Below, piece by piece: positions 1-64,000 of a stretch of DNA of 64,000 nt; position 1 is the stretch's first letter, and every line of letters begins with the position of its first letter. The stretch is from a virus (lineage: Duplodnaviria; Caudoviricetes). Below the pieces are notes generated by a model. That model worked only from the letters and a program-made list of their open reading frames with translations, did no database searches and was not told the origin of the DNA. Both the position numbers and the translations under genes were made by a program. Location: IMG/VR virus record IMGVR_UViG_3300032233_002657, positions 117,490-181,489 of that record; one strand, written 5' to 3'.

Positions 1-557
1 ACGGCAGCTGACTGTGAGGTTTTGTTAGTAGTGGCGGCAACAGCTGCTGCTGTGCTTGCAGCTACGTCGTCGCCGATAAATCCTACTATTTTAGTATTTA
101 AGGTGTAGGTAGTTCCGGAGGCTATACCCCTAATGTATACTGCATCGCCGCTTCGAGCCCCTCGGTCTAGAAGAGCAGCAGAGGCTGGGTAAGAAGTACC
201 GTTATCGGTAAAAGCTACGCCGGCTGCACGAATGCGATTAGGGTGATTAGCTACTGGAGCTACAAGGCTGCCAACTCCAGCGTCATTTTGATAGTATTTG
301 AGGTGGGCATCATCAAGATAAAGCTTTACATAGGTAGTGTCTACAACAGCGCCTGGGCTAAGACTAGGCCAGCTGTATGAAGTGTCTTCAAGGTAGTCGT
401 AGCTACCTAAGAATATGTTTAATTTTTCGTCGGGAACAGCGTACCGAAACAGTTCAGCGTGTCCTCCGCTTATGTGGGAGTTAAGAACTCCGGCTGTAGC
501 TACGGGAGCTACTCTAAATTCTTGAAATACTTTAACTTGGGGAAGAACATACGCCAT
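1..557 (-). CDS. Probable tail sheath protein, N-terminal part (runs off window start)
   Basis: Not in the ORF track. ATG at 557 with GGAGG RBS; open frame MAYVLPQVKVFQEFRVAPVATAG... continues to position 1. The N-terminus resembles the MAYxxPGVxVxE start of contractile sheath proteins, and it follows neck/tail-completion-like genes. Confidence 0.55.
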   Translation of the reverse strand, partial: MAYVLPQVKVFQEFRVAPVATAGVLNSHISGGHAELFRYAVPDEKLNIFLGSYDYLEDTSYSWPSLSPGAVVDTTYVKLYLDDAHLKYYQNDAGVGSLVAPVANHPNRIRAAGVAFTDNGTSYPASAALLDRGARSGDAVYIRGIASGTTYTLNTKIVGFIGDDVAASTAAAVAATTNKTSQSAA

Positions 558-593
558 GATAGTTGGCCTCCGTGCCTGTTAGTTAGCCCCGTC

Positions 594-1217
594 TTAGGGC
601 AGGTAAGAAGATAAATTAACCCTCTTTAGAATCGGCCCCTGCTGGGCTACTGTCCAAACCTCTTGTCCAGTGTACTGTACAACTATAGGTGCTGCATAGT
701 TCTCTTTTGCTTCTTCTAACTGAAAAAGAGGACCGAGCTGCACTGCTTCAAATTTAATCAAATTCAGAACATTTGCAATAACTAATCCGTAGGTATTTAA
801 ATCTTTATAAACTTCACCTGCTAATATCTCTGACTGGACCCCGCTATTCGATATACAGAAAAGGGTGTGCGACCCTTTCATAATCCTACCATAACGCTCA
901 GATCCTAGGTAAATATCGTCAGTACCGGCGTTGTCGTTAAGGACCAATCTTTCAGAACTCCAGCTTCCGCGCTTAATTATTATAGCTGGTCTTTTTTCTG
1001 TTATTTCTGGTTTCCACTTAGTTATAGATTCTATAAGAATGCCCGTAGGCTGTGTTGCCTTCCAAAGTAAACCTCTAAGTTGTTCTGTTTCTATATTATT
1101 TGGATCTGCAAATCTATTGGTCAGCCAGTCTCTTAAATAGCCTGTGACTATGTGGGGAGCTATTCCTAAAGCACATAGGTTGTTTCCCGTGTCAAATGCT
1201 GGCTGAGGCTCACTCAT
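594..1217 (-). CDS. Putative tail completion/terminator protein
   Basis: 207 aa between neck genes and the sheath candidate; RPAIIIKRG motif and beta-rich C-half typical of tail terminators; positional inference. Confidence 0.45.
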   Translation of the reverse strand: MSEPQPAFDTGNNLCALGIAPHIVTGYLRDWLTNRFADPNNIETEQLRGLLWKATQPTGILIESITKWKPEITEKRPAIIIKRGSWSSERLVLNDNAGTDDIYLGSERYGRIMKGSHTLFCISNSGVQSEILAGEVYKDLNTYGLVIANVLNLIKFEAVQLGPLFQLEEAKENYAAPIVVQYTGQEVWTVAQQGPILKRVNLSSYLP

Positions 1218-1414
1218 ACTTTCTTGCCTTTATTCATAAAACTAAAATCAGGCTGCTGATAAGAAACTATCTTAGGCATCTCTATCTCTTTATTTTTAGG
1301 AGTGGAGACGTCTCTACTAATACCGCCGTGAAACTCTTTAACGTGATTTGCCATCTTATCAAAAGGTGAGTCATCAAACATCGACCCTTTGTCCATCATT
1401 CCTTTTACCATCAT
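1214..1414 (-). CDS. Small hypothetical protein
   Basis: 66 aa, ATGA-coupled to both neighbours; contains one copy of the dispersed palindrome. Confidence 0.55.
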   Translation of the reverse strand: MMVKGMMDKGSMFDDSPFDKMANHVKEFHGGISRDVSTPKNKEIEMPKIVSYQQPDFSFMNKGKKV

Positions 1415-2223
1415 AGCCCTTCCTCCGGTATTGTGTAGACTACGTCTGTGAACGGAGCCATTCTTAAATTTACAGCAGCTACTACATTGTATCCTCTCAT
1501 TGTAACTAATTCCGTATACTCATGTACGATATATCTTCTGCCGCTACCTTTATCCCATATCACATCTGTAGCTGCAACTATCACATCTCCCACTACTCTA
1601 CAGTTCTGAACAGTTGATTGTGTTTTTGTTCCCGTGGACTCTATATCTATTTTTTGTGCTTCTGTAGCCACTGGAAGTTCTATAAATATAGGTACAGCGC
1701 TGTAGTAGCCGTTAAGTAGAGAGGTCCCAAAACATACCGGACAGTTACCGTCTATAGCTTCATCTGTTAGTGGGTCAGCACATCTAGGACACCTTTGAGC
1801 TGTTATTTTTCTTTTAAATATTACAGCGGTTTCTAGGCCAGCATATTTAGATAATCTTAATTTTTCTTTTCTTATAAGCTCTCTTACTATTCTCCAAGTT
1901 CTATAGTCTACTCCTGAGTCGGCAGTTATTGTTGTAGAGTAGTAAGTTCTAAGAGCTGTTGTAAGTTTAACTCTGTAGCACCAGTCTAGGTCTTTGCCGT
2001 AAACCCTGCTTTCGTCGTCTATAAGAAACCAGGTGTTAATAGCGGGAGGGCCTATGTTAATAAAGTCAGCAGTATCTGCGGAAGACTTAGCGCCTTGCAA
2101 AGTAAAGTAATAAGGGCCTGGATCAGATATAAGCCGACTAAGCTCCCACTCCACTTTTGTGCCGCCAGAGGGAGAGAACTTTACAAACGTTCTTTCAAAC
2201 ACGTCAATACCTGAGTATGTCAC
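1411..2223 (-). CDS. Putative neck/head-closure protein with Zn-finger insert
   Basis: 270 aa; RCPRC...CPVCFGT..GYY motif within a head-closure-like C-terminal domain; position in head-neck module. Confidence 0.5.
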   Translation of the reverse strand: MTYSGIDVFERTFVKFSPSGGTKVEWELSRLISDPGPYYFTLQGAKSSADTADFINIGPPAINTWFLIDDESRVYGKDLDWCYRVKLTTALRTYYSTTITADSGVDYRTWRIVRELIRKEKLRLSKYAGLETAVIFKRKITAQRCPRCADPLTDEAIDGNCPVCFGTSLLNGYYSAVPIFIELPVATEAQKIDIESTGTKTQSTVQNCRVVGDVIVAATDVIWDKGSGRRYIVHEYTELVTMRGYNVVAAVNLRMAPFTDVVYTIPEEGL

Positions 2224-2546
2224 GGCCTGTTCCTTACCTTCTCAAGGTGCTTGTCGCAGTCCTTAACAATGTCTATATTCCAAGACAAAAACGAGTGCAG
2301 GTGCCCAAAAACAAAATGGCAATATGAGCACAATACTATTAGGTTCGCAGGGTCTAACTCCCTAGTAGGATCTAAATGTACAGGAACCTTATGGTGAACA
2401 ACCAGCTTCTTTGTAGACCCGCATGCGGCGCAGGGCTTACCCTTTGCAAAGTCATCGCGGCACTTGGGCCACTTGCCTGATCTAACACCTAACGCCCAGA
2501 CTAGCGTGTCCATTACTTTTATTTGTATGGACTTTAAAGTTATCAT
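2220..2546 (-). CDS. HNH endonuclease (small, Zn-binding)
   Basis: CAACG...VHHK...NLIVLCSYCH motif; start taken at MITLK (2546), ATGA-coupled to the upstream stop. Confidence 0.8.
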   Translation of the reverse strand: MITLKSIQIKVMDTLVWALGVRSGKWPKCRDDFAKGKPCAACGSTKKLVVHHKVPVHLDPTRELDPANLIVLCSYCHFVFGHLHSFLSWNIDIVKDCDKHLEKVRNRP

Positions 2547-3466
2547 CTGTATCTCCCGAATTCCCCGTAGGTAGAACCGAAAGACCCATCCCATGCTTCT
2601 TTATTTATTTGAACCTTAGTCATCTTGACCCACTTCATATATTCTTGAAGCATCTGATTGCCTATTGCTTCATACTCTTGCGCTTTGTTCTTATCGTCTA
2701 CAGCTATGCCGCCTGCATTGTAAGCTAACTGGTTTCTTCTATAGTGCTTAGCCGCAAGAATATATAGCTCACCCATTATGCCATCAAAAAGAACAGTAGG
2801 ATTGGGGAAGTTAGTGGTATCAAAGAATCTGTTAATCTTAGGCTGCGAAGTATTCCAGTGCTGTACGCAGTGAACCATAACCTCGCATATCTCGGATAAA
2901 TCGAACTCTAAGGTGTTTAGAAGAGGATTGTCTTCAGGAGAGTTGTCTCTAAGGTATACCCTTATTTCTCGAACAGGAGGTAGGCCTCGTAGCCCGTTAA
3001 CCCCAGTGGTATTAAACTGGCTTCTCTCGACAAGTATGTAAAAGTTGGAGGAGTGTATAAGCTCACCAGAAGGAGAGAAAACTCCCCAGTTACCTTCTAA
3101 CACTCCGTTAAGCCCTGTAGCGGTTACTGGTATTTTGGCTCTGACTAAACCAGCGGCGGCGTCTATAAATACACCCTCTACATCGACTAGAGGAGCGTTA
3201 CTAGGGTTGGAAAGAATTTCTCTGGCCCTGAGCTTTATGCTTCCCGAAATACTGGCGCTAGACGAGCTGGAAGCTGAATCAAACCCGCATGTGGAAAAGT
3301 TTATCGGCCTGCCTTCACCGTCGCGCAGTGCCATCTCTATAACTGGAGCCATGCCTTGTGCGGTGGCTACAGCTGGAGTCTTAGTAAAAATAGGACGACC
3401 ATCTACTCGAGTGATGGTGGGCCTTAAGACTAGCTGATCTGCACACTCTATTATGCTTGGGTCCAT
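2543..3466 (-). CDS. Putative head-tail adaptor/neck protein
   Basis: 307 aa; beta-rich N-domain plus helical C-domain (NQLAYNAGGIAVDDKNKAQEY) of the kind seen in large-phage adaptor proteins; Ser run SASSSSSAS. Confidence 0.45.
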   Translation of the reverse strand: MDPSIIECADQLVLRPTITRVDGRPIFTKTPAVATAQGMAPVIEMALRDGEGRPINFSTCGFDSASSSSSASISGSIKLRAREILSNPSNAPLVDVEGVFIDAAAGLVRAKIPVTATGLNGVLEGNWGVFSPSGELIHSSNFYILVERSQFNTTGVNGLRGLPPVREIRVYLRDNSPEDNPLLNTLEFDLSEICEVMVHCVQHWNTSQPKINRFFDTTNFPNPTVLFDGIMGELYILAAKHYRRNQLAYNAGGIAVDDKNKAQEYEAIGNQMLQEYMKWVKMTKVQINKEAWDGSFGSTYGEFGRYR

Positions 3467-3480
3467 TTTGGCTCCATTGC

Positions 3481-4740
3481 TTATATTTTACACGGGCCTG
3501 GCTGATGCTGCCCCTTTAAAGCACATAGGTCGGCGTAAACGTACAGCATATTATTGGTCTTATGGAATTCAGTAGGGGCCTCGGTCCATAGTCTATCCGC
3601 TTGAAACCTGCAAGTTATCTCAGGAACAAACTTAGCGTAGTCCCTATTGGTATAGTACCAAAAAGAGTTCTGATTGATACAGTTAATGTGACTTGGGTCT
3701 TGAACGGCTGCTCTTCCGTCTGAGCTAGGCGTACCTGACAGTATCCAACCGCCTGGGGCTAGAACTCTGTAGAAGTCATTCATGCACTCAACAAACTTAT
3801 GCCTAGGTATGTGCTCAAAGCAGTCATAAGCTCTTAGAATGCCGATTGAGTTATCCGCAAATGGCAGAGGCCCTTCACCTAGGGTATGGATAATGTCTGC
3901 ATCTCTTTTATCTAAGCTCTTATAACCCTTAGGTGAATTACGGCCGCCCCCTAAGTCTATCATGTCTAATTTATTCCTACGGCACCACTCTTCACACAGT
4001 TTGTGCAAGTATCTGTTGTGTGTGGTGTTTTGCGCTTTAACAATGTCGCCTGCCTTGCTTTCAAAGGAGTTTGATTTTTTAGGGTCTATGACTCTTCTAT
4101 AAAGATATAAGCATTCTTCGTGGTGAATAAATTCTGCTTTAGATAAATAAGTTTTGCATATGAGGTCGTGGTCATCGCCTACGGCCATAGAGCCGTCATG
4201 GCCTCCGGCAGCGTAATAGACATCCCTGTGCCAAGCCCTTACATGGTTAGGGGCAAAGAATACTTGTGCCAAGCAGCTTGGCGAAGGTGGAAAGCACCTA
4301 TGGGCTACATAGGGTTTGCCTAGATGTTCAAAATCATATGTCTTCCAGCCGTAGGAGCTGTGGTAGACCTCAGGAGCACCATTAGGAAAGAAGCAGGCAA
4401 AGTCAGAATAGTGAAAAGCGGGCCCGTGCTTATCGTGTTTTTCTGCAATTCTTTGAAGCGCCCATGGTACCAGTATGTCATCGTGATCTAGCTCTACGTA
4501 TATTTCACCTTTAGCCTGACTGCAAGCGTAGTTCTTAAGGGCGCCTATTCTTACACTCTTTACTGGCTTCACTACCACTCTAGGGTCATTTATTATTTCT
4601 GGGGGTAGGAAAAGGGTCTTATCTCCGTTAGGGACTATTATCCATTCCCAATTAGAGTGAGTCTGCTTAACTAAACTATCGTAGCAATCTTTTATCCAAG
4701 TTGTGTCATGCGTAGGAGTGAACACGCTGAATTTTAACAA
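3481..4740 (-). CDS. GT2 glycosyltransferase fused to SAM-methyltransferase-like domain
   Basis: FSVFTPTH, ELDHDD (DxD) and GDDHDL in the N-half; IDLGGG, LPFADNS and YRVLAPGG in the C-half. Confidence 0.85.
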   Translation of the reverse strand: MLKFSVFTPTHDTTWIKDCYDSLVKQTHSNWEWIIVPNGDKTLFLPPEIINDPRVVVKPVKSVRIGALKNYACSQAKGEIYVELDHDDILVPWALQRIAEKHDKHGPAFHYSDFACFFPNGAPEVYHSSYGWKTYDFEHLGKPYVAHRCFPPSPSCLAQVFFAPNHVRAWHRDVYYAAGGHDGSMAVGDDHDLICKTYLSKAEFIHHEECLYLYRRVIDPKKSNSFESKAGDIVKAQNTTHNRYLHKLCEEWCRRNKLDMIDLGGGRNSPKGYKSLDKRDADIIHTLGEGPLPFADNSIGILRAYDCFEHIPRHKFVECMNDFYRVLAPGGWILSGTPSSDGRAAVQDPSHINCINQNSFWYYTNRDYAKFVPEITCRFQADRLWTEAPTEFHKTNNMLYVYADLCALKGQHQPGPCKI

Positions 4741-4827
4741 GGTAGACTTCTTTCATAGGTAAGATTTGACTTAGTAACATGCAGTTAACATACCTATATG
4801 AGCTTTGTATTTCCAGTCCATTAAACG

Positions 4828-4855
4828 AAAAAAGCCCCGGCATGCCGAGGCTTTT
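4828..4855 (-). terminator. Intrinsic terminator after head genes
   Basis: AAAAGCC-CCGGCATGCCGA-GGCTTTT hairpin, followed on the minus strand by TTTTTTCGTTT. Confidence 0.7.
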
Positions 4856-4889
4856 AGAGCTGCTACCTAGAGCATCTCGATTATAAACA

Positions 4890-5228
4890 TTAGCTGGCAG
4901 CACTAGATGAGTAAGGCACACCAAATGGATCGACTGGTGAGAAGGTGCCGTTATCTAATTTGATAGTTTTGCTTACGTCCAAAGTAGCATCGTAAAGTAT
5001 TGGGGTAGGCCCGCTAACTACTACAAGGTCACCAGACTGGACTGCAGCTGTGAAGCCCGCTCTTTTTCGACCAGAGGTTATTCTGGACAAAAGATTTTCA
5101 ACAGACCCGAAGAATGTGTACTCTTCGCCAGTTTCAAGTTTTTTACCGTGTGGTGGTAAGAAGCCAAATACTGCGGCCTTACCAGACATGTTTCGCACTG
5201 TAGTGTTAATGCAATCTATATTAGCCAT
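4890..5228 (-). CDS. Hypothetical head-associated protein
   Basis: 112 aa, GGAGG RBS, downstream of the capsid gene; Ser-rich C-terminus. Confidence 0.6.
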   Translation of the reverse strand: MANIDCINTTVRNMSGKAAVFGFLPPHGKKLETGEEYTFFGSVENLLSRITSGRKRAGFTAAVQSGDLVVVSGPTPILYDATLDVSKTIKLDNGTFSPVDPFGVPYSSSAAS

Positions 5229-5253
5229 TTTAACCTCCTAGGTTACTTGTTAA

Positions 5254-5643
5254 TTAAGCAGAGATCTGCTTGGCCATAGCCCCATGGTAAGTGAGAACTG
5301 CGTCCATTATATCAGGCCTTGAAGCTAATTCATAGGAGGCCTTTTTAATAGCGTCGTTTAAATTGCTGTTAGCTGTGGGCGCGCCCATAAGGCCACCCAA
5401 CTGCTGGTTAGCTACATTTAAAAAGTTAGTTTGAGCGGAAGCTTGCTTTACGCTTTCTTGAGCGTGAGCTTCTCCAAGACGACCTGCCATCTCTAGAAGG
5501 CTGGATACCTCAGCGTCATTCTGGGGCACGATGTTAAAATCGGAAGCCAGCTTTTCAAGGAATACGGGAATAAATACTTCACGTACAAGAGTAGCGTGCG
5601 CAGCTTGAGCTTGACCCAGCTCTTCTTGCGTTAAATTAGACAT
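5254..5643 (-). CDS. Hypothetical helical protein with KxA motifs
   Basis: 129 aa; EKLAS, VKQAS, IKKAS motifs; GGAGG RBS. Confidence 0.6.
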   Translation of the reverse strand: MSNLTQEELGQAQAAHATLVREVFIPVFLEKLASDFNIVPQNDAEVSSLLEMAGRLGEAHAQESVKQASAQTNFLNVANQQLGGLMGAPTANSNLNDAIKKASYELASRPDIMDAVLTYHGAMAKQISA

Positions 5644-5670
5644 TGTCGGCCTCCAGACTTAAGAAGAATA

Positions 5671-5692
5671 GGGGCCACTTAAAAGTGACCCC
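5671..5692 (-). terminator. Hairpin after major capsid gene
   Basis: GGGGCCACTT-AA-AAGTGACCCC stem; minus-strand tail TATTCTTCTT (weak U-tract). Confidence 0.5.
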
Positions 5693-5705
5693 CGAACTGT
5701 TAACA

Positions 5706-6635
5706 TTACGCAAAGTCAACACGGGCAACTGCGTTGGTGTTGCCGATGGCGCCACCAAGAGTTTCATAAGCGAAGAATTCTAACATGTAGGCCTTTCGGT
5801 CAACATAAAGAGTTGTATCTTCGAGGATGAACGACTTGCCCAAGAATTTAGGATCAGCGAACATAAAGATGCTGTCAGTAGGAACCAAGTCCTGCTTGAT
5901 GGAGATAATCCAACGAGCATTCATGAAGTTCTGCTCTGACCAGCCGTTCTTGAATACGTCCTGACTGAAGTCACCGCCCATTTCTTCACGACCGAATTTC
6001 ATCAGTTCGCGAATAGTAAGGTTGTTGACCAAGCAGGTACCTACTTCAAGGCGGCTAATGGTTCTAGGAAGAACCTTAAACGCATCTTGGAGGGTGTCAC
6101 GGGTAATACCACCGTAGATGGTTTCCCATTGTACCAAGCCGGATTGAGTTACGGTAGCATCTGCTGAGCTTCCCATAGCAGCGTTACACGCTTCAATAAA
6201 TTTACGATCTTCTTCCGCTAACATATCCTTAATGGCATTATCCGAAAGGATCTGCCTGATATCCATGCGGTAAGTACGAAGTTCATCTACGTCCTTCGTA
6301 AATCGTGGAGTTACAATGCGGTCAAAGGTAACCCTGTATTTCTGACCACGAATATAAAGGTTCATGGGAAGAGTATTGAATGGGATCGAGATCGCTGCTG
6401 GCGAATCAGGTTCACGTTCAATAATCTTTACAGGCTTATCAGTGTCAACCTGTTGATCAAGGTCATCGTTACTGACCTGGACAGGTGGAAGAATTCTTCG
6501 GTAGAAGCCTTCTTCGCGCATTCTGTAGCGGGTATAGTCAACGACAGCATCAAGTGCTCGTTTTTCCATACCGGGGGTTTCAAGGTAACTGAGGAATGTC
6601 TCATTCGTCAGTTTAGTGTCGTTATCGTAGGCCAT
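5706..6635 (-). CDS. Probable major capsid protein (HK97-like fold)
   Basis: 309 aa, last gene of a protease-scaffold-decoration run; strong AGGAGG RBS; downstream hairpin; REEGFYRRILPP and AIKDMLAEEDRKF spine-helix-like segment; C-terminal GGAIGNTNAVARVDF. Confidence 0.7.
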   Translation of the reverse strand: MAYDNDTKLTNETFLSYLETPGMEKRALDAVVDYTRYRMREEGFYRRILPPVQVSNDDLDQQVDTDKPVKIIEREPDSPAAISIPFNTLPMNLYIRGQKYRVTFDRIVTPRFTKDVDELRTYRMDIRQILSDNAIKDMLAEEDRKFIEACNAAMGSSADATVTQSGLVQWETIYGGITRDTLQDAFKVLPRTISRLEVGTCLVNNLTIRELMKFGREEMGGDFSQDVFKNGWSEQNFMNARWIISIKQDLVPTDSIFMFADPKFLGKSFILEDTTLYVDRKAYMLEFFAYETLGGAIGNTNAVARVDFA

Positions 6636-6654
6636 GTTAGAGCTCCTCCTAGTA

Positions 6655-7209
6655 TTAGTATCCTGCTTTGCCTGGTTTGTAAACAGTCCAGAACGCTAAT
6701 ACATTATTGCGATCTGATTGGCGTTTACGCACGCCTCTAGAAACAACCCCAACTATGTTAGTAGGATTACCTGAACCGGCTTCTGCAGCTACTGTACTGG
6801 CGTTGGTCAAAAGACCAGCGTCGGTGCTGCTCTGGGAGCTGGATTTACAGCGAAGATACTCGTTAGGAGCATAAGTGTTAGCTGAGTCAAACTCAGTGGT
6901 TTCCAACTCGTAAGAGCCAGAGCCTACCAAGCCAGTAATGGTGCCAGTAGGTCCGATAGGATACCAAGTGGTACCGCCATCGTTGCTGACGTCATTATCT
7001 GTACCGTTCTGAAGAAGGAAGATAGGCATCATGCTACCAGTGCAGCCGAGTTCAAACTCGCCTACAGAGTTAATATGGGCACATCGACCAGCATACACAC
7101 TCACCTCAACATTAGCAGATATCTTGGCTGTATAGTCCAAGGCTGCCATCTGAAACCAACCCTTGATCGCATCAAGAGTATGGTCAAACATCTGACGTGG
7201 ATTTGCCAT
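6655..7209 (-). CDS. Putative capsid decoration/cement protein
   Basis: 184 aa, beta/Gly-rich, immediately upstream of the MCP candidate (typical position). Confidence 0.5.
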   Translation of the reverse strand: MANPRQMFDHTLDAIKGWFQMAALDYTAKISANVEVSVYAGRCAHINSVGEFELGCTGSMMPIFLLQNGTDNDVSNDGGTTWYPIGPTGTITGLVGSGSYELETTEFDSANTYAPNEYLRCKSSSQSSTDAGLLTNASTVAAEAGSGNPTNIVGVVSRGVRKRQSDRNNVLAFWTVYKPGKAGY

Positions 7210-7264
7210 AATTTAAGACCTCCGTGTCTGTTTGGCTACCAATCTAGCGCTGTTTAAAATACAC

Positions 7265-7651
7265 CTATAAGCCTAAGTGCTGGCGGAAACGACGATCGGA
7301 CTCGCGCTCGGAAGTAGTCCGTCGTCCCACGTATGGATCATTCATCGAGTCGTAATTGTTAGCTTGCTTTTCTGGTTTACCCAGAGCTTTTGGCTTAACA
7401 GTTTTACTAACGTCCGCAGCCTTGATCAAGATCTCTAAAGCCTTGACATGACTAGTCAAAGCAGAAGCGGCCTTTTCACGGTCAGCTGGGTCAATCCTTT
7501 CGAATTGAATTAGGGCATCGACTGCTTTGGGGAGAAGCTCCCCGATGCGTTCGTCTGCAGCTCTTTTTTCATTGAGTTGCTTTTCAGCTACGTCTAGGGC
7601 AGCCTCTACGCATTGAATATAGTCGATTGCTTTTTCTGAGAAATTAGACAT
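7265..7651 (-). CDS. Hypothetical helical head-module protein
   Basis: 128 aa coiled-coil-like; EKRAA, EKAAS, EKQAN motifs. Confidence 0.55.
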   Translation of the reverse strand: MSNFSEKAIDYIQCVEAALDVAEKQLNEKRAADERIGELLPKAVDALIQFERIDPADREKAASALTSHVKALEILIKAADVSKTVKPKALGKPEKQANNYDSMNDPYVGRRTTSERESDRRFRQHLGL

Positions 7652-7667
7652 TTAAATAGCCTCCAAA

Positions 7668-8891
7668 TTACCCAATTATGTCACGAACACAAAGTTTGAT
7701 CTGGTCGCGCAAGTTACGCTGTTGAGCGGTCTTGGCTTCAGAGAATCTAAATTTGCCAGCTTTGCGATAGGACTGAGCATACTTAATTAAGTTAGTTAAG
7801 TCGCGCTCTACGCTAGCTTGAGCTGAAGCCATTTTAGCAGCTTCAGGGGGCATTCCAGCTTCAGGTGGCATCATTCCAGCTTCAGGAGGCATTCCGCCTG
7901 CGCCGCCGTCTCCACCTTGTTGAATCATGGCTAACAACTCTGCAGGATCAATTCCTTGTTCCTGAAGTGCCATAAGCAATTCTTGAGCTGCGTCATCAGG
8001 GCTAGCGCCGCCACCAGTATCTTCGCCAGCCATCTGGGCCATCATACCGGGGTCTACTTCCATGCCGCTTTCTGATCCGCCTTCTCCGTGCTCAGCAGAC
8101 TCTTCCATAGGAGATTCTGAAGATTCTTCTTCAGGGGCTGCAGCTTCGCCTTCTGCAGCTTTATAAAAAGCTTGAAGGTAGCTTCCAACCATAGCTGCTT
8201 TTTCAAGGCCGTCAGCAATAGTTTGCTCAATAGAGCCAGCTACTACTTCTCTGGCTTGCTTGGAGAACTCATCTTGTTGCTCAGTGGTCAAAGAAGCCGC
8301 TGCGGCTCCAGCTGCCGCCATTTTATCGCAGTCTGCGGCTGGGGCTTTTTTACCCTTCTTTTCATCTATTTTTTTTTGAATAAAAGCTGGCATAGGCTTT
8401 GAGCCTGCTGCTTCTTTCATATTTACAGTGATGTCTGAAAGAATGTCATTAGCCTTGCTGCTGGCCAACTTTCGAAGTTCACCAAAAGACATAGAGCCAT
8501 ACTTTTCGCCATCATTAGTCTTAGCTGGGTGGCTAGTACCTGGGTCTTCTTTATCGCTCTTATAGTCATCTTCGCTAGCTGGGTCTTCGCCGGTGGAAGC
8601 GCTAGTAATGCCTACATCGAACTGTTGATCTTCTTGTGAAGGGGAGCTGTCTCCAGCTGCGTCTACTCCACCGTTGAAGATGGTCTTCTTTACATCAGAT
8701 GTGTTTTCTTGGGATCGTTTGCCTTCAGTAGCGGGTTGGGTGTTGTCGTCAACATCCTTGCTAGGATGGCTGGTGTCCCCACCTTGGCTACCGGGTTCGG
8801 TATTAGCTGCTGCTCGTTTCTTAACGGAAGCTTGCTTCTCGTTTTCAACTTCAGAAAGAAATTCTCGCAGCTGATCAAATAGCTGAGGCAT
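7668..8891 (-). CDS. Putative scaffold/core protein, acidic and low complexity
   Basis: 407 aa between protease and capsid genes; many KxA motifs (KQAS, KRAA, KLAS, KEAA, KMAA, KAAE, KMAS); GM(M)PPEA repeats. Confidence 0.5.
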   Translation of the reverse strand: MPQLFDQLREFLSEVENEKQASVKKRAAANTEPGSQGGDTSHPSKDVDDNTQPATEGKRSQENTSDVKKTIFNGGVDAAGDSSPSQEDQQFDVGITSASTGEDPASEDDYKSDKEDPGTSHPAKTNDGEKYGSMSFGELRKLASSKANDILSDITVNMKEAAGSKPMPAFIQKKIDEKKGKKAPAADCDKMAAAGAAAASLTTEQQDEFSKQAREVVAGSIEQTIADGLEKAAMVGSYLQAFYKAAEGEAAAPEEESSESPMEESAEHGEGGSESGMEVDPGMMAQMAGEDTGGGASPDDAAQELLMALQEQGIDPAELLAMIQQGGDGGAGGMPPEAGMMPPEAGMPPEAAKMASAQASVERDLTNLIKYAQSYRKAGKFRFSEAKTAQQRNLRDQIKLCVRDIIG

Positions 8892-8971
8892 CGTAAATTC
8901 ACTCCTATTTCGTTGGCGTCGCAGGTAAGGTTACCCTTAACCAAAATTAGTACTGTTCAACGCCTTTAATG

Positions 8972-9000
8972 ATTCTGTACAGTACTTCAAAAGTGTGCAA
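8972..9000 (-). promoter_or_regulatory. sigma70-like promoter for scaffold-capsid operon
   Basis: Minus strand TTGCAC-17 nt-CAGAAT; the -35 box overlaps the inverted repeat GTGCAAGAC-C-GTCTTGCAC (8995-9013). Confidence 0.45.
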
Positions 9001-9035
9001 GACCGTCTTGCACTTTTTTTGTATCTTTTTATCTA

Positions 9036-10472
9036 TTAAGCAAGTTGGTTGTAAGCTACAACCGCTCGGCCATAATGGTATTCTTGAGATTTATCTGCAG
9101 AAGCAGCCTTTAACCACTGTAATTGGTGCATGGCATATGCCTTGGCCAAGTCTTCGTGCTTGGAAAAATCTTCTGCATATTTTTCAAGATTTTTTAGAAC
9201 TGGGCGGGAAGACAGGCCAGATATCACGGCTGACCTAACTCCTATCTCCACACTTCTTACATCTACAGAGTGAGCACTGGCGAACTTAATAGCTTCTGAG
9301 TGCTGTCTCTCAGTAGATATAGTCTTAGATGGATCGGTGGATCTATCGCTAGCTAGCTTTTCAATAGTGGAGACGTCTCCAATCAATTTAGTAAACACAT
9401 TAGGGAGATGGCGCTTAACTTCAGCTGCTATTTTTTCTTGGCCTTTAGCTGATAACCAGTCTTCCAAAGATACAAGAATACCTTGCTTAGCGCATGCTGC
9501 CCAAGGGTAGATCCCGTTTATGGAGCTTTGCTTCCAGAAAGGAAGAGGCTTTACTCTTGCAGATACAACTGCCATAAGGACTGGGCTGCACACTCCAGCT
9601 GATTTCTCTAAGTTAGATAAACTTCTAGCTATCTCAGCTAGTTTTACGGAGCCTTCAGAAAGATCACCGGATAGTATGCTGTCCGATGCTCCTACTCCAG
9701 CTAACTCAGCAAGTTCTGCTCCGCCTACTACGCACAAGCCAGAGGCAGCTTTATAATGACCAACTACCCAGGCTATTCGGTCGGCTGGGCGGTAAACGTC
9801 GCTTATGTCGAACCAAGTCGGGTTCGGGTTATCAACATGAAGAACGTGGCCGTCTTCTGCAACTTTAGTAAGGTTAAATTTGCAACCGCCGTACTTGCAC
9901 ATATCTTCTGTGCAGTACTCATCTCTATTCTTTGCTTTATTGCCGCATCCGGAACACACATCATGGGAAACTCTGCAGGCCATGCTTACGCCCCAGTTGT
10001 CATCCCCCGAAGCTATCTTCTGCATTTCTTTATCGGCTACTAATCCTTTATTTCGATCTGCTGCTTCCTTAGTAGCGTTAAGAGCTACGATGAGCTCTAC
10101 TCGTTTCATCTTATCGTTGAACATGGAAGCCTTAACCATACCGTAGCTTTTTTCAGTGTCTTTGTTTTTGTGGTTTCTGTACCACCGAGCGTGCTTAACA
10201 AAAGTGTCATGGTACTTACGGCAGGTGGCTTCTTTAAAGCCGTCACCGTTGCGGTTAGGGCCGTATGCCTCTGTAGAACCTATAGCAATCATATGAATGG
10301 GTTGTTCGCCTGGCTTAAACTCTATTCCCCTAAGGAGGTGAGCAGCTTCGTCTCCAGCCCTCTTTACAAATGAAGAAAGATCGTGACCAACCAATCCTTT
10401 GGAGGATACTTTAACTATAGAGCTAACGGAGTCTCCGAAGCTCTGCGAGTTAGGGGCTATGATCTTAATCAT
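9036..10472 (-). CDS. Probable prohead (maturation) protease with Cys-rich insert
   Basis: N-half has PNRNGDGF, YRNH (candidate catalytic His) and WGVSMAC (candidate catalytic Ser), followed by CSGCGN..YC; located upstream of scaffold/MCP. The C-half is KxA-rich. Confidence 0.65.
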   Translation of the reverse strand: MIKIIAPNSQSFGDSVSSIVKVSSKGLVGHDLSSFVKRAGDEAAHLLRGIEFKPGEQPIHMIAIGSTEAYGPNRNGDGFKEATCRKYHDTFVKHARWYRNHKNKDTEKSYGMVKASMFNDKMKRVELIVALNATKEAADRNKGLVADKEMQKIASGDDNWGVSMACRVSHDVCSGCGNKAKNRDEYCTEDMCKYGGCKFNLTKVAEDGHVLHVDNPNPTWFDISDVYRPADRIAWVVGHYKAASGLCVVGGAELAELAGVGASDSILSGDLSEGSVKLAEIARSLSNLEKSAGVCSPVLMAVVSARVKPLPFWKQSSINGIYPWAACAKQGILVSLEDWLSAKGQEKIAAEVKRHLPNVFTKLIGDVSTIEKLASDRSTDPSKTISTERQHSEAIKFASAHSVDVRSVEIGVRSAVISGLSSRPVLKNLEKYAEDFSKHEDLAKAYAMHQLQWLKAASADKSQEYHYGRAVVAYNQLA

Positions 10473-10474
10473 TG

Positions 10475-11488
10475 TTAGTCCTCTTTTTTGTAGTAGTTGC
10501 CCATATAGTTGCTTACTGGCCCGCTTGCAAGAATGGCCAGTAACGCTCCGGGTATTCCACCTACGCCTGACCGAGTCCAGCCACCTGGCTTGCCGTTTAA
10601 GGTCTGCCCCGCGGTTCCCTTAGTAGCTAAAATTCGATTAAGATCATCTCTAAGCCCTGGCAGTTTATTTTGATTATGCTTTAATACTTTTAAGGCCTCT
10701 CCATAATCGTAGCCTTTCTGCTTAAAGGCTTGATGTGCAGCCTGATTAGCCTCAAATGCCTTAAACGCGTCAAGTTTTCCTGGGTAAGCCGCTGCGTCTC
10801 TAAGATAGTTTTTGTAGATTGCGGAACTAGGGGAGTAGGGCATGCCGGTTGCTTTAAGTGGATATATAGGCTCAGCCCCAGGATTAGCGACGGCTCGCAT
10901 CCTAGCTGGCTCAAGCCCTGGGCCTACTGGCCTAGGAGTATTAAGTATGTCTTGTATCTGCGATTTGAGGCCAGTTGCTTCAGGGTTCTGAAAGTTAAAC
11001 AGGCCTCCGGCAAGTCTTTTTCCAACAACGTAGCCGCCTGTGCCAGCCAGTGCAGCGTTGCCTGGAGCGGCCATTATACCGGCCCCCGCTAAGGCTGCTT
11101 CATTAGCAAGGGTATCAAGAGGGCCATTAGGCTTACTCTCACTTAAAGATCTTACTGTGTCCGTCCAAGATTTTTCTGTGTTCTTATTTTTGTCATCCTT
11201 CTTAGAATCCATTTCTGTCATTAGCCCACCTACAGCTGCTCCTGGAAGAGCGCCTATAAGGCCGCCGTACAGAGCGTTCCTTAAATTTAATTTTTTACCT
11301 TTTAAATAGTCGTACCCGAGGGTGCCTAGGCCCCCTACTCCAGCTCCAGCTAAGGCGCCTAACGCGGAGTTTGTAAGTATGCCAGCCTGCTTATTCATCT
11401 TAGATTTTTGAGCTTCTACGTACATAACCGCTAATTGGTTACTTGCTTCTGAGGCTGTCTTACTGAATATGCTATTATCTAGGCTCAT
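10475..11488 (-). CDS. Glycine-zipper membrane-like virion protein
   Basis: After ...NKQA comes GALAGAGVGGLG..YDYL..LRNALYGGLIGALPGAAVGG; no Cys. Confidence 0.55.
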   Translation of the reverse strand: MSLDNSIFSKTASEASNQLAVMYVEAQKSKMNKQAGILTNSALGALAGAGVGGLGTLGYDYLKGKKLNLRNALYGGLIGALPGAAVGGLMTEMDSKKDDKNKNTEKSWTDTVRSLSESKPNGPLDTLANEAALAGAGIMAAPGNAALAGTGGYVVGKRLAGGLFNFQNPEATGLKSQIQDILNTPRPVGPGLEPARMRAVANPGAEPIYPLKATGMPYSPSSAIYKNYLRDAAAYPGKLDAFKAFEANQAAHQAFKQKGYDYGEALKVLKHNQNKLPGLRDDLNRILATKGTAGQTLNGKPGGWTRSGVGGIPGALLAILASGPVSNYMGNYYKKED

Positions 11489-11544
11489 GACTTATGTGTC
11501 CCTTAAACAAAATAAAATATTAGGTTGTCGTCTAATCAGTAAAC

Positions 11545-12930
11545 TTAAAGCCCTACATCAGACCCGCCGCTGCTGTTTAGCTTCTTCCTAAAATTAGATG
11601 TATGCGCTCTAGTTTTCTCTATGTCCAGCATTTGCTGTACATCAGATGGATCTATAGCTGCGTTTCCGCCTTCCAATCTTTTTCTAAGCAGTGGTCTCAT
11701 TATGGCTGGATTAGAAGAAGCGTCTGGGGCTATGTGGCTTACTTCGTTAAAGTGGAAAGCCACGTCTTCAGGATGGTGAGCGCCTATGACGTCGTCATTT
11801 GCCATAAGGTCTGACAAGGCGGTACTGGCTCTTATGTTTTTTAAAACTAAGTCCTGAACCATCTGGTCATTTTTAAACTCTAAGTTACCTATGGCGTCCG
11901 CGTTACTTTCTGGGCCTTTGGTATTAAGCAAGTCTTTAGAGGCGCTGTACATACCACCAGCTATTTGATTAGACCTGTTAGTCAATCTTCCAAGCCCTTT
12001 TGCAACAGCCCCGCTGCCGCCTTCTGAGTCATCTTCGGCTGCTGTCTTAATACCGTCCATAACTGACCCTGTGTAGTCAACAGGAAGAGACTTAGCGAAT
12101 GCTGAAGATATGGCTGAATTTATATCTTTAGATATGTATGCAGCAGCTGCCTTTTTATTAATGTGAGTAGAAGCCAGCTCCATACATTCCTGTATGGTTC
12201 TGTAAGGCTCGCACTTGATGTCGACCGCGGCGTTTGCTTCCGCCACGGTGCCAGCCTGTTTCTTAAGAGCCTTATTGGAGCCTGATAGAATATCTAAAAG
12301 GGCCGCAGCTTTCTTGCCGAACAATTTAGAGCTGTTATCCTTAGCCACGCTAAATGGAACACTTCCAAAGGTTCTAAAATAAGAAGCTAACTTGGATATC
12401 CCTTCCATCATTTTGTCTTTATTATTGGCCGAGTCCATTCTCAGCTTTTCTACGTTTCTTCCCATCTTCTCTATAAGGGAGCTAACGGCTCTAGTGTTAC
12501 CTAATTGATCTTTGGGCATGGCAGCATAGCTTCCTTTGTCGGAAGCTAATTTTGCCAAGGGCTTTAATTCAACTGACTTAGAAGCTGGCTTGTATTTGTA
12601 TATGTCAGATATGGCTGCTTCTTTGAGCATGCTGGAAGCAGTTTTAATAGAGTCTGGGTACACCAGGCCTATAACTGTCTTAAGGTCAGCAAGTTCAAAC
12701 TCAGCCAGCTTTTCCATAGGGTCTTCCCCTGATTGGCGCTGGGCTTCGCTTCTGCCAGTGTTGTAAGCTCGAACCATAAGCTCTAAATGACCAACGGGAA
12801 CCCCGTTAGCGGAAGCTGTTTTAGATATGGCCTCATTCGGGGATAAGCCAGAGTTTACTAACTCTGCTACCTCTCCTAGAGAGTCGGTTATCTTGGTTTC
12901 GGCTTCTTTACTAAGTCGTTGCGCTGCCAT
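11545..12930 (-). CDS. Hypothetical KxA-rich helical protein (putative inner head)
   Basis: 461 aa with at least 8 KxA[S/A/G] motifs (KTAS x2, KEAA, KLAS x2, KQAG, KKAA, KTAA). Confidence 0.55.
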   Translation of the reverse strand: MAAQRLSKEAETKITDSLGEVAELVNSGLSPNEAISKTASANGVPVGHLELMVRAYNTGRSEAQRQSGEDPMEKLAEFELADLKTVIGLVYPDSIKTASSMLKEAAISDIYKYKPASKSVELKPLAKLASDKGSYAAMPKDQLGNTRAVSSLIEKMGRNVEKLRMDSANNKDKMMEGISKLASYFRTFGSVPFSVAKDNSSKLFGKKAAALLDILSGSNKALKKQAGTVAEANAAVDIKCEPYRTIQECMELASTHINKKAAAAYISKDINSAISSAFAKSLPVDYTGSVMDGIKTAAEDDSEGGSGAVAKGLGRLTNRSNQIAGGMYSASKDLLNTKGPESNADAIGNLEFKNDQMVQDLVLKNIRASTALSDLMANDDVIGAHHPEDVAFHFNEVSHIAPDASSNPAIMRPLLRKRLEGGNAAIDPSDVQQMLDIEKTRAHTSNFRKKLNSSGGSDVGL

Positions 12931-13855
12931 CGGCTGAGGCCTCCGGTAATTTAGTGCCTACTAGACGCTCTAGTATAGTTGTGTCCCCGCCGGCTATAAG
13001 CATAGCCTCTTCAGCTCTGGGTTCTGCTGCGTTAATATCCTTACCAACCCATTCGAGTGTGTTCTTGTTATTTGAGTTGGAGCCTGTCGTCACAACTGTG
13101 GACATGGCCTCCATGAAATAATTAAGAACATTGCCGCTATCCGCCCCGCCTTTATAGGATGAGGAATCTGCAGCTATCTCCTGCTCCTTCTGATGAAGTT
13201 GAAGAAGCTGTAGCTGATTCCAGCTGTTAGCCGCAACAATCTTAGAGCTCTGAAGATTCTTTCTTAGAAGGTTAGCTGATATTTCTGAATGGGCCCACTT
13301 ATTCGTTTCAGGGTCGGCTCTATGGTGTATAAGCCAGTCAAGCTTTTCGGCTCCGTATAAATACCCATAAAACTTCCACAAAATATCAAGGTCCCTTTCA
13401 GAGGCTCCTAGGAATGCGTTCTTGCCTATGGCAAAGTGCATGACCCAAGAAGCGTTATCTATTCTATCCGATACATTAAAGAACAGACTTTCATACCATT
13501 TTATGCATTTAGGTGATAGGTTAGTCATCTTTGAAATAACCAAGATGTCTGTTCTAGCTAGAATCCTAGCTTCTAATTCCCACTTTAAAAGCTTGGCTTC
13601 TTGCCTGCTGTATACCTCATAAGCATCGGCTAAGGCTTGGTTAGCCATACACTTAGCGCAATACTCCCAAGCATCTTCGACTTTGTCTATCATGCTAAAA
13701 AACTTCCAAGCCGCTTGCACGAACTTATCATCTTTAAACCTGTCAGGGTTCTTGCTAGAGGTGAAGAGAGCTACAGCGCGCTTCCACCTCCAATCCGTAG
13801 GCCTGGTAGGGCTGGATTTTCTTAAGTTCACATATTCAGCAAGGCTGGCTTCCAT
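12911..13855 (-). CDS. Hypothetical protein
   Basis: 314 aa ORF in operon, overlapping both neighbours; no recognised motif. Confidence 0.6.
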   Translation of the reverse strand: MEASLAEYVNLRKSSPTRPTDWRWKRAVALFTSSKNPDRFKDDKFVQAAWKFFSMIDKVEDAWEYCAKCMANQALADAYEVYSRQEAKLLKWELEARILARTDILVISKMTNLSPKCIKWYESLFFNVSDRIDNASWVMHFAIGKNAFLGASERDLDILWKFYGYLYGAEKLDWLIHHRADPETNKWAHSEISANLLRKNLQSSKIVAANSWNQLQLLQLHQKEQEIAADSSSYKGGADSGNVLNYFMEAMSTVVTTGSNSNNKNTLEWVGKDINAAEPRAEEAMLIAGGDTTILERLVGTKLPEASADGSATT

Positions 13856-14286
13856 TATCCTACGTCACTCCAACCTGAAAGTGATATATCCCAAGTAGCG
13901 TCGCCTGATCCATTCGGGTAAATCTGAACGTATATTCTTCTCTGCCTATCTGAGAGAGGGCCATCGCCGTTCTTGTAAGCTCGGCCAAACTCATCTGATA
14001 AAGATAAGTACTCTCCAGAAACCCCGTTGGCTTGAGGAAACACTCTGTAAAGTTCTTGGTCTGCTGAGTAGTCGCCGCCTACTTCGTCTCCGCCAGACGA
14101 GGAAGCTGATAAGAATGCTTTTTTAGAGTTAAATATGTCTACCGTGAAATCAGAAAGGGAGTCGTTGCCCACTTGCTTTACGACTATTTTCTTTATGAAT
14201 CCTTCAGAGAAGAATCCAAGCGAAAGCTGAGTCGGTGAGCCCTTGGGTGCTACTACGCTTCTATAGTGTTTTTCGTAAATACGCAT
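13855..14286 (-). CDS. Hypothetical beta-rich structural protein
   Basis: 143 aa, GGAG RBS, TAATG coupling to the next gene. Confidence 0.55.
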   Translation of the reverse strand: MRIYEKHYRSVVAPKGSPTQLSLGFFSEGFIKKIVVKQVGNDSLSDFTVDIFNSKKAFLSASSSGGDEVGGDYSADQELYRVFPQANGVSGEYLSLSDEFGRAYKNGDGPLSDRQRRIYVQIYPNGSGDATWDISLSGWSDVG

Positions 14287-14298
14287 TTATAGCTCCAT

Positions 14299-16677
14299 TT
14301 ACACGTTGTTATCTTCAAGGCTTATGCCTTCATCGGGATACGAGTCTATAGTCTTCTGCTTCAGGAACAATAGTAGATCGCCCATCTGCTCAAACGAGTT
14401 TCTAAGATTATCTTCAAGTTCTGGCATATCCTTCTTACCGTACCGGTCTTCAAACTTATCTTTGTGCCAGTAGAAGCTAAACAAAATCCTACCAATCTTA
14501 TCTAGGCCGCCCATGAGGTCTCCTAGATGTCTATCGACCATAGTGTCGTCTCTAACTGACTTTATAAGAGTGCCTATCATAGAAGTATCAAATACTTCTT
14601 TTTGTCCTGACTGAGCGGCGTTGTATCCTATAGCCATGGTCTTAGGATCAGGTAGCCTAGGGTCGTACAAAGCGGTATTAGACTGAAGCGACGTCCCTGC
14701 CATTGCAGGTATAGCCTGCTGCATAGGGTAAGAAGACTGCACGCTTCCTAAAAGAGTTTGTTCCATACCCGTTGGCTGAGTTGGAAATGCTGGAGCCGTG
14801 GTGCCGCCCATCATGCTTGGGTCCATAGGGTCGCCAGGAGCAGCTGACTTTATTAAGTCTCCTGCGTCTTCTTTTACTGGTTTGTGAATTATGTAGTTAG
14901 CAACCTTAAGGGTCTTAGCTTCGTCTAATATAACTCTAGCCTGCTTTTCTCTAAGAGCTACGTCCCTAACCAAGTGTATAAGCGCGTTCTGTGGGTCTAG
15001 CACTCTGCCGTTAATGCTAACTTCAGAGCCAGTGTGCCTTACGTTTAATGAGGCCGTCTTCTGATAAATAGCATGCTGAAGATCGTTAAGATCGCCTGGG
15101 ACTATAGCCCCATCCCCGCAGCAGCTGTCTCCGCTCAGCTTTACAGCTTTAAAATTGCCAGGAATGTAAAGGTCACCGTTAATAGACTTAATTCTCACAC
15201 CTGGCTTGTCAGTTACATATAAATTCTGCCCTGCACCTATGTGAGACATGCCCCCGCTAAAATCACTATAAGCTCCTTTAGCCACGGCAGGAAGGTACTT
15301 TGGTCTAGCTTGAGAAGCGTAATCAAGGTATCGCACCTTGTAGCCACTAGTGCCGTCAGAATCCCCCATTACCTTTAACACTTCAAACGGAACGCTGGCG
15401 TCGCCGGTTTCACTAACAGCTAAATAGACATTCCCCTTTGATAAAGACGAAAGGCTAGAAAGCTCTTCAAAAAACTTGGCAAAGCTTTGGCCGCTATTTT
15501 TACTTTCAGGAGCGTCTTGGCCCCCATCTCTTGGCGGACGTGTAAACAAGTTACCTGGGTGACTGTTAATCCAGTGCTTCTCACCTGTGTAGTTAACTAC
15601 AGTGGCGAAGTCATGGCGCCCTGAAGGGCCATGAGGCATAAGGAAAATTATGGTCTTAAGCATGGAGAAAGGACAAACTAAAAGATCATAGACACCGGTA
15701 GAAGCAGGATTCTCTATTGAGGTAGGTTCCTGCACTTTGTAAGCGATAGCCGTGTCGTCTTTTGTCCTAGCGTCTCTAAATATAACCCCGTCTGTAAGGA
15801 GTTTTTCCTTATCAGCTTTTGGAGAATCCATAACTCCATCTGAAGAAGCGTTGAAACTTCTGATCATGATGGTAAGGGCTTTCTTTTCCTGAGGCTTAAT
15901 GTATACGTCTTCTTCAGACAGAATACCAGGCTCTGGAATGCTTTTAAGCTTATCGACAGCATTCTTTATAAAGTCAGACCCGTAAACTTTTTCAATAGCT
16001 TCTGCCATCTTTGGAAACTGCTGGCATGTACCTATAAGAGCTTTAACTAATTCTTTAAACGCTTGCTTACCATGAGCTGCTTCTTTAGTAAGAAAAGATT
16101 TAAGAGTAAGGGCGTTATTAAACTTTGGATCGTTGGAAGGATTGGTGCAAGCAAACTTAGCAAAGGATCTTACTCCTTCGCGCATCTCGTCTTTATCTAC
16201 TGCTGATGCAAACTTAGCAGGTGGTCGGCTGAAAGCTTGCAGGTCAGGTGAAAGAAATCCTAGTCTAGCCATGTTCTGATCTGTCTTCTTTCCTAAGCTA
16301 GCAGGCTTACGTCGTAGAATGTAGTTAAGCCAGTTTTCTTTAAGTGGCACAAACTGATCTTGGTCTTTAAGGTAGAGCAGCTCATGGCCTTTAAGATCGC
16401 CATTAATAAAAAATACAGGGGCGTAAAGCCATTGAGGCCCAACCTTAAATCCAAACAAGCCAACAGCTTTGGTGTTGTCTTCGTTGCGTTCCATGAGCTC
16501 GAAGCCTACCTCATAGTCGAGTAGGCCTGGGGCTTTGTCTTTTAGATAGGCATGCGCAAGGTTGCTAAATGCCTGTTCAAACTGAACATCGTTTCCAGCC
16601 CCTCCAAGCTCGGCTTTTTTTACGAAGCCTGCAATAGGTGGGAGAGGGTTCAGAAAACTATTACTTTTGTTGCTCAT
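14299..16677 (-). CDS. Large hypothetical virion protein
   Basis: About 792 aa from MSNKS (16677; GAAGG RBS, promoter just upstream); KxA motifs punctuate it (VKKA, AKFA, TKEA, QKTA, IKSA); contains PMDPSMMGG, shared with ORF 19268-19882. Confidence 0.6.
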   Translation of the reverse strand: MSNKSNSFLNPLPPIAGFVKKAELGGAGNDVQFEQAFSNLAHAYLKDKAPGLLDYEVGFELMERNEDNTKAVGLFGFKVGPQWLYAPVFFINGDLKGHELLYLKDQDQFVPLKENWLNYILRRKPASLGKKTDQNMARLGFLSPDLQAFSRPPAKFASAVDKDEMREGVRSFAKFACTNPSNDPKFNNALTLKSFLTKEAAHGKQAFKELVKALIGTCQQFPKMAEAIEKVYGSDFIKNAVDKLKSIPEPGILSEEDVYIKPQEKKALTIMIRSFNASSDGVMDSPKADKEKLLTDGVIFRDARTKDDTAIAYKVQEPTSIENPASTGVYDLLVCPFSMLKTIIFLMPHGPSGRHDFATVVNYTGEKHWINSHPGNLFTRPPRDGGQDAPESKNSGQSFAKFFEELSSLSSLSKGNVYLAVSETGDASVPFEVLKVMGDSDGTSGYKVRYLDYASQARPKYLPAVAKGAYSDFSGGMSHIGAGQNLYVTDKPGVRIKSINGDLYIPGNFKAVKLSGDSCCGDGAIVPGDLNDLQHAIYQKTASLNVRHTGSEVSINGRVLDPQNALIHLVRDVALREKQARVILDEAKTLKVANYIIHKPVKEDAGDLIKSAAPGDPMDPSMMGGTTAPAFPTQPTGMEQTLLGSVQSSYPMQQAIPAMAGTSLQSNTALYDPRLPDPKTMAIGYNAAQSGQKEVFDTSMIGTLIKSVRDDTMVDRHLGDLMGGLDKIGRILFSFYWHKDKFEDRYGKKDMPELEDNLRNSFEQMGDLLLFLKQKTIDSYPDEGISLEDNNV

Positions 16678-16716
16678 GTTCTTAACCTTCCAGGGCTTAG
16701 AAAATAACATAGAGCC

Positions 16717-16745
16717 ATTATGCTCTTTATTTGTTAATTCTGCAA
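16717..16745 (-). promoter_or_regulatory. sigma70-like promoter
   Basis: Minus strand TTGCAG-17 nt-CATAAT in an AT-rich intergenic gap. Confidence 0.5.
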
Positions 16746-16762
16746 CGCTTACGATAAATTTA

Positions 16763-17134
16763 TTATCTAGGGCGCATGTTTAGTATGTTCCTAGAAATAC
16801 TTCCACTTTTTAACAAGTCTATAACAATAGCCAGCTTTTCGTTCGTAGCCATCTTAGCATGTTCTTTACCGGATGTGGGAGTGGAGACGTCTCCACTAGC
16901 CGCCGATACAGCCGCAGCCTGATTGCTTACTGGGGGGAGCGCATTAGATGGAGAAAAAGCTGCCGGCATAGTATTCATAGATTTTATAGGTGAATTTGTA
17001 GAGCCTACGCTTTTAAGGTCGGATATTGGTGCGGAGGCCTGAGGGCCGGTTAGCTTGGGAAGAGTTAAATCCTTGGAAGCACTTACAGAGTTGTTTCCAG
17101 ACCAGTTAGCCCATTTATATATGAACGCGCTCAT
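16763..17134 (-). CDS. Hypothetical Ser/Pro-rich protein
   Basis: 123 aa directly after the RNAP beta'-C gene; carries a perfect palindrome copy. Confidence 0.5.
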   Translation of the reverse strand: MSAFIYKWANWSGNNSVSASKDLTLPKLTGPQASAPISDLKSVGSTNSPIKSMNTMPAAFSPSNALPPVSNQAAAVSAASGDVSTPTSGKEHAKMATNEKLAIVIDLLKSGSISRNILNMRPR

Positions 17135-19057
17135 TTAAAGTACACCGCCATTTGATTCGTCCGGAGAAAGAATATTATTTTTAGCCTGGTTTGTATCATA
17201 ACCTTTTACTGGACCTTTTCTACCGAATTCAACCGACTTAGCCAAAGAAGGTACATACGAAGTTCCTTGCTCGTCGCTTATGGCTCCCCTATGCACGGCT
17301 TGAAGGGTAGACTTCCTCAAATTACTTCCTAGCATTCGAGTCATCCAGTCAGGGTCATGCTGCAGGTTTTCTAGACCTCTGACAAAGTGTGCGTCAAACG
17401 GAGCTGGGTTTTTATGGGTAGTAATCTGGTTAATACCAAACTCTTCAAAATCTTTTACCATCGAAGGCTTTATTTTAGTACCTATAGTGTAATGCAAGGA
17501 GGGCTTCTCTAAGTATTGACCAACAGCTGATTTAGGGGTCATGACCTTATGTCCTTCTCGAGGTTCCCAAGAGTTCTCTATAGCGTCGTAAGGAATGACG
17601 TCGTCTGGGGCGTATTGGTTATACTCCTCATTCATCTTTATGTGGTTTATAAGACCCTTAGACATTATCTCTATATTTCGCCTATTGCCTGACATGCCTG
17701 AGTCTTTCATAGCTGTTTTAAAGGCTGTAACGAATTGTCGCCTTCCTTCGCCTATACCTTTAAACTTTGTAAGCTGTGCTGGGTTTGCTATTCCGTCAGA
17801 CAGCATGTCTCCTGCCTCTACGTTGTCATGCAGTTTCACAGTTAGGCCTACCTGAGGATTAACGTAATGGTCTATGCCGTCAATTCCTATAAACATGCCG
17901 CCGGTTGGAGCAGGCTTGATACTGGTAACCTTTCCATCTCTTTGAGCATGAGTAGCCCAATATGGAGATTGCTTAGGGGATTGCACTAACTGGTTTAGGT
18001 GCTTAAAGCCAGACACAGCCCCTGCGGCTCCGGCTACTCCGCCTGTGTGCTTGGAACTAAGCTGACCTTGGGATATAGGTTCAGATAAAGCCTGCATGGC
18101 GGCTATGCCTACTGAATCACCTGAAGGAGCTAGGCCGCCTCTTTCTCTTACGCCTAGGTCTTTAGAGTAGACCCCACCATCCGCAGCCCCAAAAGCTACA
18201 GGGCTTCTTACTACTATTCTCTTTAGTCCTTTAGCCTTGAGATCTTTAAGAACTCTAGGAGACAGCAAAGTATTCCTGCTGTAGCCCCCAGCGGACATAG
18301 CAAGAAGGGCTCCCTCGTTATCATCGTCATTAAGGTCTACAGGCATACCCCTATTTTCGCCACGAGTAGGGTCAGGATCATCATCCCCTACTACTATCAT
18401 TCTGTGCCCTACCTGATTCAACTGCTTAGAAAAGAACCCGGCGTCCATGGTAGAAAACTTAGTATCTGAAACGCCTTTTCTAGCACCGAATGTGCCTGCA
18501 AAGTATTCAGCTGGGTTTAGCCCTTTAGAGTATGAATTGAATACAGGTATAGGAATCGGGTTATCGTGATGATCAGTGTATAGAAGATCTCCGCCTCTTA
18601 AGCTTTTTAAATTCATAGCCTTACCCCTAGACCCAGACTGTATCTGACGGGCTAGCTGGTTGTTCTCTCTTATGGAGTCGTCAAATATGCCTTTCTCCAT
18701 TGGCTTCTGTGCGGCATTTAGAAGATCTATCATCTTAGTATTTTTAGCGCCTTCGTCGTCTCTGTTATCAGCCATTATTTTAGCAATGGCTATTCTTAGC
18801 TCTGCTTTGCTGTCTATGGAGAACTTTGATTCTCTTAGATCTTTTAGACCAAATGAAAACCCACCGCTTGAGTAGGAAACGTCTCTGCCTACGTCGTACA
18901 GCTTCTTAGATATGTCTCTATATTTTTCTGGATGTTTTTCAGCTATGAGCTGCATTAGCGCAGTTGAAGCCTTAGAATCAAGCGATCTTGAATAGTCCTT
19001 CAGCTCTTCTGGAAGGGCATCATTAACCATGATCTGGCCCACAGTGGTCCTAAGCAT
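17135..19057 (-). CDS. Phage multisubunit RNA polymerase, beta' C-terminal half
   Basis: TTVGQ start, SGSRG, bridge helix GLNPAEYF..TFGARKGVSDTKFSTMDAGFFSKQL, trigger loop GDSVGIAAMQALSEPISQGQLSSKHTGG; all correspond to RpoC motifs. Confidence 0.9.
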   Translation of the reverse strand: MLRTTVGQIMVNDALPEELKDYSRSLDSKASTALMQLIAEKHPEKYRDISKKLYDVGRDVSYSSGGFSFGLKDLRESKFSIDSKAELRIAIAKIMADNRDDEGAKNTKMIDLLNAAQKPMEKGIFDDSIRENNQLARQIQSGSRGKAMNLKSLRGGDLLYTDHHDNPIPIPVFNSYSKGLNPAEYFAGTFGARKGVSDTKFSTMDAGFFSKQLNQVGHRMIVVGDDDPDPTRGENRGMPVDLNDDDNEGALLAMSAGGYSRNTLLSPRVLKDLKAKGLKRIVVRSPVAFGAADGGVYSKDLGVRERGGLAPSGDSVGIAAMQALSEPISQGQLSSKHTGGVAGAAGAVSGFKHLNQLVQSPKQSPYWATHAQRDGKVTSIKPAPTGGMFIGIDGIDHYVNPQVGLTVKLHDNVEAGDMLSDGIANPAQLTKFKGIGEGRRQFVTAFKTAMKDSGMSGNRRNIEIMSKGLINHIKMNEEYNQYAPDDVIPYDAIENSWEPREGHKVMTPKSAVGQYLEKPSLHYTIGTKIKPSMVKDFEEFGINQITTHKNPAPFDAHFVRGLENLQHDPDWMTRMLGSNLRKSTLQAVHRGAISDEQGTSYVPSLAKSVEFGRKGPVKGYDTNQAKNNILSPDESNGGVL

Positions 19058-19059
19058 GA

Positions 19060-19278
19060 TTACCCTCCAAGTGTTATTTTCTTTATTCCCGGTGGTGTTA
19101 TTCCGTTTTGCTCTAAAGTATCTGCAAAACTGGAGTCGGCGGCCGTAACGCAGGTTATTACAGAATCTGAATTATCTAGGAACAAGGCTATAGGGTTATT
19201 TAAGTTGTCGTAAATAACTAGCCTTGTTGCCTTTGCCGGTGGAGTCTTATCAAAAAAATTATGATAATCAAGAATCAT
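19060..19278 (-). CDS. Small hypothetical protein
   Basis: 72 aa, coupled to neighbours; its end supplies the GGAGG RBS of the RNAP gene. Confidence 0.55.
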   Translation of the reverse strand: MILDYHNFFDKTPPAKATRLVIYDNLNNPIALFLDNSDSVITCVTAADSSFADTLEQNGITPPGIKKITLGG

Positions 19279-19882
19279 GTCTATTGGTCTTTCTCAAAAG
19301 GTCCATTATACCAGCTGCTTTTTCAGCAATCTCATGTTTAGAAAAACCTGCTGTCTTTGGGGCTGGTGCTGGTGCTCCAGCGGAAGGATCTCCGCCTTGA
19401 GGCTGAGGTTTACCTTGTGAAGAGTCATCTTTATTCTGGCTTGGGGCTTCGTCAAGAATGTCATGAGGAAGGTTTATGCCTAGGGAAGAATATAGATGGG
19501 TTAACAACTTTTGAATACGGCGCATAAACATTTCAGTGTTCTGCCCGTTATCTGATTTCTTTCCAGCTCCTTTGTTTCCCTTTACTTCAGCTAGAGCTGT
19601 CTGCAGTTCAGACTTAACTACAGCTCTAATTTGTTCAGTAGGGTCTTCTGGAGGAGGCGCGCCCCCCATCATAGAGGGATCCATAGGTGGTGCTCCCCCC
19701 ATCATAGAAGGGTCCATAGGAGGCTGACCGCCCATCATTGATGGGTCCATAGGTGGTGCGCCTGGAGGAGCACCTCCAGCCATAGCCGGGTCCATAGGAG
19801 GTTGGCCGCCGCCCTCAGGGGGCATGAAGGCCGACTTGATGCTCAATTGAGCCTGCTTTAATAGATACTTATTAATTGCCAT
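19268..19882 (-). CDS. Pro/Met/Gly-repeat protein
   Basis: Leader ...LKQA..IKSA, then four PPMDP[AS]M[AM]GG repeats. Confidence 0.6.
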   Translation of the reverse strand: MAINKYLLKQAQLSIKSAFMPPEGGGQPPMDPAMAGGAPPGAPPMDPSMMGGQPPMDPSMMGGAPPMDPSMMGGAPPPEDPTEQIRAVVKSELQTALAEVKGNKGAGKKSDNGQNTEMFMRRIQKLLTHLYSSLGINLPHDILDEAPSQNKDDSSQGKPQPQGGDPSAGAPAPAPKTAGFSKHEIAEKAAGIMDLLRKTNRHDS

Positions 19883-19934
19883 GATAACTCCTAGACACTA
19901 TGGGTTGCTTACATTAAGGCCGCAGTAGAGTACG

Positions 19935-20564
19935 TTACTCGTAGGGCGCTACTTTATTTGGAGTTTTAGGTTTTGCTTTTTTCCCGCTGATACCTTGTAT
20001 TCTGTTCTTCTCTGCATCAGGGTCTGTAAGATCTGAACCTGCAAATGAAGGTTTAGTAGGTTTATCGCCTTTTCTAGAAATTTGATTGGTAGTTGGCTTA
20101 GGTACTAAATCATTAACTATACTTCCGTCTTCGTCTTTTGTAGTTCCAGCTCCTAAACCTATTTCACCGCCACTATTAACTTTGTCCTGCATGGCATTCA
20201 TAAAGCTTCCAGCGTATGGGCTTACAGGAGCTTTAGGACCGAGAAGACGTTTTAAATACTCATTTCCAGTTCCTGCTAGATCCACTCCAAAGTGTTGAGC
20301 ACCGGCGCCACCTAAGCCGCCTACAGCGCCACCACCTACAGCACCAGATAAGAGACGAGATATAACACCTTGCTCGCTGTCGCCAAATAAAGCATTGCCA
20401 AGCCCGCCTACTAAGGCACCGCCGCCAGCCCCAAGGAGCCCGGCCTGAAGCCTAGGGTCCAAGCCGTTGTAAGCGTCCATGTACCCGCTTGCCTTATACA
20501 TGCTTCCAGTTTTGTTACCCAAGTACTGAGCTAACTCTATAGCTTTATTGTTTTGGTACTGCAT
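19935..20564 (-). CDS. Glycine-zipper protein with leader-like N-terminus
   Basis: NKAIELAQYLGNKTG resembles the family-A leader; GAGGGALVGGLG...GAVGGGAVGGLGG hairpin. Confidence 0.55.
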   Translation of the reverse strand: MQYQNNKAIELAQYLGNKTGSMYKASGYMDAYNGLDPRLQAGLLGAGGGALVGGLGNALFGDSEQGVISRLLSGAVGGGAVGGLGGAGAQHFGVDLAGTGNEYLKRLLGPKAPVSPYAGSFMNAMQDKVNSGGEIGLGAGTTKDEDGSIVNDLVPKPTTNQISRKGDKPTKPSFAGSDLTDPDAEKNRIQGISGKKAKPKTPNKVAPYE

Positions 20565-20656
20565 CTTGCTCTCCCATGTAAAATAAAATACTTATATAAG
20601 ACTATAACTTACTACTTACGCCCTTAGCTACCTCATTATTTAAAAACAGTGTGTAA

Positions 20657-23600
20657 TCAAGGCTTAGCGGGAGCCGAAGCCGCTTGGTTTGCCGGGGTAG
20701 GTTTGTAAAAACTATCTACGCCTCTAAGGCCTCCATAAGCCCCCAGGCCCATGCCCGTTACCGAACCTAAATCCCTGATAAGCTGATACCAGTCTTTATT
20801 TTTTTTAAGGCTATCCTTGGAAACAGTAGACTTTAATATCTTATCCGTGAGCCAATCGCCTCCTAGCATACCGGCAAACCCGCCGCCTACTAAGCCAGCC
20901 CCGTGCTGCATAGATTTAATTCCAGTATACTTCAAGGCATCTTTGAGGTCCTCGTTTCCTTCTTCTGTAGCAAAAGGAACTCTAAATTGCTGTAGGATCT
21001 TATGAGCTAATGATTTAGTCTCGTCATTTACGGTTGTGGTTCTAAGTATCGGCCGGCCTTTTTCATCAAGCTTAGTTTCAGTAATAAGCGGCTGAGCATT
21101 TCTTAGAGCTTCGGTTTCTTTTGGGCCCATAGCAGTAGATTCTGGATGCGACTGGCTAAGTTCATCAAGAGTAGGTTTACGTGTTACCTGCGCCCCAGAC
21201 ACCGAAATCTTTTTGTCGGTGTTTAAGAATGGGGCTTTAAAAGCTTCAGTAAACGACGCGACAGGGTTAGCGTTAACGGCTAGTTGGGCTTGAGTGTGAG
21301 GCATATACGCCCACCTTATTCCTGAAGAAACGCCATCTTGAGCCAGCGACGTAATCCCTGGCATGTTTACAGCTCCGGTTCCTAGGATAGCAGCGTCTGT
21401 AAGAGGGCTTGGGCCATACATGTGTTTTTGCACAGCTACAGGCTGTGCTTTTCTTAAAGCATCATACTTTTTGTACTTTGTAGCAATTGAAGGAAGCCCG
21501 GTCGTGTATGACAGTAGGGTATTCCCCGCAGTTTGTGAAAGCACTCTATCCCAGTCAGTCTGCTGTTTGCCTGTATTATAACCTCTAGATGGAGAGACAG
21601 GGTCAAAGCCTTCTTCGCCGGCTACGGGAAACGCTTGTTGCTTAGGGACTACTCCTCCAAGATACTGGGCCCCCGTTAATCCTGTACCAAAAGCAATGTG
21701 CTTTGCAAGTGACTTGCCCCCATTGTACCAGGTAGAACCTAGTAAAAGTGACTTAGCCGCATCTACAAATCCTGCTGCTTTAACCGCGGTAGAAGGCCTG
21801 AGTGCATGGACCGCTGCTGCGACACCGGCGGCGCCTCCGCCTATTTCTCCTACTAGCTTTAACCACCACCTTCTATCTTCTTGCCTTCTTCTATCATCAT
21901 ACTCATCTCCCTCTTCGTCGGGAAAAATGTAATTTGCTATTCCGCCCATAGCCCTATTGCCTAAATAAGAACCGGCTAGTCCCCCGGTTACATGCGGTAT
22001 TAAAGCTTTTCCTAAATCCTTTAAGCTAGGGTCTGCAACTTCGTCTCCGCCTAGTGACTTTATAACATGGTTTGCAGCAGGCACTATGTATTCTTTATGT
22101 GCTTTGGCGGCATATTGAGCAGCGTTTGCATTCGCAGTGTCTATCATTTTTACAAGAGATTTATTGCCGTAGAAATCCCCTAAAGATTTAAAAGGAGTTT
22201 GAATCCACTTGTCTACTTGTTCTTTTTGTCTGGGGTCTCTAGCTCTAGCCGCAAATTCTGAAACGTCTCCTTGAGTCTTGCTTACGTACTCACCGTAGGC
22301 CGGACCAATCCCCGAACCAAATATTCCATTCTTGTATTCCGGAGCCATTATGCCATGTCTAATTATTCCAAAACCCCCTAAGCCTGACCCAAGTGATCTT
22401 ACTGGAGCATTCCAGACCGCGGTACCGGCTCTAGGAGTGGCCATAACCGCTCCCCATAGCGCAGAGTTAGCCTTAGATTTTTCAAGGGTATGCTGGGGTA
22501 CATTCGGGTACACTTTCTTTTGGTAAGCGTCTTCAAGATTATATCCAGCAGTTGCGCCAAGGGCCATCCGCCCAGCCGTAGTAACAGAAGGTAAATAGGG
22601 TTTTATAACATCTAAGAGACCTGATGATTTTTCAATCCCGTTATTACTTTTAATTTTATTGCTACCGACTTCTTTTAATATATTAAGGAACTGCTCATTC
22701 AGCTTTTGCTTACGATCAGCGGCGTTTATTAAATAGTCATCCGTCGCTGGTAATGGGTCAGCTTTTATACCTACGTTCCTTAAAAAGGATCTTAATCTAC
22801 CTGGAGCCGTTCGGGCTATGTATCTCTCTATTAAAACTTTACGATCTTCAGGGGCTAAGTGCTCATGGCTATCAAACCTAAGCGCCCTGCCTTCGCTTTG
22901 GCTGCTTCTTGCTGTGTTCCAGTGTGGGTCTAGAAGTTGAACTAACTTGGTGCCTTTAAAAGATAACCCTTCGGTACCGGACGGTCCGAGAAGAGCAACT
23001 TTAAGTTTATCTGTGTTGTAGTCGTCTACTAACTTCTTTCTTTCCTTGTCAGATAAGTTGCCTGTGAACGAAGCTGCGGGTATACCAGCTTTATTAAGCG
23101 CATCTTGATAGGGGGATAAACCAGCGTCTATAAAATTAGAGAACACTAAGGCCTTGCCTTGTGGGTCTTTTTCAAAGAGTGATTTTAGGTTGCCAAGAGC
23201 TGCGGTAAGTTTGGGAGACTGCTCAAACGCCTTTGAAACATCTTTATTGCCGCGCATGAACGGAAGAGTAGATAGACCGACCTGCCTTAGACCAGTCATA
23301 AAGCTGGTCATCTTTGTAATTTCATCTTGAGTCAGCGGATAGTTCATCTTTAGCTTCCACCTGAGCACTGTAGGAAGTTGCCCCATCATGTAGCTATTAA
23401 GGTCGGTCTGGTCCCTGCCCATCTCTACTACAACGTCTTTTCTATTTATCTCAGCCTTAGGAGCCAGCGGGGCAAAGTAATCAACCTTATCCTTTAATTT
23501 ACTTTTTAGCTCGTCCTGATTTATAATAGCTGGCTCTTCCGCTGAGGAATCAAATAAGGCTTTATACCAAGGCTTATCAGGAATTTCATCTACGTATCTT

Positions 23601-24145
23601 TTACTAAACTCTTCAGGAGTTACGCTATCTCCAGTAAGAATGTTATAAGGAACCGAGAAGTCGCTCGGGTCGTTTACTACTGGGGTTCCTGTAAGAAGTA
23701 CGACCTGCCTAGCTTTACGGGCAGCTTCCATAAGGTTCTTAGTCTGGGAAGATTTTGGGTTTCTAAACCTATGAGCTTCATCTACTAATATGGATTGCGG
23801 GTTTGCGATCTCAGTTCCGTTACCTACGGCAGTGTGACTCATAACGCTACTAGGAGTTGCCGTTGCAGGATCTATAAACCTTTCTTGTTCTTTTCTAAGG
23901 TTGTTACGCAGGGCTGCGGGCACTACGGCTGTGTAAGGTATCTTAGTGGCGTCAGCAGCGGCTAACCCGCTAAGGGTCTTGCCTGATCCTAGGCTGTGAT
24001 AAAGAAGCAGCCTCGCTTTGTTCTGTGTGTCTAACTGCTTTTGGACTTTGTCCACTACTGCCGTTTGATGCGGCTGAAGCGTTATACCGGGCTGTAATTC
24101 AGCCTGCTTCAATACTTCCAACTCGTTCGATAAAGGAGTGCTCAT
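20657..24145 (-). CDS. SNF2-like SF2 helicase/translocase fused to two Gly-rich membrane-like modules
   Basis: HSLGSGKT (motif I), LVDEAH (II), LLTGTP (III), GTEGLSF, DPHWN and QSEGRALR (VI) in about the first 500 aa; the remainder has Gly-rich hydrophobic helices. Confidence 0.85.
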   Translation of the reverse strand: MSTPLSNELEVLKQAELQPGITLQPHQTAVVDKVQKQLDTQNKARLLLYHSLGSGKTLSGLAAADATKIPYTAVVPAALRNNLRKEQERFIDPATATPSSVMSHTAVGNGTEIANPQSILVDEAHRFRNPKSSQTKNLMEAARKARQVVLLTGTPVVNDPSDFSVPYNILTGDSVTPEEFSKRYVDEIPDKPWYKALFDSSAEEPAIINQDELKSKLKDKVDYFAPLAPKAEINRKDVVVEMGRDQTDLNSYMMGQLPTVLRWKLKMNYPLTQDEITKMTSFMTGLRQVGLSTLPFMRGNKDVSKAFEQSPKLTAALGNLKSLFEKDPQGKALVFSNFIDAGLSPYQDALNKAGIPAASFTGNLSDKERKKLVDDYNTDKLKVALLGPSGTEGLSFKGTKLVQLLDPHWNTARSSQSEGRALRFDSHEHLAPEDRKVLIERYIARTAPGRLRSFLRNVGIKADPLPATDDYLINAADRKQKLNEQFLNILKEVGSNKIKSNNGIEKSSGLLDVIKPYLPSVTTAGRMALGATAGYNLEDAYQKKVYPNVPQHTLEKSKANSALWGAVMATPRAGTAVWNAPVRSLGSGLGGFGIIRHGIMAPEYKNGIFGSGIGPAYGEYVSKTQGDVSEFAARARDPRQKEQVDKWIQTPFKSLGDFYGNKSLVKMIDTANANAAQYAAKAHKEYIVPAANHVIKSLGGDEVADPSLKDLGKALIPHVTGGLAGSYLGNRAMGGIANYIFPDEEGDEYDDRRRQEDRRWWLKLVGEIGGGAAGVAAAVHALRPSTAVKAAGFVDAAKSLLLGSTWYNGGKSLAKHIAFGTGLTGAQYLGGVVPKQQAFPVAGEEGFDPVSPSRGYNTGKQQTDWDRVLSQTAGNTLLSYTTGLPSIATKYKKYDALRKAQPVAVQKHMYGPSPLTDAAILGTGAVNMPGITSLAQDGVSSGIRWAYMPHTQAQLAVNANPVASFTEAFKAPFLNTDKKISVSGAQVTRKPTLDELSQSHPESTAMGPKETEALRNAQPLITETKLDEKGRPILRTTTVNDETKSLAHKILQQFRVPFATEEGNEDLKDALKYTGIKSMQHGAGLVGGGFAGMLGGDWLTDKILKSTVSKDSLKKNKDWYQLIRDLGSVTGMGLGAYGGLRGVDSFYKPTPANQAASAPAKP

Positions 24146-24148
24146 GGG

Positions 24149-27100
24149 TTACCCTACTATTACGACTTTATCGTTTGCGGATATTTCGCCTGCCTTGTAG
24201 GCACGTACGGCGTCCATCTTTGTTTTGAAGTATTTTTCAGGTCGCTTAGACGCTTCAGAGGTAGCCGTGTACAGCCCACCCTGGTACTCGTTCATAGGAA
24301 GCTGATGAACTTTGAAGTTTTTTACGGCAAGAAGATTACGGCTGGGTAGCATCTTTTCTAAAGCATCTTTAACAGACTCATCAGTTGTGGGCACATGGTA
24401 GTTCATGGCGTCGCCATCAAAGTCTGCTCCGAACCCTTTAACTATAATAGGAGGAACTTGAAGAGTACTTCCTTTAACAAGCTGAGGCCTAAACGCCATA
24501 ACCCCGTAACGGTGAAGCACTGGAGCTCTTGTTATGATTACAGGTCGAGCATCCATTTCTGCAAGCATTGCATCCATGGCCATCTTGTCTTTACTTTCTA
24601 TAAGATCGGCTGCTTTAAACCGATCCACTCCTCGTCGAATAAGCCTTCTCATGATAAAGGGTTTATACACAGCCCAAGCTCTGTCTTCCGGAAGGCCAAC
24701 TTGATCCATGTCTAAGTCTGGGTTTGGAGTAATAGCCGCTCGGCCAACCATGTCCACGTTAGAGGCTAACAGCTTTCTTTGAAGCACTCCAAACTTAGGG
24801 TTATCTCCAAATACTTGTTTTAATATTCCTTTTACGTTCTTTTGTTCTAGCTTAGGGTTACTAGTATCGGCCATGCCGGTTACGCCCTTGAAAGAGTCGT
24901 ATACAGCCAGTCTATGATCTGACAAATCTGTAAAATGGTTGGATGCTTCCTTCATCTCAGAGTTAGAATCTATGAGCTCCTTATAAAGGTAGTTAGCATC
25001 TCCTACCATAGGAAGGCCGCTGCTCTGCATTATGCTGACTGGCCTAAACAAAGGAGGAAGCACTGGCACTTTATCAAGAACCCAATCAGAGGGGTGCATT
25101 CCCAGATCCTTAGACGTTTTAAGATACCCTAGCTTTCTAACAGCTGTGTCTCTGTAAGACTTTTTACCTGACGCTATCTGCGCTCTAGCTTTTAGTATCT
25201 CCTGATCGACGTTCATCTTTTTAAGGGCCCCAGATATAGCTCCTGGCCCTTTAATTCCATTTAGCTCTTCTCTGCCCGCTAGCACATCCCTAAACTTATT
25301 CTCTGTTAATCCTAATACTCTGCGTATGGGCTCTTCCATAACTGGATTAGGCATAGGTTCATGCAGCTTTATGTGGCTCCACATAGTGCCGCCGTGGCCA
25401 CCAGTTAAAGTAGGGTCAAACAGGCCCCCGCCTACAGGCTTCATGCTGCCAGACCAATCAACTGTATCTGATCTTGTAATCTCTCTAGTACCAGACAAAG
25501 AATCGACGTCTGCGCTGGTCATAGCCATAAGCTGCGTCTTAGAACCTTTACGCACAGGGTTGATTCCGGCTGCCTGAAGCTGGGACATGAATTTACGATA
25601 GGTCAAAGGAACTCTTGGTATGGGCAGAGGCTTACCAGTCATGAACGCAGCCCAGTAGTCTTCGTTTTTCTGACCTCGAATAGCTCCTGCATCTCTTAAT
25701 ACTTCGTGGGCTCCGTGAGAAAGAAGCGCGTTGACGTCCATAAGGGCCATACGCTTTGATCCTGTCTCTCCACCTTTAGCAGGAGTTTCTTCAGCTGTGT
25801 ACCCGCTGGATACTCCTCTACCTTGGCCTTTTGATTCAGAGGTGTGATGCAGCTTCATAAAAAATCTGTTACCAGTGAATATACCTTTTATCTTTCTCCC
25901 AGTGTCGGGGTCTTCTATATCTTCCATATCGCTTAGATTATGCTTCTTTAGTTCGTTGATCGCATACTCTGTAAGATCCTCTATGTTATCAAAGTCTTTT
26001 ACGGCATACCTTTTACCCGTCTTCTCGGATATCTTGCCTAAAGCAGCTTCCACCATTTGGCCAGGGTTTGTACGAGTGATGATACCTAAGGGATTGAGCA
26101 GAACCTCAAAAGGTCTGCCGTCCGCTCCTTTAGGCATTTTGTCGTCTGGGACTACGGTGGATATTACACCTTTGTCGCCGTATCGTCCTGACAGCTTATC
26201 CCCTTCCTTCATAGGGACAAGACTTTTTACACTTACTGCATAACCTTTCTTAGTAGCAGTAACATCGGTGACTATTCCCTCATTCTCGTGATCCCAAGTT
26301 ACGCTGGCATCGTTAAAGCCAGTCCTAGATCTACCCACTTGTTGATTGTGCGCTCTAGATAATATGTTGGCTTGGAATATTAAAGGGTCGCCGGTTCGTA
26401 CGACGGTGCCTGGCTTAACTACTCCATTGTCATCCATGTTGCCTACATGTTCTTTGGTGTAGTTAGAAGGGAACAACGTAAGAAAAGCTCTTTTGCCTTG
26501 CTTAGTGTCTGGGCCAAACTCAGTTTCATGCTGGTACATATGCTCTGAAGTAAGCCTTTTTGCTGCCCCTTCTGATATGACTATGGCATCTTCAAAGTTG
26601 AAGCCTTTATAAGGTATGTAGGCAGTTCGTAAGTTAGTACCTAAAGCAGTAGTACCTTTATCATCGGTGTAGTTTGACTTAGCCAGAAGGTCGCCTTTGC
26701 CGACTACGTCCCCAACAGACACTGAAGGCGTGTTGTGAAGAAACGTCTTTCTGTTAAACGGAAGATTGTTATAAAGCTCGGTCTTATGAAGCTGGCCATC
26801 TTCTCCGCGTATGTGAATCTCGTCCCCGTCAACCTTTATGACTTGGCCCGCGTTCTGAGATCTAACTGCGCCCATATGAGAGCCATACTCTTCTTCGTAT
26901 GACTTATCTTCTTCATCGGGCATACCAGATTGGACGTAAGGCGACTGAGGGTTCTGCAAGGGCAGGGCCTGAGTAAGCATTCTCGCGCCCATCATTACGC
27001 GCTGGCCTTTAGTGGCGCTTTTTAAAGGTATAAGATTAGCCAATTGATTAAACGAGCTTTCCATTCTGGGTAGCTCATAGGCTACTTCGTCCCTGTTGAC

Positions 27101-28603
27101 GTATTTTATTTTACCGCCTGAAAGAGCCGCTATTTTAATGTTATTAGGGTCTCTTAGCTGATTAGGGAATGCTACTATCTCCTTGGTCATTTCTTCTGGA
27201 GTTCTCCACACATCCTTATTAGTGGAGACGTCTCTAAAGCTGCCGTACACCTTACCATCTAAACCTTTACGGGAGTTGATGGCGATGCGGCTGTCCACGC
27301 CTACCTTTAATGACTCTGGAGTAAGCAGAGGGTCAATAAACCCAAAGTGAGAAGGCTGCACGTTTCTAGCTTCTTCAGGAACTGACTGCAGGGATGGTAT
27401 ACCGCCTTCACCTAGTCTGGTTACTCTTGTAATTTGATTTAGTAAATCAGCTGGATTTACTTCCTCAAGAGGCTGCCCCATTCCGCTGGTAGAGATAGCT
27501 CCGTTTACATGGGAGTCTAGAAACCCAGGGGAGAACGAGCTTAAATTTTGCTTGAAGCTAGCCTTCCAAAGCAGAGGTCGCATAACTCTGTGAGAGGACC
27601 TAACTCTTTCAGAGAATAAATCTTCAGGCCCTATCATCGATTGATAGGCCATGGCATCTCTGTCGTCTGGGTCTGACTCTCTTCTGTGAACAGCTAATAT
27701 CTTTTTAGTTGCAGCTAGAATTGAGTCGGCTGAGACATTCTTATACGGCTGCCCAAGAGTTTTAAAATTAACGTCGGGGTCCATCTCCATTTTGGCTATG
27801 GCGTCTAATACAGACTGCTTTCTGCTTTCTGGAGTAACTATGTCGCCTGGTTTAGACTTACCGATCTTACTAAATATCTTTTCCATGTGCTGCGGGTCAT
27901 CAGTGGAGGCATTAGAGTTATATATGTCATTACCCCAAGCTTCCCGTAGCTGCTTATCAGACGCCCCTAAAGCTTTTAGAAGAGGAGTTATGGGTACAGA
28001 CGACTGTCCAAACTTTATAGAGAATACGCCCTTTTCCGGATCCAGCGCATATTTATGGGATGCTCCTTTTCCCGGCATAATGTTAGCGTGGCTTTCAACT
28101 TCGCCGCTGTGCGTTATTCTTGTAAAGACTCCAGGCTTAAGCCTCATTTGATTGGCTAGAGTGTATTCTGTGCCGTTAAGAATGAAAGTACCTCTATCAG
28201 TGAGATAGGGTATTTTAGCCAAGGTTGTTCGTTTGCTTTCTATGATATCGCCGGTAACACTGTCTGTGAGGTTAAGCGTGCCTTTAAGGCTTCTGTTTAG
28301 CGTCTGGCCTTTAAGTATAGCTTCCTTCTGCGCTTTTATAGATTTGGTTTCTTCGTTGTCGCCCCACCCTACATCTGTAACACTAAGCGTGTGCCTTTGA
28401 TTTACAATAGGTTCAAATTTAGAGGCAGTGGCTAGAACCCCGCCAAATATAGCGGATCTAGTAGCTTTCATGTCGTCAAACTTACGCATGGTTGGGTCAG
28501 CCATGGGCGCAAGCGGCATGGGCGCAAGCTTTGGCGGCGAGCTCAGCGCAGGAGTTGAAAGAACTCCTAAAGAGCTATCGTTATCTGGTAGAACTCCAGC
28601 CAT
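24149..28603 (-). CDS. Phage multisubunit RNA polymerase: beta fused to beta' N-terminal half (catalytic)
   Basis: Beta motifs GTFILNG, GFNFEDAI, GDKLSGRYGDKGVIS, LLNPLG..RTNPGQ, MKLHH; then beta' motifs GLFD, VPVLPPLFRP, TRAPVLHR and catalytic GADFDGD (24410-24430). Confidence 0.92.
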   Translation of the reverse strand: MAGVLPDNDSSLGVLSTPALSSPPKLAPMPLAPMADPTMRKFDDMKATRSAIFGGVLATASKFEPIVNQRHTLSVTDVGWGDNEETKSIKAQKEAILKGQTLNRSLKGTLNLTDSVTGDIIESKRTTLAKIPYLTDRGTFILNGTEYTLANQMRLKPGVFTRITHSGEVESHANIMPGKGASHKYALDPEKGVFSIKFGQSSVPITPLLKALGASDKQLREAWGNDIYNSNASTDDPQHMEKIFSKIGKSKPGDIVTPESRKQSVLDAIAKMEMDPDVNFKTLGQPYKNVSADSILAATKKILAVHRRESDPDDRDAMAYQSMIGPEDLFSERVRSSHRVMRPLLWKASFKQNLSSFSPGFLDSHVNGAISTSGMGQPLEEVNPADLLNQITRVTRLGEGGIPSLQSVPEEARNVQPSHFGFIDPLLTPESLKVGVDSRIAINSRKGLDGKVYGSFRDVSTNKDVWRTPEEMTKEIVAFPNQLRDPNNIKIAALSGGKIKYVNRDEVAYELPRMESSFNQLANLIPLKSATKGQRVMMGARMLTQALPLQNPQSPYVQSGMPDEEDKSYEEEYGSHMGAVRSQNAGQVIKVDGDEIHIRGEDGQLHKTELYNNLPFNRKTFLHNTPSVSVGDVVGKGDLLAKSNYTDDKGTTALGTNLRTAYIPYKGFNFEDAIVISEGAAKRLTSEHMYQHETEFGPDTKQGKRAFLTLFPSNYTKEHVGNMDDNGVVKPGTVVRTGDPLIFQANILSRAHNQQVGRSRTGFNDASVTWDHENEGIVTDVTATKKGYAVSVKSLVPMKEGDKLSGRYGDKGVISTVVPDDKMPKGADGRPFEVLLNPLGIITRTNPGQMVEAALGKISEKTGKRYAVKDFDNIEDLTEYAINELKKHNLSDMEDIEDPDTGRKIKGIFTGNRFFMKLHHTSESKGQGRGVSSGYTAEETPAKGGETGSKRMALMDVNALLSHGAHEVLRDAGAIRGQKNEDYWAAFMTGKPLPIPRVPLTYRKFMSQLQAAGINPVRKGSKTQLMAMTSADVDSLSGTREITRSDTVDWSGSMKPVGGGLFDPTLTGGHGGTMWSHIKLHEPMPNPVMEEPIRRVLGLTENKFRDVLAGREELNGIKGPGAISGALKKMNVDQEILKARAQIASGKKSYRDTAVRKLGYLKTSKDLGMHPSDWVLDKVPVLPPLFRPVSIMQSSGLPMVGDANYLYKELIDSNSEMKEASNHFTDLSDHRLAVYDSFKGVTGMADTSNPKLEQKNVKGILKQVFGDNPKFGVLQRKLLASNVDMVGRAAITPNPDLDMDQVGLPEDRAWAVYKPFIMRRLIRRGVDRFKAADLIESKDKMAMDAMLAEMDARPVIITRAPVLHRYGVMAFRPQLVKGSTLQVPPIIVKGFGADFDGDAMNYHVPTTDESVKDALEKMLPSRNLLAVKNFKVHQLPMNEYQGGLYTATSEASKRPEKYFKTKMDAVRAYKAGEISANDKVVIVG

Positions 28604-28604
28604 T

Positions 28605-29642
28605 TTAGTCCTTATTAATTAGCCGCTTTAAAGCGTTTCTAGCGGGCTTTATAGAATTTTTAGCTTTGTTAATTCTTACAGGAACTGGAACAGAGTAGAT
28701 GGGCATGCCTTCAGCATTGCGCCTTGAAAGAAACTCATTAAGGTATCGCTCAGAAGCTAAACGCTCTGGATCGTTTTTCTTTGCTTCTCTATACCCTTTT
28801 ACGGTTCCTGCAGTGCCTAACCCTAAAGTTAAGGCGCCTAAAAGTCCGGCGTACCCTTTAAATGCTTTGTCAGCATTGTTAAGCCCGTAGGCCAGGCCTC
28901 CTAGCGCGTTTGAACCAGCACCTACAACTCCTTTGCCTAAGGATAAAGCGCCTGACATTAAGTCAGCCCCTAGGTCAGCAGATTTTTCAAGGTTGTTTTG
29001 CCCTACGCAAGCCTCAGCTAGCTTCTCTAGGTCTGCAGCTAAAGAAGACATCTCAGAACTTGCTGCCTTTTCTGCTACGGCCCTTTCAGCCGTAACAGGT
29101 CGGTTTAATCGGTTGGAGTGTGACTCTATGAGAGCTTCCCCAAACTCTTTCTTGGCTTCTTCTAGCTCTGTTAAATGATCTTCTTTTATTTTGTTCTTTA
29201 AAACGTAGTTCAGCAGCATGTTGCTGCCTATAGCAGGACCGGCGGCCGAAGCTACAATAGCTGGTAAATAGTAAGGGTTAGTTAAAGATTTTAAACTAAA
29301 CGCAGTCTTTACATCGCTATGAGATGATTTCTTTTCTGTGTCCTTATCTGGAGCTTCGGCCAAGTCTTGACTAGGCTTAAATGTTTGTAGCTTTTTAGCT
29401 TTTCCTTTAAACCTTTTCTTTCTTGTTTTTTCGAAGAAGTCACTTGTAGAAGGCAGAGCCTCTTGGCCGGGAACCGGTACTTCTATTACAGGGGAGCCTA
29501 TGCTCATAACTTTATCTCTAAATAGGGCGCCAGGTCTAAGGTATTTGCTCAGCGCTACAGCAGATCCTCCAAGAAGGCTAGCTAGGCCCAACCGCTTCAT
29601 GTCGAAGATTTCTTCGGGACTGAACAATGATTTCTTAAGCAT
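28605..29642 (-). CDS. Hypothetical membrane-like virion protein
   Basis: 345 aa; hydrophobic Gly-rich segments following VKTA and EKSA motifs. Confidence 0.55.
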   Translation of the reverse strand: MLKKSLFSPEEIFDMKRLGLASLLGGSAVALSKYLRPGALFRDKVMSIGSPVIEVPVPGQEALPSTSDFFEKTRKKRFKGKAKKLQTFKPSQDLAEAPDKDTEKKSSHSDVKTAFSLKSLTNPYYLPAIVASAAGPAIGSNMLLNYVLKNKIKEDHLTELEEAKKEFGEALIESHSNRLNRPVTAERAVAEKAASSEMSSLAADLEKLAEACVGQNNLEKSADLGADLMSGALSLGKGVVGAGSNALGGLAYGLNNADKAFKGYAGLLGALTLGLGTAGTVKGYREAKKNDPERLASERYLNEFLSRRNAEGMPIYSVPVPVRINKAKNSIKPARNALKRLINKD

Positions 29643-29996
29643 CTAACTTCTCCTGTTTGGCGCCAGCTTTCCTTGAACGTCAGCCCACTCCATGTGAATG
29701 CTAAGCTTTTTATCTTCAGAGATAATCTTAGTCCTGTCGATTATAACACAGGCCCTGTTGGCGGCTAAGTCTCTAATCTTCGTGTATTCCTTAAGGTCTT
29801 CAGGATTACTAAGGTCAAATATCTTTACTTTAACGTCATACTGAAGAGGTATATTTTCATACTCCTCTTGAGTAGTGTTTGGGGCCATTGGGCCTCCTAA
29901 AATAGGAAAACCCTGAGACGTCGTCCCAGTGGTCTGCCTATATTTAACTCCTACACCACCTAATCCAAACTGACTTAAAATAGCGCTGTCTCTCAT
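29643..29996 (-). CDS. Hypothetical protein
   Basis: 117 aa ORF in operon. Confidence 0.55.
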   Translation of the reverse strand: MRDSAILSQFGLGGVGVKYRQTTGTTSQGFPILGGPMAPNTTQEEYENIPLQYDVKVKIFDLSNPEDLKEYTKIRDLAANRACVIIDRTKIISEDKKLSIHMEWADVQGKLAPNRRS

Positions 29997-30006
29997 GGTC
30001 GTCTTT

Positions 30007-30969
30007 CTAATATCGGGTTATTCCGGACATACCTCTATCACGAGCTCTTCGACGTCTTGTGAGTTCGGCTTGCCGTTTAATAGTTTCGGCTTGCCTATCG
30101 TATTCATTTATAATTTCTTCTTTCAAAAGATCATCTTTATCTGGCAGTGGAGCTTTAAAAGCTTCGTGAATGCCAGGGCCTACTATGTTCTTACCGGCGT
30201 AATAACCGCCGCCAGCTGTTAGTGCTGCGGTTCCTAAAGCAAGAGCCGGTACTGTGCGTATTAGTTCGCCTAAGGCTGCCAAGTTTGCCTTCTTCTCTAC
30301 AGCATGCAAAGCCTGCTTTACTCTTAACTTTATCTCATCGATAGTAAGTCCGTCTTCTATGCACTTAGCTAGAAAGGCTACTTTGAACATTTGTTTGTCA
30401 GTCATAGCTGATCCTTGCTTATCGGCCATAGGGGCTGACGTGGGTGTAGCTGAAGGGGCTGGGGTAACAGAGGGAGCGATAGGGGCAGGGGCTGAGCCTA
30501 CTGCGCCCATAGGGGCCGGGGTTGGAGACGGGCTAGGAGCTGGAGATGGCACTGCTGGCGGTACGTACCCAGGAGACCCTTCGACTAAATCATTTTTGTG
30601 AGGCAACCATTTTTGATTTTTTCTGTCCCAGCCTATGTTGGTATCTAGCGCTTTAGTCTTCTGTGGATTACCGGCAAACCTTTTATAATCAGAGGCGTAG
30701 GTTTGGAATTTCATGTTATCAGAATTTTTGTTAGCTGCCCCTAGCTGCAACCCAAGAAGGGTAGCATGATAACTGTTAGGGTTGTCCCACTCTGCCTGGG
30801 GTATTCCAAACTGATCTGTTATCTTTTTTTGCAGGCTAGGGTGGAGATCCGAGAAGTTCGCCCGCCCTAGCTCTACTCCTCCGTTATTGGCGGCGTACCT
30901 GGCGGCTGAGGCATGGACCTGATCGGGTGTTGATGGTCTTCTTTGTGGGACGGTTACTGGGTTAGGCAT
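30007..30969 (-). CDS. Hypothetical protein with Pro-rich linker and TM-like segment
   Basis: 320 aa; PAPSP linker, FKVAFLAKC...VEKKA module, then a hydrophobic helix. Confidence 0.55.
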   Translation of the reverse strand: MPNPVTVPQRRPSTPDQVHASAARYAANNGGVELGRANFSDLHPSLQKKITDQFGIPQAEWDNPNSYHATLLGLQLGAANKNSDNMKFQTYASDYKRFAGNPQKTKALDTNIGWDRKNQKWLPHKNDLVEGSPGYVPPAVPSPAPSPSPTPAPMGAVGSAPAPIAPSVTPAPSATPTSAPMADKQGSAMTDKQMFKVAFLAKCIEDGLTIDEIKLRVKQALHAVEKKANLAALGELIRTVPALALGTAALTAGGGYYAGKNIVGPGIHEAFKAPLPDKDDLLKEEIINEYDRQAETIKRQAELTRRRRARDRGMSGITRY

Positions 30970-30973
30970 GATG

Positions 30974-31342
30974 TTATCCTAGTATAATTCCTGAGTTAGT
31001 TACGCCCTTCTCTACGCTAGCCCCGGTTGACCAAATCTTTCGGTTGTCGTGCGCTAATTGCTTAGCTACTCTAGGATCCGTAGGATCCCCTTGCTCTTTG
31101 GCTTCCTGTACACACAGCATAATATCCCTAGCTGCTGAAATCAACTTTTGCTTGTCGTCATAGTGTTGAGCCCTTGAGGCTTCTTCAAATAAAGCCTTAG
31201 CTCTCTTGCGCATGACCGCCGTCGGTTCTACTTTAGTTGACCCGTCTCGCCCGTCGTAAATGTTAACTAGACCGTGCTCGGCCCAAAACTCTATTTGGTT
31301 ATACTTGTAAGCTTTTTTAGTATTTATAACCGGAATATCCAT
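30974..31342 (-). CDS. Hypothetical protein
   Basis: 122 aa, GAGG RBS, own promoter candidate. Confidence 0.6.
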   Translation of the reverse strand: MDIPVINTKKAYKYNQIEFWAEHGLVNIYDGRDGSTKVEPTAVMRKRAKALFEEASRAQHYDDKQKLISAARDIMLCVQEAKEQGDPTDPRVAKQLAHDNRKIWSTGASVEKGVTNSGIILG

Positions 31343-31369
31343 GTGGTCCTCTTTTCCTATTAATTAAGA

Positions 31370-31398
31370 ATAATACACTAATCTAACTAGCATGTCAC
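31370..31398 (-). promoter_or_regulatory. sigma70-like promoter upstream of the RNAP-containing operon
   Basis: Minus strand GTGACA-17 nt-TATTAT. Confidence 0.45.
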
Positions 31399-31405
31399 CT
31401 AGTAT

Positions 31406-32716
31406 TTAGTGCCCGAACAGGCCCGGCACTATGGTTTTTATAGCCCCAGCCATAATCCCAGCGTTCTGTAATGTACGCTGCGCCTGAGGGGTAAGCCCAG
31501 CCAAAGCTCCAAGGACTTTACCGCCAATGGTTGCCTGTGCATAGCCCGCTCCCATTCCTATTCCTATTTTAGCTATGTCCATGGGGGTTATGAATCCTGA
31601 GCTGCCGTTGAGAGTATTAGCTGCCCCTACGATACCCATTGTGGCGGCTTGCATGCTTGAAGAAGAGAACGGGTCGCCCATGACTACTCTGTTAAAGGCA
31701 TCCACAGGAATAGGGGCTAAGTAAAGAGAGTCACTGTTGCCAAAGAAGTCGGCTGCCTTCTTCATCTCGTCAGAAATCTGTGGCTGTATATCTGACAAAG
31801 AGTCAGAGGCTTGTTTTAAATTAGAGTTACCAAATAAGACGTTTGGTCTTATAAAAGAGTTAAATGAGGTTCTGTGCCTATCTGGGTTAGATGGGTCGTC
31901 CCAATTAGACATGCCTACGCCGCCTAGCGCAGCCCCAGGCAGAGCTCCTAACGCTCCTCCAAGTACAGCTAGCCTTTTTCGAAGCTTCCCCTTTTCAAAG
32001 ACCTCAGGGGCAAACGTTTCAGCCAAAGCACCTGCTCCGTACCCTAGACCCGCAGTTAAAGCTCCACCGGCTATCATAGATGCCAACGGAGTGGCTCCGC
32101 CTATGGCGTCGGTAAAACCAGATGGCTTTATCGCAAATGCCTGAGCCATCGGGCCAGCTACACTTGATATGGTTGTAGCAGACTTCACTAGTATCCAAGG
32201 GCGGTTTAAGTTAGGGCGCCCTATCTTATGATGAATTCCATTTTTCTCTAAAACTGTGGAGACGTCTCCACTCGGAATGGCTCCATAATCGTCCACTAAA
32301 ACCTTGTCGTTTAATGGGCTTACCCAAGCTCGCATATTTGGAAGAAGCGCCCTTGCAACCTTTTCAAAAATAGATTTTGCAGCTGATGTGTAAGTGTTGA
32401 CAAGCTCAGGCACATAGCTCCAGGATAAATCTGATGAAATTTTATTTAAGGCTTCTTGCCTCTTTATCGTATAAGGGATAATATCTCTTGGAGCGTGGAC
32501 TTTGAATGATGTAGGCACGTGCGTAACTCCCACAAATTTCTTGTTAAGATCGGAATCTATGAGGAAATCTTCAGGTCTGCTCATAAACAGATTCCTTAAT
32601 ATTTTGTTCTTCTCATGATAATTTTTACCGTCCGACATGGCTTTTGCTTGCAACAGCAAATGAAGGTCGGCTTTGGGGTTGCGTTCTACCTGTGGCTGCA
32701 TTACAAAATCCTCCAC
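31406..32716 (-). CDS. Glycine-zipper protein (multi-module)
   Basis: 436 aa (possible ATG start at 32701); Gly-zipper hairpins after VKSA and MKKAA; no Cys. Confidence 0.55.
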   Translation of the reverse strand: MEDFVMQPQVERNPKADLHLLLQAKAMSDGKNYHEKNKILRNLFMSRPEDFLIDSDLNKKFVGVTHVPTSFKVHAPRDIIPYTIKRQEALNKISSDLSWSYVPELVNTYTSAAKSIFEKVARALLPNMRAWVSPLNDKVLVDDYGAIPSGDVSTVLEKNGIHHKIGRPNLNRPWILVKSATTISSVAGPMAQAFAIKPSGFTDAIGGATPLASMIAGGALTAGLGYGAGALAETFAPEVFEKGKLRKRLAVLGGALGALPGAALGGVGMSNWDDPSNPDRHRTSFNSFIRPNVLFGNSNLKQASDSLSDIQPQISDEMKKAADFFGNSDSLYLAPIPVDAFNRVVMGDPFSSSSMQAATMGIVGAANTLNGSSGFITPMDIAKIGIGMGAGYAQATIGGKVLGALAGLTPQAQRTLQNAGIMAGAIKTIVPGLFGH

Positions 32717-32807
32717 CCCGATAGTAACAACTATTAGCTCTTCAAGCCATAGTTGATACTGTGTATGCAGGAATTACTTAACTTAGGTGAAATAGGAGAT
32801 TCAGTAA

Positions 32808-35069
32808 ATGGTCCCAGTTAGCAAAAAAAGTACAAGTGTAGGCGTAAAGAAAGTAGAAAAAAGAAACGGTAGTGTAGATGACTTTGATGTGCAGAAAATA
32901 GCATTAGCTATAGAGCGCTGCTTTAAGAACGGCCTTCAGAGCACTGATGAAGAAGCTCAGGTAGCCGGAATTAAAGTTTCAAAGGCAGTTGTCAACATTC
33001 TTAATAAAAGGGTCGACGAAGAAGTCATAACCGTAGAAGCCTTGCAGCGTCTTGTGATTCAGCAGCTTTGGGCTTTAGGTCACTTCGAAGCCGCAGAGCA
33101 ATATACTCTGTTTAAAGAAAAAAGAAGGCAAGAAAGAATAGCTCACCCAGTTGACGCTGAGCTTAGAAAGTTAGTGGAAGAGGATTCTGTATATTTTCCA
33201 TCTGCGCTTCAGTACTACCAGTTCATTAGCAAGTTCTCCAAGTGGGACGAAGTCCTAGGCAGAAGAGAGACATGGGGAGAGTGTGTTAATCGAGTTATGA
33301 ACTTCTTTACCAAGCAGACCTTTGGTGAAAAGCTTACTAAGATAGAAATAAAAGAACTTAGAGAGTCACTTCTTAAGATGGACGCTACTCCAGCCATGCG
33401 AGTTATTCAGATGGCAGGGCCCGCGCTAGACCGTTGCCATGTAGGAGTTTACAACTGCAGCTACATGCCTCTATGCGACATACGATCTTTTAGTGAACTG
33501 CTATATATTCTTATGCAGGGCACTGGGGCTGGGTTTTCCGTAGAGCGTAAGTATGTTGAACAACTTCCAGCTGTAAGAAGGCAGATAGGAAAGCCTCCAG
33601 CAAAAATGGGCGTCATGGACACCACCGAAGGTTGGTGCGATGCTCTGTTCGCAGGAATGGATGCTTGGTTCAACGGTAAAGATATAGAGTTTGATTTTAG
33701 TAAAGTAAGACCAGCTGGCGCTAGGCTAAGCATCAAAGGCGGAAGAGCTAGCGGGCCTGGGCCTCTAAAAGATTTGCTTCAGTTTGCTAGGACTCTTATT
33801 CTGTCTAGACAGGGTAGGTCATTGTCTGACATAGACTGCCATGACCTAGCGTGCATGACTGGAAAAATAGTTCAGGTAGGCGGAGTTCGCAGAGCCAGTG
33901 AGATATCCCTCAGCGATCTTGATTCTGCAGAGATGAGAGGAGCTAAGTCAGGTCCTTGGTGGCAAAACTCTATTCATCGGTCTATGGCTAATAACTCTGC
34001 TGTTTATAACGTTAAGCCTAACGCTATAGATTTTATGGATGAGTGGCTTTCTTTAGCAAAGAGCGGCTCTGGAGAAAGAGGAATATTTAACCGAGACGGA
34101 GTTCTTAGAAGTCTTCCAGAAAGAAGGCAGCAAAAAGACTTCGGTACAAATCCCTGCGCGGAGATTATTTTAAGGCCTTATCAGTTTTGTAACTTATCTA
34201 TCGTTGTAGCAAGAGAGAACGATACGGTAGAAAGCCTTAAGCGCAAAGTAAAAGTAGCCGCCATCTTCGGCACTATGCAGAGCTGCCTTACTGACTTCAA
34301 GTACATTCGTAGGGAATGGAAAGATAACTGCCAAGAAGAAAGATTACTAGGGGTGGACATTACAGGACAAATGGACTGCCCGCTTTTGAGGCCTGGCGCT
34401 GAAGGCAGGGACGAGCTTCTTAAAAAGTTAAGGGCCATAGCTGGAAAGACAAACGCCGAATACGCTGAAAGGTTTGGTATAAACAGGTCTGCGTCGGATA
34501 CCTGTGTAAAGCCGTCTGGGAATAGTTCAGTGATGTTTGGCTGCTCTTCTGGTATACATGCCAGGTTTGCATCCCACTACGTACGCAGAGTTAGGGAGCG
34601 CGCGGACAGCCCTGTAGCTCATATGCTAGTCGATGCAGGGGTTCCTTGGATTCAAGCTCCTGAAGATCCTTCGCTTATATGCTTTGAGTTTCCTTGCGCT
34701 GCTCCAGCAGGGGCTGTAACAAAGGATGACCAAACAGTAATAGACCAATTAGACAACTGGTTATGCTGGAAGAAGAACTGGGCAGAGCACTCTGTATCCG
34801 CAACCATTTACGTTGAGCCAGAAGAGTGGCTGACTGCAGGCCACTGGGTATACGAAAACTTTGACGCTATATCTGGGCTTAGTTTTCTTCCTAGGGATAA
34901 CGGCACCTACACCGGAACTCCTTACGAAGAGATAACGGAAGCGGAGTACAACAGCCGAGTGGAGACGTTTCCAAAGGTAGACTGGGCTAAGCTCTCTAGG
35001 TATGAGAAAACTGACCACACTGAGTCAGCTCAAACCTACGCCTGCACCAGTGGCGGATGCGATATGTAA
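32808..35069 (+). CDS. nrdJ: Class II (adenosylcobalamin-dependent) ribonucleotide reductase with ATP-cone
   Basis: N-terminal ATP-cone (VEKRNG..FDVQKIALAI), YNCSY, GGVRRA, TNPCAEI, VKPSGN, C-terminal CTSGGC; no nrdB partner adjacent. Confidence 0.88.
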   Translation: MVPVSKKSTSVGVKKVEKRNGSVDDFDVQKIALAIERCFKNGLQSTDEEAQVAGIKVSKAVVNILNKRVDEEVITVEALQRLVIQQLWALGHFEAAEQYTLFKEKRRQERIAHPVDAELRKLVEEDSVYFPSALQYYQFISKFSKWDEVLGRRETWGECVNRVMNFFTKQTFGEKLTKIEIKELRESLLKMDATPAMRVIQMAGPALDRCHVGVYNCSYMPLCDIRSFSELLYILMQGTGAGFSVERKYVEQLPAVRRQIGKPPAKMGVMDTTEGWCDALFAGMDAWFNGKDIEFDFSKVRPAGARLSIKGGRASGPGPLKDLLQFARTLILSRQGRSLSDIDCHDLACMTGKIVQVGGVRRASEISLSDLDSAEMRGAKSGPWWQNSIHRSMANNSAVYNVKPNAIDFMDEWLSLAKSGSGERGIFNRDGVLRSLPERRQQKDFGTNPCAEIILRPYQFCNLSIVVARENDTVESLKRKVKVAAIFGTMQSCLTDFKYIRREWKDNCQEERLLGVDITGQMDCPLLRPGAEGRDELLKKLRAIAGKTNAEYAERFGINRSASDTCVKPSGNSSVMFGCSSGIHARFASHYVRRVRERADSPVAHMLVDAGVPWIQAPEDPSLICFEFPCAAPAGAVTKDDQTVIDQLDNWLCWKKNWAEHSVSATIYVEPEEWLTAGHWVYENFDAISGLSFLPRDNGTYTGTPYEEITEAEYNSRVETFPKVDWAKLSRYEKTDHTESAQTYACTSGGCDM

Positions 35070-35072
35070 TGT

Positions 35073-35128
35073 CTGATAGCTAAAAAAAATCACCTCCATG
35101 TTCTTAAGAACTGGAGGTGTTTTGTTTT
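35073..35128. terminator. Bidirectional terminator with conserved CTGATAGCT-A8 flank
   Basis: CACCTCCA-T-GTTC-TTAA-GAAC-TGGAGGTG stem, A8 on the left and TTTTGTTTT on the right, between convergent genes. Confidence 0.8.
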
Positions 35129-35132
35129 AATA

Positions 35133-35657
35133 CTACTCCTCAGAGTAGGATAGTTCTGGATATTGATTGACCTTATTCTTTATCTTGCCCACGGCGTCCA
35201 GAATTCTCCTGCCCTGGTTGGGCACTTCCTTCTGCCAAACCGTCCAACGGGGGTCGTTGGGGTCATTTAAAAGCTTCTGTAGCTCCTTGTCCCCGAGACC
35301 GGGGAAGATCCCTTTGAGGGTGGTATCCCAAGTAACCGCAGCCGCTGCCGCAACCAAGCCCTTGGAGGGGGCTCTCCCCGAGGTCTTTTTGAACTCCGCC
35401 GCAAATGGGCCAGAGAACCCGGTGCACCAGCCCTCGTAGACGGGGCCGGTTAACACCTCCAGTCTAACCCCCGCGTAGAAAATACTATGGTCACCCATCC
35501 CGCCCCTCATGGGGGCGGCTATCACCGCCGCCGCGGCTTGGGACGCAGCGTCGATAGCCCCCGCCTTGGGGGCGGAGGTGGTGGCGGCAGTGCCCCCACA
35601 GGCGGTGCCGAAAACAACAATAGCAGCTGACAAAACCAAAGTTGTAATTTTTTGCAC
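35133..35657 (-). CDS. Putative lipoprotein
   Basis: GTG start with AGGAG RBS; signal peptide MQKITTLVLSAAIVVFGTA-C (lipobox-like); visibly GC-richer than its neighbours. Confidence 0.65.
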   Translation of the reverse strand: MQKITTLVLSAAIVVFGTACGGTAATTSAPKAGAIDAASQAAAAVIAAPMRGGMGDHSIFYAGVRLEVLTGPVYEGWCTGFSGPFAAEFKKTSGRAPSKGLVAAAAAVTWDTTLKGIFPGLGDKELQKLLNDPNDPRWTVWQKEVPNQGRRILDAVGKIKNKVNQYPELSYSEE

Positions 35658-35747
35658 GGTATTTCTCCTTATAAGAGAGGGCTACCAACCCATGATAACA
35701 ATAGTGAAAAGACCACATCAGTCTCTGAACACTATCGTATACATGTT

Positions 35748-35778
35748 ATTGTGACGCTATTTCGGGCTGGATTAAGCT
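35748..35778 (-). promoter_or_regulatory. Conserved 31-bp upstream motif, copy 1 (putative promoter)
   Basis: Minus strand AGCTTAATCCAGCCCGAAATAGCGTCACAAT; aligns ungapped with the copy at 36848-36878. Confidence 0.6.
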
Positions 35779-36555
35779 CTATTCGTCAAGGGGACGGTTT
35801 AAGTACATATCGCAAATAAAGCCTATAGATAGGCCTTTATTAAGTTTAGTCACGATAGTAGTTCGACTTACTTTAAGATACCTAGCCCAATCGCTAACCG
35901 TCATACTCTTATCATTGTAAGAGTAAAGAACTGGGTTAGCTACCATGTAGGCTATGGGGTTAGCCGCTATCTCGTCTCCGGTATACCCCTGATTAAAAAG
36001 ACGCATGGCTTTGTCGTAGTTAAGGTTGAGAAGAGTGACTAAGCCTCTAAGTCTCATCTTTTTAGAGTTGTACACTACGAACCTAGATTTACTTTTAAGC
36101 CGCCCTTGAGATATAGCGTCTTCTAAACTGTAGCCCCTGCCAAGTCTGGTATTCACTGTCTCGTAGTTTAGATTAAGGTCTTTGCACAGCACCGACAGAG
36201 GAAGCTCCTTACCTTCATACTTTACTATCTTATTATTAGTTTTATTTAAAGCTTGAAGAGGTATTTTAAGCCAAGCTACGTTACCCGCTAAATACCCTAA
36301 AGAATTGTCTATGCGCTCTATGCTGTATTCAGGCTTTGGCTCTGGACACTCGCCTATTTCATTTAGGAAGTTTAAAAAGCTGTACCTAAACAGATCGTCT
36401 ACGGCTAAGCCCTTAGCTCCGTAACTAGCATACCTATGGTGATTAGGGTTATAGCACTTAGATAGAATACGCTGCCATGTTTTGTACTCTTTCCAGAACC
36501 GACCCCCTTTAGTGCTTGATCCCCGTACGTCTTTAGCCGTGAATCTCACTGCCAT
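35779..36555 (-). CDS. Free-standing HNH-type homing endonuclease-like protein with repeated C-terminal DNA-binding modules
   Basis: EYKTWQRILSKCYNP..YASYGAKG...YSIERIDNSLGY..GNVAW, followed by three Y(N/E)xKxMx(L/V)-HTH-like repeats. Confidence 0.75.
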   Translation of the reverse strand: MAVRFTAKDVRGSSTKGGRFWKEYKTWQRILSKCYNPNHHRYASYGAKGLAVDDLFRYSFLNFLNEIGECPEPKPEYSIERIDNSLGYLAGNVAWLKIPLQALNKTNNKIVKYEGKELPLSVLCKDLNLNYETVNTRLGRGYSLEDAISQGRLKSKSRFVVYNSKKMRLRGLVTLLNLNYDKAMRLFNQGYTGDEIAANPIAYMVANPVLYSYNDKSMTVSDWARYLKVSRTTIVTKLNKGLSIGFICDMYLNRPLDE

Positions 36556-36566
36556 TAGGTATCCTC

Positions 36567-36605
36567 CTGATAGCTAAAAAAAAGCCAGGTCATTTCAACC
36601 TGGCT
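36567..36605 (-). terminator. Intrinsic terminator with conserved T8-AGCTATCAG tail
   Basis: AGCCAGGT-CATTTCA-ACCTGGCT hairpin, then minus-strand T8AGCTATCAG. Confidence 0.75.
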
Positions 36606-36619
36606 AGAGACCATGGATT

Positions 36620-36799
36620 CTACCATGATCTCCGCACAGTGATAGACAAGTCTATCTTGTCTATCACTCGATCGTCCCACGGGCTAGCCGTGGTACGGTA
36701 TGTGGTCTCTGCTGAATGAGAGACCTTATTACAACACCTGCACCCGGTGCAGAAATAGGCCAGGGCCAGTGCCCAGACCAATATAGCTACCCTCATCAT
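36620..36799 (-). CDS. Small putative lipoprotein
   Basis: Start at MMRVAILVWALALAYFCTG-C (AAGGAG RBS); signal peptide plus lipobox-like Cys. Confidence 0.55.
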   Translation of the reverse strand: MMRVAILVWALALAYFCTGCRCCNKVSHSAETTYRTTASPWDDRVIDKIDLSITVRRSW

Positions 36800-36847
36800 A
36801 AGCGCTCCTTCGCTAAGAGGTAAAAATGAACCATCGTGGTCCATCTA

Positions 36848-36878
36848 ATTATGACTCTATTTACGAATGAATTAAGCT
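36848..36878 (-). promoter_or_regulatory. Conserved 31-bp upstream motif, copy 2 (putative promoter)
   Basis: Minus strand AGCTTAATTCATTCGTAAATAGAGTCATAAT. Confidence 0.6.
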
Positions 36879-36944
36879 AACCCTGCATATCTATATAAGT
36901 GATAAAATAGTACATTATTACGAAACCTATATGGAGTCGAGAAT

Positions 36945-37601
36945 ATGCAAAGATTTGTAGATATTGTAACTTCCCTTCTGTGCCCACCTGTATTGAAGAG
37001 AAACCCAGCTTCATGGCTAAAGGACCCAGCCCTTATAGAAATGTATACTGGCACTGAAGGAGCTCATAATAGCCCAGACCCAGTAGAGTGCTGGATGCTG
37101 TATAACCTAGCCAAGCTAGCGCCAAATAATGTTTTAGAGATAGGGTCGTGGAGAGGGAGAAGCTCAGCTTTTCTAGCTAAGGGGATAAAAGACAGTAAAG
37201 ACGCTCACACGAATAAAGAAAGAAGATTAGCCTGCCTTGACTGGTTCATCGGAGATAAGACCGGAGGGTCTTCTCCAGATAAGTTTATTATGCTCAAGTC
37301 TCTGATTAAATTTGATGTCAACGCCTTAGTAGATATCTATGACCAGAACATGCTAGAGTTTGATTTCGCAGGTAAGGCACAGAACGTAGATCTAGTCTTC
37401 TACGACGCAGATCACAATACAGAACCAACTAAGGCAGTTCTTAATGCTATACACCCAGTTCTTAATCCTGGGTGCATAGTCACGATGCACGACGCTAACT
37501 GGAATATGACTAGAAAAGCCATCTACGACCTAAGCGAAAAGTACAAGCACATAGGCACTCTCAACGTTTGGGAAGGGTTTGCAATACTTGCAAAGATATA
37601 A
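36945..37601 (+). CDS. Class I SAM-dependent methyltransferase (Methyltransf_24-like)
   Basis: VLEIGSWRGRSS, DLVFYDADH, LNPGCIVTMHD. Confidence 0.85.
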   Translation: MQRFVDIVTSLLCPPVLKRNPASWLKDPALIEMYTGTEGAHNSPDPVECWMLYNLAKLAPNNVLEIGSWRGRSSAFLAKGIKDSKDAHTNKERRLACLDWFIGDKTGGSSPDKFIMLKSLIKFDVNALVDIYDQNMLEFDFAGKAQNVDLVFYDADHNTEPTKAVLNAIHPVLNPGCIVTMHDANWNMTRKAIYDLSEKYKHIGTLNVWEGFAILAKI

Positions 37602-37603
37602 AC

Positions 37604-38038
37604 CTACCCGTCCCAGCCTACCCACTGCTCAGTAACACCTTGAAAATCTGTAGACAGCCTGTAGGAATCACTGTCGAAGTGCTCCGTGGATGTTTCAAAT
37701 ATAACAGAGTCCTCTACCCCGTAGAACTGGTGCACACTTCCCGGCTTAATGTGCCAAGCCTGCCCTGGGTGAAGAGTTTCCTGCAACTTAGGAACGTCAA
37801 AGGCTACACTACCTACTGCGATAGTAGTAGCCTCGCTCTGCTCAGCGTAAACTATTATCACCTTACCAGAGAGGACTACGAAAGTTTCCTCTTTAAGCTT
37901 GTGATAGTGAAAGCTGCAGAACATGCCTTTGTTTATGTGCAAAAACTTACCGCAGTACTTATTCGTATTTACTACCCATATCTCCCTGCCCCATGACTTA
38001 GGGACATAGGTCATAGAGGTCACTAGTCCACTGTCCAT
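37604..38038 (-). CDS. Cupin (sugar isomerase-like)
   Basis: VPKSWGREIW, CSFHYHKLKEETF, IKPGSVHQF, ETST; start taken at MDSG (38038). Confidence 0.8.
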   Translation of the reverse strand: MDSGLVTSMTYVPKSWGREIWVVNTNKYCGKFLHINKGMFCSFHYHKLKEETFVVLSGKVIIVYAEQSEATTIAVGSVAFDVPKLQETLHPGQAWHIKPGSVHQFYGVEDSVIFETSTEHFDSDSYRLSTDFQGVTEQWVGWDG

Positions 38039-38042
38039 TTGA

Positions 38043-38693
38043 TTACCTTTTCCTTTCTTCATCCTTGATCGCTGTAATAATAGACAGCAGTGAAGGATGC
38101 CGTACAATCATACTTTCATCAAACCTTACATACCCTACGCAGTCTAGATTTTCAAGGCAATTAGTAAAACTCTGCAGAGAGTTTTTAAACTTAAGATCAC
38201 TCTGGTCAGGGTCCCCACATATGATGAGCTTACCCCCTTTACCTAACCTAGTGATAAATAGCTTAAGCTGTTCCCATGTGCAGTTCTGAGCTTCATCGAG
38301 AATGGCGACACAATCATCAAAGGTTCTACCCCGCATAACTGCCAAAGGAATAATCTCCATAGATTTCATTACTTCCTGAGGGTTAGTGGTGGTTATTCTT
38401 CTAAGTACGTCCTCAATAGGAGCTACCCAAGGGGCTAGCTTCTGATTGATGTCGCCAGGAAGAAAGCCTAGCTTTTCTCCGCACTCAACCATAGGTCTTG
38501 ATAGAATCATCCTACGGCATTTTCCGTTTAGATATGATGTTAGAGCTAACTTTACTGCTTGATGCGTTTTGCCTGTTCCTGCAGGCCCTAAAAGAAATAT
38601 TACGTCCTTCTTATTAAATATCTTCTCTGACTCTCGCTGTGCCTCATTTATGGGTAAAAGTACGGGGTTAAGGTCCTTAGGCAATTTAGCCAT
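38043..38693 (-). CDS. phoH: PhoH-family ATPase
   Basis: GPAGTGKT, LGFLPGD, MRGRTF, ILDEAQN, TRLG, GDPDQSD, IVRH. Confidence 0.92.
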   Translation of the reverse strand: MAKLPKDLNPVLLPINEAQRESEKIFNKKDVIFLLGPAGTGKTHQAVKLALTSYLNGKCRRMILSRPMVECGEKLGFLPGDINQKLAPWVAPIEDVLRRITTTNPQEVMKSMEIIPLAVMRGRTFDDCVAILDEAQNCTWEQLKLFITRLGKGGKLIICGDPDQSDLKFKNSLQSFTNCLENLDCVGYVRFDESMIVRHPSLLSIITAIKDEERKR

Positions 38694-38763
38694 TTTTACT
38701 CCGACCGGGTATTAACCCGGCTATGGGTTACACCGAACTACCAACATTGGAGACGTCTCCACT

Positions 38764-39477
38764 TTACTTCTTTCCCTTTAATTTAGTTAGAGGCCTTTTA
38801 TTTGTATTTTTTTTGCCTAGAGGCTTGGCCACAGGATTCTTAGGTGTAGACACTTTTTTGATAGTGCCCCCAGACCCTGGAAAAATAGGTGCAAGAAACG
38901 CTGGGTCTTTTAGTTTCTCTCTAAAAGCCGCTGGGTCTATGTATTTAACCCCAGCGCCACTACCGGTTTTAAGCTTGTGGAACATGTACTGATGAGTAGC
39001 TTCTTCGCAATTTCCTAAAGGGCACGTGTACACTTTATTTGCTGACGGTCCGCCTGAGTCACTGTTAATGGTGTCAACATACAGGAACCAATTCATCATA
39101 GCTCTGTATGCAAGAAAGCCCTTAATCTGTTCTTTATTAGGCATAGGTTGCGGCGCGCATGGTATGCCCATAACGCATGGCGTGCCCTTACCGCTTAGCG
39201 ACCAAGGGTTCTCTTTGCGATTAAGCCCACCTTGAGTAAGATAGTTATTTGCTTTAGTCTGGGTTAAAGGCTCATAAGGTCTTAGCTGTAGGGCCATTTC
39301 TCGAGCCACCTCGGCCTCGTTATTTGTCCAAGAGTAAATTTGTATCGAATCTTTGTATAAGTCTGGAAGCTTTATTGTATTTAGTCTTCCTGGGCCTGAG
39401 CCAGGCATAGGTACTGTAGTTCCAATAAACTGGTACATTCCACGATATGCCCAATAACCGTTTGTATATATAGACAT
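38764..39477 (-). CDS. Hypothetical protein with basic C-tail
   Basis: 237 aa, GGAGG RBS, ends ...NKRPLTKLKGKK. Confidence 0.6.
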   Translation of the reverse strand: MSIYTNGYWAYRGMYQFIGTTVPMPGSGPGRLNTIKLPDLYKDSIQIYSWTNNEAEVAREMALQLRPYEPLTQTKANNYLTQGGLNRKENPWSLSGKGTPCVMGIPCAPQPMPNKEQIKGFLAYRAMMNWFLYVDTINSDSGGPSANKVYTCPLGNCEEATHQYMFHKLKTGSGAGVKYIDPAAFREKLKDPAFLAPIFPGSGGTIKKVSTPKNPVAKPLGKKNTNKRPLTKLKGKK

Positions 39478-39501
39478 AGCTGCTTATCCTCCTTTGGGTT
39501 A

Positions 39502-40356
39502 TTACCTTTTCTTTAATGGTGTTATCTTTCTTCTTTTAAGATCAGCATCTTTTATGGCTTTAACCACGTCAGCCATTAGCTGGTCTGATTGAGCTTTATT
39601 AAGATTAGAAGCCTTAGATGCTGCCTGTACTGCTTTTATAAAAGCTGCTTTGCCTCTCTCGTTAGCTCGGGCGTTAGTACCAGGCTTGAAAGAAGCACTA
39701 GTTAAAAAAGGGATAGTTACTGTAGTTTTTGTTGTTTTGACTGCTGGGATAGCAGGAGCAACAGGTTTAGTAGGAGTAACGGGTATAGAGGGAACTAACA
39801 CAGTGTCGCCCGGGTAGCCTACTGGGTCGTCTATTTTTATAATTCCGTTATTGGCTGGGCTACTTTTAGTTCCTGTAGTGCTTGAAAACCCTCCTGTAAA
39901 TGTAGGGGTTGTGTATAAGTGCGCCCAAAAATCTACGTTGAGCCCGTCCTCTTTTAACTTAGCTTCTATGCGAGCACCTCTGCTAGATGTGACTAGAGTG
40001 GGTTGCCCAGGAACGCTAGGGTTAGATTTTATAGCCGGGGTAAAGGGAATGTTAATACTACTACCGGTATCTCTGGAGGGTGGGCTATTGTCCCATTTAC
40101 TAGTCGATGGCCCAGATACTGATATAAGTATGCTAGGGCTGAACATGGTTTCTTGTTGATTAATGCCGATGTCCAGAATACGGTAGGTCCCATCTACGGC
40201 CCTCCATAGTCCCATAGGCTGGCTCATTTCCTCAGAGAATAAATACTGCAAAGTAATGCTATCGCCTACTCTAAAGTCTATTCCGTTAGTGCCTCTGCCG
40301 TTCCAGTTTGGGTTGCGCTCTGTGGCTCTGTAACTAAAAGTTAATATGTGAAACAT
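39502..40356 (-). CDS. Hypothetical protein, paralog of 40368-41621
   Basis: Shares NG(I/L)xF(R/K)xGDxITL and TTVxIPFLTSASFKPG..GKAAFI with the neighbouring gene. Confidence 0.6.
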   Translation of the reverse strand: MFHILTFSYRATERNPNWNGRGTNGIDFRVGDSITLQYLFSEEMSQPMGLWRAVDGTYRILDIGINQQETMFSPSILISVSGPSTSKWDNSPPSRDTGSSINIPFTPAIKSNPSVPGQPTLVTSSRGARIEAKLKEDGLNVDFWAHLYTTPTFTGGFSSTTGTKSSPANNGIIKIDDPVGYPGDTVLVPSIPVTPTKPVAPAIPAVKTTKTTVTIPFLTSASFKPGTNARANERGKAAFIKAVQAASKASNLNKAQSDQLMADVVKAIKDADLKRRKITPLKKR

Positions 40357-40367
40357 TATTGCCTCCT

Positions 40368-41621
40368 TTAGACTTTTTTAATTGGCTTTTTAACTACTAT
40401 AGTGGGTGCTTTAAGTGCAGTTAAGCTACTCTTCTTCACAAGCATGGCCTTGTCTATAGCTTCATAGACTGTAGCGAGTAGTTGAGCATCCTGCTCTTTA
40501 GTAAGCTTAGAAGCAACCGAAGCTTTTTTTACTAAAGTTATGAAAGCGGCTTTACCCTTTGCGTTAGCCGCTGCACTAATTCCTGGCTTGAACGAAGCAC
40601 TAGTTAAAAAGGGTATGGATACCGTGGTGCCGGATACTTTAACGGTTGGTGTGGGCTTAGTAGGAGTAGTAGCGGCAGGAGGAGCAACAGCTACAGGCTT
40701 AGTTGGAGTAGTTTGCACTGGTTCGATGTATGGGTCTGTAATTGGAAATATGCCTACGATTGGGTTTAGATCTACAGTTGGGTTGTCTGGAGGGGTAGGA
40801 ACTACAACCAGGTCAGGAATACTAGCCTCTGGAGGAAGCAAAGTTACAGAGTAATCAAGACGTGCAACTCCAGTCCATGTGCCATATGGAAGACCTGATT
40901 GCACTATTTGTACGCCATTTTTTGAACTAAGTGATTGCCCTGCTGAAAAAGGTAAGTTTAGTGAGCGCGTAGAAGTAGTGCCCCCTGTGCTCCACTGAAT
41001 AGACCCATAAAAAACTTCTACATAAAGTCCAAGCTCTGTAGTAATTCCTCTTATTATGTAACTCCCATTAATTTGTCTCCAGTCTCTAATTGTCGGGCTG
41101 ATTGTAAAATTGTTGAGCGTAATTACATCCCCCGTTTTAAATTTTAATCCGTTAGACCCGGTGATAGTTGGGGTGGTGTATTGTACATTAACCGATGGTC
41201 GGTTATACAGGAGTATGACTTTTTTAGTGTTGCTTGAGTATGGTGGAGGCGGAGCCGGAATAGCCGGGTCGTCCCCATAAGACTGTAAAGATTTAATTAC
41301 GTCTTCTAAAATACCAGCCCTCACAAGAGAACCGTTCATCATTTCATTAGGCAGGGTAAAAACTGGAAGGGTGTTAAAGGTAGTTATGGTTCCCACGGTT
41401 GTGCAGCCGTCAAAAGTACAATTGTATATTTGACTTAAAATACTGGCTAAAACTCCTGCCTGCTCTACTCTGCTTTTGTATTCCCATTTTTTAATAGAGT
41501 AGAGTAATGAGCTTTTTTGAATTGTGATGAAGTCTTTATACTGAGCTGAAAGGCTAGCTTTTTCGGCGCTAGTAAAATCTGTTATAAACCCAGGCGGTAT
41601 AGCATATGCCATTTGAATCAC
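40368..41621 (-). CDS. Hypothetical protein, paralog of 39502-40356
   Basis: 417 aa; Thr/Pro linker, shared C-terminal domain, basic tail. Confidence 0.6.
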   Translation of the reverse strand: MIQMAYAIPPGFITDFTSAEKASLSAQYKDFITIQKSSLLYSIKKWEYKSRVEQAGVLASILSQIYNCTFDGCTTVGTITTFNTLPVFTLPNEMMNGSLVRAGILEDVIKSLQSYGDDPAIPAPPPPYSSNTKKVILLYNRPSVNVQYTTPTITGSNGLKFKTGDVITLNNFTISPTIRDWRQINGSYIIRGITTELGLYVEVFYGSIQWSTGGTTSTRSLNLPFSAGQSLSSKNGVQIVQSGLPYGTWTGVARLDYSVTLLPPEASIPDLVVVPTPPDNPTVDLNPIVGIFPITDPYIEPVQTTPTKPVAVAPPAATTPTKPTPTVKVSGTTVSIPFLTSASFKPGISAAANAKGKAAFITLVKKASVASKLTKEQDAQLLATVYEAIDKAMLVKKSSLTALKAPTIVVKKPIKKV

Positions 41622-41634
41622 CTCCTATTAATTA

Positions 41635-42540
41635 TTACGATCTTATAATACAGCCATAACCGCAATAAACTTGCCTAGTTACAGGTTTTGGAGCAGCCGG
41701 CGCCCCTTTCACAGGAGCAACAGGTGTTCTAGCTGCGGCCGCAGCTGCATTACTGGCAGCAACAGCGTTAGCTATAGCAATTCCGGCGTCCTCAGGTTCA
41801 GGACCAGAAGACGCGGATGAAACTCTTGTTGGTCTTCTAGTAGCCTTAGAAGAAGGCCTAGCTGCAGGCGGCTTAGGAGCAGTTGGTGTAACCTTTTCTT
41901 TGACTGGCGTATTGGGCTTAGGGGCAGGGGGAGGAGGCGGATAAACAGCAGCGGCTCCAGCCTGGCGTGCCGCCTCAATACCTTTGGCTGACCGGTCTTT
42001 AAGATACACTGGAACAAAAGCACGCCTGTAGGCAACGCACAAAGCAGATCTAGAAAACTCTGGCTGATTGCTGTTTCCTTCGCAAGCGATTAAATCTGGG
42101 GAGCCACCAGCGCTTGAACCAGCGTCTTGAACTATCGATGTTACGTTATTCTTAGCCGCCTGTGCTGCTGCGATACTATTTCTTTTAGCCTGCTCAGCTA
42201 TACTTCTAGCGGTGTTGGCTTCTCTATTTAATTTGTTCTGCCAAGCAGTTGCGTTAGCTCTTACTCCCTCCTGTATTTGATTTTGAATAGCTTGGTATTG
42301 CTGAAGGCATTGTTGATTAGCTGGAGAATTAAACCCTGGAGGCAGCATGGTGCCGTAGCCATTACCGTAGTTTTTACCTGCAGTGTAATTTGATGGGGCT
42401 TGCCCAGCGCCTAGTGGTGTATATAGCTCTTGAATGCACTTAGGCGCTTGAGCTTGAAGATGCGTGGGCCCGCTATAGTGAAAAGGATCACTCGGTGTAC
42501 AAGTTCGAATATCTCTATTTGGATCTCCACATGCTCCCAT
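41635..42540 (-). CDS. Ala/Pro-rich hypothetical protein
   Basis: 301 aa, GGAG RBS, scattered Cys pairs, ends YCGYGCIIRS. Confidence 0.55.
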   Translation of the reverse strand: MGACGDPNRDIRTCTPSDPFHYSGPTHLQAQAPKCIQELYTPLGAGQAPSNYTAGKNYGNGYGTMLPPGFNSPANQQCLQQYQAIQNQIQEGVRANATAWQNKLNREANTARSIAEQAKRNSIAAAQAAKNNVTSIVQDAGSSAGGSPDLIACEGNSNQPEFSRSALCVAYRRAFVPVYLKDRSAKGIEAARQAGAAAVYPPPPPAPKPNTPVKEKVTPTAPKPPAARPSSKATRRPTRVSSASSGPEPEDAGIAIANAVAASNAAAAAARTPVAPVKGAPAAPKPVTRQVYCGYGCIIRS

Positions 42541-42550
42541 AGTATTCTCC

Positions 42551-43684
42551 TTATTTTTTAAGTTTAGTTATTGGTCTCTTTGATCCAGACTTACTACCTT
42601 TAGTCTTTTTAGGCTGATTTTTTTTAGGTTGAACTTTCGCGACTATCGAGGCTAAAACAGCCCCATTAGCGATAGCTTCCCGTACAGCAGCCACAGCGCT
42701 AGCTTCCCGGGCAGCAACAGTCTCTAAGGTAAGGGTAATAGGGTCACGTACATCGATCGGTTTAGCATAGGTCGGTTTGGGTATTGCGGGCGGTGGAGGG
42801 GGTGCAGGTGCGTTGCCGAACGCAGCAATTTGTTGTGCAAATTCAGCGGCAGAAGCAGCAGCTGGATTCTTCGCAGCAGTCATAGCTCTGCTGATTTCGT
42901 CCAGTCTTGCGGTCTCACGATCGCGGGCCTGTTGGGCTAACCTGGCCTCCTCAGCCACCTGAAGTGGGGTTTTTACAGGTGCAGCTTTTACGGTTACGGC
43001 GGCTGGGTCCGGCCCTATCCAAGCGATAGCTTCATTCCTAGCGTATGTAGAATTATTTATTGAGGTTCTTAGTAGATAGTCGGTGTACGCCTGAACGCGG
43101 GCGCTCCACGACCCCGTTTGCGGATCCCTGGCTTGTTGCATTTGAATAGTTGGCTGAGGTTTTACAGGTGCAGCTTTTACGGTTACGGCGGCTGGGTCCG
43201 GCCCTATCCAAGCGATAGCTTCATTCCTAGCGTATGTAGGATTACTTGTTGAGGTTCTTTGTAGATAGTTGGTGTACGCCTGAACGCGGGCGCTCCACGA
43301 CCCCGTTCGCGGATCCCTGGCTTGTTGCATTTGAATAATTGGCGGGGGTGTGCCGGGCTTTTGGGGGCTTGTGGGAACACTATTGGGATTATAGGCCCCG
43401 ACCCCGGCCGACAGCTGCGCATATCTTTGCGCTTCTTCTCTGTCCTTTTGAGCCTTAGCAGATAGAGCATAATGCGGTCCCGCGCCAGGGTTTCCTTGGT
43501 ATATCTCTTGGGCAGCCTGAATGCTTACAAGCCTAAGATACTCAGATGTATTTGTTTGAGCGGCATCACTTAGCTGCTGTCCGGTTATTCGAGGGCTGCC
43601 AGGCCCTCCATATGAGGTACCTGCGCGTATAGCACGTGCAAAATTATATTGGGCTATAAATGCTGCTGTTCCCGGTTCTGCCAT
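42551..43684 (-). CDS. Ala/Pro-rich protein with internal 63-aa duplication
   Basis: 377 aa; IQMQQARDP..WSARVQAYT..YARNEAIAWIGPDPAAVTVKAAPVK occurs twice; basic tail. Confidence 0.6.
   Translation of the reverse strand: MAEPGTAAFIAQYNFARAIRAGTSYGGPGSPRITGQQLSDAAQTNTSEYLRLVSIQAAQEIYQGNPGAGPHYALSAKAQKDREEAQRYAQLSAGVGAYNPNSVPTSPQKPGTPPPIIQMQQARDPRTGSWSARVQAYTNYLQRTSTSNPTYARNEAIAWIGPDPAAVTVKAAPVKPQPTIQMQQARDPQTGSWSARVQAYTDYLLRTSINNSTYARNEAIAWIGPDPAAVTVKAAPVKTPLQVAEEARLAQQARDRETARLDEISRAMTAAKNPAAASAAEFAQQIAAFGNAPAPPPPPAIPKPTYAKPIDVRDPITLTLETVAAREASAVAAVREAIANGAVLASIVAKVQPKKNQPKKTKGSKSGSKRPITKLKK
42971..43337. repeat. Near-identical direct repeat, 178 bp x2, 189-bp period
   Basis: 42971-43148 and 43160-43337 differ by only a few substitutions. 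Confidence 0.9.
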
Positions 43685-43686
43685 GA

Positions 43687-44421
43687 TTACCTCCCGGCTT
43701 TTAGCCTGGCTAGTTTTCTACGTTGTGAAGCTAATGTTGGGCCTTTTTTAATTGGGGCTAGCGGTTTTTTATTAGTGTTCTTAACTATAATTGCTGGAAT
43801 GGACTTTTTAGCTGGGGTAGCAGGAACTGAAGCAATAGCTGGCTTATAGGCCAGCACAGGAGCTGTCACTACGCTGTTAGTAGGGTTTCCAGGTGCTCCG
43901 TAGTTAGGTTCTGGCTTAAACCCTAAATTAGTAATCTTTGCCTCTAGCCCAGCTACGCCCGCAGCCTTGTTATATCCTTCTTGTTTTATAGAAGCCCTAA
44001 CTGGCATTAATTGCTTTAAAGCGTTGTCTATGTATAAACGAACATTACTTGAAGGGGGTAAGAAGTTTGCGCCGTCCTCGCCTATGCTAAACGTAGGATC
44101 AATCTCTTTTTTAGTTATAGGGTCTATCTTATAAATGTCATAAGAAAGTATATCCAGATTTACTGGTATATTAGCCATTAAAAGTTTATAAATCCTGTCT
44201 AACCTATCAAGAGCAACAACTACTCGCCTAAGCGTATTGCGCGCAGTTGCTAACTGCCTATTTAAATCTGCAGCCTGATTAATAACTGTAGGTGAAGACC
44301 TATTAAGATCTTGCCTAACACTAAGGTTGTAAAGCGCCTGTGAAGCCGTATCAACGGTATCTTGGTCAAATCTTCCATATGGATTCTCTACGATAGCTCG
44401 TAGCCTCATTGCTTCATCCAT
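43687..44421 (-). CDS. Hypothetical coiled-coil protein with basic C-tail
   Basis: 244 aa, AGGAG RBS. Confidence 0.55.
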   Translation of the reverse strand: MDEAMRLRAIVENPYGRFDQDTVDTASQALYNLSVRQDLNRSSPTVINQAADLNRQLATARNTLRRVVVALDRLDRIYKLLMANIPVNLDILSYDIYKIDPITKKEIDPTFSIGEDGANFLPPSSNVRLYIDNALKQLMPVRASIKQEGYNKAAGVAGLEAKITNLGFKPEPNYGAPGNPTNSVVTAPVLAYKPAIASVPATPAKKSIPAIIVKNTNKKPLAPIKKGPTLASQRRKLARLKAGR

Positions 44422-45007
44422 TCTTATCTCCTACTTTTGTTGGTTTATCTTCAAAGAGAATCATCGAGATAGCTTCTACGAAAGACTCTGTTACAGGCCT
44501 CTCGTTCTTCCATATTGCTAAACCAAATCTTCTGTAAGGTCTTCCGGTCTTATCCTTATCGTGCCATCGGTCTTCAAAGTCCTGCCAAGGTATGTAGCCT
44601 CTAGCGTCATCAAGAGCTGGGTCTTCGAAGTAAACGTTCTTAGAGTCGTAGTCTATTGCTATAACGTAGTGGCCGCTATCTCCGGCTAACTCAGCAGGAG
44701 TAGAGGCCCAAGCCTGAACGGCGATGATTACTGGATGGCCTTCTTCCAAATAATACTTAAGCTCTTGATTAGTCATGCGCTCATGCCATACGGTGCTATA
44801 GCCTCTTGCCTTAGCTGCTTTGCTAAGCTCCATAGGGCTAGTACCGTCGATAGGGTCTGATTTTAATTCAGCGGCAAGAACAGCTTCATCAATAAACTCT
44901 CCCCAATAGCCCAGGATGGCACTAAGGGCAGCAGGCCCACAGGTGTAGCACGATTTCTGACGAGCGTCAGGGAGTGGTATTCTGTTTCCTCGCAGGGTCC
45001 TAGTCAT
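44414..45007 (-). CDS. C39-like cysteine peptidase (stand-alone)
   Basis: RQKSCYTCGPAAL (Q..C), SGHYVIAIDYD (H), YFEDP (D), F..RW. Confidence 0.85.
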   Translation of the reverse strand: MTRTLRGNRIPLPDARQKSCYTCGPAALSAILGYWGEFIDEAVLAAELKSDPIDGTSPMELSKAAKARGYSTVWHERMTNQELKYYLEEGHPVIIAVQAWASTPAELAGDSGHYVIAIDYDSKNVYFEDPALDDARGYIPWQDFEDRWHDKDKTGRPYRRFGLAIWKNERPVTESFVEAISMILFEDKPTKVGDKNG

Positions 45008-45122
45008 AGGTGCTCCTTGCGTTAGGCGTTTAAGTTTAAAGGGTCAGTAGGTCTACTATCTATCATATCCCAACTAACGCACGCAAGGAACTGTTAAAGA
45101 GGCATTTGATGTAAGTTGCTTA

Positions 45123-45368
45123 CTAGTCAGAGCTTATGAGCATATCCCAGAAGGGCTTATTGGCAGGAGTGGAAGGCTTTCCTCTTCCTAAAGAAGCGTT
45201 CTCTTGGCTTCGGATATCTGAGTTGCGCCAAGTCCAGCACTCACCTGTGTCGTCTTGGAATACTACCCACATTAAGTCGTGGTCTTGACTGTAGTCGATA
45301 ACTACGTGCGCCATTCCTTTTCCCTTTATAGTTATCACTGGAATAGGGGGATTAAGTTGTAAAAGCAT
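45123..45368 (-). CDS. Small phage hypothetical protein
   Basis: 81 aa, AAGGAG RBS; LQLNPPIP...IDYSQDHDLMWVVF..TGECWTW. Confidence 0.65.
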   Translation of the reverse strand: MLLQLNPPIPVITIKGKGMAHVVIDYSQDHDLMWVVFQDDTGECWTWRNSDIRSQENASLGRGKPSTPANKPFWDMLISSD

Positions 45369-45396
45369 GGCAACTCCTTTGGAGACGTCTCCACTA

Positions 45397-46842
45397 TTAC
45401 CTAGGTTGCTGTGACGCTAAGCCTTGCTGGAAGTTTCGATCTAACACACTTTTAGTTCCTTTATTCTTATTACGGCCGCCCATGAGGCTGTTAATACCGT
45501 AAAGGCCTAAGCCACCTAAAGCGGCTACACCTAAGTACTTGGCCCATGGGTTAGCGTTCATCCAATTAGCTACTGGAAGAGAGTATCCAGCTGCAACTCG
45601 TCTGCCTTCGCTGTTAGCTGTGTAGTCGTTAAACTTTGACGATATGGCTCTAGTAACTGGTTTAAGCATATTAAGCCCAAAGGTACCTGTAAACGCCTCT
45701 CCAAGTCCGGAGGCTGTGCTCTTAGCATTGGCTAAAAACTTAACTCTGTCGTACTTTGCTTTTGTCTCTCCGGCGTACCTCTTAGTGTAATCCCACGGTG
45801 TTTCGTCTTTATGCTTCGGTAGGCTCGGCTCGCCTGCAACATATTTATTTAAACTATCCGTAGTCTTGTTTTTAAAAGCATCCCACTTATTACCAACGTC
45901 CGACCAGTTAGTTCTATTAGCATCGTTATTAAGCGTCTGCAGGCTGTCTTGGTTTCCCATAGCGGCGCTAAAAGCAGTTCCAACAGTGCCGGCAGCAGCT
46001 GATGTAGCTTGTGCTGTTTGCTTAGTTTTGTCTGCTGGAGTGAACCAGCTACCTGAGTCTGCTGGCTTAGCTGCTGGCTGAATAGGAGCAGCCGGAGGAG
46101 GAGGCGCTGAAGAAGCACTGGGAGTAGGATTTTTATTCACTGCCGTAGCTGGAGCCGGTGGAGCAGAAGAAGTGCTAGGTGTAGGATTTTTATTTACCGT
46201 AGCAGCTGGCGTAAACGTAGCACCTGGCTGAACCTTATCTTGCTGTATGACCCCTTGAGAAGTGCCGGACGCACCATTTCCTCCGGCTGCTTCAGTAACC
46301 TGTTTGCCTTGATTTTTTAGATTATTCACTTTTTGCTTAAGTTTACCAAAAAACCTTTGGTATTCTTCTCCTGCTGTCTTAATCCCTCTGCTATTGATGT
46401 CTTCCCCAAATACGCTTTTAGTAGCTCTCATCAGAGCGTTCCTAGCCGCGCCTTTTGGAGACACGAACTTATTTCCCCCTCTATGGCCCATTCTTGCTGG
46501 CATAGGCTTAGCTTTTTGCATTCCTTCAGAAGGGTCTGGGTCTACTGCGGACTCTTCTATATCGCCTGAGCCTCTGCCTGGGCTGGTGATTACGGAGGAT
46601 AGTTTTGAAAGAAGGGATTTAGCTGCTGCCTCTTTAATAGGAGAAGGAGCTGCCCACAAAGCACACAGGGCTTTAACGTCATTAAGACCGCTAGCCTTCT
46701 TCTCTGTTTGATCTTCTACATGTTCTGGAAGTTTCTTCTTCCCTGTTGCAGTAGACCACTCATCGCAATCCCATGAGCCTGCCTGGCCTTTGCCTTTAAG
46801 AAGGTAGCATAACTTACGCTGGGAATCTGATTTAAAGGGCAT
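45397..46842 (-). CDS. Multi-module virion-like protein (MPFKS N-terminal motif, C-terminal TM)
   Basis: MPFKSDSQRK start; modules delimited by EKKAS, IKEAA, IKTAG; duplicated VNKNPTPS(T/A)SSAPP; C-terminal hydrophobic helix. Confidence 0.55.
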   Translation of the reverse strand: MPFKSDSQRKLCYLLKGKGQAGSWDCDEWSTATGKKKLPEHVEDQTEKKASGLNDVKALCALWAAPSPIKEAAAKSLLSKLSSVITSPGRGSGDIEESAVDPDPSEGMQKAKPMPARMGHRGGNKFVSPKGAARNALMRATKSVFGEDINSRGIKTAGEEYQRFFGKLKQKVNNLKNQGKQVTEAAGGNGASGTSQGVIQQDKVQPGATFTPAATVNKNPTPSTSSAPPAPATAVNKNPTPSASSAPPPPAAPIQPAAKPADSGSWFTPADKTKQTAQATSAAAGTVGTAFSAAMGNQDSLQTLNNDANRTNWSDVGNKWDAFKNKTTDSLNKYVAGEPSLPKHKDETPWDYTKRYAGETKAKYDRVKFLANAKSTASGLGEAFTGTFGLNMLKPVTRAISSKFNDYTANSEGRRVAAGYSLPVANWMNANPWAKYLGVAALGGLGLYGINSLMGGRNKNKGTKSVLDRNFQQGLASQQPR

Positions 46843-46918
46843 GCCTAAGCTCCTAGTTTGAACGTATAGTATTATAGTTTAACAGGAGCCGTTAACAGAA
46901 GCTATATATTCGTGCAAG

Positions 46919-48091
46919 CTAGTCTATAAGCTCTCTTATGTACTTACACATATCAGCTCTGTACAGCTCTAAGTCTGAGAACTCCGTGTAGGCCATGTCT
47001 TGATACCATTTTAGGACTTCTTCGCTACTTGCGTAGTACAAATTATCTACGTTTGATAAATTTGTGTTTCCTAGTGGAGCTGCAAAACTAGAAGGGCTAC
47101 ACACGCAAGGTATGCCTAAGTTAATAAGCTCAAACACACTTGTGCTGTTGTCTATTACCGTGCAATAACACTCATCCTGTATGGTGCTGAGAGGTCGCTT
47201 ATTATCCATTATAGCTATACCGTACTCGGCGCATATATCCGCGTTCTTCTCGGTGCTAAATGGATGAGGCTTAAAAGCGACGGCTCTATCCGAAGTTTCT
47301 CGAATAGCGTGATATGATTCGCTTATATATTCCCTTACTGACCTATAGGTATGCGTCGGGTCACCTTCTAAGCCTCCGATAATCAAAATATAGCCGTCTT
47401 GGTTGTTACGCCATTTGTGGTTATACACATTAGTTATGGGGTAATAACCTTTTTCTTTAGCTATGGTAGCTATAAACCTATCTAACTTAATAGGCCTGCT
47501 TTCGGGAGTAAGATCAGGGTTGCACCACTTAGCCTTATCGTAACACCAGTGACCTAGCCCCAAGCGGCTATACAAAGGAAGATGGTCTAGGTAATTCTTT
47601 GACACTTTTGAGAAGTTAGCTCTAAGCCTACTAAGAGTGCCAGACTCTAACACTATTAACTTTTTACCGTGGGCGGAAGCGAACCCTGCAGCCATAGAAT
47701 TAATGTAATTCTTTATAGTAAGCATTATGTTTTTATTAAAGATGGTCGCTGGGTCATAAACTCTATAAGGTGCAGTAGACCCAAAGGTAGACTGAATGCA
47801 GTAGACGTCGGCTTGGCTCATCTTGGCCATATCTTCAAATGTTAAAAAAGTGTGCCGGTTAAGCTGATCCTTTAAAGCCTTAGCCTCATGAAGCCCTGGA
47901 GCCAGCTCTATCTGCTTGTAGGCCGCTGCAGGAGTGCAATAAGCATTGGCGCATACATGCACGGCCTCTAGGGCATAAGTTCCTCCGTTAACTAATATGT
48001 TTCTGTAGAGCTTTTTAAAACCTTGCACATCTCCTGCAAACGTGGTAAGCCCACCTATAAACGCTATCTTTTTCTTAATCCCCATAGTCAT
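46919..48091 (-). CDS. Capsule-biosynthesis-like (GT-B) protein
   Basis: IVLESG, VAFKPHP and NSTSVFELINLGIP resemble KpsS/KpsC-type GT-B proteins. Confidence 0.5.
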   Translation of the reverse strand: MTMGIKKKIAFIGGLTTFAGDVQGFKKLYRNILVNGGTYALEAVHVCANAYCTPAAAYKQIELAPGLHEAKALKDQLNRHTFLTFEDMAKMSQADVYCIQSTFGSTAPYRVYDPATIFNKNIMLTIKNYINSMAAGFASAHGKKLIVLESGTLSRLRANFSKVSKNYLDHLPLYSRLGLGHWCYDKAKWCNPDLTPESRPIKLDRFIATIAKEKGYYPITNVYNHKWRNNQDGYILIIGGLEGDPTHTYRSVREYISESYHAIRETSDRAVAFKPHPFSTEKNADICAEYGIAIMDNKRPLSTIQDECYCTVIDNSTSVFELINLGIPCVCSPSSFAAPLGNTNLSNVDNLYYASSEEVLKWYQDMAYTEFSDLELYRADMCKYIRELID

Positions 48092-48110
48092 ATATCTTTC
48101 AAGTTAAAGA

Positions 48111-49934
48111 TTAGAAGCTCATTTTAAATTTCTTATACCAAGCAGCGAACATCACTACGGTGAATAATTCTTTCTGCGCCCCTAGTCCTGGACCAGCTGA
48201 AGGCTTACCGCTAAGTTTACGGGGGCCGGTATGTAATACGTTATTGAGGTACCTGTCGTCTATGTCAGAAGAGCTTATCTCAAAGATATCTCTCACGTTT
48301 TTGTCAGATAGGACGTTTCTTATGTAATCCCTCATAGGAGCCTTGTTTTTAGCTGGCTTTGAAGCTGTGCCAATAACCCAATCGTCTGTAGGTGCTCTCC
48401 AGCCTGTTTTATTTTTCTTTGTAATAAAGGCTGGAAGCTTACCCGCATACGCGGCGCGAAACAACCGCTTATTATGTGAATCAAATTTAAGATTAGGGCC
48501 GCTAGGAGTAGCTTTAAGCTTGCCCGGTATGCCTCTAACAAAGTCTTTAAACACGCTGCACATAAATGGGAATCTTGACTCCATACCAAACGCCATTCCC
48601 AACTTATCGTTACGTACTAGAAAGTCTTCGCTTAAAGTGTGCAGGCTGTCTACGTACATGAAGTCATTAATAGAATCTCCGGTCAGCCCTCCTTTGGGAA
48701 GCCAAGACATGAGGTAATCGTTCTGATCCTCTATAGTCATATTCTTAGAAGCGTCACGAAACGTCCTGTGTCTTAGCCTTAGGCTGTTCAGTCTTTCTTT
48801 AAAGGTAGAAAAAGTTAGGTAGTGCTTATACCCCGCCAAAAGCTCATCGCCACCGTCGCCACTAAGCGTGACCACAACTCCAGCGTCGCTTAACAGCTTG
48901 TTAGTAGCGTAATAAGCAGGGTAACTCTTTCCCTGCCTAGGCTCACCTAGCGCTAGTATAGTTTTGTCAAGGTTATTCACCCAGTCCTGCTCATTAAATA
49001 GGACTTCGCTATGAGAGGCTCCATACAGGTCTGCCAGCTTCTTGGCGGCGTTGGCGTCGCTGTTATAGTGCGCGTCTAATCCGGGAATATCAAATCGAGT
49101 AGAGAAAGTACTAGGGCTGAGGTTTAAGGACTGAGACATCTCGTACAATACGGCCGAGCTGTCCATACCGCCACTTAAAAACAGCCCCGTCTTTCTACGG
49201 CCCATAAGAGTCAAACTTACAGCCTGTTTAAACTTGTCCTGTATGAGGTGCGGCAAGTCGGATTCAGGTCCCGTGTATATCTTCACTTGGTCGTTGTTTA
49301 TGTTGCTAGAGAAGTATGCGTTACTAGCTAAGCCTAACTCTACGATCTGACCAGGAACTAGTCTGGTTATTCCATGAAAACAAGTTACAGGCCCAGCGGT
49401 GAGTCCTGAGTAGAAGTAATGCCTGAATCCTTCTTTAGACACTTTACGCTCAAACCCAATGTCTAATAAGCTAGATATCTCTGAAGAGAAGGCTAGACTG
49501 CCGTTTAGGTATCCGTAGTAAAGTGGTTTAGCTCCGTTGCTGTCTCTAGCTAATAGCAGCTTCTTAGTATGCACGTTGTATATGGCTACAGCAAACATAC
49601 CGTCTATCTTGTGCAGAAATTGCTTACCGTACTTCTCATACCCTGCTAAAAGAACTTCAGTGTCTGTGTCTGTTTTAAAATCATAACTAAGAGATGACTT
49701 AAGAGCTTTGTAGTTATATATCTCTCCGTTGTACACCATCACATGGTCATTGGACTTCCACGGCTGCGCTGACAAGGCAGGGCTGTCTACTATAGATAAC
49801 AAGTTGTGCCCTAGAGTTATGTGGGCGTCTCCCCAGCTGCCGCTACCATCGGGCCCTCTATGGCGAGCAGCTGCTATCATCTTGTCTATAGACTTGTCTT
49901 GATCCTTCCAGCAGAAGCCGTGTATTCCACACAT
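48111..49934 (-). CDS. asnB: Asparagine synthase (glutamine-hydrolysing) family amidotransferase
   Basis: MCGI N-terminal Cys, HRGPD, NGEIYNY, LSGGMDSS, LSGDGGDELLAGY, ESRFPF. Confidence 0.9.
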   Translation of the reverse strand: MCGIHGFCWKDQDKSIDKMIAAARHRGPDGSGSWGDAHITLGHNLLSIVDSPALSAQPWKSNDHVMVYNGEIYNYKALKSSLSYDFKTDTDTEVLLAGYEKYGKQFLHKIDGMFAVAIYNVHTKKLLLARDSNGAKPLYYGYLNGSLAFSSEISSLLDIGFERKVSKEGFRHYFYSGLTAGPVTCFHGITRLVPGQIVELGLASNAYFSSNINNDQVKIYTGPESDLPHLIQDKFKQAVSLTLMGRRKTGLFLSGGMDSSAVLYEMSQSLNLSPSTFSTRFDIPGLDAHYNSDANAAKKLADLYGASHSEVLFNEQDWVNNLDKTILALGEPRQGKSYPAYYATNKLLSDAGVVVTLSGDGGDELLAGYKHYLTFSTFKERLNSLRLRHRTFRDASKNMTIEDQNDYLMSWLPKGGLTGDSINDFMYVDSLHTLSEDFLVRNDKLGMAFGMESRFPFMCSVFKDFVRGIPGKLKATPSGPNLKFDSHNKRLFRAAYAGKLPAFITKKNKTGWRAPTDDWVIGTASKPAKNKAPMRDYIRNVLSDKNVRDIFEISSSDIDDRYLNNVLHTGPRKLSGKPSAGPGLGAQKELFTVVMFAAWYKKFKMSF

Positions 49935-49976
49935 GTCTTGAATTCCTGGTAATAAACCTTTAGGCTTACTAGGCGT

Positions 49977-50636
49977 TTAGCAAGTAAGAATATAATCCCC
50001 AGCCATCTCTTTCACCAGCTTGTACCCCATACCTTTTAGAAAGGGTATAGCTGCTACGTCGCTTAAGCCGTAAGCTTCGCCGTGCCCTGGCTTCTGCTCT
50101 ACTATTATAGTCGGCCTGCATCTTCTTATAGTATCTACGCCACCTTCAAGAACAAACAGCTCATAGCCTTCGCAATCAATTTTAATAAGGTCAACGTCGT
50201 TTAAATTAAAGCTGTCTAGGGTCTTCATAGGAATATCTCCTTCGCCCCCTACTCTAGTATCACCGCTGCTCGTTTTCTCAGTAAACATGGACACGCTTCC
50301 TTCTGCCGAACCTAAAGCGCAAGCATGCAGAGTAACGTTCGAGCGTGTGGCCAATACGTTCTTAGTAAAGCAGTCTCTATGAGCTTGCACCGGCTCAAAC
50401 GCATCAACGTGCTTGAACTTATGAGATAGATTAAACGACCACAGGCCTACGTGCCCGCCTATGTCAATTGCGTTTCTAAACTGCTTGCACGCAGCCATAG
50501 CCGCTACTTGCTTCTTACCTTGGTAAGCTTCTCTGTTATTAAGAATAACTGATTGCTTCTTTTTTTTAACTGCTTCTAACCATTTAGGAAGATGTGATTC
50601 TTTGTCTGGGAACCACCAACCATTTGCCTTTTCCAT
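49977..50636 (-). CDS. FkbM-family methyltransferase
   Basis: AIDIGGHVGLWS, AFEP, LIKIDCEGYELFVLEG. Confidence 0.88.
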   Translation of the reverse strand: MEKANGWWFPDKESHLPKWLEAVKKKKQSVILNNREAYQGKKQVAAMAACKQFRNAIDIGGHVGLWSFNLSHKFKHVDAFEPVQAHRDCFTKNVLATRSNVTLHACALGSAEGSVSMFTEKTSSGDTRVGGEGDIPMKTLDSFNLNDVDLIKIDCEGYELFVLEGGVDTIRRCRPTIIVEQKPGHGEAYGLSDVAAIPFLKGMGYKLVKEMAGDYILTC

Positions 50637-50646
50637 AAAAAATACC

Positions 50647-51420
50647 TTAAGTAAGTATGCCGTTTAAGTGATCGAGTACCATGCTTGGAGTTATGTCCTG
50701 CATAGCTTTTTTACAGTGCGAGCATGGTAGCCTATTACCGCACGGTATTCCACCCGTAAATATGTTTATGTGATCATCGTACCCAGTCTGTTTAGGCGAG
50801 ATAAACCCACCAAACAAAACAATAGCCTTGCTGCCAACAACTGCAGATGCGTGATGCAATCCTCCTTCGGGGAGCACGCTTACCGCAGCGTGCCTTAAAA
50901 GAGCAATTGCAGTTCTAAAGTCTGGCGTGGTTGCGTACTGCACTTTAGGTAATAGCTTACTGCCATCTTTAACAATTTGAACCCAATTTATATCAGGAGC
51001 ACTGTTAACTAAATTATTCCAGCTAGCCCAGCCCCAGTCTTTATTGATAGGAGCCCTAGGCTTTAAGTTAGGCTCTATAAACACAGGAAGGCTTCCTAAA
51101 GACTTAGCTATGTCCCTAGCTGCGATTAGCTCTCTATTACTAAAGAATATCTGACCTCGAGCAGGGGTGCTGTCTTTCCATATGTATTTATCAGGGGTTA
51201 TCTTAGATATGTACCGCCTGCCCGCCTCTGGCCCTAATGTCTGAGTATTAGACACGTTTGAAGGTTCGCCTTCTCTAATCATGTAAGGGTTACGTAGAAA
51301 CACCTCTGATTTTCTAATCTTGTTCTTTTCTATCATCACTTTGACTTTTAATTGATTCTTGGCGTACAGGTCTCTCACTTCGCCAGTAACCATCAAGTCA
51401 TCGCCTAAGCCCATGACCAA
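50647..51420 (-). CDS. GT9-like glycosyltransferase
   Basis: GLGDDLM, NKDWG..W, EGGLHHASA, C..CKKAMQDITP. Confidence 0.75.
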   Translation of the reverse strand: MVMGLGDDLMVTGEVRDLYAKNQLKVKVMIEKNKIRKSEVFLRNPYMIREGEPSNVSNTQTLGPEAGRRYISKITPDKYIWKDSTPARGQIFFSNRELIAARDIAKSLGSLPVFIEPNLKPRAPINKDWGWASWNNLVNSAPDINWVQIVKDGSKLLPKVQYATTPDFRTAIALLRHAAVSVLPEGGLHHASAVVGSKAIVLFGGFISPKQTGYDDHINIFTGGIPCGNRLPCSHCKKAMQDITPSMVLDHLNGILT

Positions 51421-51426
51421 GGACTC

Positions 51427-51984
51427 CTATTTATAACCTTTTTTAGAGAACACCATACCGTTGTTTTTAAAGAACTCGCGTTTCATCGTGCTTACGCTTT
51501 TTGCTGTGTTTGTAAATGTTGGATAAAACGTAAACCCATACCTGCTAAATAGATCTACCCAGTAATCAGCAGACTGGCAGTTAACGTGGTGATGCCCTCG
51601 CTTACCTGGGGGAGCAAAGGTCATAAACACATAGTTAGCAGACTGCATTAGCTGCATGTAGTTGTCTTCAAACTTACTGTCCACATGCTCCACAAACTCA
51701 CAAGACCATATCATATCTACTTGCTTATAGGTATAGGGGCCTTGAGTAAAGTCGTGAAGAATGAACCAGTCGTCGGTTCTCTCAAGAGTGAAGTCTCCGT
51801 CTATACCGTAAGCTTCTATGCCCCTTGCTCTTGCGGCTTCTACCATTCCACCCGTGCCGCAGCCTACATCTAATAACGTAGTCACGCCTAGCTTGTTCTT
51901 AGCGTATAGAAGCAAGCCTATGTCTATGTGTGTTACGTTAGCGTGACCGCCGAGATGATTAGGCAACTTGCTGATTGAGTTCAT
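51427..51984 (-). CDS. Class I SAM-dependent methyltransferase
   Basis: LLDVGCGTG, GIDG, SCEFVEHV, GHHHVNCQ..YW. Confidence 0.85.
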   Translation of the reverse strand: MNSISKLPNHLGGHANVTHIDIGLLLYAKNKLGVTTLLDVGCGTGGMVEAARARGIEAYGIDGDFTLERTDDWFILHDFTQGPYTYKQVDMIWSCEFVEHVDSKFEDNYMQLMQSANYVFMTFAPPGKRGHHHVNCQSADYWVDLFSRYGFTFYPTFTNTAKSVSTMKREFFKNNGMVFSKKGYK

Positions 51985-52005
51985 GGTAAAGTGCTTTCTA
52001 TTATC

Positions 52006-53673
52006 TTAAGGTGTGGGATCAGGCAGCTTACTGATTGGTGATGCGGACATGGCTAGAGACTGAAGATGCTGCAAAGCTTTTAGCCTAGCAGCAGCAGCTG
52101 CGGGAGCCATGTAATTAGTGTTGCTGTTCATGATATCAATAGCCTCAGCTGGGGTGTAGTAACCCCTGTTGGAGGCATTCCAGACATCTAAGTTCTTGTT
52201 ACCTCTTCGGCCAGCAGCGTCCGCTAAAACAAAGTGCGTTCTAGACCCAGCAAAATTGCGTTTAATCTTAGCCCTATGAGCATCACTCCAAGGGTGATCT
52301 ACAGGATCAATAGGTAACAACCTCGGGTTCTTAGCGGTAATGCCTGTCTCTTCCTTGAGCTCTCTCAAAGCGGCTACTAGAGGATCTTCTCCTGCTTCAA
52401 TTCCTCCGCCCGGTAAGGCAAACGACTTGTCGCTATCCCAGGTGCCACCATAGATCTTGCCCTTAGGATTTTGAGTGTAAACCTCAACCCTGTCACGCCA
52501 TGGTAGCTCTTCCTTAGTTACTCCCGCTGACTTTTCTTTATTAGCTAACCAAGCCTTAACCGCAGCAATTACTTTAGGGTCTTTTGCGTGGTTTAAGTAA
52601 TGTTGCGCAGGCATCTCCCCTACAAAATCCTCTCCTAAGTATTCATACTCAGGTATGGCATCTACATCGGTGCTCTGTATGGGCGTGACGGATATTGGCT
52701 TCACCGGCATGTGGCTTACATACTCTGTTGACTTATTCCACTTGCCCAGCTCGTTATCCTCTCTATCAATCTTTGTAAATGCAGAGGCTGGAAGTTTATA
52801 TAGGTAACCGCCAGGAGTATGACCAAGCAGTGCTTTACGCCCAGTCTGCTCGTCAATCAGTCTATGATACACGGAGTTTTTTATCTTATCTTTTACAGCT
52901 TGATACTCTGCCGTTGGGTTTGCTGCAAAGGCTGAGCTGGGGGAATCGCCAGCAAACACTACGGGCGCGTTATACTCATGCCCAAATGACTTTTTAGAGT
53001 TGTAGCTGGGATCAAGCGAATCAAATTTCTTACCAGAAGCGTGGTATAGGAAGTCCCTATCCGTAACGGGTCCTTGGCTTAGAATACGCATGTTAGGGTC
53101 GTTAGCTATGTACTCGTGGTGACTAGCCAGCTTACTCACCGCATTATCCTCAGTAACTCTCTTCTTCTTACACCCTACTGGAATATAGAACCCCAGTTGT
53201 GGAGACGTCTCCAATCCGTAGCTCTTCCTGATATCTTCTAAGTCGTTGCTCTTAATAGAAATAGCCCATAGCTTGTCATAGTCACCTGTTGCAGGCAACT
53301 CAACTATTGGGCCAAGAGTGTAGTGATAAGAATGACCTCTCTCAGTGATGTGGCTAGTGCCGCCTAGCTTGTCTACTTCTTCCTTAGTCATGACCTTGAT
53401 AGCGCATTCAGTCCTATTGTTGCGAACTACGAACTCAGCTCCTGGCTCATCTAAGGCGTCAAAGACACCTTTGATAAGCGAAGAGGGCACTGTTAGTTCT
53501 AAGTTACCGCTAGGGCCTGCTTGAAGCCTACCAGCAAGAGCGTGTACAGATGTGTGCTCTGCATTCTTGTTCATAAGACCATGAGCCTGCCCAAACAAGA
53601 ACATCTCAGCGTGAAGAGCTTTGAGCCACTCAGCGCCTTTGATGATGCCTAAGGATAGCGGGGGTATGGTCAT
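52006..53673 (-). CDS. Tri-domain protein: degenerate 2H-phosphoesterase-like / ADP-ribosyltransferase-like / NUDIX hydrolase
   Basis: The NUDIX box GGGIEAGEDPLVAALRELKEETG is unambiguous. The middle domain LYHAS..F..P...VVFA...GYLYKL...EYVS..PVKP is ART-like. The N-domain has 2H-like spacing without the His residues. Likely start MTIPP (53673, TAATG coupling). Confidence 0.7.
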   Translation of the reverse strand: MTIPPLSLGIIKGAEWLKALHAEMFLFGQAHGLMNKNAEHTSVHALAGRLQAGPSGNLELTVPSSLIKGVFDALDEPGAEFVVRNNRTECAIKVMTKEEVDKLGGTSHITERGHSYHYTLGPIVELPATGDYDKLWAISIKSNDLEDIRKSYGLETSPQLGFYIPVGCKKKRVTEDNAVSKLASHHEYIANDPNMRILSQGPVTDRDFLYHASGKKFDSLDPSYNSKKSFGHEYNAPVVFAGDSPSSAFAANPTAEYQAVKDKIKNSVYHRLIDEQTGRKALLGHTPGGYLYKLPASAFTKIDREDNELGKWNKSTEYVSHMPVKPISVTPIQSTDVDAIPEYEYLGEDFVGEMPAQHYLNHAKDPKVIAAVKAWLANKEKSAGVTKEELPWRDRVEVYTQNPKGKIYGGTWDSDKSFALPGGGIEAGEDPLVAALRELKEETGITAKNPRLLPIDPVDHPWSDAHRAKIKRNFAGSRTHFVLADAAGRRGNKNLDVWNASNRGYYTPAEAIDIMNSNTNYMAPAAAAARLKALQHLQSLAMSASPISKLPDPTP

Positions 53674-54209
53674 TAGCACTTCCATTTGCGTAAAGCTTTG
53701 TTGATTCGGCTATCTGGATCATTTGCAGTTTTCTTAGAGGTAAGCTTAGACTTCATTCCGCCCATACGAGCGCAGAAGCTACTTTTTCTAGCTCCGCCTT
53801 CAGGCTGAGGTCTCTTTATATCTTGGCCTTTAGCTTTTAAGCTCTTTCGGCCTTTCTCGTTTAGGCCTCCGTCTGGGTTCTTGCCTTCTTTTCTCTGCCA
53901 CGCAGGAGATGCCTTCTTCTCTGATTCTTTTTCCTTCTTCTTACCCACGGGGCGACAAGAGCCAGAAGTTAAAGCTTTAGTACCTGGTACGCGCTCGTAG
54001 CCGCTCCAGCACTTAGCTTCCTTCTCCGATATCGCTGTTACTTTTTTCCAGTTCTTTGAATCAGGGTAATCTTTGTCTCCAGGCTTTGCTGCAGACTCTC
54101 CTCTTTCTTTTTTGGCTCTTATATTAGCCCATAGGCCTGGCTTGTTAGCTGATGCGGCTAACTTGCCCATGAGTGCTCCAAACTCTGCTGCTTTTTCTAG
54201 TTTGCTCAT
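53673..54209 (-). CDS. Leader-A protein carrying three small basic modules
   Basis: Start MSKLEKAAEFGALMGKLA (54209, AGGAG RBS); modules PGLWANIRAK, CWSGYERVPG..GSC and PAWQRKEGKNPDGGLN..SFCARM each follow a KxA. Confidence 0.7.
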   Translation of the reverse strand: MSKLEKAAEFGALMGKLAASANKPGLWANIRAKKERGESAAKPGDKDYPDSKNWKKVTAISEKEAKCWSGYERVPGTKALTSGSCRPVGKKKEKESEKKASPAWQRKEGKNPDGGLNEKGRKSLKAKGQDIKRPQPEGGARKSSFCARMGGMKSKLTSKKTANDPDSRINKALRKWKC

Positions 54210-54392
54210 AGTTAGTACTCCTACGTGCTTAAAGGTCTTAGCTCTTCGAGGCATTATACTATTTAAGGCGGGTCTATGCATACTGATTTATGCATTTACG
54301 CTATGTTTCAGTATCGCCTGTAGAAGACTTATAGTATATATCAGACAAATATAACTGTTTATAATTATTTATCTAGAGTAAGAAGCTTACCG

Positions 54393-55214
54393 ATGAGGAA
54401 ACCGCCTAAAATCATAAATGGCAAATTTATAAAGATTCACGAAGCAAACCAATTCTTTAGCCATGTGACAGTAATGATGCTTGAGCATTTTGATAACCCA
54501 ACATATGATAAAACAGTTTTTCTTCTTGGAACTTATCTTTTTGAGCCTGTAAAAGAAATAAAGAAAAAGTTTCCAGGTTATAAGATTGTGGTGTATCAGC
54601 TAGAGCAGCTTATGGGTGGCTCCAATTGGCGTAGTATAAAAACAACTATACCCAACATGGAAGGGGCTGATGAAATATGGGATTTTGATTATATAAACGA
54701 AGCGTTCTTAGACAGGAAGGGCGTAAAAGTCGATCGTCTGGTGCCTATGCTGCATACAAGTGCTTTACAGAGAATAGCTTTTAATGAAGACCCTTTCTTT
54801 GATGTTCTATTCTACGGCTATATGAATGAACGCCGGTTTAAGATTTTCCATCATCTGCAGAAAAAGCTATACAACGAGATTAAGTTAAACTGGATATACG
54901 GATCATGCGACATAGACAGGTATATACAAGACAGTAAAACAATACTTAATATACACGCCTTTGAGCCATACAATCGGCAAGAGCAGGTTAGAATGTTTTA
55001 TCCCGTAATTAATTATAAAACAGTTATTAGTGAAACAAGTCAGTTCAACAACTTATTAGGTAGCGTGATAGAGTCTTCAATAGTAGATCTGGTTGATGTT
55101 ATAAGACACGTGTGCCAAGGTGATGTCTGGAGAGAATTTGGAAAGCAGGCAGAGACAAACTTCAAACATAAAACACAACTATTTATAGATACAAATGAAA
55201 ACACGCCTAGCTGA
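54393..55214 (+). CDS. Glycosyltransferase-like (GT-B) protein
   Basis: YQLEQL, ADEIWDF, DVLFYG..NERR, SKTILNIH, EQVR, VISE. Confidence 0.65.
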   Translation: MRKPPKIINGKFIKIHEANQFFSHVTVMMLEHFDNPTYDKTVFLLGTYLFEPVKEIKKKFPGYKIVVYQLEQLMGGSNWRSIKTTIPNMEGADEIWDFDYINEAFLDRKGVKVDRLVPMLHTSALQRIAFNEDPFFDVLFYGYMNERRFKIFHHLQKKLYNEIKLNWIYGSCDIDRYIQDSKTILNIHAFEPYNRQEQVRMFYPVINYKTVISETSQFNNLLGSVIESSIVDLVDVIRHVCQGDVWREFGKQAETNFKHKTQLFIDTNENTPS

Positions 55215-55216
55215 GT

Positions 55217-55681
55217 TTACTTGCTCATAAACTTAGCTGATATCTCTTCAGGGGTAAGTGTTTTCTTAGGTGTTTGTGCTTTTCGACTTAAATATACTTC
55301 CTCTCTAGCCTTATTGGAAGCTCTAGCAATCATGTGATCGATTGCTTCCTCTTCTTTTTTCTTATTAACACTAGCAAGGTGTTTCTGATCTTCTCTCTTA
55401 GCTTCGTCCTTTTTATGCACGGAGCCTCCTGCAAGTGCGCCTACTAACCCACCTACGCCTGCTCCAGTCAAAGCTCTTCTTAACTTACCTTCTTCTGTTC
55501 CAGCTAAGTAGTCATAAAGGGCGGTACCGCCACCGCCTACAAGGGCACCGATACCGGCTCCAGCCGCGGTTGGAGAATTAAGAATGCCAGATCGGCTAAG
55601 CCCTACGCCTAACGCAGAGCCTAGTCCGGCTTGCTTTCCCATTCTAGCCCCGAAGGCTGCTGCTTTTTCAAATCTGTTCAT
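55217..55681 (-). CDS. Leader-A glycine-zipper protein
   Basis: MNRFEKAAAFGARMGKQA, then GAGIGALVGGGG..YDYL..LRRALTGAGVGG. Confidence 0.7.
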   Translation of the reverse strand: MNRFEKAAAFGARMGKQAGLGSALGVGLSRSGILNSPTAAGAGIGALVGGGGTALYDYLAGTEEGKLRRALTGAGVGGLVGALAGGSVHKKDEAKREDQKHLASVNKKKEEEAIDHMIARASNKAREEVYLSRKAQTPKKTLTPEEISAKFMSK

Positions 55682-55707
55682 TGCTATTTCCTAGAGTTAA
55701 TTGCTGT

Positions 55708-56346
55708 TTAGTCCTCATCGCTTATTAAAGGATTCTTTTTAGAAGGGATATAACCGTCGTTCTTACCTGGAAGCGTAGGCGTAGGACGGGACGGTGGGGT
55801 ATCTTTTACATCGTTAAACTTGTCTGAGGGGAACGGTGGGTATATTTCTTGGTCTCGTAAGGACGGGCCTGCGGAGAATGGCCCTGTCTTAGTATTATTA
55901 GGCCATGCGTAAGGATGGTCATTCTTATGGATTTCACGACTATTGCCTATTGAGTTGTCAAAAGCTCTAAGTGCAGCAGCCTGCGGAGAGTTCTTTGGAT
56001 GCAGCCCAGCCGTTGCGGGGCCTTTAGGCAAAAGTTTAAGATAGTCTTGAGCTAACATAGCTGAAGCATCGTAGTTTAACGTCCCACCAGCTTGAGCGTT
56101 TTCTTGAAAACGGCTTCGGCCACCACCTGTATATTGGTTAACAATAGGGGATTGGTACTTAGTCGGGTTATAATAGGCGCTCCTTGGATCTTGATCTACT
56201 CCAAAATGCGGGTGATCAGGCGTGTCTTTAAAATGGTGAGCGTCTTCGCTCTCTGCGCTCGGCGATAATTTTTGATTTTTTAAATCACTTAGTGCCCTCT
56301 TGCCCATCATGGCTCCAAAGGCTGCTGCTTTTTCAAATCTGTTCAT
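55708..56346 (-). CDS. Leader-A Pro-rich protein
   Basis: MNRFEKAAAFGAMMGKRA, then unrelated disordered cargo. Confidence 0.7.
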   Translation of the reverse strand: MNRFEKAAAFGAMMGKRALSDLKNQKLSPSAESEDAHHFKDTPDHPHFGVDQDPRSAYYNPTKYQSPIVNQYTGGGRSRFQENAQAGGTLNYDASAMLAQDYLKLLPKGPATAGLHPKNSPQAAALRAFDNSIGNSREIHKNDHPYAWPNNTKTGPFSAGPSLRDQEIYPPFPSDKFNDVKDTPPSRPTPTLPGKNDGYIPSKKNPLISDED

Positions 56347-56367
56347 TGCTATCCTCTATTGTTAAAA

Positions 56368-57162
56368 CTACTTTTTACCGGTAAACCAATTATGCAATAA
56401 GTTAGCAGGCTCTGTAAACGCATTATCAGTAATAAACGGATAATCTTTGCTTATGTGCTTAAACTGATCAGCCCTGCTTGAGTTGTTGTAAATAGCCTGC
56501 TGCCCCATAGCTTTAGCCTTGTCTAAAAGGCTAGCGTTGTCTTTAGGTGCCATAGCTGCATTTGCTAAAGTAGTTCTTGCTAGTTCGGTGCCGCCGTATC
56601 CGGCTAAGCCGCCTAAGCCTCCACCTATCAAAGAGCCTGTCAAAGCTCCACCTATAACACTAGGTCTGTTCTTTACAAACTTTATTCTTCCTTTACTGTC
56701 TCTCTTAGTTCTGCCCATATCATCAAGCTCTGGCTCATCTGATTCATCGTCTCCTGATAGAGCGCCCAAGCCTCCTATGACTCCTCCAGCCAATGCGCCT
56801 GCGCCTCCCAAGCCTATGGCGTTAGCAACACTAGGGTCTAGAGAGCCTACTTTGCTTAAAGCTGGTGCTAGCGCGCCTAATACAGAACCTTCTTGAGTTT
56901 TCTTTGAAGAATCGTTGTAAGCCTCTATGGCTTTTATCTGAGCGAGCCTTCCCAAGCCGCCTAGGGCTGCGCCTAATGCCATTCTTGTGTAGCGCTCTCC
57001 TCTGGGCCTATCTATACCTGAGAATTGGTCATAGATGCCAGCGCTGCCTGCGCCTAGCAGAGTAGCTAAGATAGTTCCTCTAGAAGAGTCCTCTACAGGT
57101 ATGTAGCCGGCGGTCTTGCCCATTCTAGCCCCGAACTCTGCTGCTTTATCATACTTGTTCAT
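56368..57162 (-). CDS. Leader-A glycine-zipper protein
   Basis: MNKYDKAAEFGARMGKTA, then two Gly-zipper hairpins. Confidence 0.7.
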   Translation of the reverse strand: MNKYDKAAEFGARMGKTAGYIPVEDSSRGTILATLLGAGSAGIYDQFSGIDRPRGERYTRMALGAALGGLGRLAQIKAIEAYNDSSKKTQEGSVLGALAPALSKVGSLDPSVANAIGLGGAGALAGGVIGGLGALSGDDESDEPELDDMGRTKRDSKGRIKFVKNRPSVIGGALTGSLIGGGLGGLAGYGGTELARTTLANAAMAPKDNASLLDKAKAMGQQAIYNNSSRADQFKHISKDYPFITDNAFTEPANLLHNWFTGKK

Positions 57163-57172
57163 AGTCTAATCC

Positions 57173-57589
57173 TTATGCTGCGTCTTGGTTAGACATTATA
57201 CTAAGCCCGCCGTTGTCTAATCTACGTCTTAGTGATCTAAGCTCATCTTCTAATTGAATAACCTTAGTTCTTAACTCATCGTTCTCTTTGCGGCAAGATC
57301 GCCTGTCGTTGTGAAGCTCTTCTATGTCCTTTTTAAGGTTCTTCATCTCTTCTCGTAGAAAGCTCTGCATGTCTTTAGATGACTCCACTATGAGTCTGTA
57401 CTCACTGAAGAGCGTATCATTCTCGTGGTGCTCTAGGCGCTGTTTCTTAAATATTATCTCTTTGGTTTTGATGTCAGCTTCCTTTGCAGCTTTGAGTCTA
57501 CTGACATAAATAAAGGAAATGGCCCCCGCGAGGGAGCCAGCCGCACCAAATATAATGCTTATAGCAGCTAATACTATATTAAAGTCCAT
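57173..57589 (-). CDS. N-terminal TM plus coiled-coil protein
   Basis: Hydrophobic residues 3-29, then heptad-like coil; holin/spanin-like architecture, function unassigned. Confidence 0.55.
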   Translation of the reverse strand: MDFNIVLAAISIIFGAAGSLAGAISFIYVSRLKAAKEADIKTKEIIFKKQRLEHHENDTLFSEYRLIVESSKDMQSFLREEMKNLKKDIEELHNDRRSCRKENDELRTKVIQLEDELRSLRRRLDNGGLSIMSNQDAA

Positions 57590-57600
57590 ATGATTGGGTC

Positions 57601-58221
57601 CTACTGCAAGTTGTTAACAGGGGGGTAGCGATTAAATTGCACAGGTCGCTTTGGCAAGTTAGAAAACCCGTTACGCACAAAGCCCTTAGAGTTGTCCAGG
57701 TGATCAGTGTCAATATCCACTATGCCATCTTCAGACACTCGTCTTCCGAAAGGGCTGGCTATAGCCGTCTGCGCGTCATACTGCATTGCTCGTGAACGAG
57801 CTGCTTGCACAGGGTCTGTTGTGTCATATTCATCATTAGGGCCGAAATAATCACCTAAAGGCCTAGGGGCCCTAGGGGTTGATGGCTTAGGAGTTAGCCC
57901 CTGATTTTGGTATATGCTGACTGGGTCGGGTTTGTCGGGCCTCACTGATCTGCTGTTAACTGAATTCCACTTAGGGGTCATAACCTCATGACCTGAGGCT
58001 GAACCCGGCGTGGGTGTAACGTTGTAGTTGGCACGCATGTTCCTATCATCAGCAGCGTTTTGAGCATTAGCTCTAGAAGTAGCTTGAGCCGCTTGAGCAT
58101 CAAGGTTACCTGGGCCTGGCTTATTAGCATCAGGGCTAAAATGGCCTGGTGGAAACGTTTTTTCATCTGCTCTCTTAAAGAACATTCTATGAAGCTTTGC
58201 TATCTTAGTAAAATTACGCAT
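57601..58221 (-). CDS. Leader-B disordered protein
   Basis: MRNFTKIAKLHRMFFKRA, then Pro/Asn-rich cargo. Confidence 0.7.
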   Translation of the reverse strand: MRNFTKIAKLHRMFFKRADEKTFPPGHFSPDANKPGPGNLDAQAAQATSRANAQNAADDRNMRANYNVTPTPGSASGHEVMTPKWNSVNSRSVRPDKPDPVSIYQNQGLTPKPSTPRAPRPLGDYFGPNDEYDTTDPVQAARSRAMQYDAQTAIASPFGRRVSEDGIVDIDTDHLDNSKGFVRNGFSNLPKRPVQFNRYPPVNNLQ

Positions 58222-58245
58222 GATTGTTACGTCCCATTATAAGGT

Positions 58246-58776
58246 TTACCGGGAAAACGGGGCTACCCGTGGTGTAAGCGTTTCCCCAGCCCCATCGCCA
58301 AACCCATGTGTTGGGTTTTCCCCAAAAAAGCTAATGCCTTGAGTATTGATGCCCTTACCGCTTGCGTAGCCTTGGTTTGTTGGGTCTGCGGGTCCACCAA
58401 ACCTGCCTGTAGTCTTCATAGTGTGCTGCTGAGCTAACTCATTGCCTAGGAGCTGTTTGCTAGCAGGGCCTGTGGGCCTAAGAGGATTGGGTATGGCTGG
58501 GTGTGCAGAAACTGGAACACGCTGAGAATCTGGGTTTGGGCGGTTACCCTTAGCTAGGATATTTGCGGTTACCCCAAGTGTTGCATTAGGTGACAGGTAG
58601 GACTTAGGGTCAAAATTGCTACCAGGAGGACGCACTAAGGATCCAGCTGCCGCGTCGGAGCCCCTGCTAGCTGACATCATCTCTTCATTGTTTTTAAACT
58701 TCTTAATTGGGGCTGCACCCTCTGCCCTCTTAAAGAACACTCTATGAAGATTCGCTAACTTATTGAAACTACGCAT
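58246..58776 (-). CDS. Leader-B disordered protein
   Basis: MRSFNKLANLHRVFFKRA; shares KNNEE...SD.AAGSL and IPNPLR with the next gene. Confidence 0.7.
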   Translation of the reverse strand: MRSFNKLANLHRVFFKRAEGAAPIKKFKNNEEMMSASRGSDAAAGSLVRPPGSNFDPKSYLSPNATLGVTANILAKGNRPNPDSQRVPVSAHPAIPNPLRPTGPASKQLLGNELAQQHTMKTTGRFGGPADPTNQGYASGKGINTQGISFFGENPTHGFGDGAGETLTPRVAPFSR

Positions 58777-58817
58777 GGTTGTTACTTCCTTGTAAAAAAT
58801 ACTGAGTTAAAACACTA

Positions 58818-59390
58818 TTAAAGATTAGGGCCTATGTTAGGTCCTGTATATCTTCCCTTCCTCATTGAATTATCATACTCAGACTTTAAATGATCTGGGC
58901 TAAGAAGATTATCGTTTTCGCCTCTTCTTAAAGGATTAGGTATGCCTGGAGCTACAGGTACAGGAACTACTTTCTTTTTAGCTTGTGAGATTGGTATTTC
59001 TGGATTGTTTCTCACCTTGATTTTACCGCTAGCAGCAGCTTCATCAAATCTAGGCTTAGAAGCTGAGTCTATAGTAGCCCCTGGAAACCAGGGAAACCTA
59101 GGCATATCTAGAGTATCTGCAATAGCGTGCCTAAGAGTAGAGCCCTTGGGGGTGAATTGGTTTACTTGGCTTAGATTTGAACCATCCCCGTGAAGAAGTG
59201 AGCCAGCTGCATGGTCAGAGGCTCTATTAGCTTTTATAGCTTCTTCATTGTTTTTGTATTTCATTCCAGGTCTATACCCTGGAGCAACAGATGGATCTGG
59301 AGCCAGAGGCTGTGAGCCGTCATAGAGGGGCGCCTCAGATCGCTTAAAGAACATGTTATGAAGATTAGCTAACTTATTAAAATTACGCAT
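58818..59390 (-). CDS. Leader-B disordered protein
   Basis: ATG at 59390 gives MRNFNKLANLHNMFFKRS; paralog of 58246-58776. Confidence 0.7.
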   Translation of the reverse strand: MRNFNKLANLHNMFFKRSEAPLYDGSQPLAPDPSVAPGYRPGMKYKNNEEAIKANRASDHAAGSLLHGDGSNLSQVNQFTPKGSTLRHAIADTLDMPRFPWFPGATIDSASKPRFDEAAASGKIKVRNNPEIPISQAKKKVVPVPVAPGIPNPLRRGENDNLLSPDHLKSEYDNSMRKGRYTGPNIGPNL

Positions 59391-59415
59391 ACTTGGGCAC
59401 CTTATGTTAAACAAA

Positions 59416-59634
59416 TGCTGGGCTGGAGCCTCTCCAGATCCCCTACCCTGAAGTCCGAACTAAACCTAAGTCTAGTAGCAGGTTAGTAAATTAGGCGTTA
59501 TACTACCCGCCCCTCCTGCCGCACCTAATCGGCTTTCGCCATGGTGTGGGTACCATCTCTGTAGAACAGGCATCTTGCCATTCGTCTATCAGATCCTAAC
59601 CAGTTGACGCCTTCAACTAAGCTCTAACCCAGCA
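59416..59634 (-). ncRNA. Candidate structured non-coding RNA (~219 nt)
   Basis: ORF-free gap closed by a TGCTGGG/CCCAGCA stem; internal hairpins AGTTGA/TCAACT, ATGGT/ACCAT, GGC-GAAA-GCC, ATTAGG/CCTAAT, CTGGAG/CTCCAG. Confidence 0.5.
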
Positions 59635-59687
59635 ATGTATTGTTACAAATATTATTGGCTTAGTCCATATCTTAAACTAATATAAGC

Positions 59688-60347
59688 TTAATCTTCCATC
59701 TCATCTAGGTTTCTAAGCATAAACTTAGCTTTGCCGACCATATCTAAGCGAGGCAGGTTAGGGAATATAATTCTTATAGCTTCTTTTATCTTATTTGCAT
59801 TACTGTTGAGGACGCAGTGGTCTGGGTCGTTGATGCCTATGTCCACGGTTATCTCCATGTAGGGCTCAGATACATCTTCGTCATATCCTGAGTCTTCTAT
59901 GCCCTCTTCACCTTCTTCACCCTCTTCACCTGGGTCGTCGCCATCGTTCCAGTCATGATCGCTGTCTGAGTCGCTATCGAATTCACTGTCTGAGCTATCT
60001 TCCCATGCCGACTCTTCTTCAAATGCATCGACCTCGTCATCATCATCTTCTTCTGCAGCCGTGGGGTCGATTATAGATGTGGCCTGCATGAAAAGCGGGC
60101 CTACCTTCTTAGTCTTCTGAGCTGAAGCCAGCATACCCTCAAAATGAGCTAGAAGCGCCTCTTGAGAAGAGAAGCCTTGCTTGTGTAGCATGTTCACTAT
60201 CTTCATAGAGTCATATACGGCTAAGCAGCCCCCATCTGGAGCGGGTACTATACCTACAAAAGCTCTGTCGTACCCTTCCATTAGCTCTATGGTTGGGTAA
60301 AGCCTCTTGAGATCCCCAACAGACATTCTGTTACGCTTGTTACTCAT
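59688..60347 (-). CDS. Protein with long acidic tract
   Basis: 219 aa; MEGYDRAFVG..AVYD..KI domain, then a ~65-aa D/E/S-rich stretch. Confidence 0.6.
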   Translation of the reverse strand: MSNKRNRMSVGDLKRLYPTIELMEGYDRAFVGIVPAPDGGCLAVYDSMKIVNMLHKQGFSSQEALLAHFEGMLASAQKTKKVGPLFMQATSIIDPTAAEEDDDDEVDAFEEESAWEDSSDSEFDSDSDSDHDWNDGDDPGEEGEEGEEGIEDSGYDEDVSEPYMEITVDIGINDPDHCVLNSNANKIKEAIRIIFPNLPRLDMVGKAKFMLRNLDEMED

Positions 60348-60362
60348 GGGTTCTCCTTTATC

Positions 60363-62930
60363 TTATCTATTAGCGTTTCTTGCACGTAACTTACGCTTGT
60401 AGGCTACTTCATCTTCTTCGTCATCCTCTTCGTCGTCTATAGGTTTAACTTTCTTTTTAGACCCTAAAGCAGCGGTTATAGCCATTATCGCAGGAATGCC
60501 TATACCTGCGGCTAATAGAGCTTTCTGCAAAGAGGTCATACCTGAGGTTACGCCTGGATTCTTAACTTCTTGTACAGCTGGGGTGTTAGCTTTATCTAAC
60601 AAATTGGCTTTCTCAGCTTGTGACATTATTTGATTAAGCTCACCGACGCTCTTAGCATTAAAAAGCTTTTGTTCTACATACTGAGGGTCATTCGGCTTTG
60701 CTGGGTCAAAGTAGTGCTTTCGGGCTTCGTTGATTGGGTCTATAGACATAGCTGCGGGGAGAGCAAGACCGCCAAGCCTAGACTTCCAAGTTTGGTTCCT
60801 GAGCATACCTGGAGACAAAGAAAGCCCGACGCCTAACGCGCCTGCAAGAGTATCTTTGTTATCGTGATTTACAAAACCATTGCCTTCGTTAGCGTACACT
60901 GCTCCATGAGCTAAGGTGTTATATAAGTTAAACATAGGGTTAGCGTTATAGGCTGCGCCTAAAGTATCCATGGCCAGCCCGCCTACGTTGCCCTTGTTTA
61001 AGTTATCTCTGACAGGGTTGGTAGTGACTGAGTCTAATTTGCTTATGTTGCTTCTGTTAAAGTTATCAACGTTTACAACTCCGCCCAGCTCTCCTTTTAT
61101 TCTGTCGGTTTCAGCCTGCCTCTGCTGTGGAGTAAGGCTTGCGTAAGAGCTCTTTGGGTCATTAACTTTTGAAAGAAGGGCTAAGAGCCTTTGAGCGTTT
61201 TGAGTGTTCTCTATAGATAAGTTGTTCTTATCATCAAGTCGTTGAGCATTGGTATCGTTTTTAGCTGTGTTGCTCGAGAAGGGGTTAAACGCTCTTATAT
61301 AATCCAACAAGTTTTTAGTGGGCTGTATGGCGCCTACTCCAAAGTCTTGCTCCAAAGCTCCTGCAGCGCCACTTCCCCAATACCCTGGGGAGTGTTTAGT
61401 AGTCTCGGAGCCAGCTATGGCTTTAGCTCTATCTACGATAGATTGGTTATGCTCAGCGTCAGCGTAAGACTTGATTAGGTTGTATTGATTTGCAGGGAGG
61501 TTCTTTACCAGAGCCTGCTTGTCTGGAGTAAGCGTTTTTATTCTATCTGCGAGTGGAACAGTGCTTTTAGGGTCGGATAGAAAATGAAATACGGATTGAT
61601 TAGAGGCCCCAGGGCTGTCCATGGTGCCAAGTTCGCCAACTGTCTTATTTTCAAGCCCTGAACGAGCTTGAATAATGCTAGGAGTAAGAGCGCTATTTAC
61701 TTGGCTAATTCCAGAGGCTAAGTGTAGCGGCATATGCTCAAGTGCCTTTACTCTTGTCGTTTCTGGCATTCCCTGAAGCTCTTTAGCGATACTGTTAAGT
61801 CTTTGGAATTCAGCAAGAATCTTTCCTTGTTTAAAGGCTTCTGAGTCTTGCGTCATAGCCTCTGGCCCAGAGATACCTCTGCTCTGACCAAAGCCTGATG
61901 TGAAGTCTTTATCTGTTAGGCCGCCTTTTTGAATCAACCCTGCTCCGTGAAGATAATCTAAGATTTCTGGGCTTATGGTTCGAGATCTTCTAAGAGCGGC
62001 ATCGGAGACTTCGGCTGGGGTAGACTTGTAAGGGCTACTCGACCGAGGTGTCATGTAATTAAAGCCGGTCGGTAAAGAGGCTGTTGGCTTCTTATTGTAG
62101 TAAGGCTCTCTAATTTTATTATAATCTGGATGATTAGGGTCAAACATAGCCCCAGCATCGTTAATTGTCTGAGCGTAGTCTATCTTTTTCTTATTTGGAA
62201 GCTTGCTGTGCCAGTCTTCAAATGCCTTGATGGCGATCGGGTCTGGAGCCGCGTAGTTTATCTTATTATTTTGAGGCTCTAAGAAGTACCTATTAACCAA
62301 ACCTTGAATGTCAGCCCCAGGCTTCAAAGCTTCTTGGGCAAAAGTCTTAGCAGGAGCGGGTAAAGGAGCAGGAGCGTGTGCCCATACTCTTTGGTCATAG
62401 CCTTTTTGAGTGTCGTAGATAGAGCCCGTGTTGCCCACTGTAGGGGCAGGAGCTACAGGGGCTGGGGCTTTGAGCTCAGGTGCAGGCTCTGGAGTCGGTG
62501 ATGGTGCGGGGGATGGGGCTGGGGCTGGCGTAGTAGGTGCAATAGGCGCATCAGCGTTCATGACTTTAGAGGAGAGCTCATCGAAAAACTCTGCGCGCTT
62601 AGTGGAGACGTCTCCACTAGGAATAGGTGTACTACTGTACACATCTCTATTAAAACCTAAATTATTCACGTAAGGAGAATGGGCGTAAGGACTTACGTCA
62701 AATGAGGTGGCCGCTTTATTTAGATTACCATTAGCTTTATTATTAAGCAAGGCAGTTTGATCAAGAAATCTATTATTTTGTGGTGGGGCTGGCAGTGCGC
62801 CTAACTGCCTGGCCTTCATAGGGTTAGAAGATATGTCATTAGAAGATATGGCAGAAGGCTTTAATGATTTAGCATTTCCACCTACAAGGCCTAAGTTACT
62901 AAATACTGCCTTCTTAGTTGTATCCGACAT
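60363..62930 (-). CDS. Large Cys-free protein with Pro linker and C-terminal TM segments
   Basis: 855 aa; NKAA and TKRA motifs early; PAPAP linker; C-terminal hydrophobic helix followed by acidic then basic tail. Confidence 0.6.
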   Translation of the reverse strand: MSDTTKKAVFSNLGLVGGNAKSLKPSAISSNDISSNPMKARQLGALPAPPQNNRFLDQTALLNNKANGNLNKAATSFDVSPYAHSPYVNNLGFNRDVYSSTPIPSGDVSTKRAEFFDELSSKVMNADAPIAPTTPAPAPSPAPSPTPEPAPELKAPAPVAPAPTVGNTGSIYDTQKGYDQRVWAHAPAPLPAPAKTFAQEALKPGADIQGLVNRYFLEPQNNKINYAAPDPIAIKAFEDWHSKLPNKKKIDYAQTINDAGAMFDPNHPDYNKIREPYYNKKPTASLPTGFNYMTPRSSSPYKSTPAEVSDAALRRSRTISPEILDYLHGAGLIQKGGLTDKDFTSGFGQSRGISGPEAMTQDSEAFKQGKILAEFQRLNSIAKELQGMPETTRVKALEHMPLHLASGISQVNSALTPSIIQARSGLENKTVGELGTMDSPGASNQSVFHFLSDPKSTVPLADRIKTLTPDKQALVKNLPANQYNLIKSYADAEHNQSIVDRAKAIAGSETTKHSPGYWGSGAAGALEQDFGVGAIQPTKNLLDYIRAFNPFSSNTAKNDTNAQRLDDKNNLSIENTQNAQRLLALLSKVNDPKSSYASLTPQQRQAETDRIKGELGGVVNVDNFNRSNISKLDSVTTNPVRDNLNKGNVGGLAMDTLGAAYNANPMFNLYNTLAHGAVYANEGNGFVNHDNKDTLAGALGVGLSLSPGMLRNQTWKSRLGGLALPAAMSIDPINEARKHYFDPAKPNDPQYVEQKLFNAKSVGELNQIMSQAEKANLLDKANTPAVQEVKNPGVTSGMTSLQKALLAAGIGIPAIMAITAALGSKKKVKPIDDEEDDEEDEVAYKRKLRARNANR

Positions 62931-62947
62931 TTATGTAAACCTCTAAG

Positions 62948-63205
62948 TCAAGAGGATATTAAAGGCAATGTCTTGCCTTTCGATACCACTACAGTGTTGG
63001 GGGCTACGTCTCTACAGTAATCAAAGAAACGATCAAAGACCTCTGAGAGGCCTTCAGCGTCATCTTTATCCACATTACCATCTTTAACGATATCCTTGAG
63101 GAAGTTCTGTACCATAGTTTCCATAAAGGAGTTAGGCAGTTCTTCCTTATAGAGTTTTAAGTATGGCCTAGGGCTAGTAGCAGTGTCTGTTATTTTTTTA
63201 GCCAT
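62948..63205 (-). CDS. Hypothetical protein
   Basis: 85 aa, GGAGG RBS, TAATG coupling. Confidence 0.55.
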   Translation of the reverse strand: MAKKITDTATSPRPYLKLYKEELPNSFMETMVQNFLKDIVKDGNVDKDDAEGLSEVFDRFFDYCRDVAPNTVVVSKGKTLPLISS

Positions 63206-63591
63206 TACCTAGATCCTCCGGTTATGGGGGCTGACGTGTCTACTTGCTTTATACCATTGGGCATTAAAGAGTTAGCATCACCAGTTATGGAAACCGTCTG
63301 TCGAATAGGGTCGGTATAGGTGGTATTAGCTTTATTGAATGGCACTCGATCACCATTGGATAACACTATACCTATGCCGCTGTCGAGATACTCCATTCCA
63401 GTAACATAGTTCTGAGTTAGCTTCTTCTTTGCAAATGTCATAAACTCTTGAACAGACTCCCTATCTTCTGGCGTAGTAGTCTCGTTCTTAATCCAGTTAT
63501 TAAATAAATAGGTAAGCAAGTCGGGATCTTCCTTGGTGGATACATTAAATCCAAAGTCTTCTTTCCACGTATTGATTTCTTTTTCCTTCAT
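63205..63591 (-). CDS. Hypothetical protein
   Basis: 128 aa ORF in operon. Confidence 0.55.
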   Translation of the reverse strand: MKEKEINTWKEDFGFNVSTKEDPDLLTYLFNNWIKNETTTPEDRESVQEFMTFAKKKLTQNYVTGMEYLDSGIGIVLSNGDRVPFNKANTTYTDPIRQTVSITGDANSLMPNGIKQVDTSAPITGGSR

Positions 63592-63595
63592 GTCA

Positions 63596-63928
63596 CTAGC
63601 CTTTCATATTAAGTTTCATAATGGTTAAGCCCATAGCTACAACGAATGAGCCCATTACTACATACTTATTAACATTAAGACCAAAAAACACAAGGGGTAT
63701 TGTGTAATCAATAAATATTACAGAAAACTCCCAACAAAGGCTAAAGAAAAAGATACGGTCCTTGTTGTCTAGATACCTAACACCAGTCACCCATAGCGTA
63801 GAAACAATAAGGCTAAACCCCAAAGAAAAGATTGGGTAGTACCAGGAGTTCCTTGTACTGTCGCTGTAACACATCATTAGAGAGGTTGAGTAAAGGGACA
63901 TAACTGCAAGAATGATTAGCCATTCCAT
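63596..63928 (-). CDS. Four-TM small membrane protein
   Basis: 110 aa with four hydrophobic helices (SMR/DMT-like size); GAGG RBS. Confidence 0.6.
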   Translation of the reverse strand: MEWLIILAVMSLYSTSLMMCYSDSTRNSWYYPIFSLGFSLIVSTLWVTGVRYLDNKDRIFFFSLCWEFSVIFIDYTIPLVFFGLNVNKYVVMGSFVVAMGLTIMKLNMKG

Positions 63929-63982
63929 ATTATGGTCACCTCAAGTAAGAGTTAGATATATGGTAACCCATTACATGAATGG

Positions 63983-63998
63983 CTGATAGCTAAAAAAA
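63983..63998 (-). terminator. Third copy of T-tract-AGCTATCAG terminator tail (hairpin presumably beyond window end)
   Basis: CTGATAGCTAAAAAAA, identical to 35073 and 36567. Confidence 0.5.
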
Positions 63999-64000
63999 GA

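Follow-up and report, generated by a model that had tools for sequence, protein, structure and literature searches.

A shared N-terminal leader on variable proteins of an uncultured freshwater phage is a candidate capsid-targeting propeptide

Seven minus-strand genes within positions 53673-59390 of the window, i.e., the 64,000 nt analyzed here from the 181,489-bp genome of an uncultured freshwater phage, open with one of two related 18-residue peptides, family A in four genes and family B in three. The conservation acts on the peptide, which supports the view that selection maintains the leaders as a peptide signal on interchangeable cargo in a hyperplastic locus. Since the leader end is the K-R-A motif found near the N-termini of the capsid, scaffold, and protease proteins, the leader is most likely an address tag that is cut off. 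By analogy with the capsid-targeting sequence (CTS) of phage T4, we give roughly an even chance to the fuller reading that the leaders are propeptides and sorting tags, cut by the head protease, on proteins that are packaged into the head.

Leader families and their cargo

The leaders are present as quoted at all seven starts that a sequence-only reading of this DNA had given, 54209, 55681, 56346, and 57162 for the neighboring family A genes and 58221, 58776, and 59390 for the neighboring family B genes (Table 1). A purine-rich ribosome-binding site lies 7-10 nt 5' of each leader gene. The start at 54209 is enclosed by a longer open reading frame (53673-54281), and an AGGAG site and the orthologues favor 54209. 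Every leader is built from two copies of a Phi-x-K-x-A unit, at residues 4-8 and, ten residues further on, at 14-18. A loose regular expression of the proposed register matched only these seven leaders in a six-frame translation of the whole genome. With profile HMMs built for A, B, and A+B, the seven leaders reached 32-53 bits, whereas nothing else scored above 11 bits, and no further copy was thus detected in the 181-kb genome. The profile search that the sequence-only reading had proposed, run against the full genome and related contigs, shows that the 18-mer is specific to the seven genes here and recurs in relatives.

Table 1. Positions in the window of the leader genes, the head-module genes and other genes discussed in the text.
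Feature	Coordinates	Strand	Description
HK97-fold major capsid protein	5706..6635	-	M-E-K25-R-A-L; NCBIfam capsid_Caudo_2, PHROG major head protein
128-aa head-module protein	7265..7651	-	K29-R-A; leader-like N-terminus MSNFSEKAI
Acidic scaffold-like protein	7668..8891	-	V-K-K25-R-A-A
Prohead maturation protease (predicted)	9036..10472	-	T4 gp21 / herpesvirus assemblin fold, residues about 1-230; helical C-terminal extension
314-aa head-module protein	12911..13855	-	W-K25-R-A; [KR]-R-A in G002-G005
Two leader-like genes between RNA-polymerase genes	19268..20564	-	MAINKYLLKQAQ.. and MQYQNNKAIELAQ.., then PPMDP repeats or Gly zipper
Stand-alone Peptidase_C39-like cysteine protease	44414..45007	-	Rival candidate processing enzyme; PF13529 1.7e-15, PF03412 4.7e-11
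Leader-A gene 1	53673..54209	-	MSKLEKAAEFGALMGKLA, then basic 'GLWANIRAKK' stretch and DUF6321 domain
Leader-A gene 2	55217..55681	-	MNRFEKAAAFGARMGKQA, then glycine-zipper module; profile HMM 39 bits
Leader-A gene 3	55708..56346	-	MNRFEKAAAFGAMMGKRA, then domain-free Pro/Asn-rich chain; 35-bp start block in common with gene 2
Leader-A gene 4	56368..57162	-	MNKYDKAAEFGARMGKTA, then Gly-zipper-rich cargo
Conserved 138-aa gene	57173..57589	-	N-terminal transmembrane helix and coiled coil; between B and A genes
Leader-B gene 1	57601..58221	-	MRNFTKIAKLHRMFFKRA, then Pro-rich cargo; profile HMM 47.5 bits
Leader-B gene 2	58246..58776	-	MRSFNKLANLHRVFFKRA, then Pro/Gly-rich cargo
Leader-B gene 3	58818..59390	-	MRNFNKLANLHNMFFKRS (leader 59390-59337), then its own cargo

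In related uncultured phages, leader A occurs in about 88 clusters at 50% identity (among 1.84 billion representatives) and leader B on at least 30 different proteins (32 clusters at 90% identity). The proteins that carry them are mostly rich in Pro and Gly, free of Cys, and without a Pfam domain, and the same cargo can be met behind leader A or leader B in different proteins. Most cargo is disordered low-complexity protein with a Cys content of 0.1% compared to 1.3% genome-wide, and almost none of it has a recognizable effector domain. DUF6321 (PF19846) was found in the cargo of the gene starting at 54209 (1.3e-15, 58.2 bits against the Pfam gathering cut-off of 28.5) and is carried by 7 of 77 leader-A proteins. 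That the cargoes are unrelated, as had been claimed, does not hold for all of them: the products of the genes at 58776 and 59390 cluster by BLASTP beyond the leader, and those of the genes at 55681 and 57162 have a Gly-zipper '..YD..' element in common.

Across 38 distinct leader DNAs, each of the invariant residues G11, A12, G15, and A18 is encoded by all four codons, and the DNA upstream of the leaders shows no conservation. The reported identity of 55653-55687 and 56318-56352 was confirmed, and the block is exactly 35 bp long. In G001, a relative with about 88% nucleotide identity genome-wide, the cargo at the locus has been replaced, and DNA similarity to leader-B gene 3 ends 2 nt past the last leader codon (59335). 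Sequences in which MNRFEKAA is joined directly to other domains likewise place recombination junctions inside or at the leader. Codon freedom, cargo replacement, and cargo clustering therefore back the proposal of a shared leader on a variable, cassette-like payload.

The tag is N-terminal in the seven genes, as proposed, but this description needs amending for the relatives, where the core also lies inside longer ORFs. In about a quarter of the leader-A proteins, the core KAAxFGAMMGKxA is internal and stands between modules in a polyprotein-like arrangement, 100-550 residues inside the ORF and sometimes in 2-4 copies. The internal copies sit exactly at module junctions, with an ART-like or HExxH domain before the motif and a disordered tail after it, and they retain the same core without a start codon. 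Cargo of the type encoded at 54209 is preceded in relatives by an ART-like domain, a helical domain, and the internal motif (81% identity). The tag thus appears to serve also as an internal module boundary, and copies between modules fit what is expected of processing sites.

A third leader family, C (M-A-F-N-Y-K-A-I..V-K-x-A), was found in the relative G005 on Pro-rich genes between two RNA-polymerase genes, and the two leader-like genes at 19268..20564 are its counterparts. By their sequences, the leaders of this lineage fall into three families or more. RNA-polymerase subunits are abundant in virions of phage Arash (PMC10585845). The leader family was not found in Arash, so that the Arash virion proteome is not transferable to the leader proteins.

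The K-R-A motif in head proteins and the prohead protease

The tripeptide K-R-A occurs 18 times in the 196 proteins of the phage, and 8 of these occurrences lie within the first 40 residues. Three of these 8 are in leader proteins, and the other five are in a contiguous set of proteins from the head module, among them capsid, scaffold, and protease. An early K-R-A is thus present in 5 of 12 head-module genes and in none of 177 others (Fisher p = 4e-7), and it is the top early tripeptide among head genes. Only this strict K-R-A statistic is strong, since the relaxed motif Phi-x-K-x-A is common (50 of 196 proteins). In the five head proteins, K-R-A lies 25-37 residues from the N-terminus, and most orthologues in G002-G007 retain it in the form [KR]-x-A. 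For capsid, protease, and scaffold, the site is kept all the way from G002 to G007 (the scaffold-like protein has KKRA, KKKA, or EKRA), and that of capsid and protease is found also in Arash at 30-38% identity. The capsid K-x-A is kept as far as G007 (EKQAI) and Arash (VKEAG).

The earlier claim that the leader ends in a K-x-A cleavage site was partly borne out, in that the end matches a motif which is concentrated near head-protein N-termini and mostly conserved there. The ends are not uniform: three leaders have K-R-A, and the other four of the seven have K-L/Q/T-A or K-R-S. The N-proximal K-R-A of capsid, scaffold, and protease are candidate cut sites on this evidence. The conserved K-x-A of the capsid N-arm could be structural instead of a cut site.

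The product of 9036-10472 had been named as the protease, and structure modeling agrees. We found no sequence-family match for this protein. Its AF2 model (pLDDT 77, pTM 0.75) gave 5jbl, the T4 gp21 prohead protease, as all of the top three Foldseek matches. In VIA-align, the superposition on 5jbl reached Z 11.5 with an rmsd of 3.0 A for 148 residues, and herpesvirus proteases came next with Z 5-6. By its model, the protein has the gp21/assemblin fold. In the model, the protease's own K37-R38-A39 sits in an N-terminal helix, and K37 and A39 are invariant in 36 homologues. The family comprises more than 1,200 unannotated homologues. The Arash homologue, gp222, is a virion protein.

Proposed function and competing explanations

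From the computed tag, its selection and shuffling, the head-motif link, and the protease fold, we infer docking, cleavage, and encapsidation in the following way. The leaders would be N-terminal propeptides and sorting tags that assign a hypervariable set of largely disordered proteins to the interior of the prohead, and the tagged proteins would be packaged in the head and probably ejected. The conservation of residues 1-15 goes far beyond what a protease site requires, which points to a role in docking the protein onto the assembling core before the shell closes. The second leader unit is the same Phi-x-K-R-A element that occurs in the major capsid protein, the protease, the scaffold-like protein, and another two proteins of the head module, and the gp21-fold protease may cut at this element, after Lys or after Ala. 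Judging from T4, where the cut follows Phi-x-E, a cut after K16 seems at least as likely as one after A18. Cutting would remove the tag from the products of separate genes and would split the polyprotein-like fusions of relatives. This head-cargo model leaves the embedded 138-aa membrane-anchored coiled-coil gene unexplained. The position of the locus away from the head genes and the scarcity of recognizable effector domains in the cargo also speak against it.

More tentatively, and somewhat short of an even chance, Phi-x-K-x-A may be an 'address plus cut' module which, at N-termini and between domains, allows plug-and-play loading into the prohead of whatever cargo follows and its release by a Lys-directed gp21-fold protease, i.e., a second, independently evolved capsid-targeting code that could be exploited in experiments. 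Candidate loads would be disordered chains, glycine zippers, an ADP-ribosyltransferase-like domain, and an HExxH domain, and the lineage concerned would be widespread, unstudied freshwater phages of about 190 kb that package their own RNA polymerase.

The strongest alternative, which we consider unlikely, is that the leader stays uncleaved and serves as a docking or anchor helix by which interchangeable disordered proteins are plugged into one fixed place on the virion or on an assembly hub, e.g., as fibrils on the capsid or tail surface. It would resemble the N-terminal anchors of tail fibers or secondary receptor-binding proteins, with K-x-A as a shared binding element. The 18 nearly invariant residues exceed the need of a protease site, the small-xxx-small ladder of leader A (A7, G11, G15, A19 in profile column counts) suits helix packing, leader B is a basic helix of high amphipathicity (muH 0.60, top 2.4% of shuffles), and hypervariable, Pro-rich, Cys-free tails would also suit surface exposure. 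However, the internal, multi-copy motifs in polyprotein-like proteins favor processing over a terminal plug, and the K-R-A enrichment takes in scaffold and protease, which are not surface proteins.

A membrane- or partner-targeting role is improbable. In this case, the amphipathic leader helices would belong to proteins outside the virion that serve host takeover, superinfection exclusion, or functions related to lysis, and they would work with the 138-aa protein and the glycine-zipper cargo. Within the variable locus, the 138-aa gene alone is conserved, at 83-87% in G001 and G002, while the cargo around it is replaced. It is present in all five genomes with A/B leaders (G000-G004, with A and mostly also B leaders) and absent from the three relatives lacking them (G005-G007), but this co-occurrence may merely track presence or absence of the whole locus. 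Recurrent glycine-zipper modules in the cargo, the cationic and amphipathic nature of leader B, and the position of the locus outside the head module, adjoining Nudix, methyltransferase, and AsnB genes, fit such a role. Against it, the cargo is mostly hydrophilic and Pro-rich with no transmembrane segment, and neither the sharing of K-R-A with capsid, scaffold, and protease nor the leader-like N-termini in the virion/RNA-polymerase module would be explained.

We regard it as very improbable that the leaders are recognized by another phage enzyme about 9 kb downstream, either the C39-like peptidase in the style of double-glycine bacteriocins or an AsnB-like amidotransferase or methyltransferase by RiPP-like logic. 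The C39-like gene is 92-98% identical in the close relatives G001-G003, and the AsnB and methyltransferase genes stand between it and the leader locus. But leader B has no glycine, leader A has no GG/GA site whose positions -4, -7, and -12 are hydrophobic, and the cargoes are proteins of 100-700 aa and not peptides. Moreover, G005 and G006, which lack A/B leaders, possess C39 homologues (31% identity), whereas G007 has no C39 gene and retains K-x-A in its head proteins. We rejected assignment to the double-glycine/C39 leader class, for which the peptidase domain is present but neither the GG/GA/GS register nor co-variation across genomes was found.

Finally, the idea that the leaders have no dedicated function and are the 5' ends of a paralogous family, homogenized by gene conversion or recombination while the remainder drifts as low-complexity sequence, would account for the 35-bp block joining two adjacent genes and for the junctions at or inside the leader, but is likewise very improbable given peptide-level conservation with free synonymous variation over dozens of lineages, internal copies that keep the core without a start codon, and two to three distinct families that hold the same register.

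If the head-cargo reading is true, the leader would single out the proteins that enter the host with the DNA in a phage lineage that is uncultured and common in the environment. It might also be of use in engineering, as a compact tag, independent of position, by which foreign proteins could be brought into phage heads. The K-x-A motif could be used to predict the mature N-termini of head proteins, including those of the isolated Salmonella phage Arash.

Comparison with known systems

In Staphylococcus phage 80alpha, capsid and scaffold proteins carry an L27-like N-terminal motif that is cut by the host protease Prp. As proposed here, several head proteins thus share an N-terminal motif that is removed during assembly, and leader B (KLANLH..FF-KRA) loosely resembles KLNLQFF-A, by eye only. 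No gene of the Prp family was found in this phage, and its gp21-fold protease is the likelier enzyme.

Giant phages of the phiKZ/SPN3US type have head and ejection propeptides that are cut by gp175/gp245 at S/A/G-x-E (PMC5694885, PMC7411985, PMC10052503). In many of their head-internal proteins, including paralogue families and proteins associated with the virion RNA polymerase, a gp21-like protease cuts at a short shared motif, with multiple cuts in a single protein, which resembles our proposal. Their propeptides are, however, not one conserved 18-mer, and the cleavage motif and the lineage differ.

The closest parallel is T4, whose internal proteins carry a short N-terminal CTS that is removed by the prohead protease, and the internal-protein locus is hyperplastic in T4-type phages. 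Both the T4 system (IPI/IPII/IPIII, Alt; gp21) and the one described here place a short N-terminal peptide on unrelated, fast-evolving proteins of a hyperplastic locus; in both, the tag ends in a motif that marks sites in capsid, scaffold, and protease (here putative cut sites), and a protease of the gp21 fold is encoded. The ART-like domain attached to the leader motif in relatives provides a parallel to Alt. In contrast to T4, the candidate tag described here has 18 residues in two repeated units, comes in two to three families and in 2-4 internal copies, and leads mostly disordered Pro/Gly-rich cargo. The two tags have no sequence similarity: the motif here is Phi-x-K-x-A, possibly with a basic P1 residue, instead of L/I-x-E, and profile column counts revealed no Glu-type L/I-x-E site in the leaders, which end in K-x-A. 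The leaders are thus an analogue of the T4 system and not a member of it by sequence. If this holds true, they would represent a second well-defined capsid-targeting code, comprising tag, cleavage motif, and protease, outside the T4 and phiKZ groups.

Seven leaders confined to one exchanging locus

All seven N-terminal 18-mers that the sequence-only reading had quoted (four of family A, three of family B) were found, each gene being preceded by a ribosome-binding site, and the identical block reported for two of the genes is genuine and exactly 35 bp long. In a six-frame translation of the genome, a loose regular expression for the leader register matched these seven peptides and nothing else. 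With HMMs built from 46 distinct 20-mers of family A, from 12 of family B and from the two sets together, the profile scan of the genome that had been proposed as a check scored the seven leaders at 32-53 bits and everything else at 11 bits or less. The DNA upstream of the leader genes shows no conservation, and no usable promoter motif common to the locus and the head genes came out of a simple k-mer search. At the invariant Gly/Ala positions all four codons are in use among 38 distinct leader DNAs, which argues that it is the peptide, and no DNA or RNA element, that is under selection.

The leaders recur in related contigs, as the proposed scan had anticipated: back-translated patterns located both of them in two IMG/VR contigs and in 23 genuine metagenome loci. 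From 1.84 billion representatives the leader-A profile retrieved 88 clusters at 50% identity, and the leader-B search gave 32 clusters at 90% identity. One DNA pattern match to leader A in metagenome locus L021 (KAAAFGALMGK) was excluded as a chance resemblance, by eye a bacterial GatB-like tail domain. In every large contig examined, all leader copies are confined to one locus. The relative G001 is ~88% identical in nucleotide sequence to the phage under study (G000) over most of its length, but within the locus alignment is limited to its flanks and the embedded 138-aa gene, one alignment ending 2 nt past the last leader codon. This indicates that the locus is hyperplastic and that cargo is swapped behind a fixed tag.

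The 138-aa protein combines a transmembrane helix at its N-terminus with a coiled coil and is the sole conserved gene product inside the locus. Its gene is present in G000-G004, which carry A/B leaders, and absent from three leaderless relatives, G005-G007; leaders A and B are lacking in the more distant G005 and G007. A third leader family (M-A/P-F-N-Y-K-A-I...V-K-x-A) is found in G005, where it heads three neighbouring Pro-rich genes between the two polymerase genes; related N-termini occupy the same position in G000. An 836-aa protein starting with DUF6321 follows the beta'C gene of G005. At the edge of the locus in G000, a 559-aa fusion of 2H-phosphoesterase-like and Nudix domains overlaps the first leader gene, apparently with translational coupling. 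The conserved flank encodes two proteins that match no family: an extremely acidic one with Asp/Glu/Ser runs, and a Pro-rich one with a C-terminal transmembrane segment and an acidic-basic tail.

The phage is myovirus-like, with an HK97-fold capsid protein and RNA polymerase genes for a fused beta-beta'N and a beta'C. No close relative was found among 50,697 phage records, against which the locus (megablast) and one leader protein (tblastn) gave zero matches. By RNA polymerase (~30% identity) the closest isolates are three Vibrio phages and Salmonella phage Arash, in whose virions the polymerase subunits are abundant (PMC10585845). The whole Arash genome contains neither a shared-leader family nor homologues of the locus. 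The genome of our phage is a single IMG/VR virus contig of 181,489 bp, of which the window is the final 64 kb; since ~12 kb in G001 separates the sequences matching its two ends (positions 1 and 181489), it is incomplete or permuted there, in agreement with a CheckV completeness estimate of 88%.

Coordinates of features in the window and in related records
Feature	Record	Position (strand)	Remark
128-aa head-module protein	window	7265-7651 (-)	
Head protease	window	9036-10472 (-)	
Gly-zipper head-module protein	window	10475-11488	
Related N-termini	window	19268-20564	same position as in G005
C39-like cysteine protease	window	44414-45007 (-)	stand-alone
Modular disordered protein	window	45397-46842	upstream of C39-like gene
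559-aa fusion protein	window	52006-53685 (-)	
Overlap with first leader gene	window	53673-53685	
138-aa protein	window	57173-57589 (-)	
End of one G001 alignment	window	59335	
Acidic protein	window	59688-60347 (-)	219 aa
Pro-rich protein	window	60363-62930 (-)	855 aa
Extra segment	G001 (relative)	52601-64404	
Third-family genes	G005 (relative; L072-L081)	93142-96714	two further neighbours with related N-termini
ART-like domain upstream of internal motif	L003 (relative)	2182-3231 (-)	~138-aa domain
ART-like domain upstream of internal motif	L024 (relative)	4184-5416 (-)	~138-aa domain
ART-like domain upstream of internal motif	P0031, P0057, P0072 (relatives)		~138-aa domain
Excluded leader-A pattern match	L021 (metagenome locus)	9813-11192	

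A motif common to leaders and head-module proteins

The positional register noted in the leaders is explained by two Phi-x-K-x-A units in each of them, at residues 4-8 and 14-18. The form that the second unit takes most often, K-R-A, was adopted from the leaders as a hypothesis and counted in 196 crude gene products. There were 18 occurrences in 56,137 residues, eight of them within the first 40 residues of a protein. Of these eight, three belong to leader proteins and the other five to a contiguous run of head-module proteins (capsid, K25; 128-aa protein, K29; scaffold-like protein, K25; protease, K37; 314-aa protein, K25). In an unbiased ranking, K-R-A tops the early tripeptides of the 12 head-module genes (5/12 versus 0/177 others; Fisher p = 4e-7). 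Orthologues mostly keep the head sites as [KR]-x-A: the capsid site EKRAL becomes EKQAI in G007, the protease site is KRA in every relative, Arash has VKEAG and TKQAA, respectively, at these two sites, and the scaffold site is KKRA, KKKA or EKRA, while the sites of the 128-aa and 314-aa proteins are lost in the most distant relatives. The relaxed motif, which occurs in 50 of the 196 proteins and is too frequent to count alone as evidence, lies again on runs of neighbouring head genes in G005 and G007. The start of the 128-aa protein, MSNFSEKAIDYIQ, resembles the leaders and also the N-termini of relatives' HExxH-domain proteins (MNRFEKAAIEVIQ and MSDLIKKAIEVIQ), which hints at the origin of the leader.

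The head protease has no sequence match in Pfam, NCBIfam or the PDB, genome searches with PF04586 (S78) and PF04327 (Prp) returned nothing for it, and PHROGs places it in one family labelled as of unknown function. A confident AF2 model of residues 1-226, built from a 36-sequence alignment (pLDDT 77, pTM 0.75), gave T4 gp21 (5jbl) as the best three Foldseek matches. VIA-align superposed it on gp21 with Z 11.5 and an rmsd of 3.0 Å over 148/164 residues, followed by herpesvirus proteases at Z 5-6. The predicted fold thus supports the naming of this gene as a protease in the sequence-only reading. His60, His101 and Ser163 are invariant in the alignment. The family comprises >1,200 environmental homologues, mostly of 470-500 aa and on 170-230 kb contigs. 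All of them lack annotation, and neither Pfam, NCBIfam nor the PHROG function labels recognise any; in Arash the homologue is gp222, which has been annotated as a protein of the virion. The protein also carries a Cys-rich insertion (CSGC...YC...C..GGC) of zinc-ribbon-like appearance. A predicted complex of the protease N-domain with the leader scored 0.00, which bears neither way.

Internal motif copies and cargo modules

The leader had been described as an N-terminal tag. This holds for the seven window genes, but about a quarter of leader-A proteins have the core KAAxFGAMMGKxA internally, 100-550 residues into the protein, often without Met and in up to four copies. There it separates modules, in one arrangement an N-terminal ART-like domain from a disordered tail, in another an HExxH domain with a glycine zipper from further modules. 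The N-terminal domain (FYHGT...LFLTTS...), which is absent from the window, has its nearest atlas neighbours among ADP-ribosyltransferase-fold families (PARP, Tox-ART, Arr, Tpt1), which is no more than a lead; the HExxH domain likewise gave only weak leads. In relatives, the DUF6321 cargo of leader gene 54209 (81% identity) is preceded by an ART-like domain, a helical one and an internal copy of the motif. Because the same modules occur as separate tagged genes or as a tag-punctuated chain, the tag, judged by sequence arrangement, behaves like a processing site.

Leaders A and B occur together within cargo clusters. The cargo is rich in Pro and Gly and nearly Cys-free (P 9.8% versus 5.0%, G 11.5% versus 8.4%, C 0.1% versus 1.3%). 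Scanning 77 leader-A proteins for domains yielded DUF6321 in seven, a glycine zipper in two, a P-loop domain in one and nothing more; a literature search for DUF6321 gave no papers. A Gly-zipper link between leader cargo and a head-module protein is only suggestive, since the BLASTP matches were not significant (E = 0.19 and 1.2). The modular disordered protein upstream of the C39-like gene has a 'PGATFTP' module common to leader cargo of relatives.

Candidate roles of the leader

The simplest account, by analogy, is a system like the T4 capsid targeting sequence (CTS), in which the leader would be a propeptide that bears the head-maturation motif of this lineage and marks rapidly exchanged head-internal proteins. 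By the same analogy (Phi-x-E, then the cut), cleavage may follow K16 instead of A18. Residues 1-15 are more conserved than a cut site would require, a sign that this part may serve in docking. Three rival readings, in which the leader anchors the protein without being cleaved, targets it to a membrane as a helix or is recognised by another enzyme, are jointly kept alive by the neighbouring Nudix, methyltransferase and AsnB genes, by the conserved membrane-anchored coiled-coil gene within the locus, and by the C39-like peptidase 9 kb away, which is 92-98% identical in close relatives, far above the surrounding DNA. That this peptidase is itself the leader enzyme fits poorly, because leader B has no Gly and peptidase and leaders do not co-vary across genomes; a literature search on phage C39 peptidases returned nothing relevant.

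The present analysis adds three things: it ties the tag statistically to a head-protein motif, documents that the tag is also used internally in a polyprotein-like way, and assigns a fold to the protease. The likeness to the T4 CTS would lie in a propeptide on rapidly exchanged head-internal proteins, proposed here from sequence and predicted fold; the motif differs, being Phi-x-E in T4 and Phi-x-K-x-A in the leaders.

Follow-up and report, generated by a model that had tools for sequence, protein, structure and literature searches.

Why a single phage gene would join three domains of nucleotide chemistry, with a K-x-A motif at the end of its leader and of its first two domains, is the question raised by this locus in the 64,000-nucleotide window analysed here. 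The source is an uncultured jumbo phage of ~200 kb with its own multisubunit RNA polymerase. On the minus strand, an open reading frame (ORF) of 559 codons runs without interruption from 52006 to 53685. The upstream ATG at 53685 is an alternative start; because homologues begin at the second methionine (MTIPP, 53673), whose ATG overlaps the stop of the upstream gene as TAATG, 53673 is the likely true start. The cargo gene therefore likely runs from 52006 to 53673 (555 codons from MTIPP, plus stop), in agreement with the original prediction, and all of the strings quoted in that prediction were located in the translation. With residues numbered along the 559-codon frame, the motifs are NKNA at residues 39-42 (53560-53571), SKLA at residues 184-187 (KLA, 53125-53133) and EKSA at residues 384-387 (KSA, 52525-52533).

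A misassembly or an artefactual fusion of three genes was ruled out, as the same frame and architecture occur on independent contigs. A tblastn search with the whole protein as query gave no match at E 1e-5 in 50,697 phage records. Scans for sigma-70 promoters and terminators gave a signal not above that of shuffles, and a tRNA search found none. The gene sits outside the head module and adjoins glycan-tailoring genes.

For the C-terminal domain (residues 388-559, 52009-52524), which had been called NUDIX, Pfam PF00293 was matched at 46.7 bits (cut-off 21.1, E 3.9e-12), and the NUDIX box (residues 427-449, 52339-52407) is complete, fitting the regular expression Gx5Ex7REUxEExGU. The best PDB sequence matches were MutT and Ap4A hydrolase, while NCBIfam gave only a weak match to RppH/MutT under the cut-off; altogether, matches were scattered over MutT, Ap4A hydrolase, RppH and ADPRase, all of them far under the equivalog cut-offs. 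A PHROG of portal-NUDIX fusions matched the NUDIX part. A weak lead on the substrate is the X-loop, DHPWS, which places a proline ~16 residues past the box, and a proline at this distance has been linked to ADP-ribose diphosphatases (PMC5389931). The C-terminal tail, ...SPISKLPDPTP, resembles a VSKLA linker that has decayed, and in relatives the tail runs on as KEKSA and a further module.

Domain 1 (residues 43-187, 53125-53559), which ends in the disordered linker VSKLA, had been proposed to be a 2H-like phosphoesterase that is probably catalytically dead. Its own match to the Pfam 2H-SAK family (PF22547) was 21.8 bits (E 2.3e-4), below the cut-off of 27. A relative (P0048) from the group with 35-44% identity over ~170 residues passes at 36.4 bits, and because homologues at this identity pass the cut-off, homology of domain 1 to the 2H family is established transitively. 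The model of the domain has a 2H fold, with matches including Acb1, CPDase, LigT, ns2 and Usb1. The strings AIKVM (residues 95-99) and FYIPV (residues 166-170) align to AHISV and FHITV, which are retained in the relatives at 35-44% identity, confirming that both HxS/T motifs have been replaced. The motifs are degenerate in all members of the near clade, stand-alone forms included. Since both motifs are replaced throughout the clade, hydrolysis by the classical mechanism appears unlikely. Synonymous changes outnumber non-synonymous ones in this domain (37:10 and 44:12), and in L006 it is 95% identical, compared with only 32-77% for the flanking genes. Purifying selection of this strength shows the dead 2H domain to be functional. 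It also holds the only two cysteines of the protein (residues 94 and 172), so domains 2 and 3 have none, as had been noted.

Domain 2 (residues 188-387, 52525-53124), which ends in NKEKSA, had been likened to ADP-ribosyltransferases (ARTs) on the basis of short motifs. The model of these 200 residues (pLDDT 92) has an ADP-ribosyltransferase fold, with the NAD-binding lobe of Tpt1/KptA as the nearest fold. The 2H and ART folds on which the original prediction had staked itself were therefore both obtained. The fold matches of the two modelled domains have moderate Z scores of 5-7. A Foldseek search of both models against the PDB yielded no match with an E value of 0.001 or better, a Foldseek search against BFVD gave only weak uncharacterised matches, and ESM Atlas was uninformative, returning clusters without names, plus DUF6886 at a share of 12%. 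By sequence, domain 2 had no match in Pfam at E up to 1 and none in the PDB by sequence or by profile. It matches no curated ART sequence family (ART-PolyVal, Tpt1, Arr, DarT and others); among 17 members of its family searched against Pfam, ART-PolyVal was matched once, at E 0.15. When the domain-2 profile was aligned by hhalign to a stand-alone ART-PolyVal protein, only 16 residues were paired, His strand with His strand, at a probability of 8%.

To the catalytic triad of ARTs, strand 1 contributes H or R, strand 2/3 Y or S-T-S, and strand 5 E, D or Q. In the domain-2 family, H215 (in LYHAS, residues 213-217) and E321 (in STEYV; EYVS is at residues 321-324, PVKP at 327-330) vary little or not at all, and conserved aromatic residues occur at VVFA (residues 242-245), SSAF and GYLY (residues 293-296). 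The conserved residues lie on predicted strands 25-30, 56-59, 107-112 and 128-137 (model numbering). Against KptA/Tpt1, the domain aligns to chain residues ~85-180 only, and only ~20 residues precede its first ART strand. The match is confined to the NAD-binding C-lobe of Tpt1, so domain 2 lacks the RNA-binding N-lobe, to which part of the catalytic Arg/His tetrad belongs in Tpt1/KptA; Tpt1 orthology was rejected because this lobe is missing. On its predicted structure, domain 2 represents a previously unclassified ART-fold family and a putative enzyme. We are highly confident in the three domain identities, a dead 2H, an ART-like domain and a NUDIX domain.

One way to connect these domains is a single pathway, which could be an ADP-ribose writer and eraser or the Tpt1-type removal of an RNA 2'-phosphate, where a Tpt1-like transferase would be followed by a 2H CPDase acting on Appr>p and a NUDIX enzyme acting on ADP-ribose. 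The closest solved folds to domain 2 being Tpt1/KptA would fit the second scheme, 2H enzymes do hydrolyse Appr>p, with an Appr>p CPDase among the fold matches of domain 1, and the X-loop proline would fit ADP-ribose as the last substrate. However, the 2H catalytic motifs are lost, the Tpt1 match is limited to the NAD-binding C-lobe, and the sequence matches of the NUDIX domain are generic. Domain 2 occurs with NUDIX in a minority of architectures, in reversed order in P0007, and otherwise with acylphosphatase, DUF6321, LigD_N or alone. Because the two do not co-occur consistently, the ADP-ribose writer/eraser pair suggested in the original prediction is weakened and looks a weak idea, and we consider any one-pathway explanation very improbable.

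The original prediction also had the domains delimited by K-x-A. The protein contains four K.A tripeptides compared with 4.4 expected from its composition, so the count by itself is not above chance, and enrichment of K.A within the protein was rejected. The positions do mark true boundaries, as the BLAST breakpoints of ~70 homologues cluster at residue 187 (n=55) and residues 387-392 (n=27), coinciding exactly with SKLA and EKSA. A K.A lies within 8 residues of 57% of 128 non-redundant junction contexts, compared with 9.4% of random windows, a six-fold enrichment at module junctions that is inflated by the shared ancestry of the homologues. The modules are set apart by short K-x-A-bearing linkers that are predicted to be disordered. 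In over 100 relatives they recur, either combined with other cargo, which includes acylphosphatase, additional NUDIX domains and LigD phosphoesterase, or encoded as separate genes with leaders. The VSKLA junction is followed by at least 12 different modules, and the linker K[GS]A[AG]VTKEEL precedes a NUDIX or an ART-like domain alike. The N-module also stands alone, terminating just past VSKLA, while NUDIX and ART-like modules also start separate proteins behind leaders ending in ...EKEA or ...AKLA. A modular cassette organisation with K-x-A junctions is therefore very likely, and this cassette-like reshuffling in relatives suggests that the modules are separated by cleavage and enter the host along with the DNA.

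The same junctions could be explained by an intact multi-domain polypeptide, packaged or acting whole, in which the K-x-A linkers are flexible joints and hot spots of cassette recombination instead of protease sites. The near-verbatim reuse of the linkers VSKLA[SG] and K[SG]A[AG]VTKEEL in close relatives is what would be expected of module-exchange homology, K.A is not enriched in the cargo protein, and there is a precedent in the N4 virion RNA polymerase, which is packaged unprocessed (PMC5512222). In distant relatives, however, K-x-[AG] is retained while the flanks differ (KAA, KQA, KTA, KEA), and K.A shows strong enrichment (z 4-7) in four ORFs of the head module, whose proteins undergo no shuffling. 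K-x-A also ends the leaders of single-domain genes, where joints would be needless, and whole leaders, Met included, persist inside fusion proteins of relatives, where complete internal MNRLEKAAAFGAMMGKRA copies join the modules. We therefore regard an uncut polypeptide as unlikely, and cleavable junctions as the better reading.

The leader (residues 5-42, 53560-53673, ending in NKNA) was modelled by AF2 as one long helix (model residues 7-34) followed by a coil (35-44) with the KNA site, and both the KNA and SKLA sites lie in loops of low pLDDT. In 64 of 64 dereplicated relatives, K-x-[AG] stands at a fixed distance before the LAGRL (2H) core, and K.A occurs in 48 of the 64 leaders compared with 13.4 in shuffles. 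Directly upstream, on the same strand, the translations reveal seven leader-bearing genes (53673-59414), an array interrupted by a single plus-strand gene (54393-55214). Their leaders are of two types, MNRFEKAAAFGAxMGKxA and MRxFxKLAxLHxxFFKR[AS], which end in K-x-[AS] and were found nowhere else in the genome in a genome-wide motif scan. The pattern F-G-x-x-x-G...K-x-A in the leader studied here resembles these, a loose similarity, as it is longer than the 18-residue leaders of its neighbours. In L006 and L007, the orthologue is bordered by orthologous leader arrays, and in another jumbo phage, of 211 kb, an ART-like homologue lies among at least 11 consecutive genes with the leader M(R/K)ITESKLRxIIRE. 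PHROGs gave almost no matches to the neighbouring genes, and in a Pfam search of ten head-module and neighbouring ORFs, DUF6321 was the sole match, with none in the head-module ORFs.

A cytoplasmic multi-domain enzyme made after infection, with leaders serving for membrane or compartment targeting or for assembly, would be in keeping with the position of the gene outside the head module and beside glycan-tailoring genes. Against this, relatives have kept leader-cargo arrays around the orthologue, the array of the 211-kb phage that includes an ART-like homologue resembles that of the T4 internal proteins, and K-x-A likewise marks head-module proteins, making a purely cytoplasmic role decidedly unlikely. 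As in head cargo of the T4 and phiKZ/SPN3US type, unrelated cargo genes here have leaders in common whose end motif also marks head proteins, and the protein is probably virion cargo. Likewise, at least two conflict-type domains lie in one phage polypeptide whose architecture varies among homologues, as in the polyvalent phage proteins. We therefore prefer, slightly ahead of even, the reading of a polyvalent cargo polyprotein that is targeted to the capsid and would be cut at K-x-A by a phage protease, with cleavage at K-x-A taken by itself falling just short of an even chance.

In this polyprotein, the leader would steer the protein into the prohead alongside its seven leader-bearing neighbours, and a phage protease would then cleave the K-x-A sites, freeing the domains. 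The main candidate is the head-maturation protease, with the C39-type peptidase of the phage, encoded at 44414-45007, as an alternative; the prohead protease families S77 and S78 of Pfam were not found in the 181-kb record. The freed domains could enter the host together with the ejected DNA. There, the ART-like domain may use NAD+ on a host protein or nucleic-acid end, and the NUDIX domain may hydrolyse a nucleoside-diphosphate-X compound, with ADP-ribose-type molecules, NAD caps and alarmones as examples. For the dead 2H domain we propose a non-catalytic job, for example, ligand binding or anchoring within the head.

More tentatively, and as a possibility instead of a probability, K-x-[AG] may be the code of the head-maturation (or another phage) protease, a specificity not described before, which would together with short helical leaders form a plug-and-play delivery system. 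Any flanked domain would be loaded into the capsid, set free as its own protein and injected, and natural phage populations would shuffle dozens of effector modules among stand-alone genes and polyproteins, including the Tpt1-like ART family and the dead 2H as a possible pre-delivered binder of nucleotide signals. If the polyprotein model holds, the candidate K-x-A code and the leader could allow every injected protein of a large group of uncultured freshwater jumbo phages to be predicted just from sequence, and the modules would be a natural library of interchangeable early effectors, useful for counter-defence discovery. The ART family would be compact and new, with ~23 sequence clusters worldwide, absent from Pfam and carried as phage cargo; its closest relatives by fold are modifiers of RNA and DNA ends. 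The pseudo-2H would be a viral pseudo-enzyme with a testable non-catalytic role, such as soaking up cyclic or 2'-5' nucleotides or anchoring in the head. Should the model fail, the locus would still be a well-documented case of polyvalent phage proteins whose domains are shuffled in cassette style.

Polyvalent proteins are known from phages and conjugative elements (Iyer, Burroughs, Anand, de Souza, Aravind 2017; PMC5512222), and for those of phages, packaging and processing have been predicted. As in this protein, several conflict-type enzymatic domains, among them 2H (2H-SAK, PF22547), ART (ART-PolyVal, PF18760) and nucleotide hydrolases, occur there in one phage polypeptide, with architectures that vary strongly among relatives; the domains were predicted to travel with the DNA and to be freed by proteolysis. 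In contrast, the chain described here has no MuF, portal or metallopeptidase domain, its ART-like domain is not ART-PolyVal, its 2H is degenerate, and it carries a recurrent K-x-A junction motif that is not described in PMC5512222.

For the single domains, Acb1 and other viral 2H phosphodiesterases (PDB 7t27, 4z5v, 9bkq, 9q2y) differ from the domain 1 clade, in which the HxT/S motifs are replaced and, in domain 1, an N-terminal leader and a C-terminal linker have been added. Compared with Tpt1/KptA (PDB 9ld3, 9lda, 8tfi), domain 2 matches the C-lobe only, without the N-terminal RNA-binding lobe, has extra C-terminal helices (model residues 173-194) and has no Pfam Tpt1 match. Compared with ART-PolyVal, it has Glu and not Asp on the presumed catalytic strand.

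In T4, the internal proteins and Alt have a capsid-targeting sequence that is removed by gp21. The known proteases of T4 and the giant phages cut after Glu, at (L/I)xE in T4 and [AGS]xE in phiKZ/SPN3US, which counts against cleavage at K-x-A. The ejection proteins of phiKZ/SPN3US are cleaved by the prohead protease (PMC10052503). These systems share with the present locus short common leaders on unrelated cargo, a hyperplastic gene array and a cleavage motif, here the candidate K-x-A, that is frequent in head proteins. The array of at least 11 leader-bearing genes in the 211-kb phage has a layout similar to that of the T4 internal-protein locus, and just as an ART (Alt) is among the injected proteins of T4, the phage studied here has a predicted ART-like module. 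The candidate motif differs from the Glu-ending motifs in being K-x-[AG], and several cargo domains are chained here in one ORF with internal sites.

The window makes up the final 64 kb of an IMG/VR virus record that totals 181 kb (~88% complete). Judging from its genes for fused multisubunit RNA-polymerase chains, for a large helicase and for a ribonucleotide reductase, the source is an uncultured jumbo phage. No record matching the target protein was found in a collection of 50,697 phages. The ORF has 559 codons on the minus strand (53685 to 52006); the true start is probably at 53673, as the original prediction assumed, because all close homologues start at the second Met (MTIPP) and the ATG at this position shares bases with the upstream gene's stop codon (TAATG). 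The motifs quoted in that prediction were all found where it had placed them, and domains 2 and 3 were indeed free of Cys, the only two residues (aa 94 and 172) lying within domain 1.

Domain 1 (aa 43-187, minus strand) is a 2H-SAK module. Its own Pfam match (E 2.3e-4) was under the gathering score, which was passed by homologues sharing 35-44% identity over ~170 residues. AIKVM and FYIPV of the query clade align exactly with AHISV and FHITV of these homologues, so that His and Ser/Thr are replaced in both motifs, as had been suspected; intact motifs are also kept in distant stand-alone forms of the module. The AF2 model of the leader and domain 1 (pLDDT 72) contained a long leader helix and an alpha/beta core; KNA was in a loop and SKLA in a disordered tail. 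Compared with two relatives, synonymous to non-synonymous changes stood at 37:10 and 44:12, with nearly all replacements located in the leader or linker. Judging from these substitutions, the catalytically dead domain is not decaying and is under purifying selection. In one relative (L006), the 2H module was 95% identical, whereas flanking genes were 32-77% identical. The module was also found as a separate protein of 183-196 aa ending directly after VSKLA, and a homologue from a distant clade, in which the 2H domain is active, is present in a 205-kb phage carrying the same fused RNA polymerase. In distant-clade homologues (P0059 at L002:8001-10373, P0051, P0052, P0064-P0066 and P0072), a Cys-rich mini-module (TTYDCxCxGxCxCPxTCxCK...), bounded by LKAAA and GKTAA, separates NUDIX from the active 2H domain and might represent a metal-binding knot; in P0059, NUDIX is present twice.

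Domain 2 (aa 188-387, minus strand) had no match in Pfam, PDB-sequence or profile searches, and an exhaustive HMMER search of 1.84 billion representatives gave a family of only 23 clusters, which include both stand-alone proteins (200-240 aa) and modules within larger proteins (840-1548 aa). The proposed ART-type fold was borne out by a confident AF2 model (pLDDT 92.4) resembling the Tpt1/KptA C-lobe (in the second fold comparison, Z was 6.5 for KptA and 6.3 for Tpt1 of P. horikoshii). In the alignment, H215 (LYHAS), E237, P241, H274, R308, E321 (STEYV) and Y347 are invariant or near-invariant and aromatic residues are conserved at VVFA, SSAF and GYLY. Orthology with Tpt1 was ruled out because only its NAD-binding C-lobe was matched, and so was membership of Pfam ART-PolyVal, with hhalign pairing the His strand only (probability 8%). 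We read domain 2 as a new family with a putative H-aromatic-E configuration, the triad being mapped from conservation and predicted strands rather than by superposition. A further module unrecognised by Pfam (FRTFYHGT...ILRTGLDP) looks like another ART-type domain; it forms the N-terminal part of fusion proteins in two relatives (L007:3907-4959 and L006:4552-6960) and also sits after VSKLA in the homologues P0014 and P0028.

Domain 3 (aa 388-559, minus strand) is a NUDIX domain (Pfam E 3.9e-12), and the complete NUDIX box claimed for it was located at aa 427-449. Its sequence neighbours are scattered over MutT, Ap4A hydrolase, RppH and ADPRases, therefore no single substrate is indicated. The X-loop has a Pro ~16 residues past the box, a position linked to ADP-ribose diphosphatases (PMC5389931), which could be a faint pointer to an ADP-ribose substrate. 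The suggestion that domains 2 and 3 form an ADP-ribose writer/eraser pair was not backed by their co-occurrence, and a Tpt1-2H-NUDIX pathway is contradicted because the 2H domain is dead and the Tpt1 N-lobe is absent. The C-terminal tail (...SPISKLPDPTP) resembles, in its residues, a decayed VSKLA linker; in relatives, this position runs on as KEKSA and another module.

The original prediction also saw KxA tripeptides as delimiting the domains. The K.A count within the protein (4 compared with 4.4 expected) is uninformative and lends this no weight, whereas the placement is informative and upholds it, BLAST alignments of ~70 homologues stopping at aa 187 and aa 387-392. At least 12 unrelated modules follow the VSKLA junction across different phages, including an acylphosphatase, a second NUDIX, an 'FYHGS/FYHST' module and Gly/Pro-rich segments. 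Among 128 non-redundant junction contexts, K.A was found within 8 residues in 57%, compared with 9.4% of random windows, and ranked among the most enriched gapped dipeptides, kinship being ignored in both cases. The linker K[GS]A[AG]VTKEEL stands before either NUDIX or domain 2, and these two modules also open separate proteins, after short leaders ending in ...EKEA or ...AKLA. In dereplicated 2H-subfamily leaders, K-x-[AG] was kept in 64/64 at a fixed distance ahead of the LAGRL core, with varying flanking residues, and K.A itself in 48 of the 64 (13.4 in shuffles, a comparison that ignores kinship). The protein is organised in cassettes, with K-x-A at the junctions. Genome-wide, four head-module ORFs were enriched in K.A (z 4-7, without regard to kinship). 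The top enrichment in the genome sits outside the window's head module, in a 371-aa ORF ~59 kb upstream of the window (G000:C1:57511-58626, plus strand; 15 K.A, 3.7 expected, z 7.1).

Each of the seven genes immediately upstream of the target has an 18-residue leader from one of two families, both ending in K-x-[AS]; elsewhere in the genome, these leaders are absent. The target orthologue lies within the same leader-gene array in two relatives. Whole neighbour-type leaders, Met included, stand between modules of the relatives' fusion proteins; at L007:3907-4959 and L006:4552-6960, the full-length internal copies are of the MNRLEKAAAFGAMMGKRA type. Some gene calls (L006:8822-9979, L006:15359-15964 and L007:13377-13760) begin inside the leader (MMGKRA..., MGKRA..., MMGKQA...), and further genes open with MNRFEKAA and then diverge, a pattern suggesting that the leader itself has undergone recombination or frame changes. 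The upstream gene (53673-54281, minus strand), for which an internal Met (MSKLEKAAEFGALMGKLA) is the probable start, is made up of small basic modules, the last being DUF6321 (Pfam E 1.7e-15). As these recur behind the ART-like domain in the homologue P0038 and C-terminally in an L006 protein of 802 aa, modules move between adjacent genes. The minus-strand array is broken by a plus-strand gene (54393-55214, 273 aa) with no PHROG match; around it, over 2 kb, G+C falls to 0.41, the window's minimum. In another phage, of 211 kb, an uninterrupted run of at least 11 genes (L003:3358-10549) carries a near-identical leader, M(R/K)ITESKLRxIIRE, on unrelated cargo, one of them being the domain-2 (ART-like) homologue P0088, and just upstream lies a stand-alone ART-PolyVal gene that lacks this leader (L003 1802-2362).

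Prohead protease families S77 and S78 were absent from the 181-kb record, and the head ORFs had no Pfam match. A C39-type peptidase (44414-45007, minus strand), conserved in both of the relatives compared (64-94% identity), where it likewise lies at the region's far end, could be an alternative candidate for processing the leader proteins.

The target protein agrees with the concept of a 'polyvalent protein' (PMC5512222) and, by its context, also fits the capsid-targeted, protease-processed cargo of the T4 and phiKZ/SPN3US (PMC10052503) class. On this reading, it would be packaged and cleaved, and its activities would be exerted inside the host. Three elements are new: the ART-like family, the pseudo-2H module with its conservation, and a candidate code for processing and junctions, K-x-A. 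The L003 leader array, whose presumptive cleavage motif is a different one, of the Glu type, has a layout similar to that of the T4 internal-protein locus. Characterised phage head proteases have motifs ending in Glu, from which the candidate K-x-A code is different.
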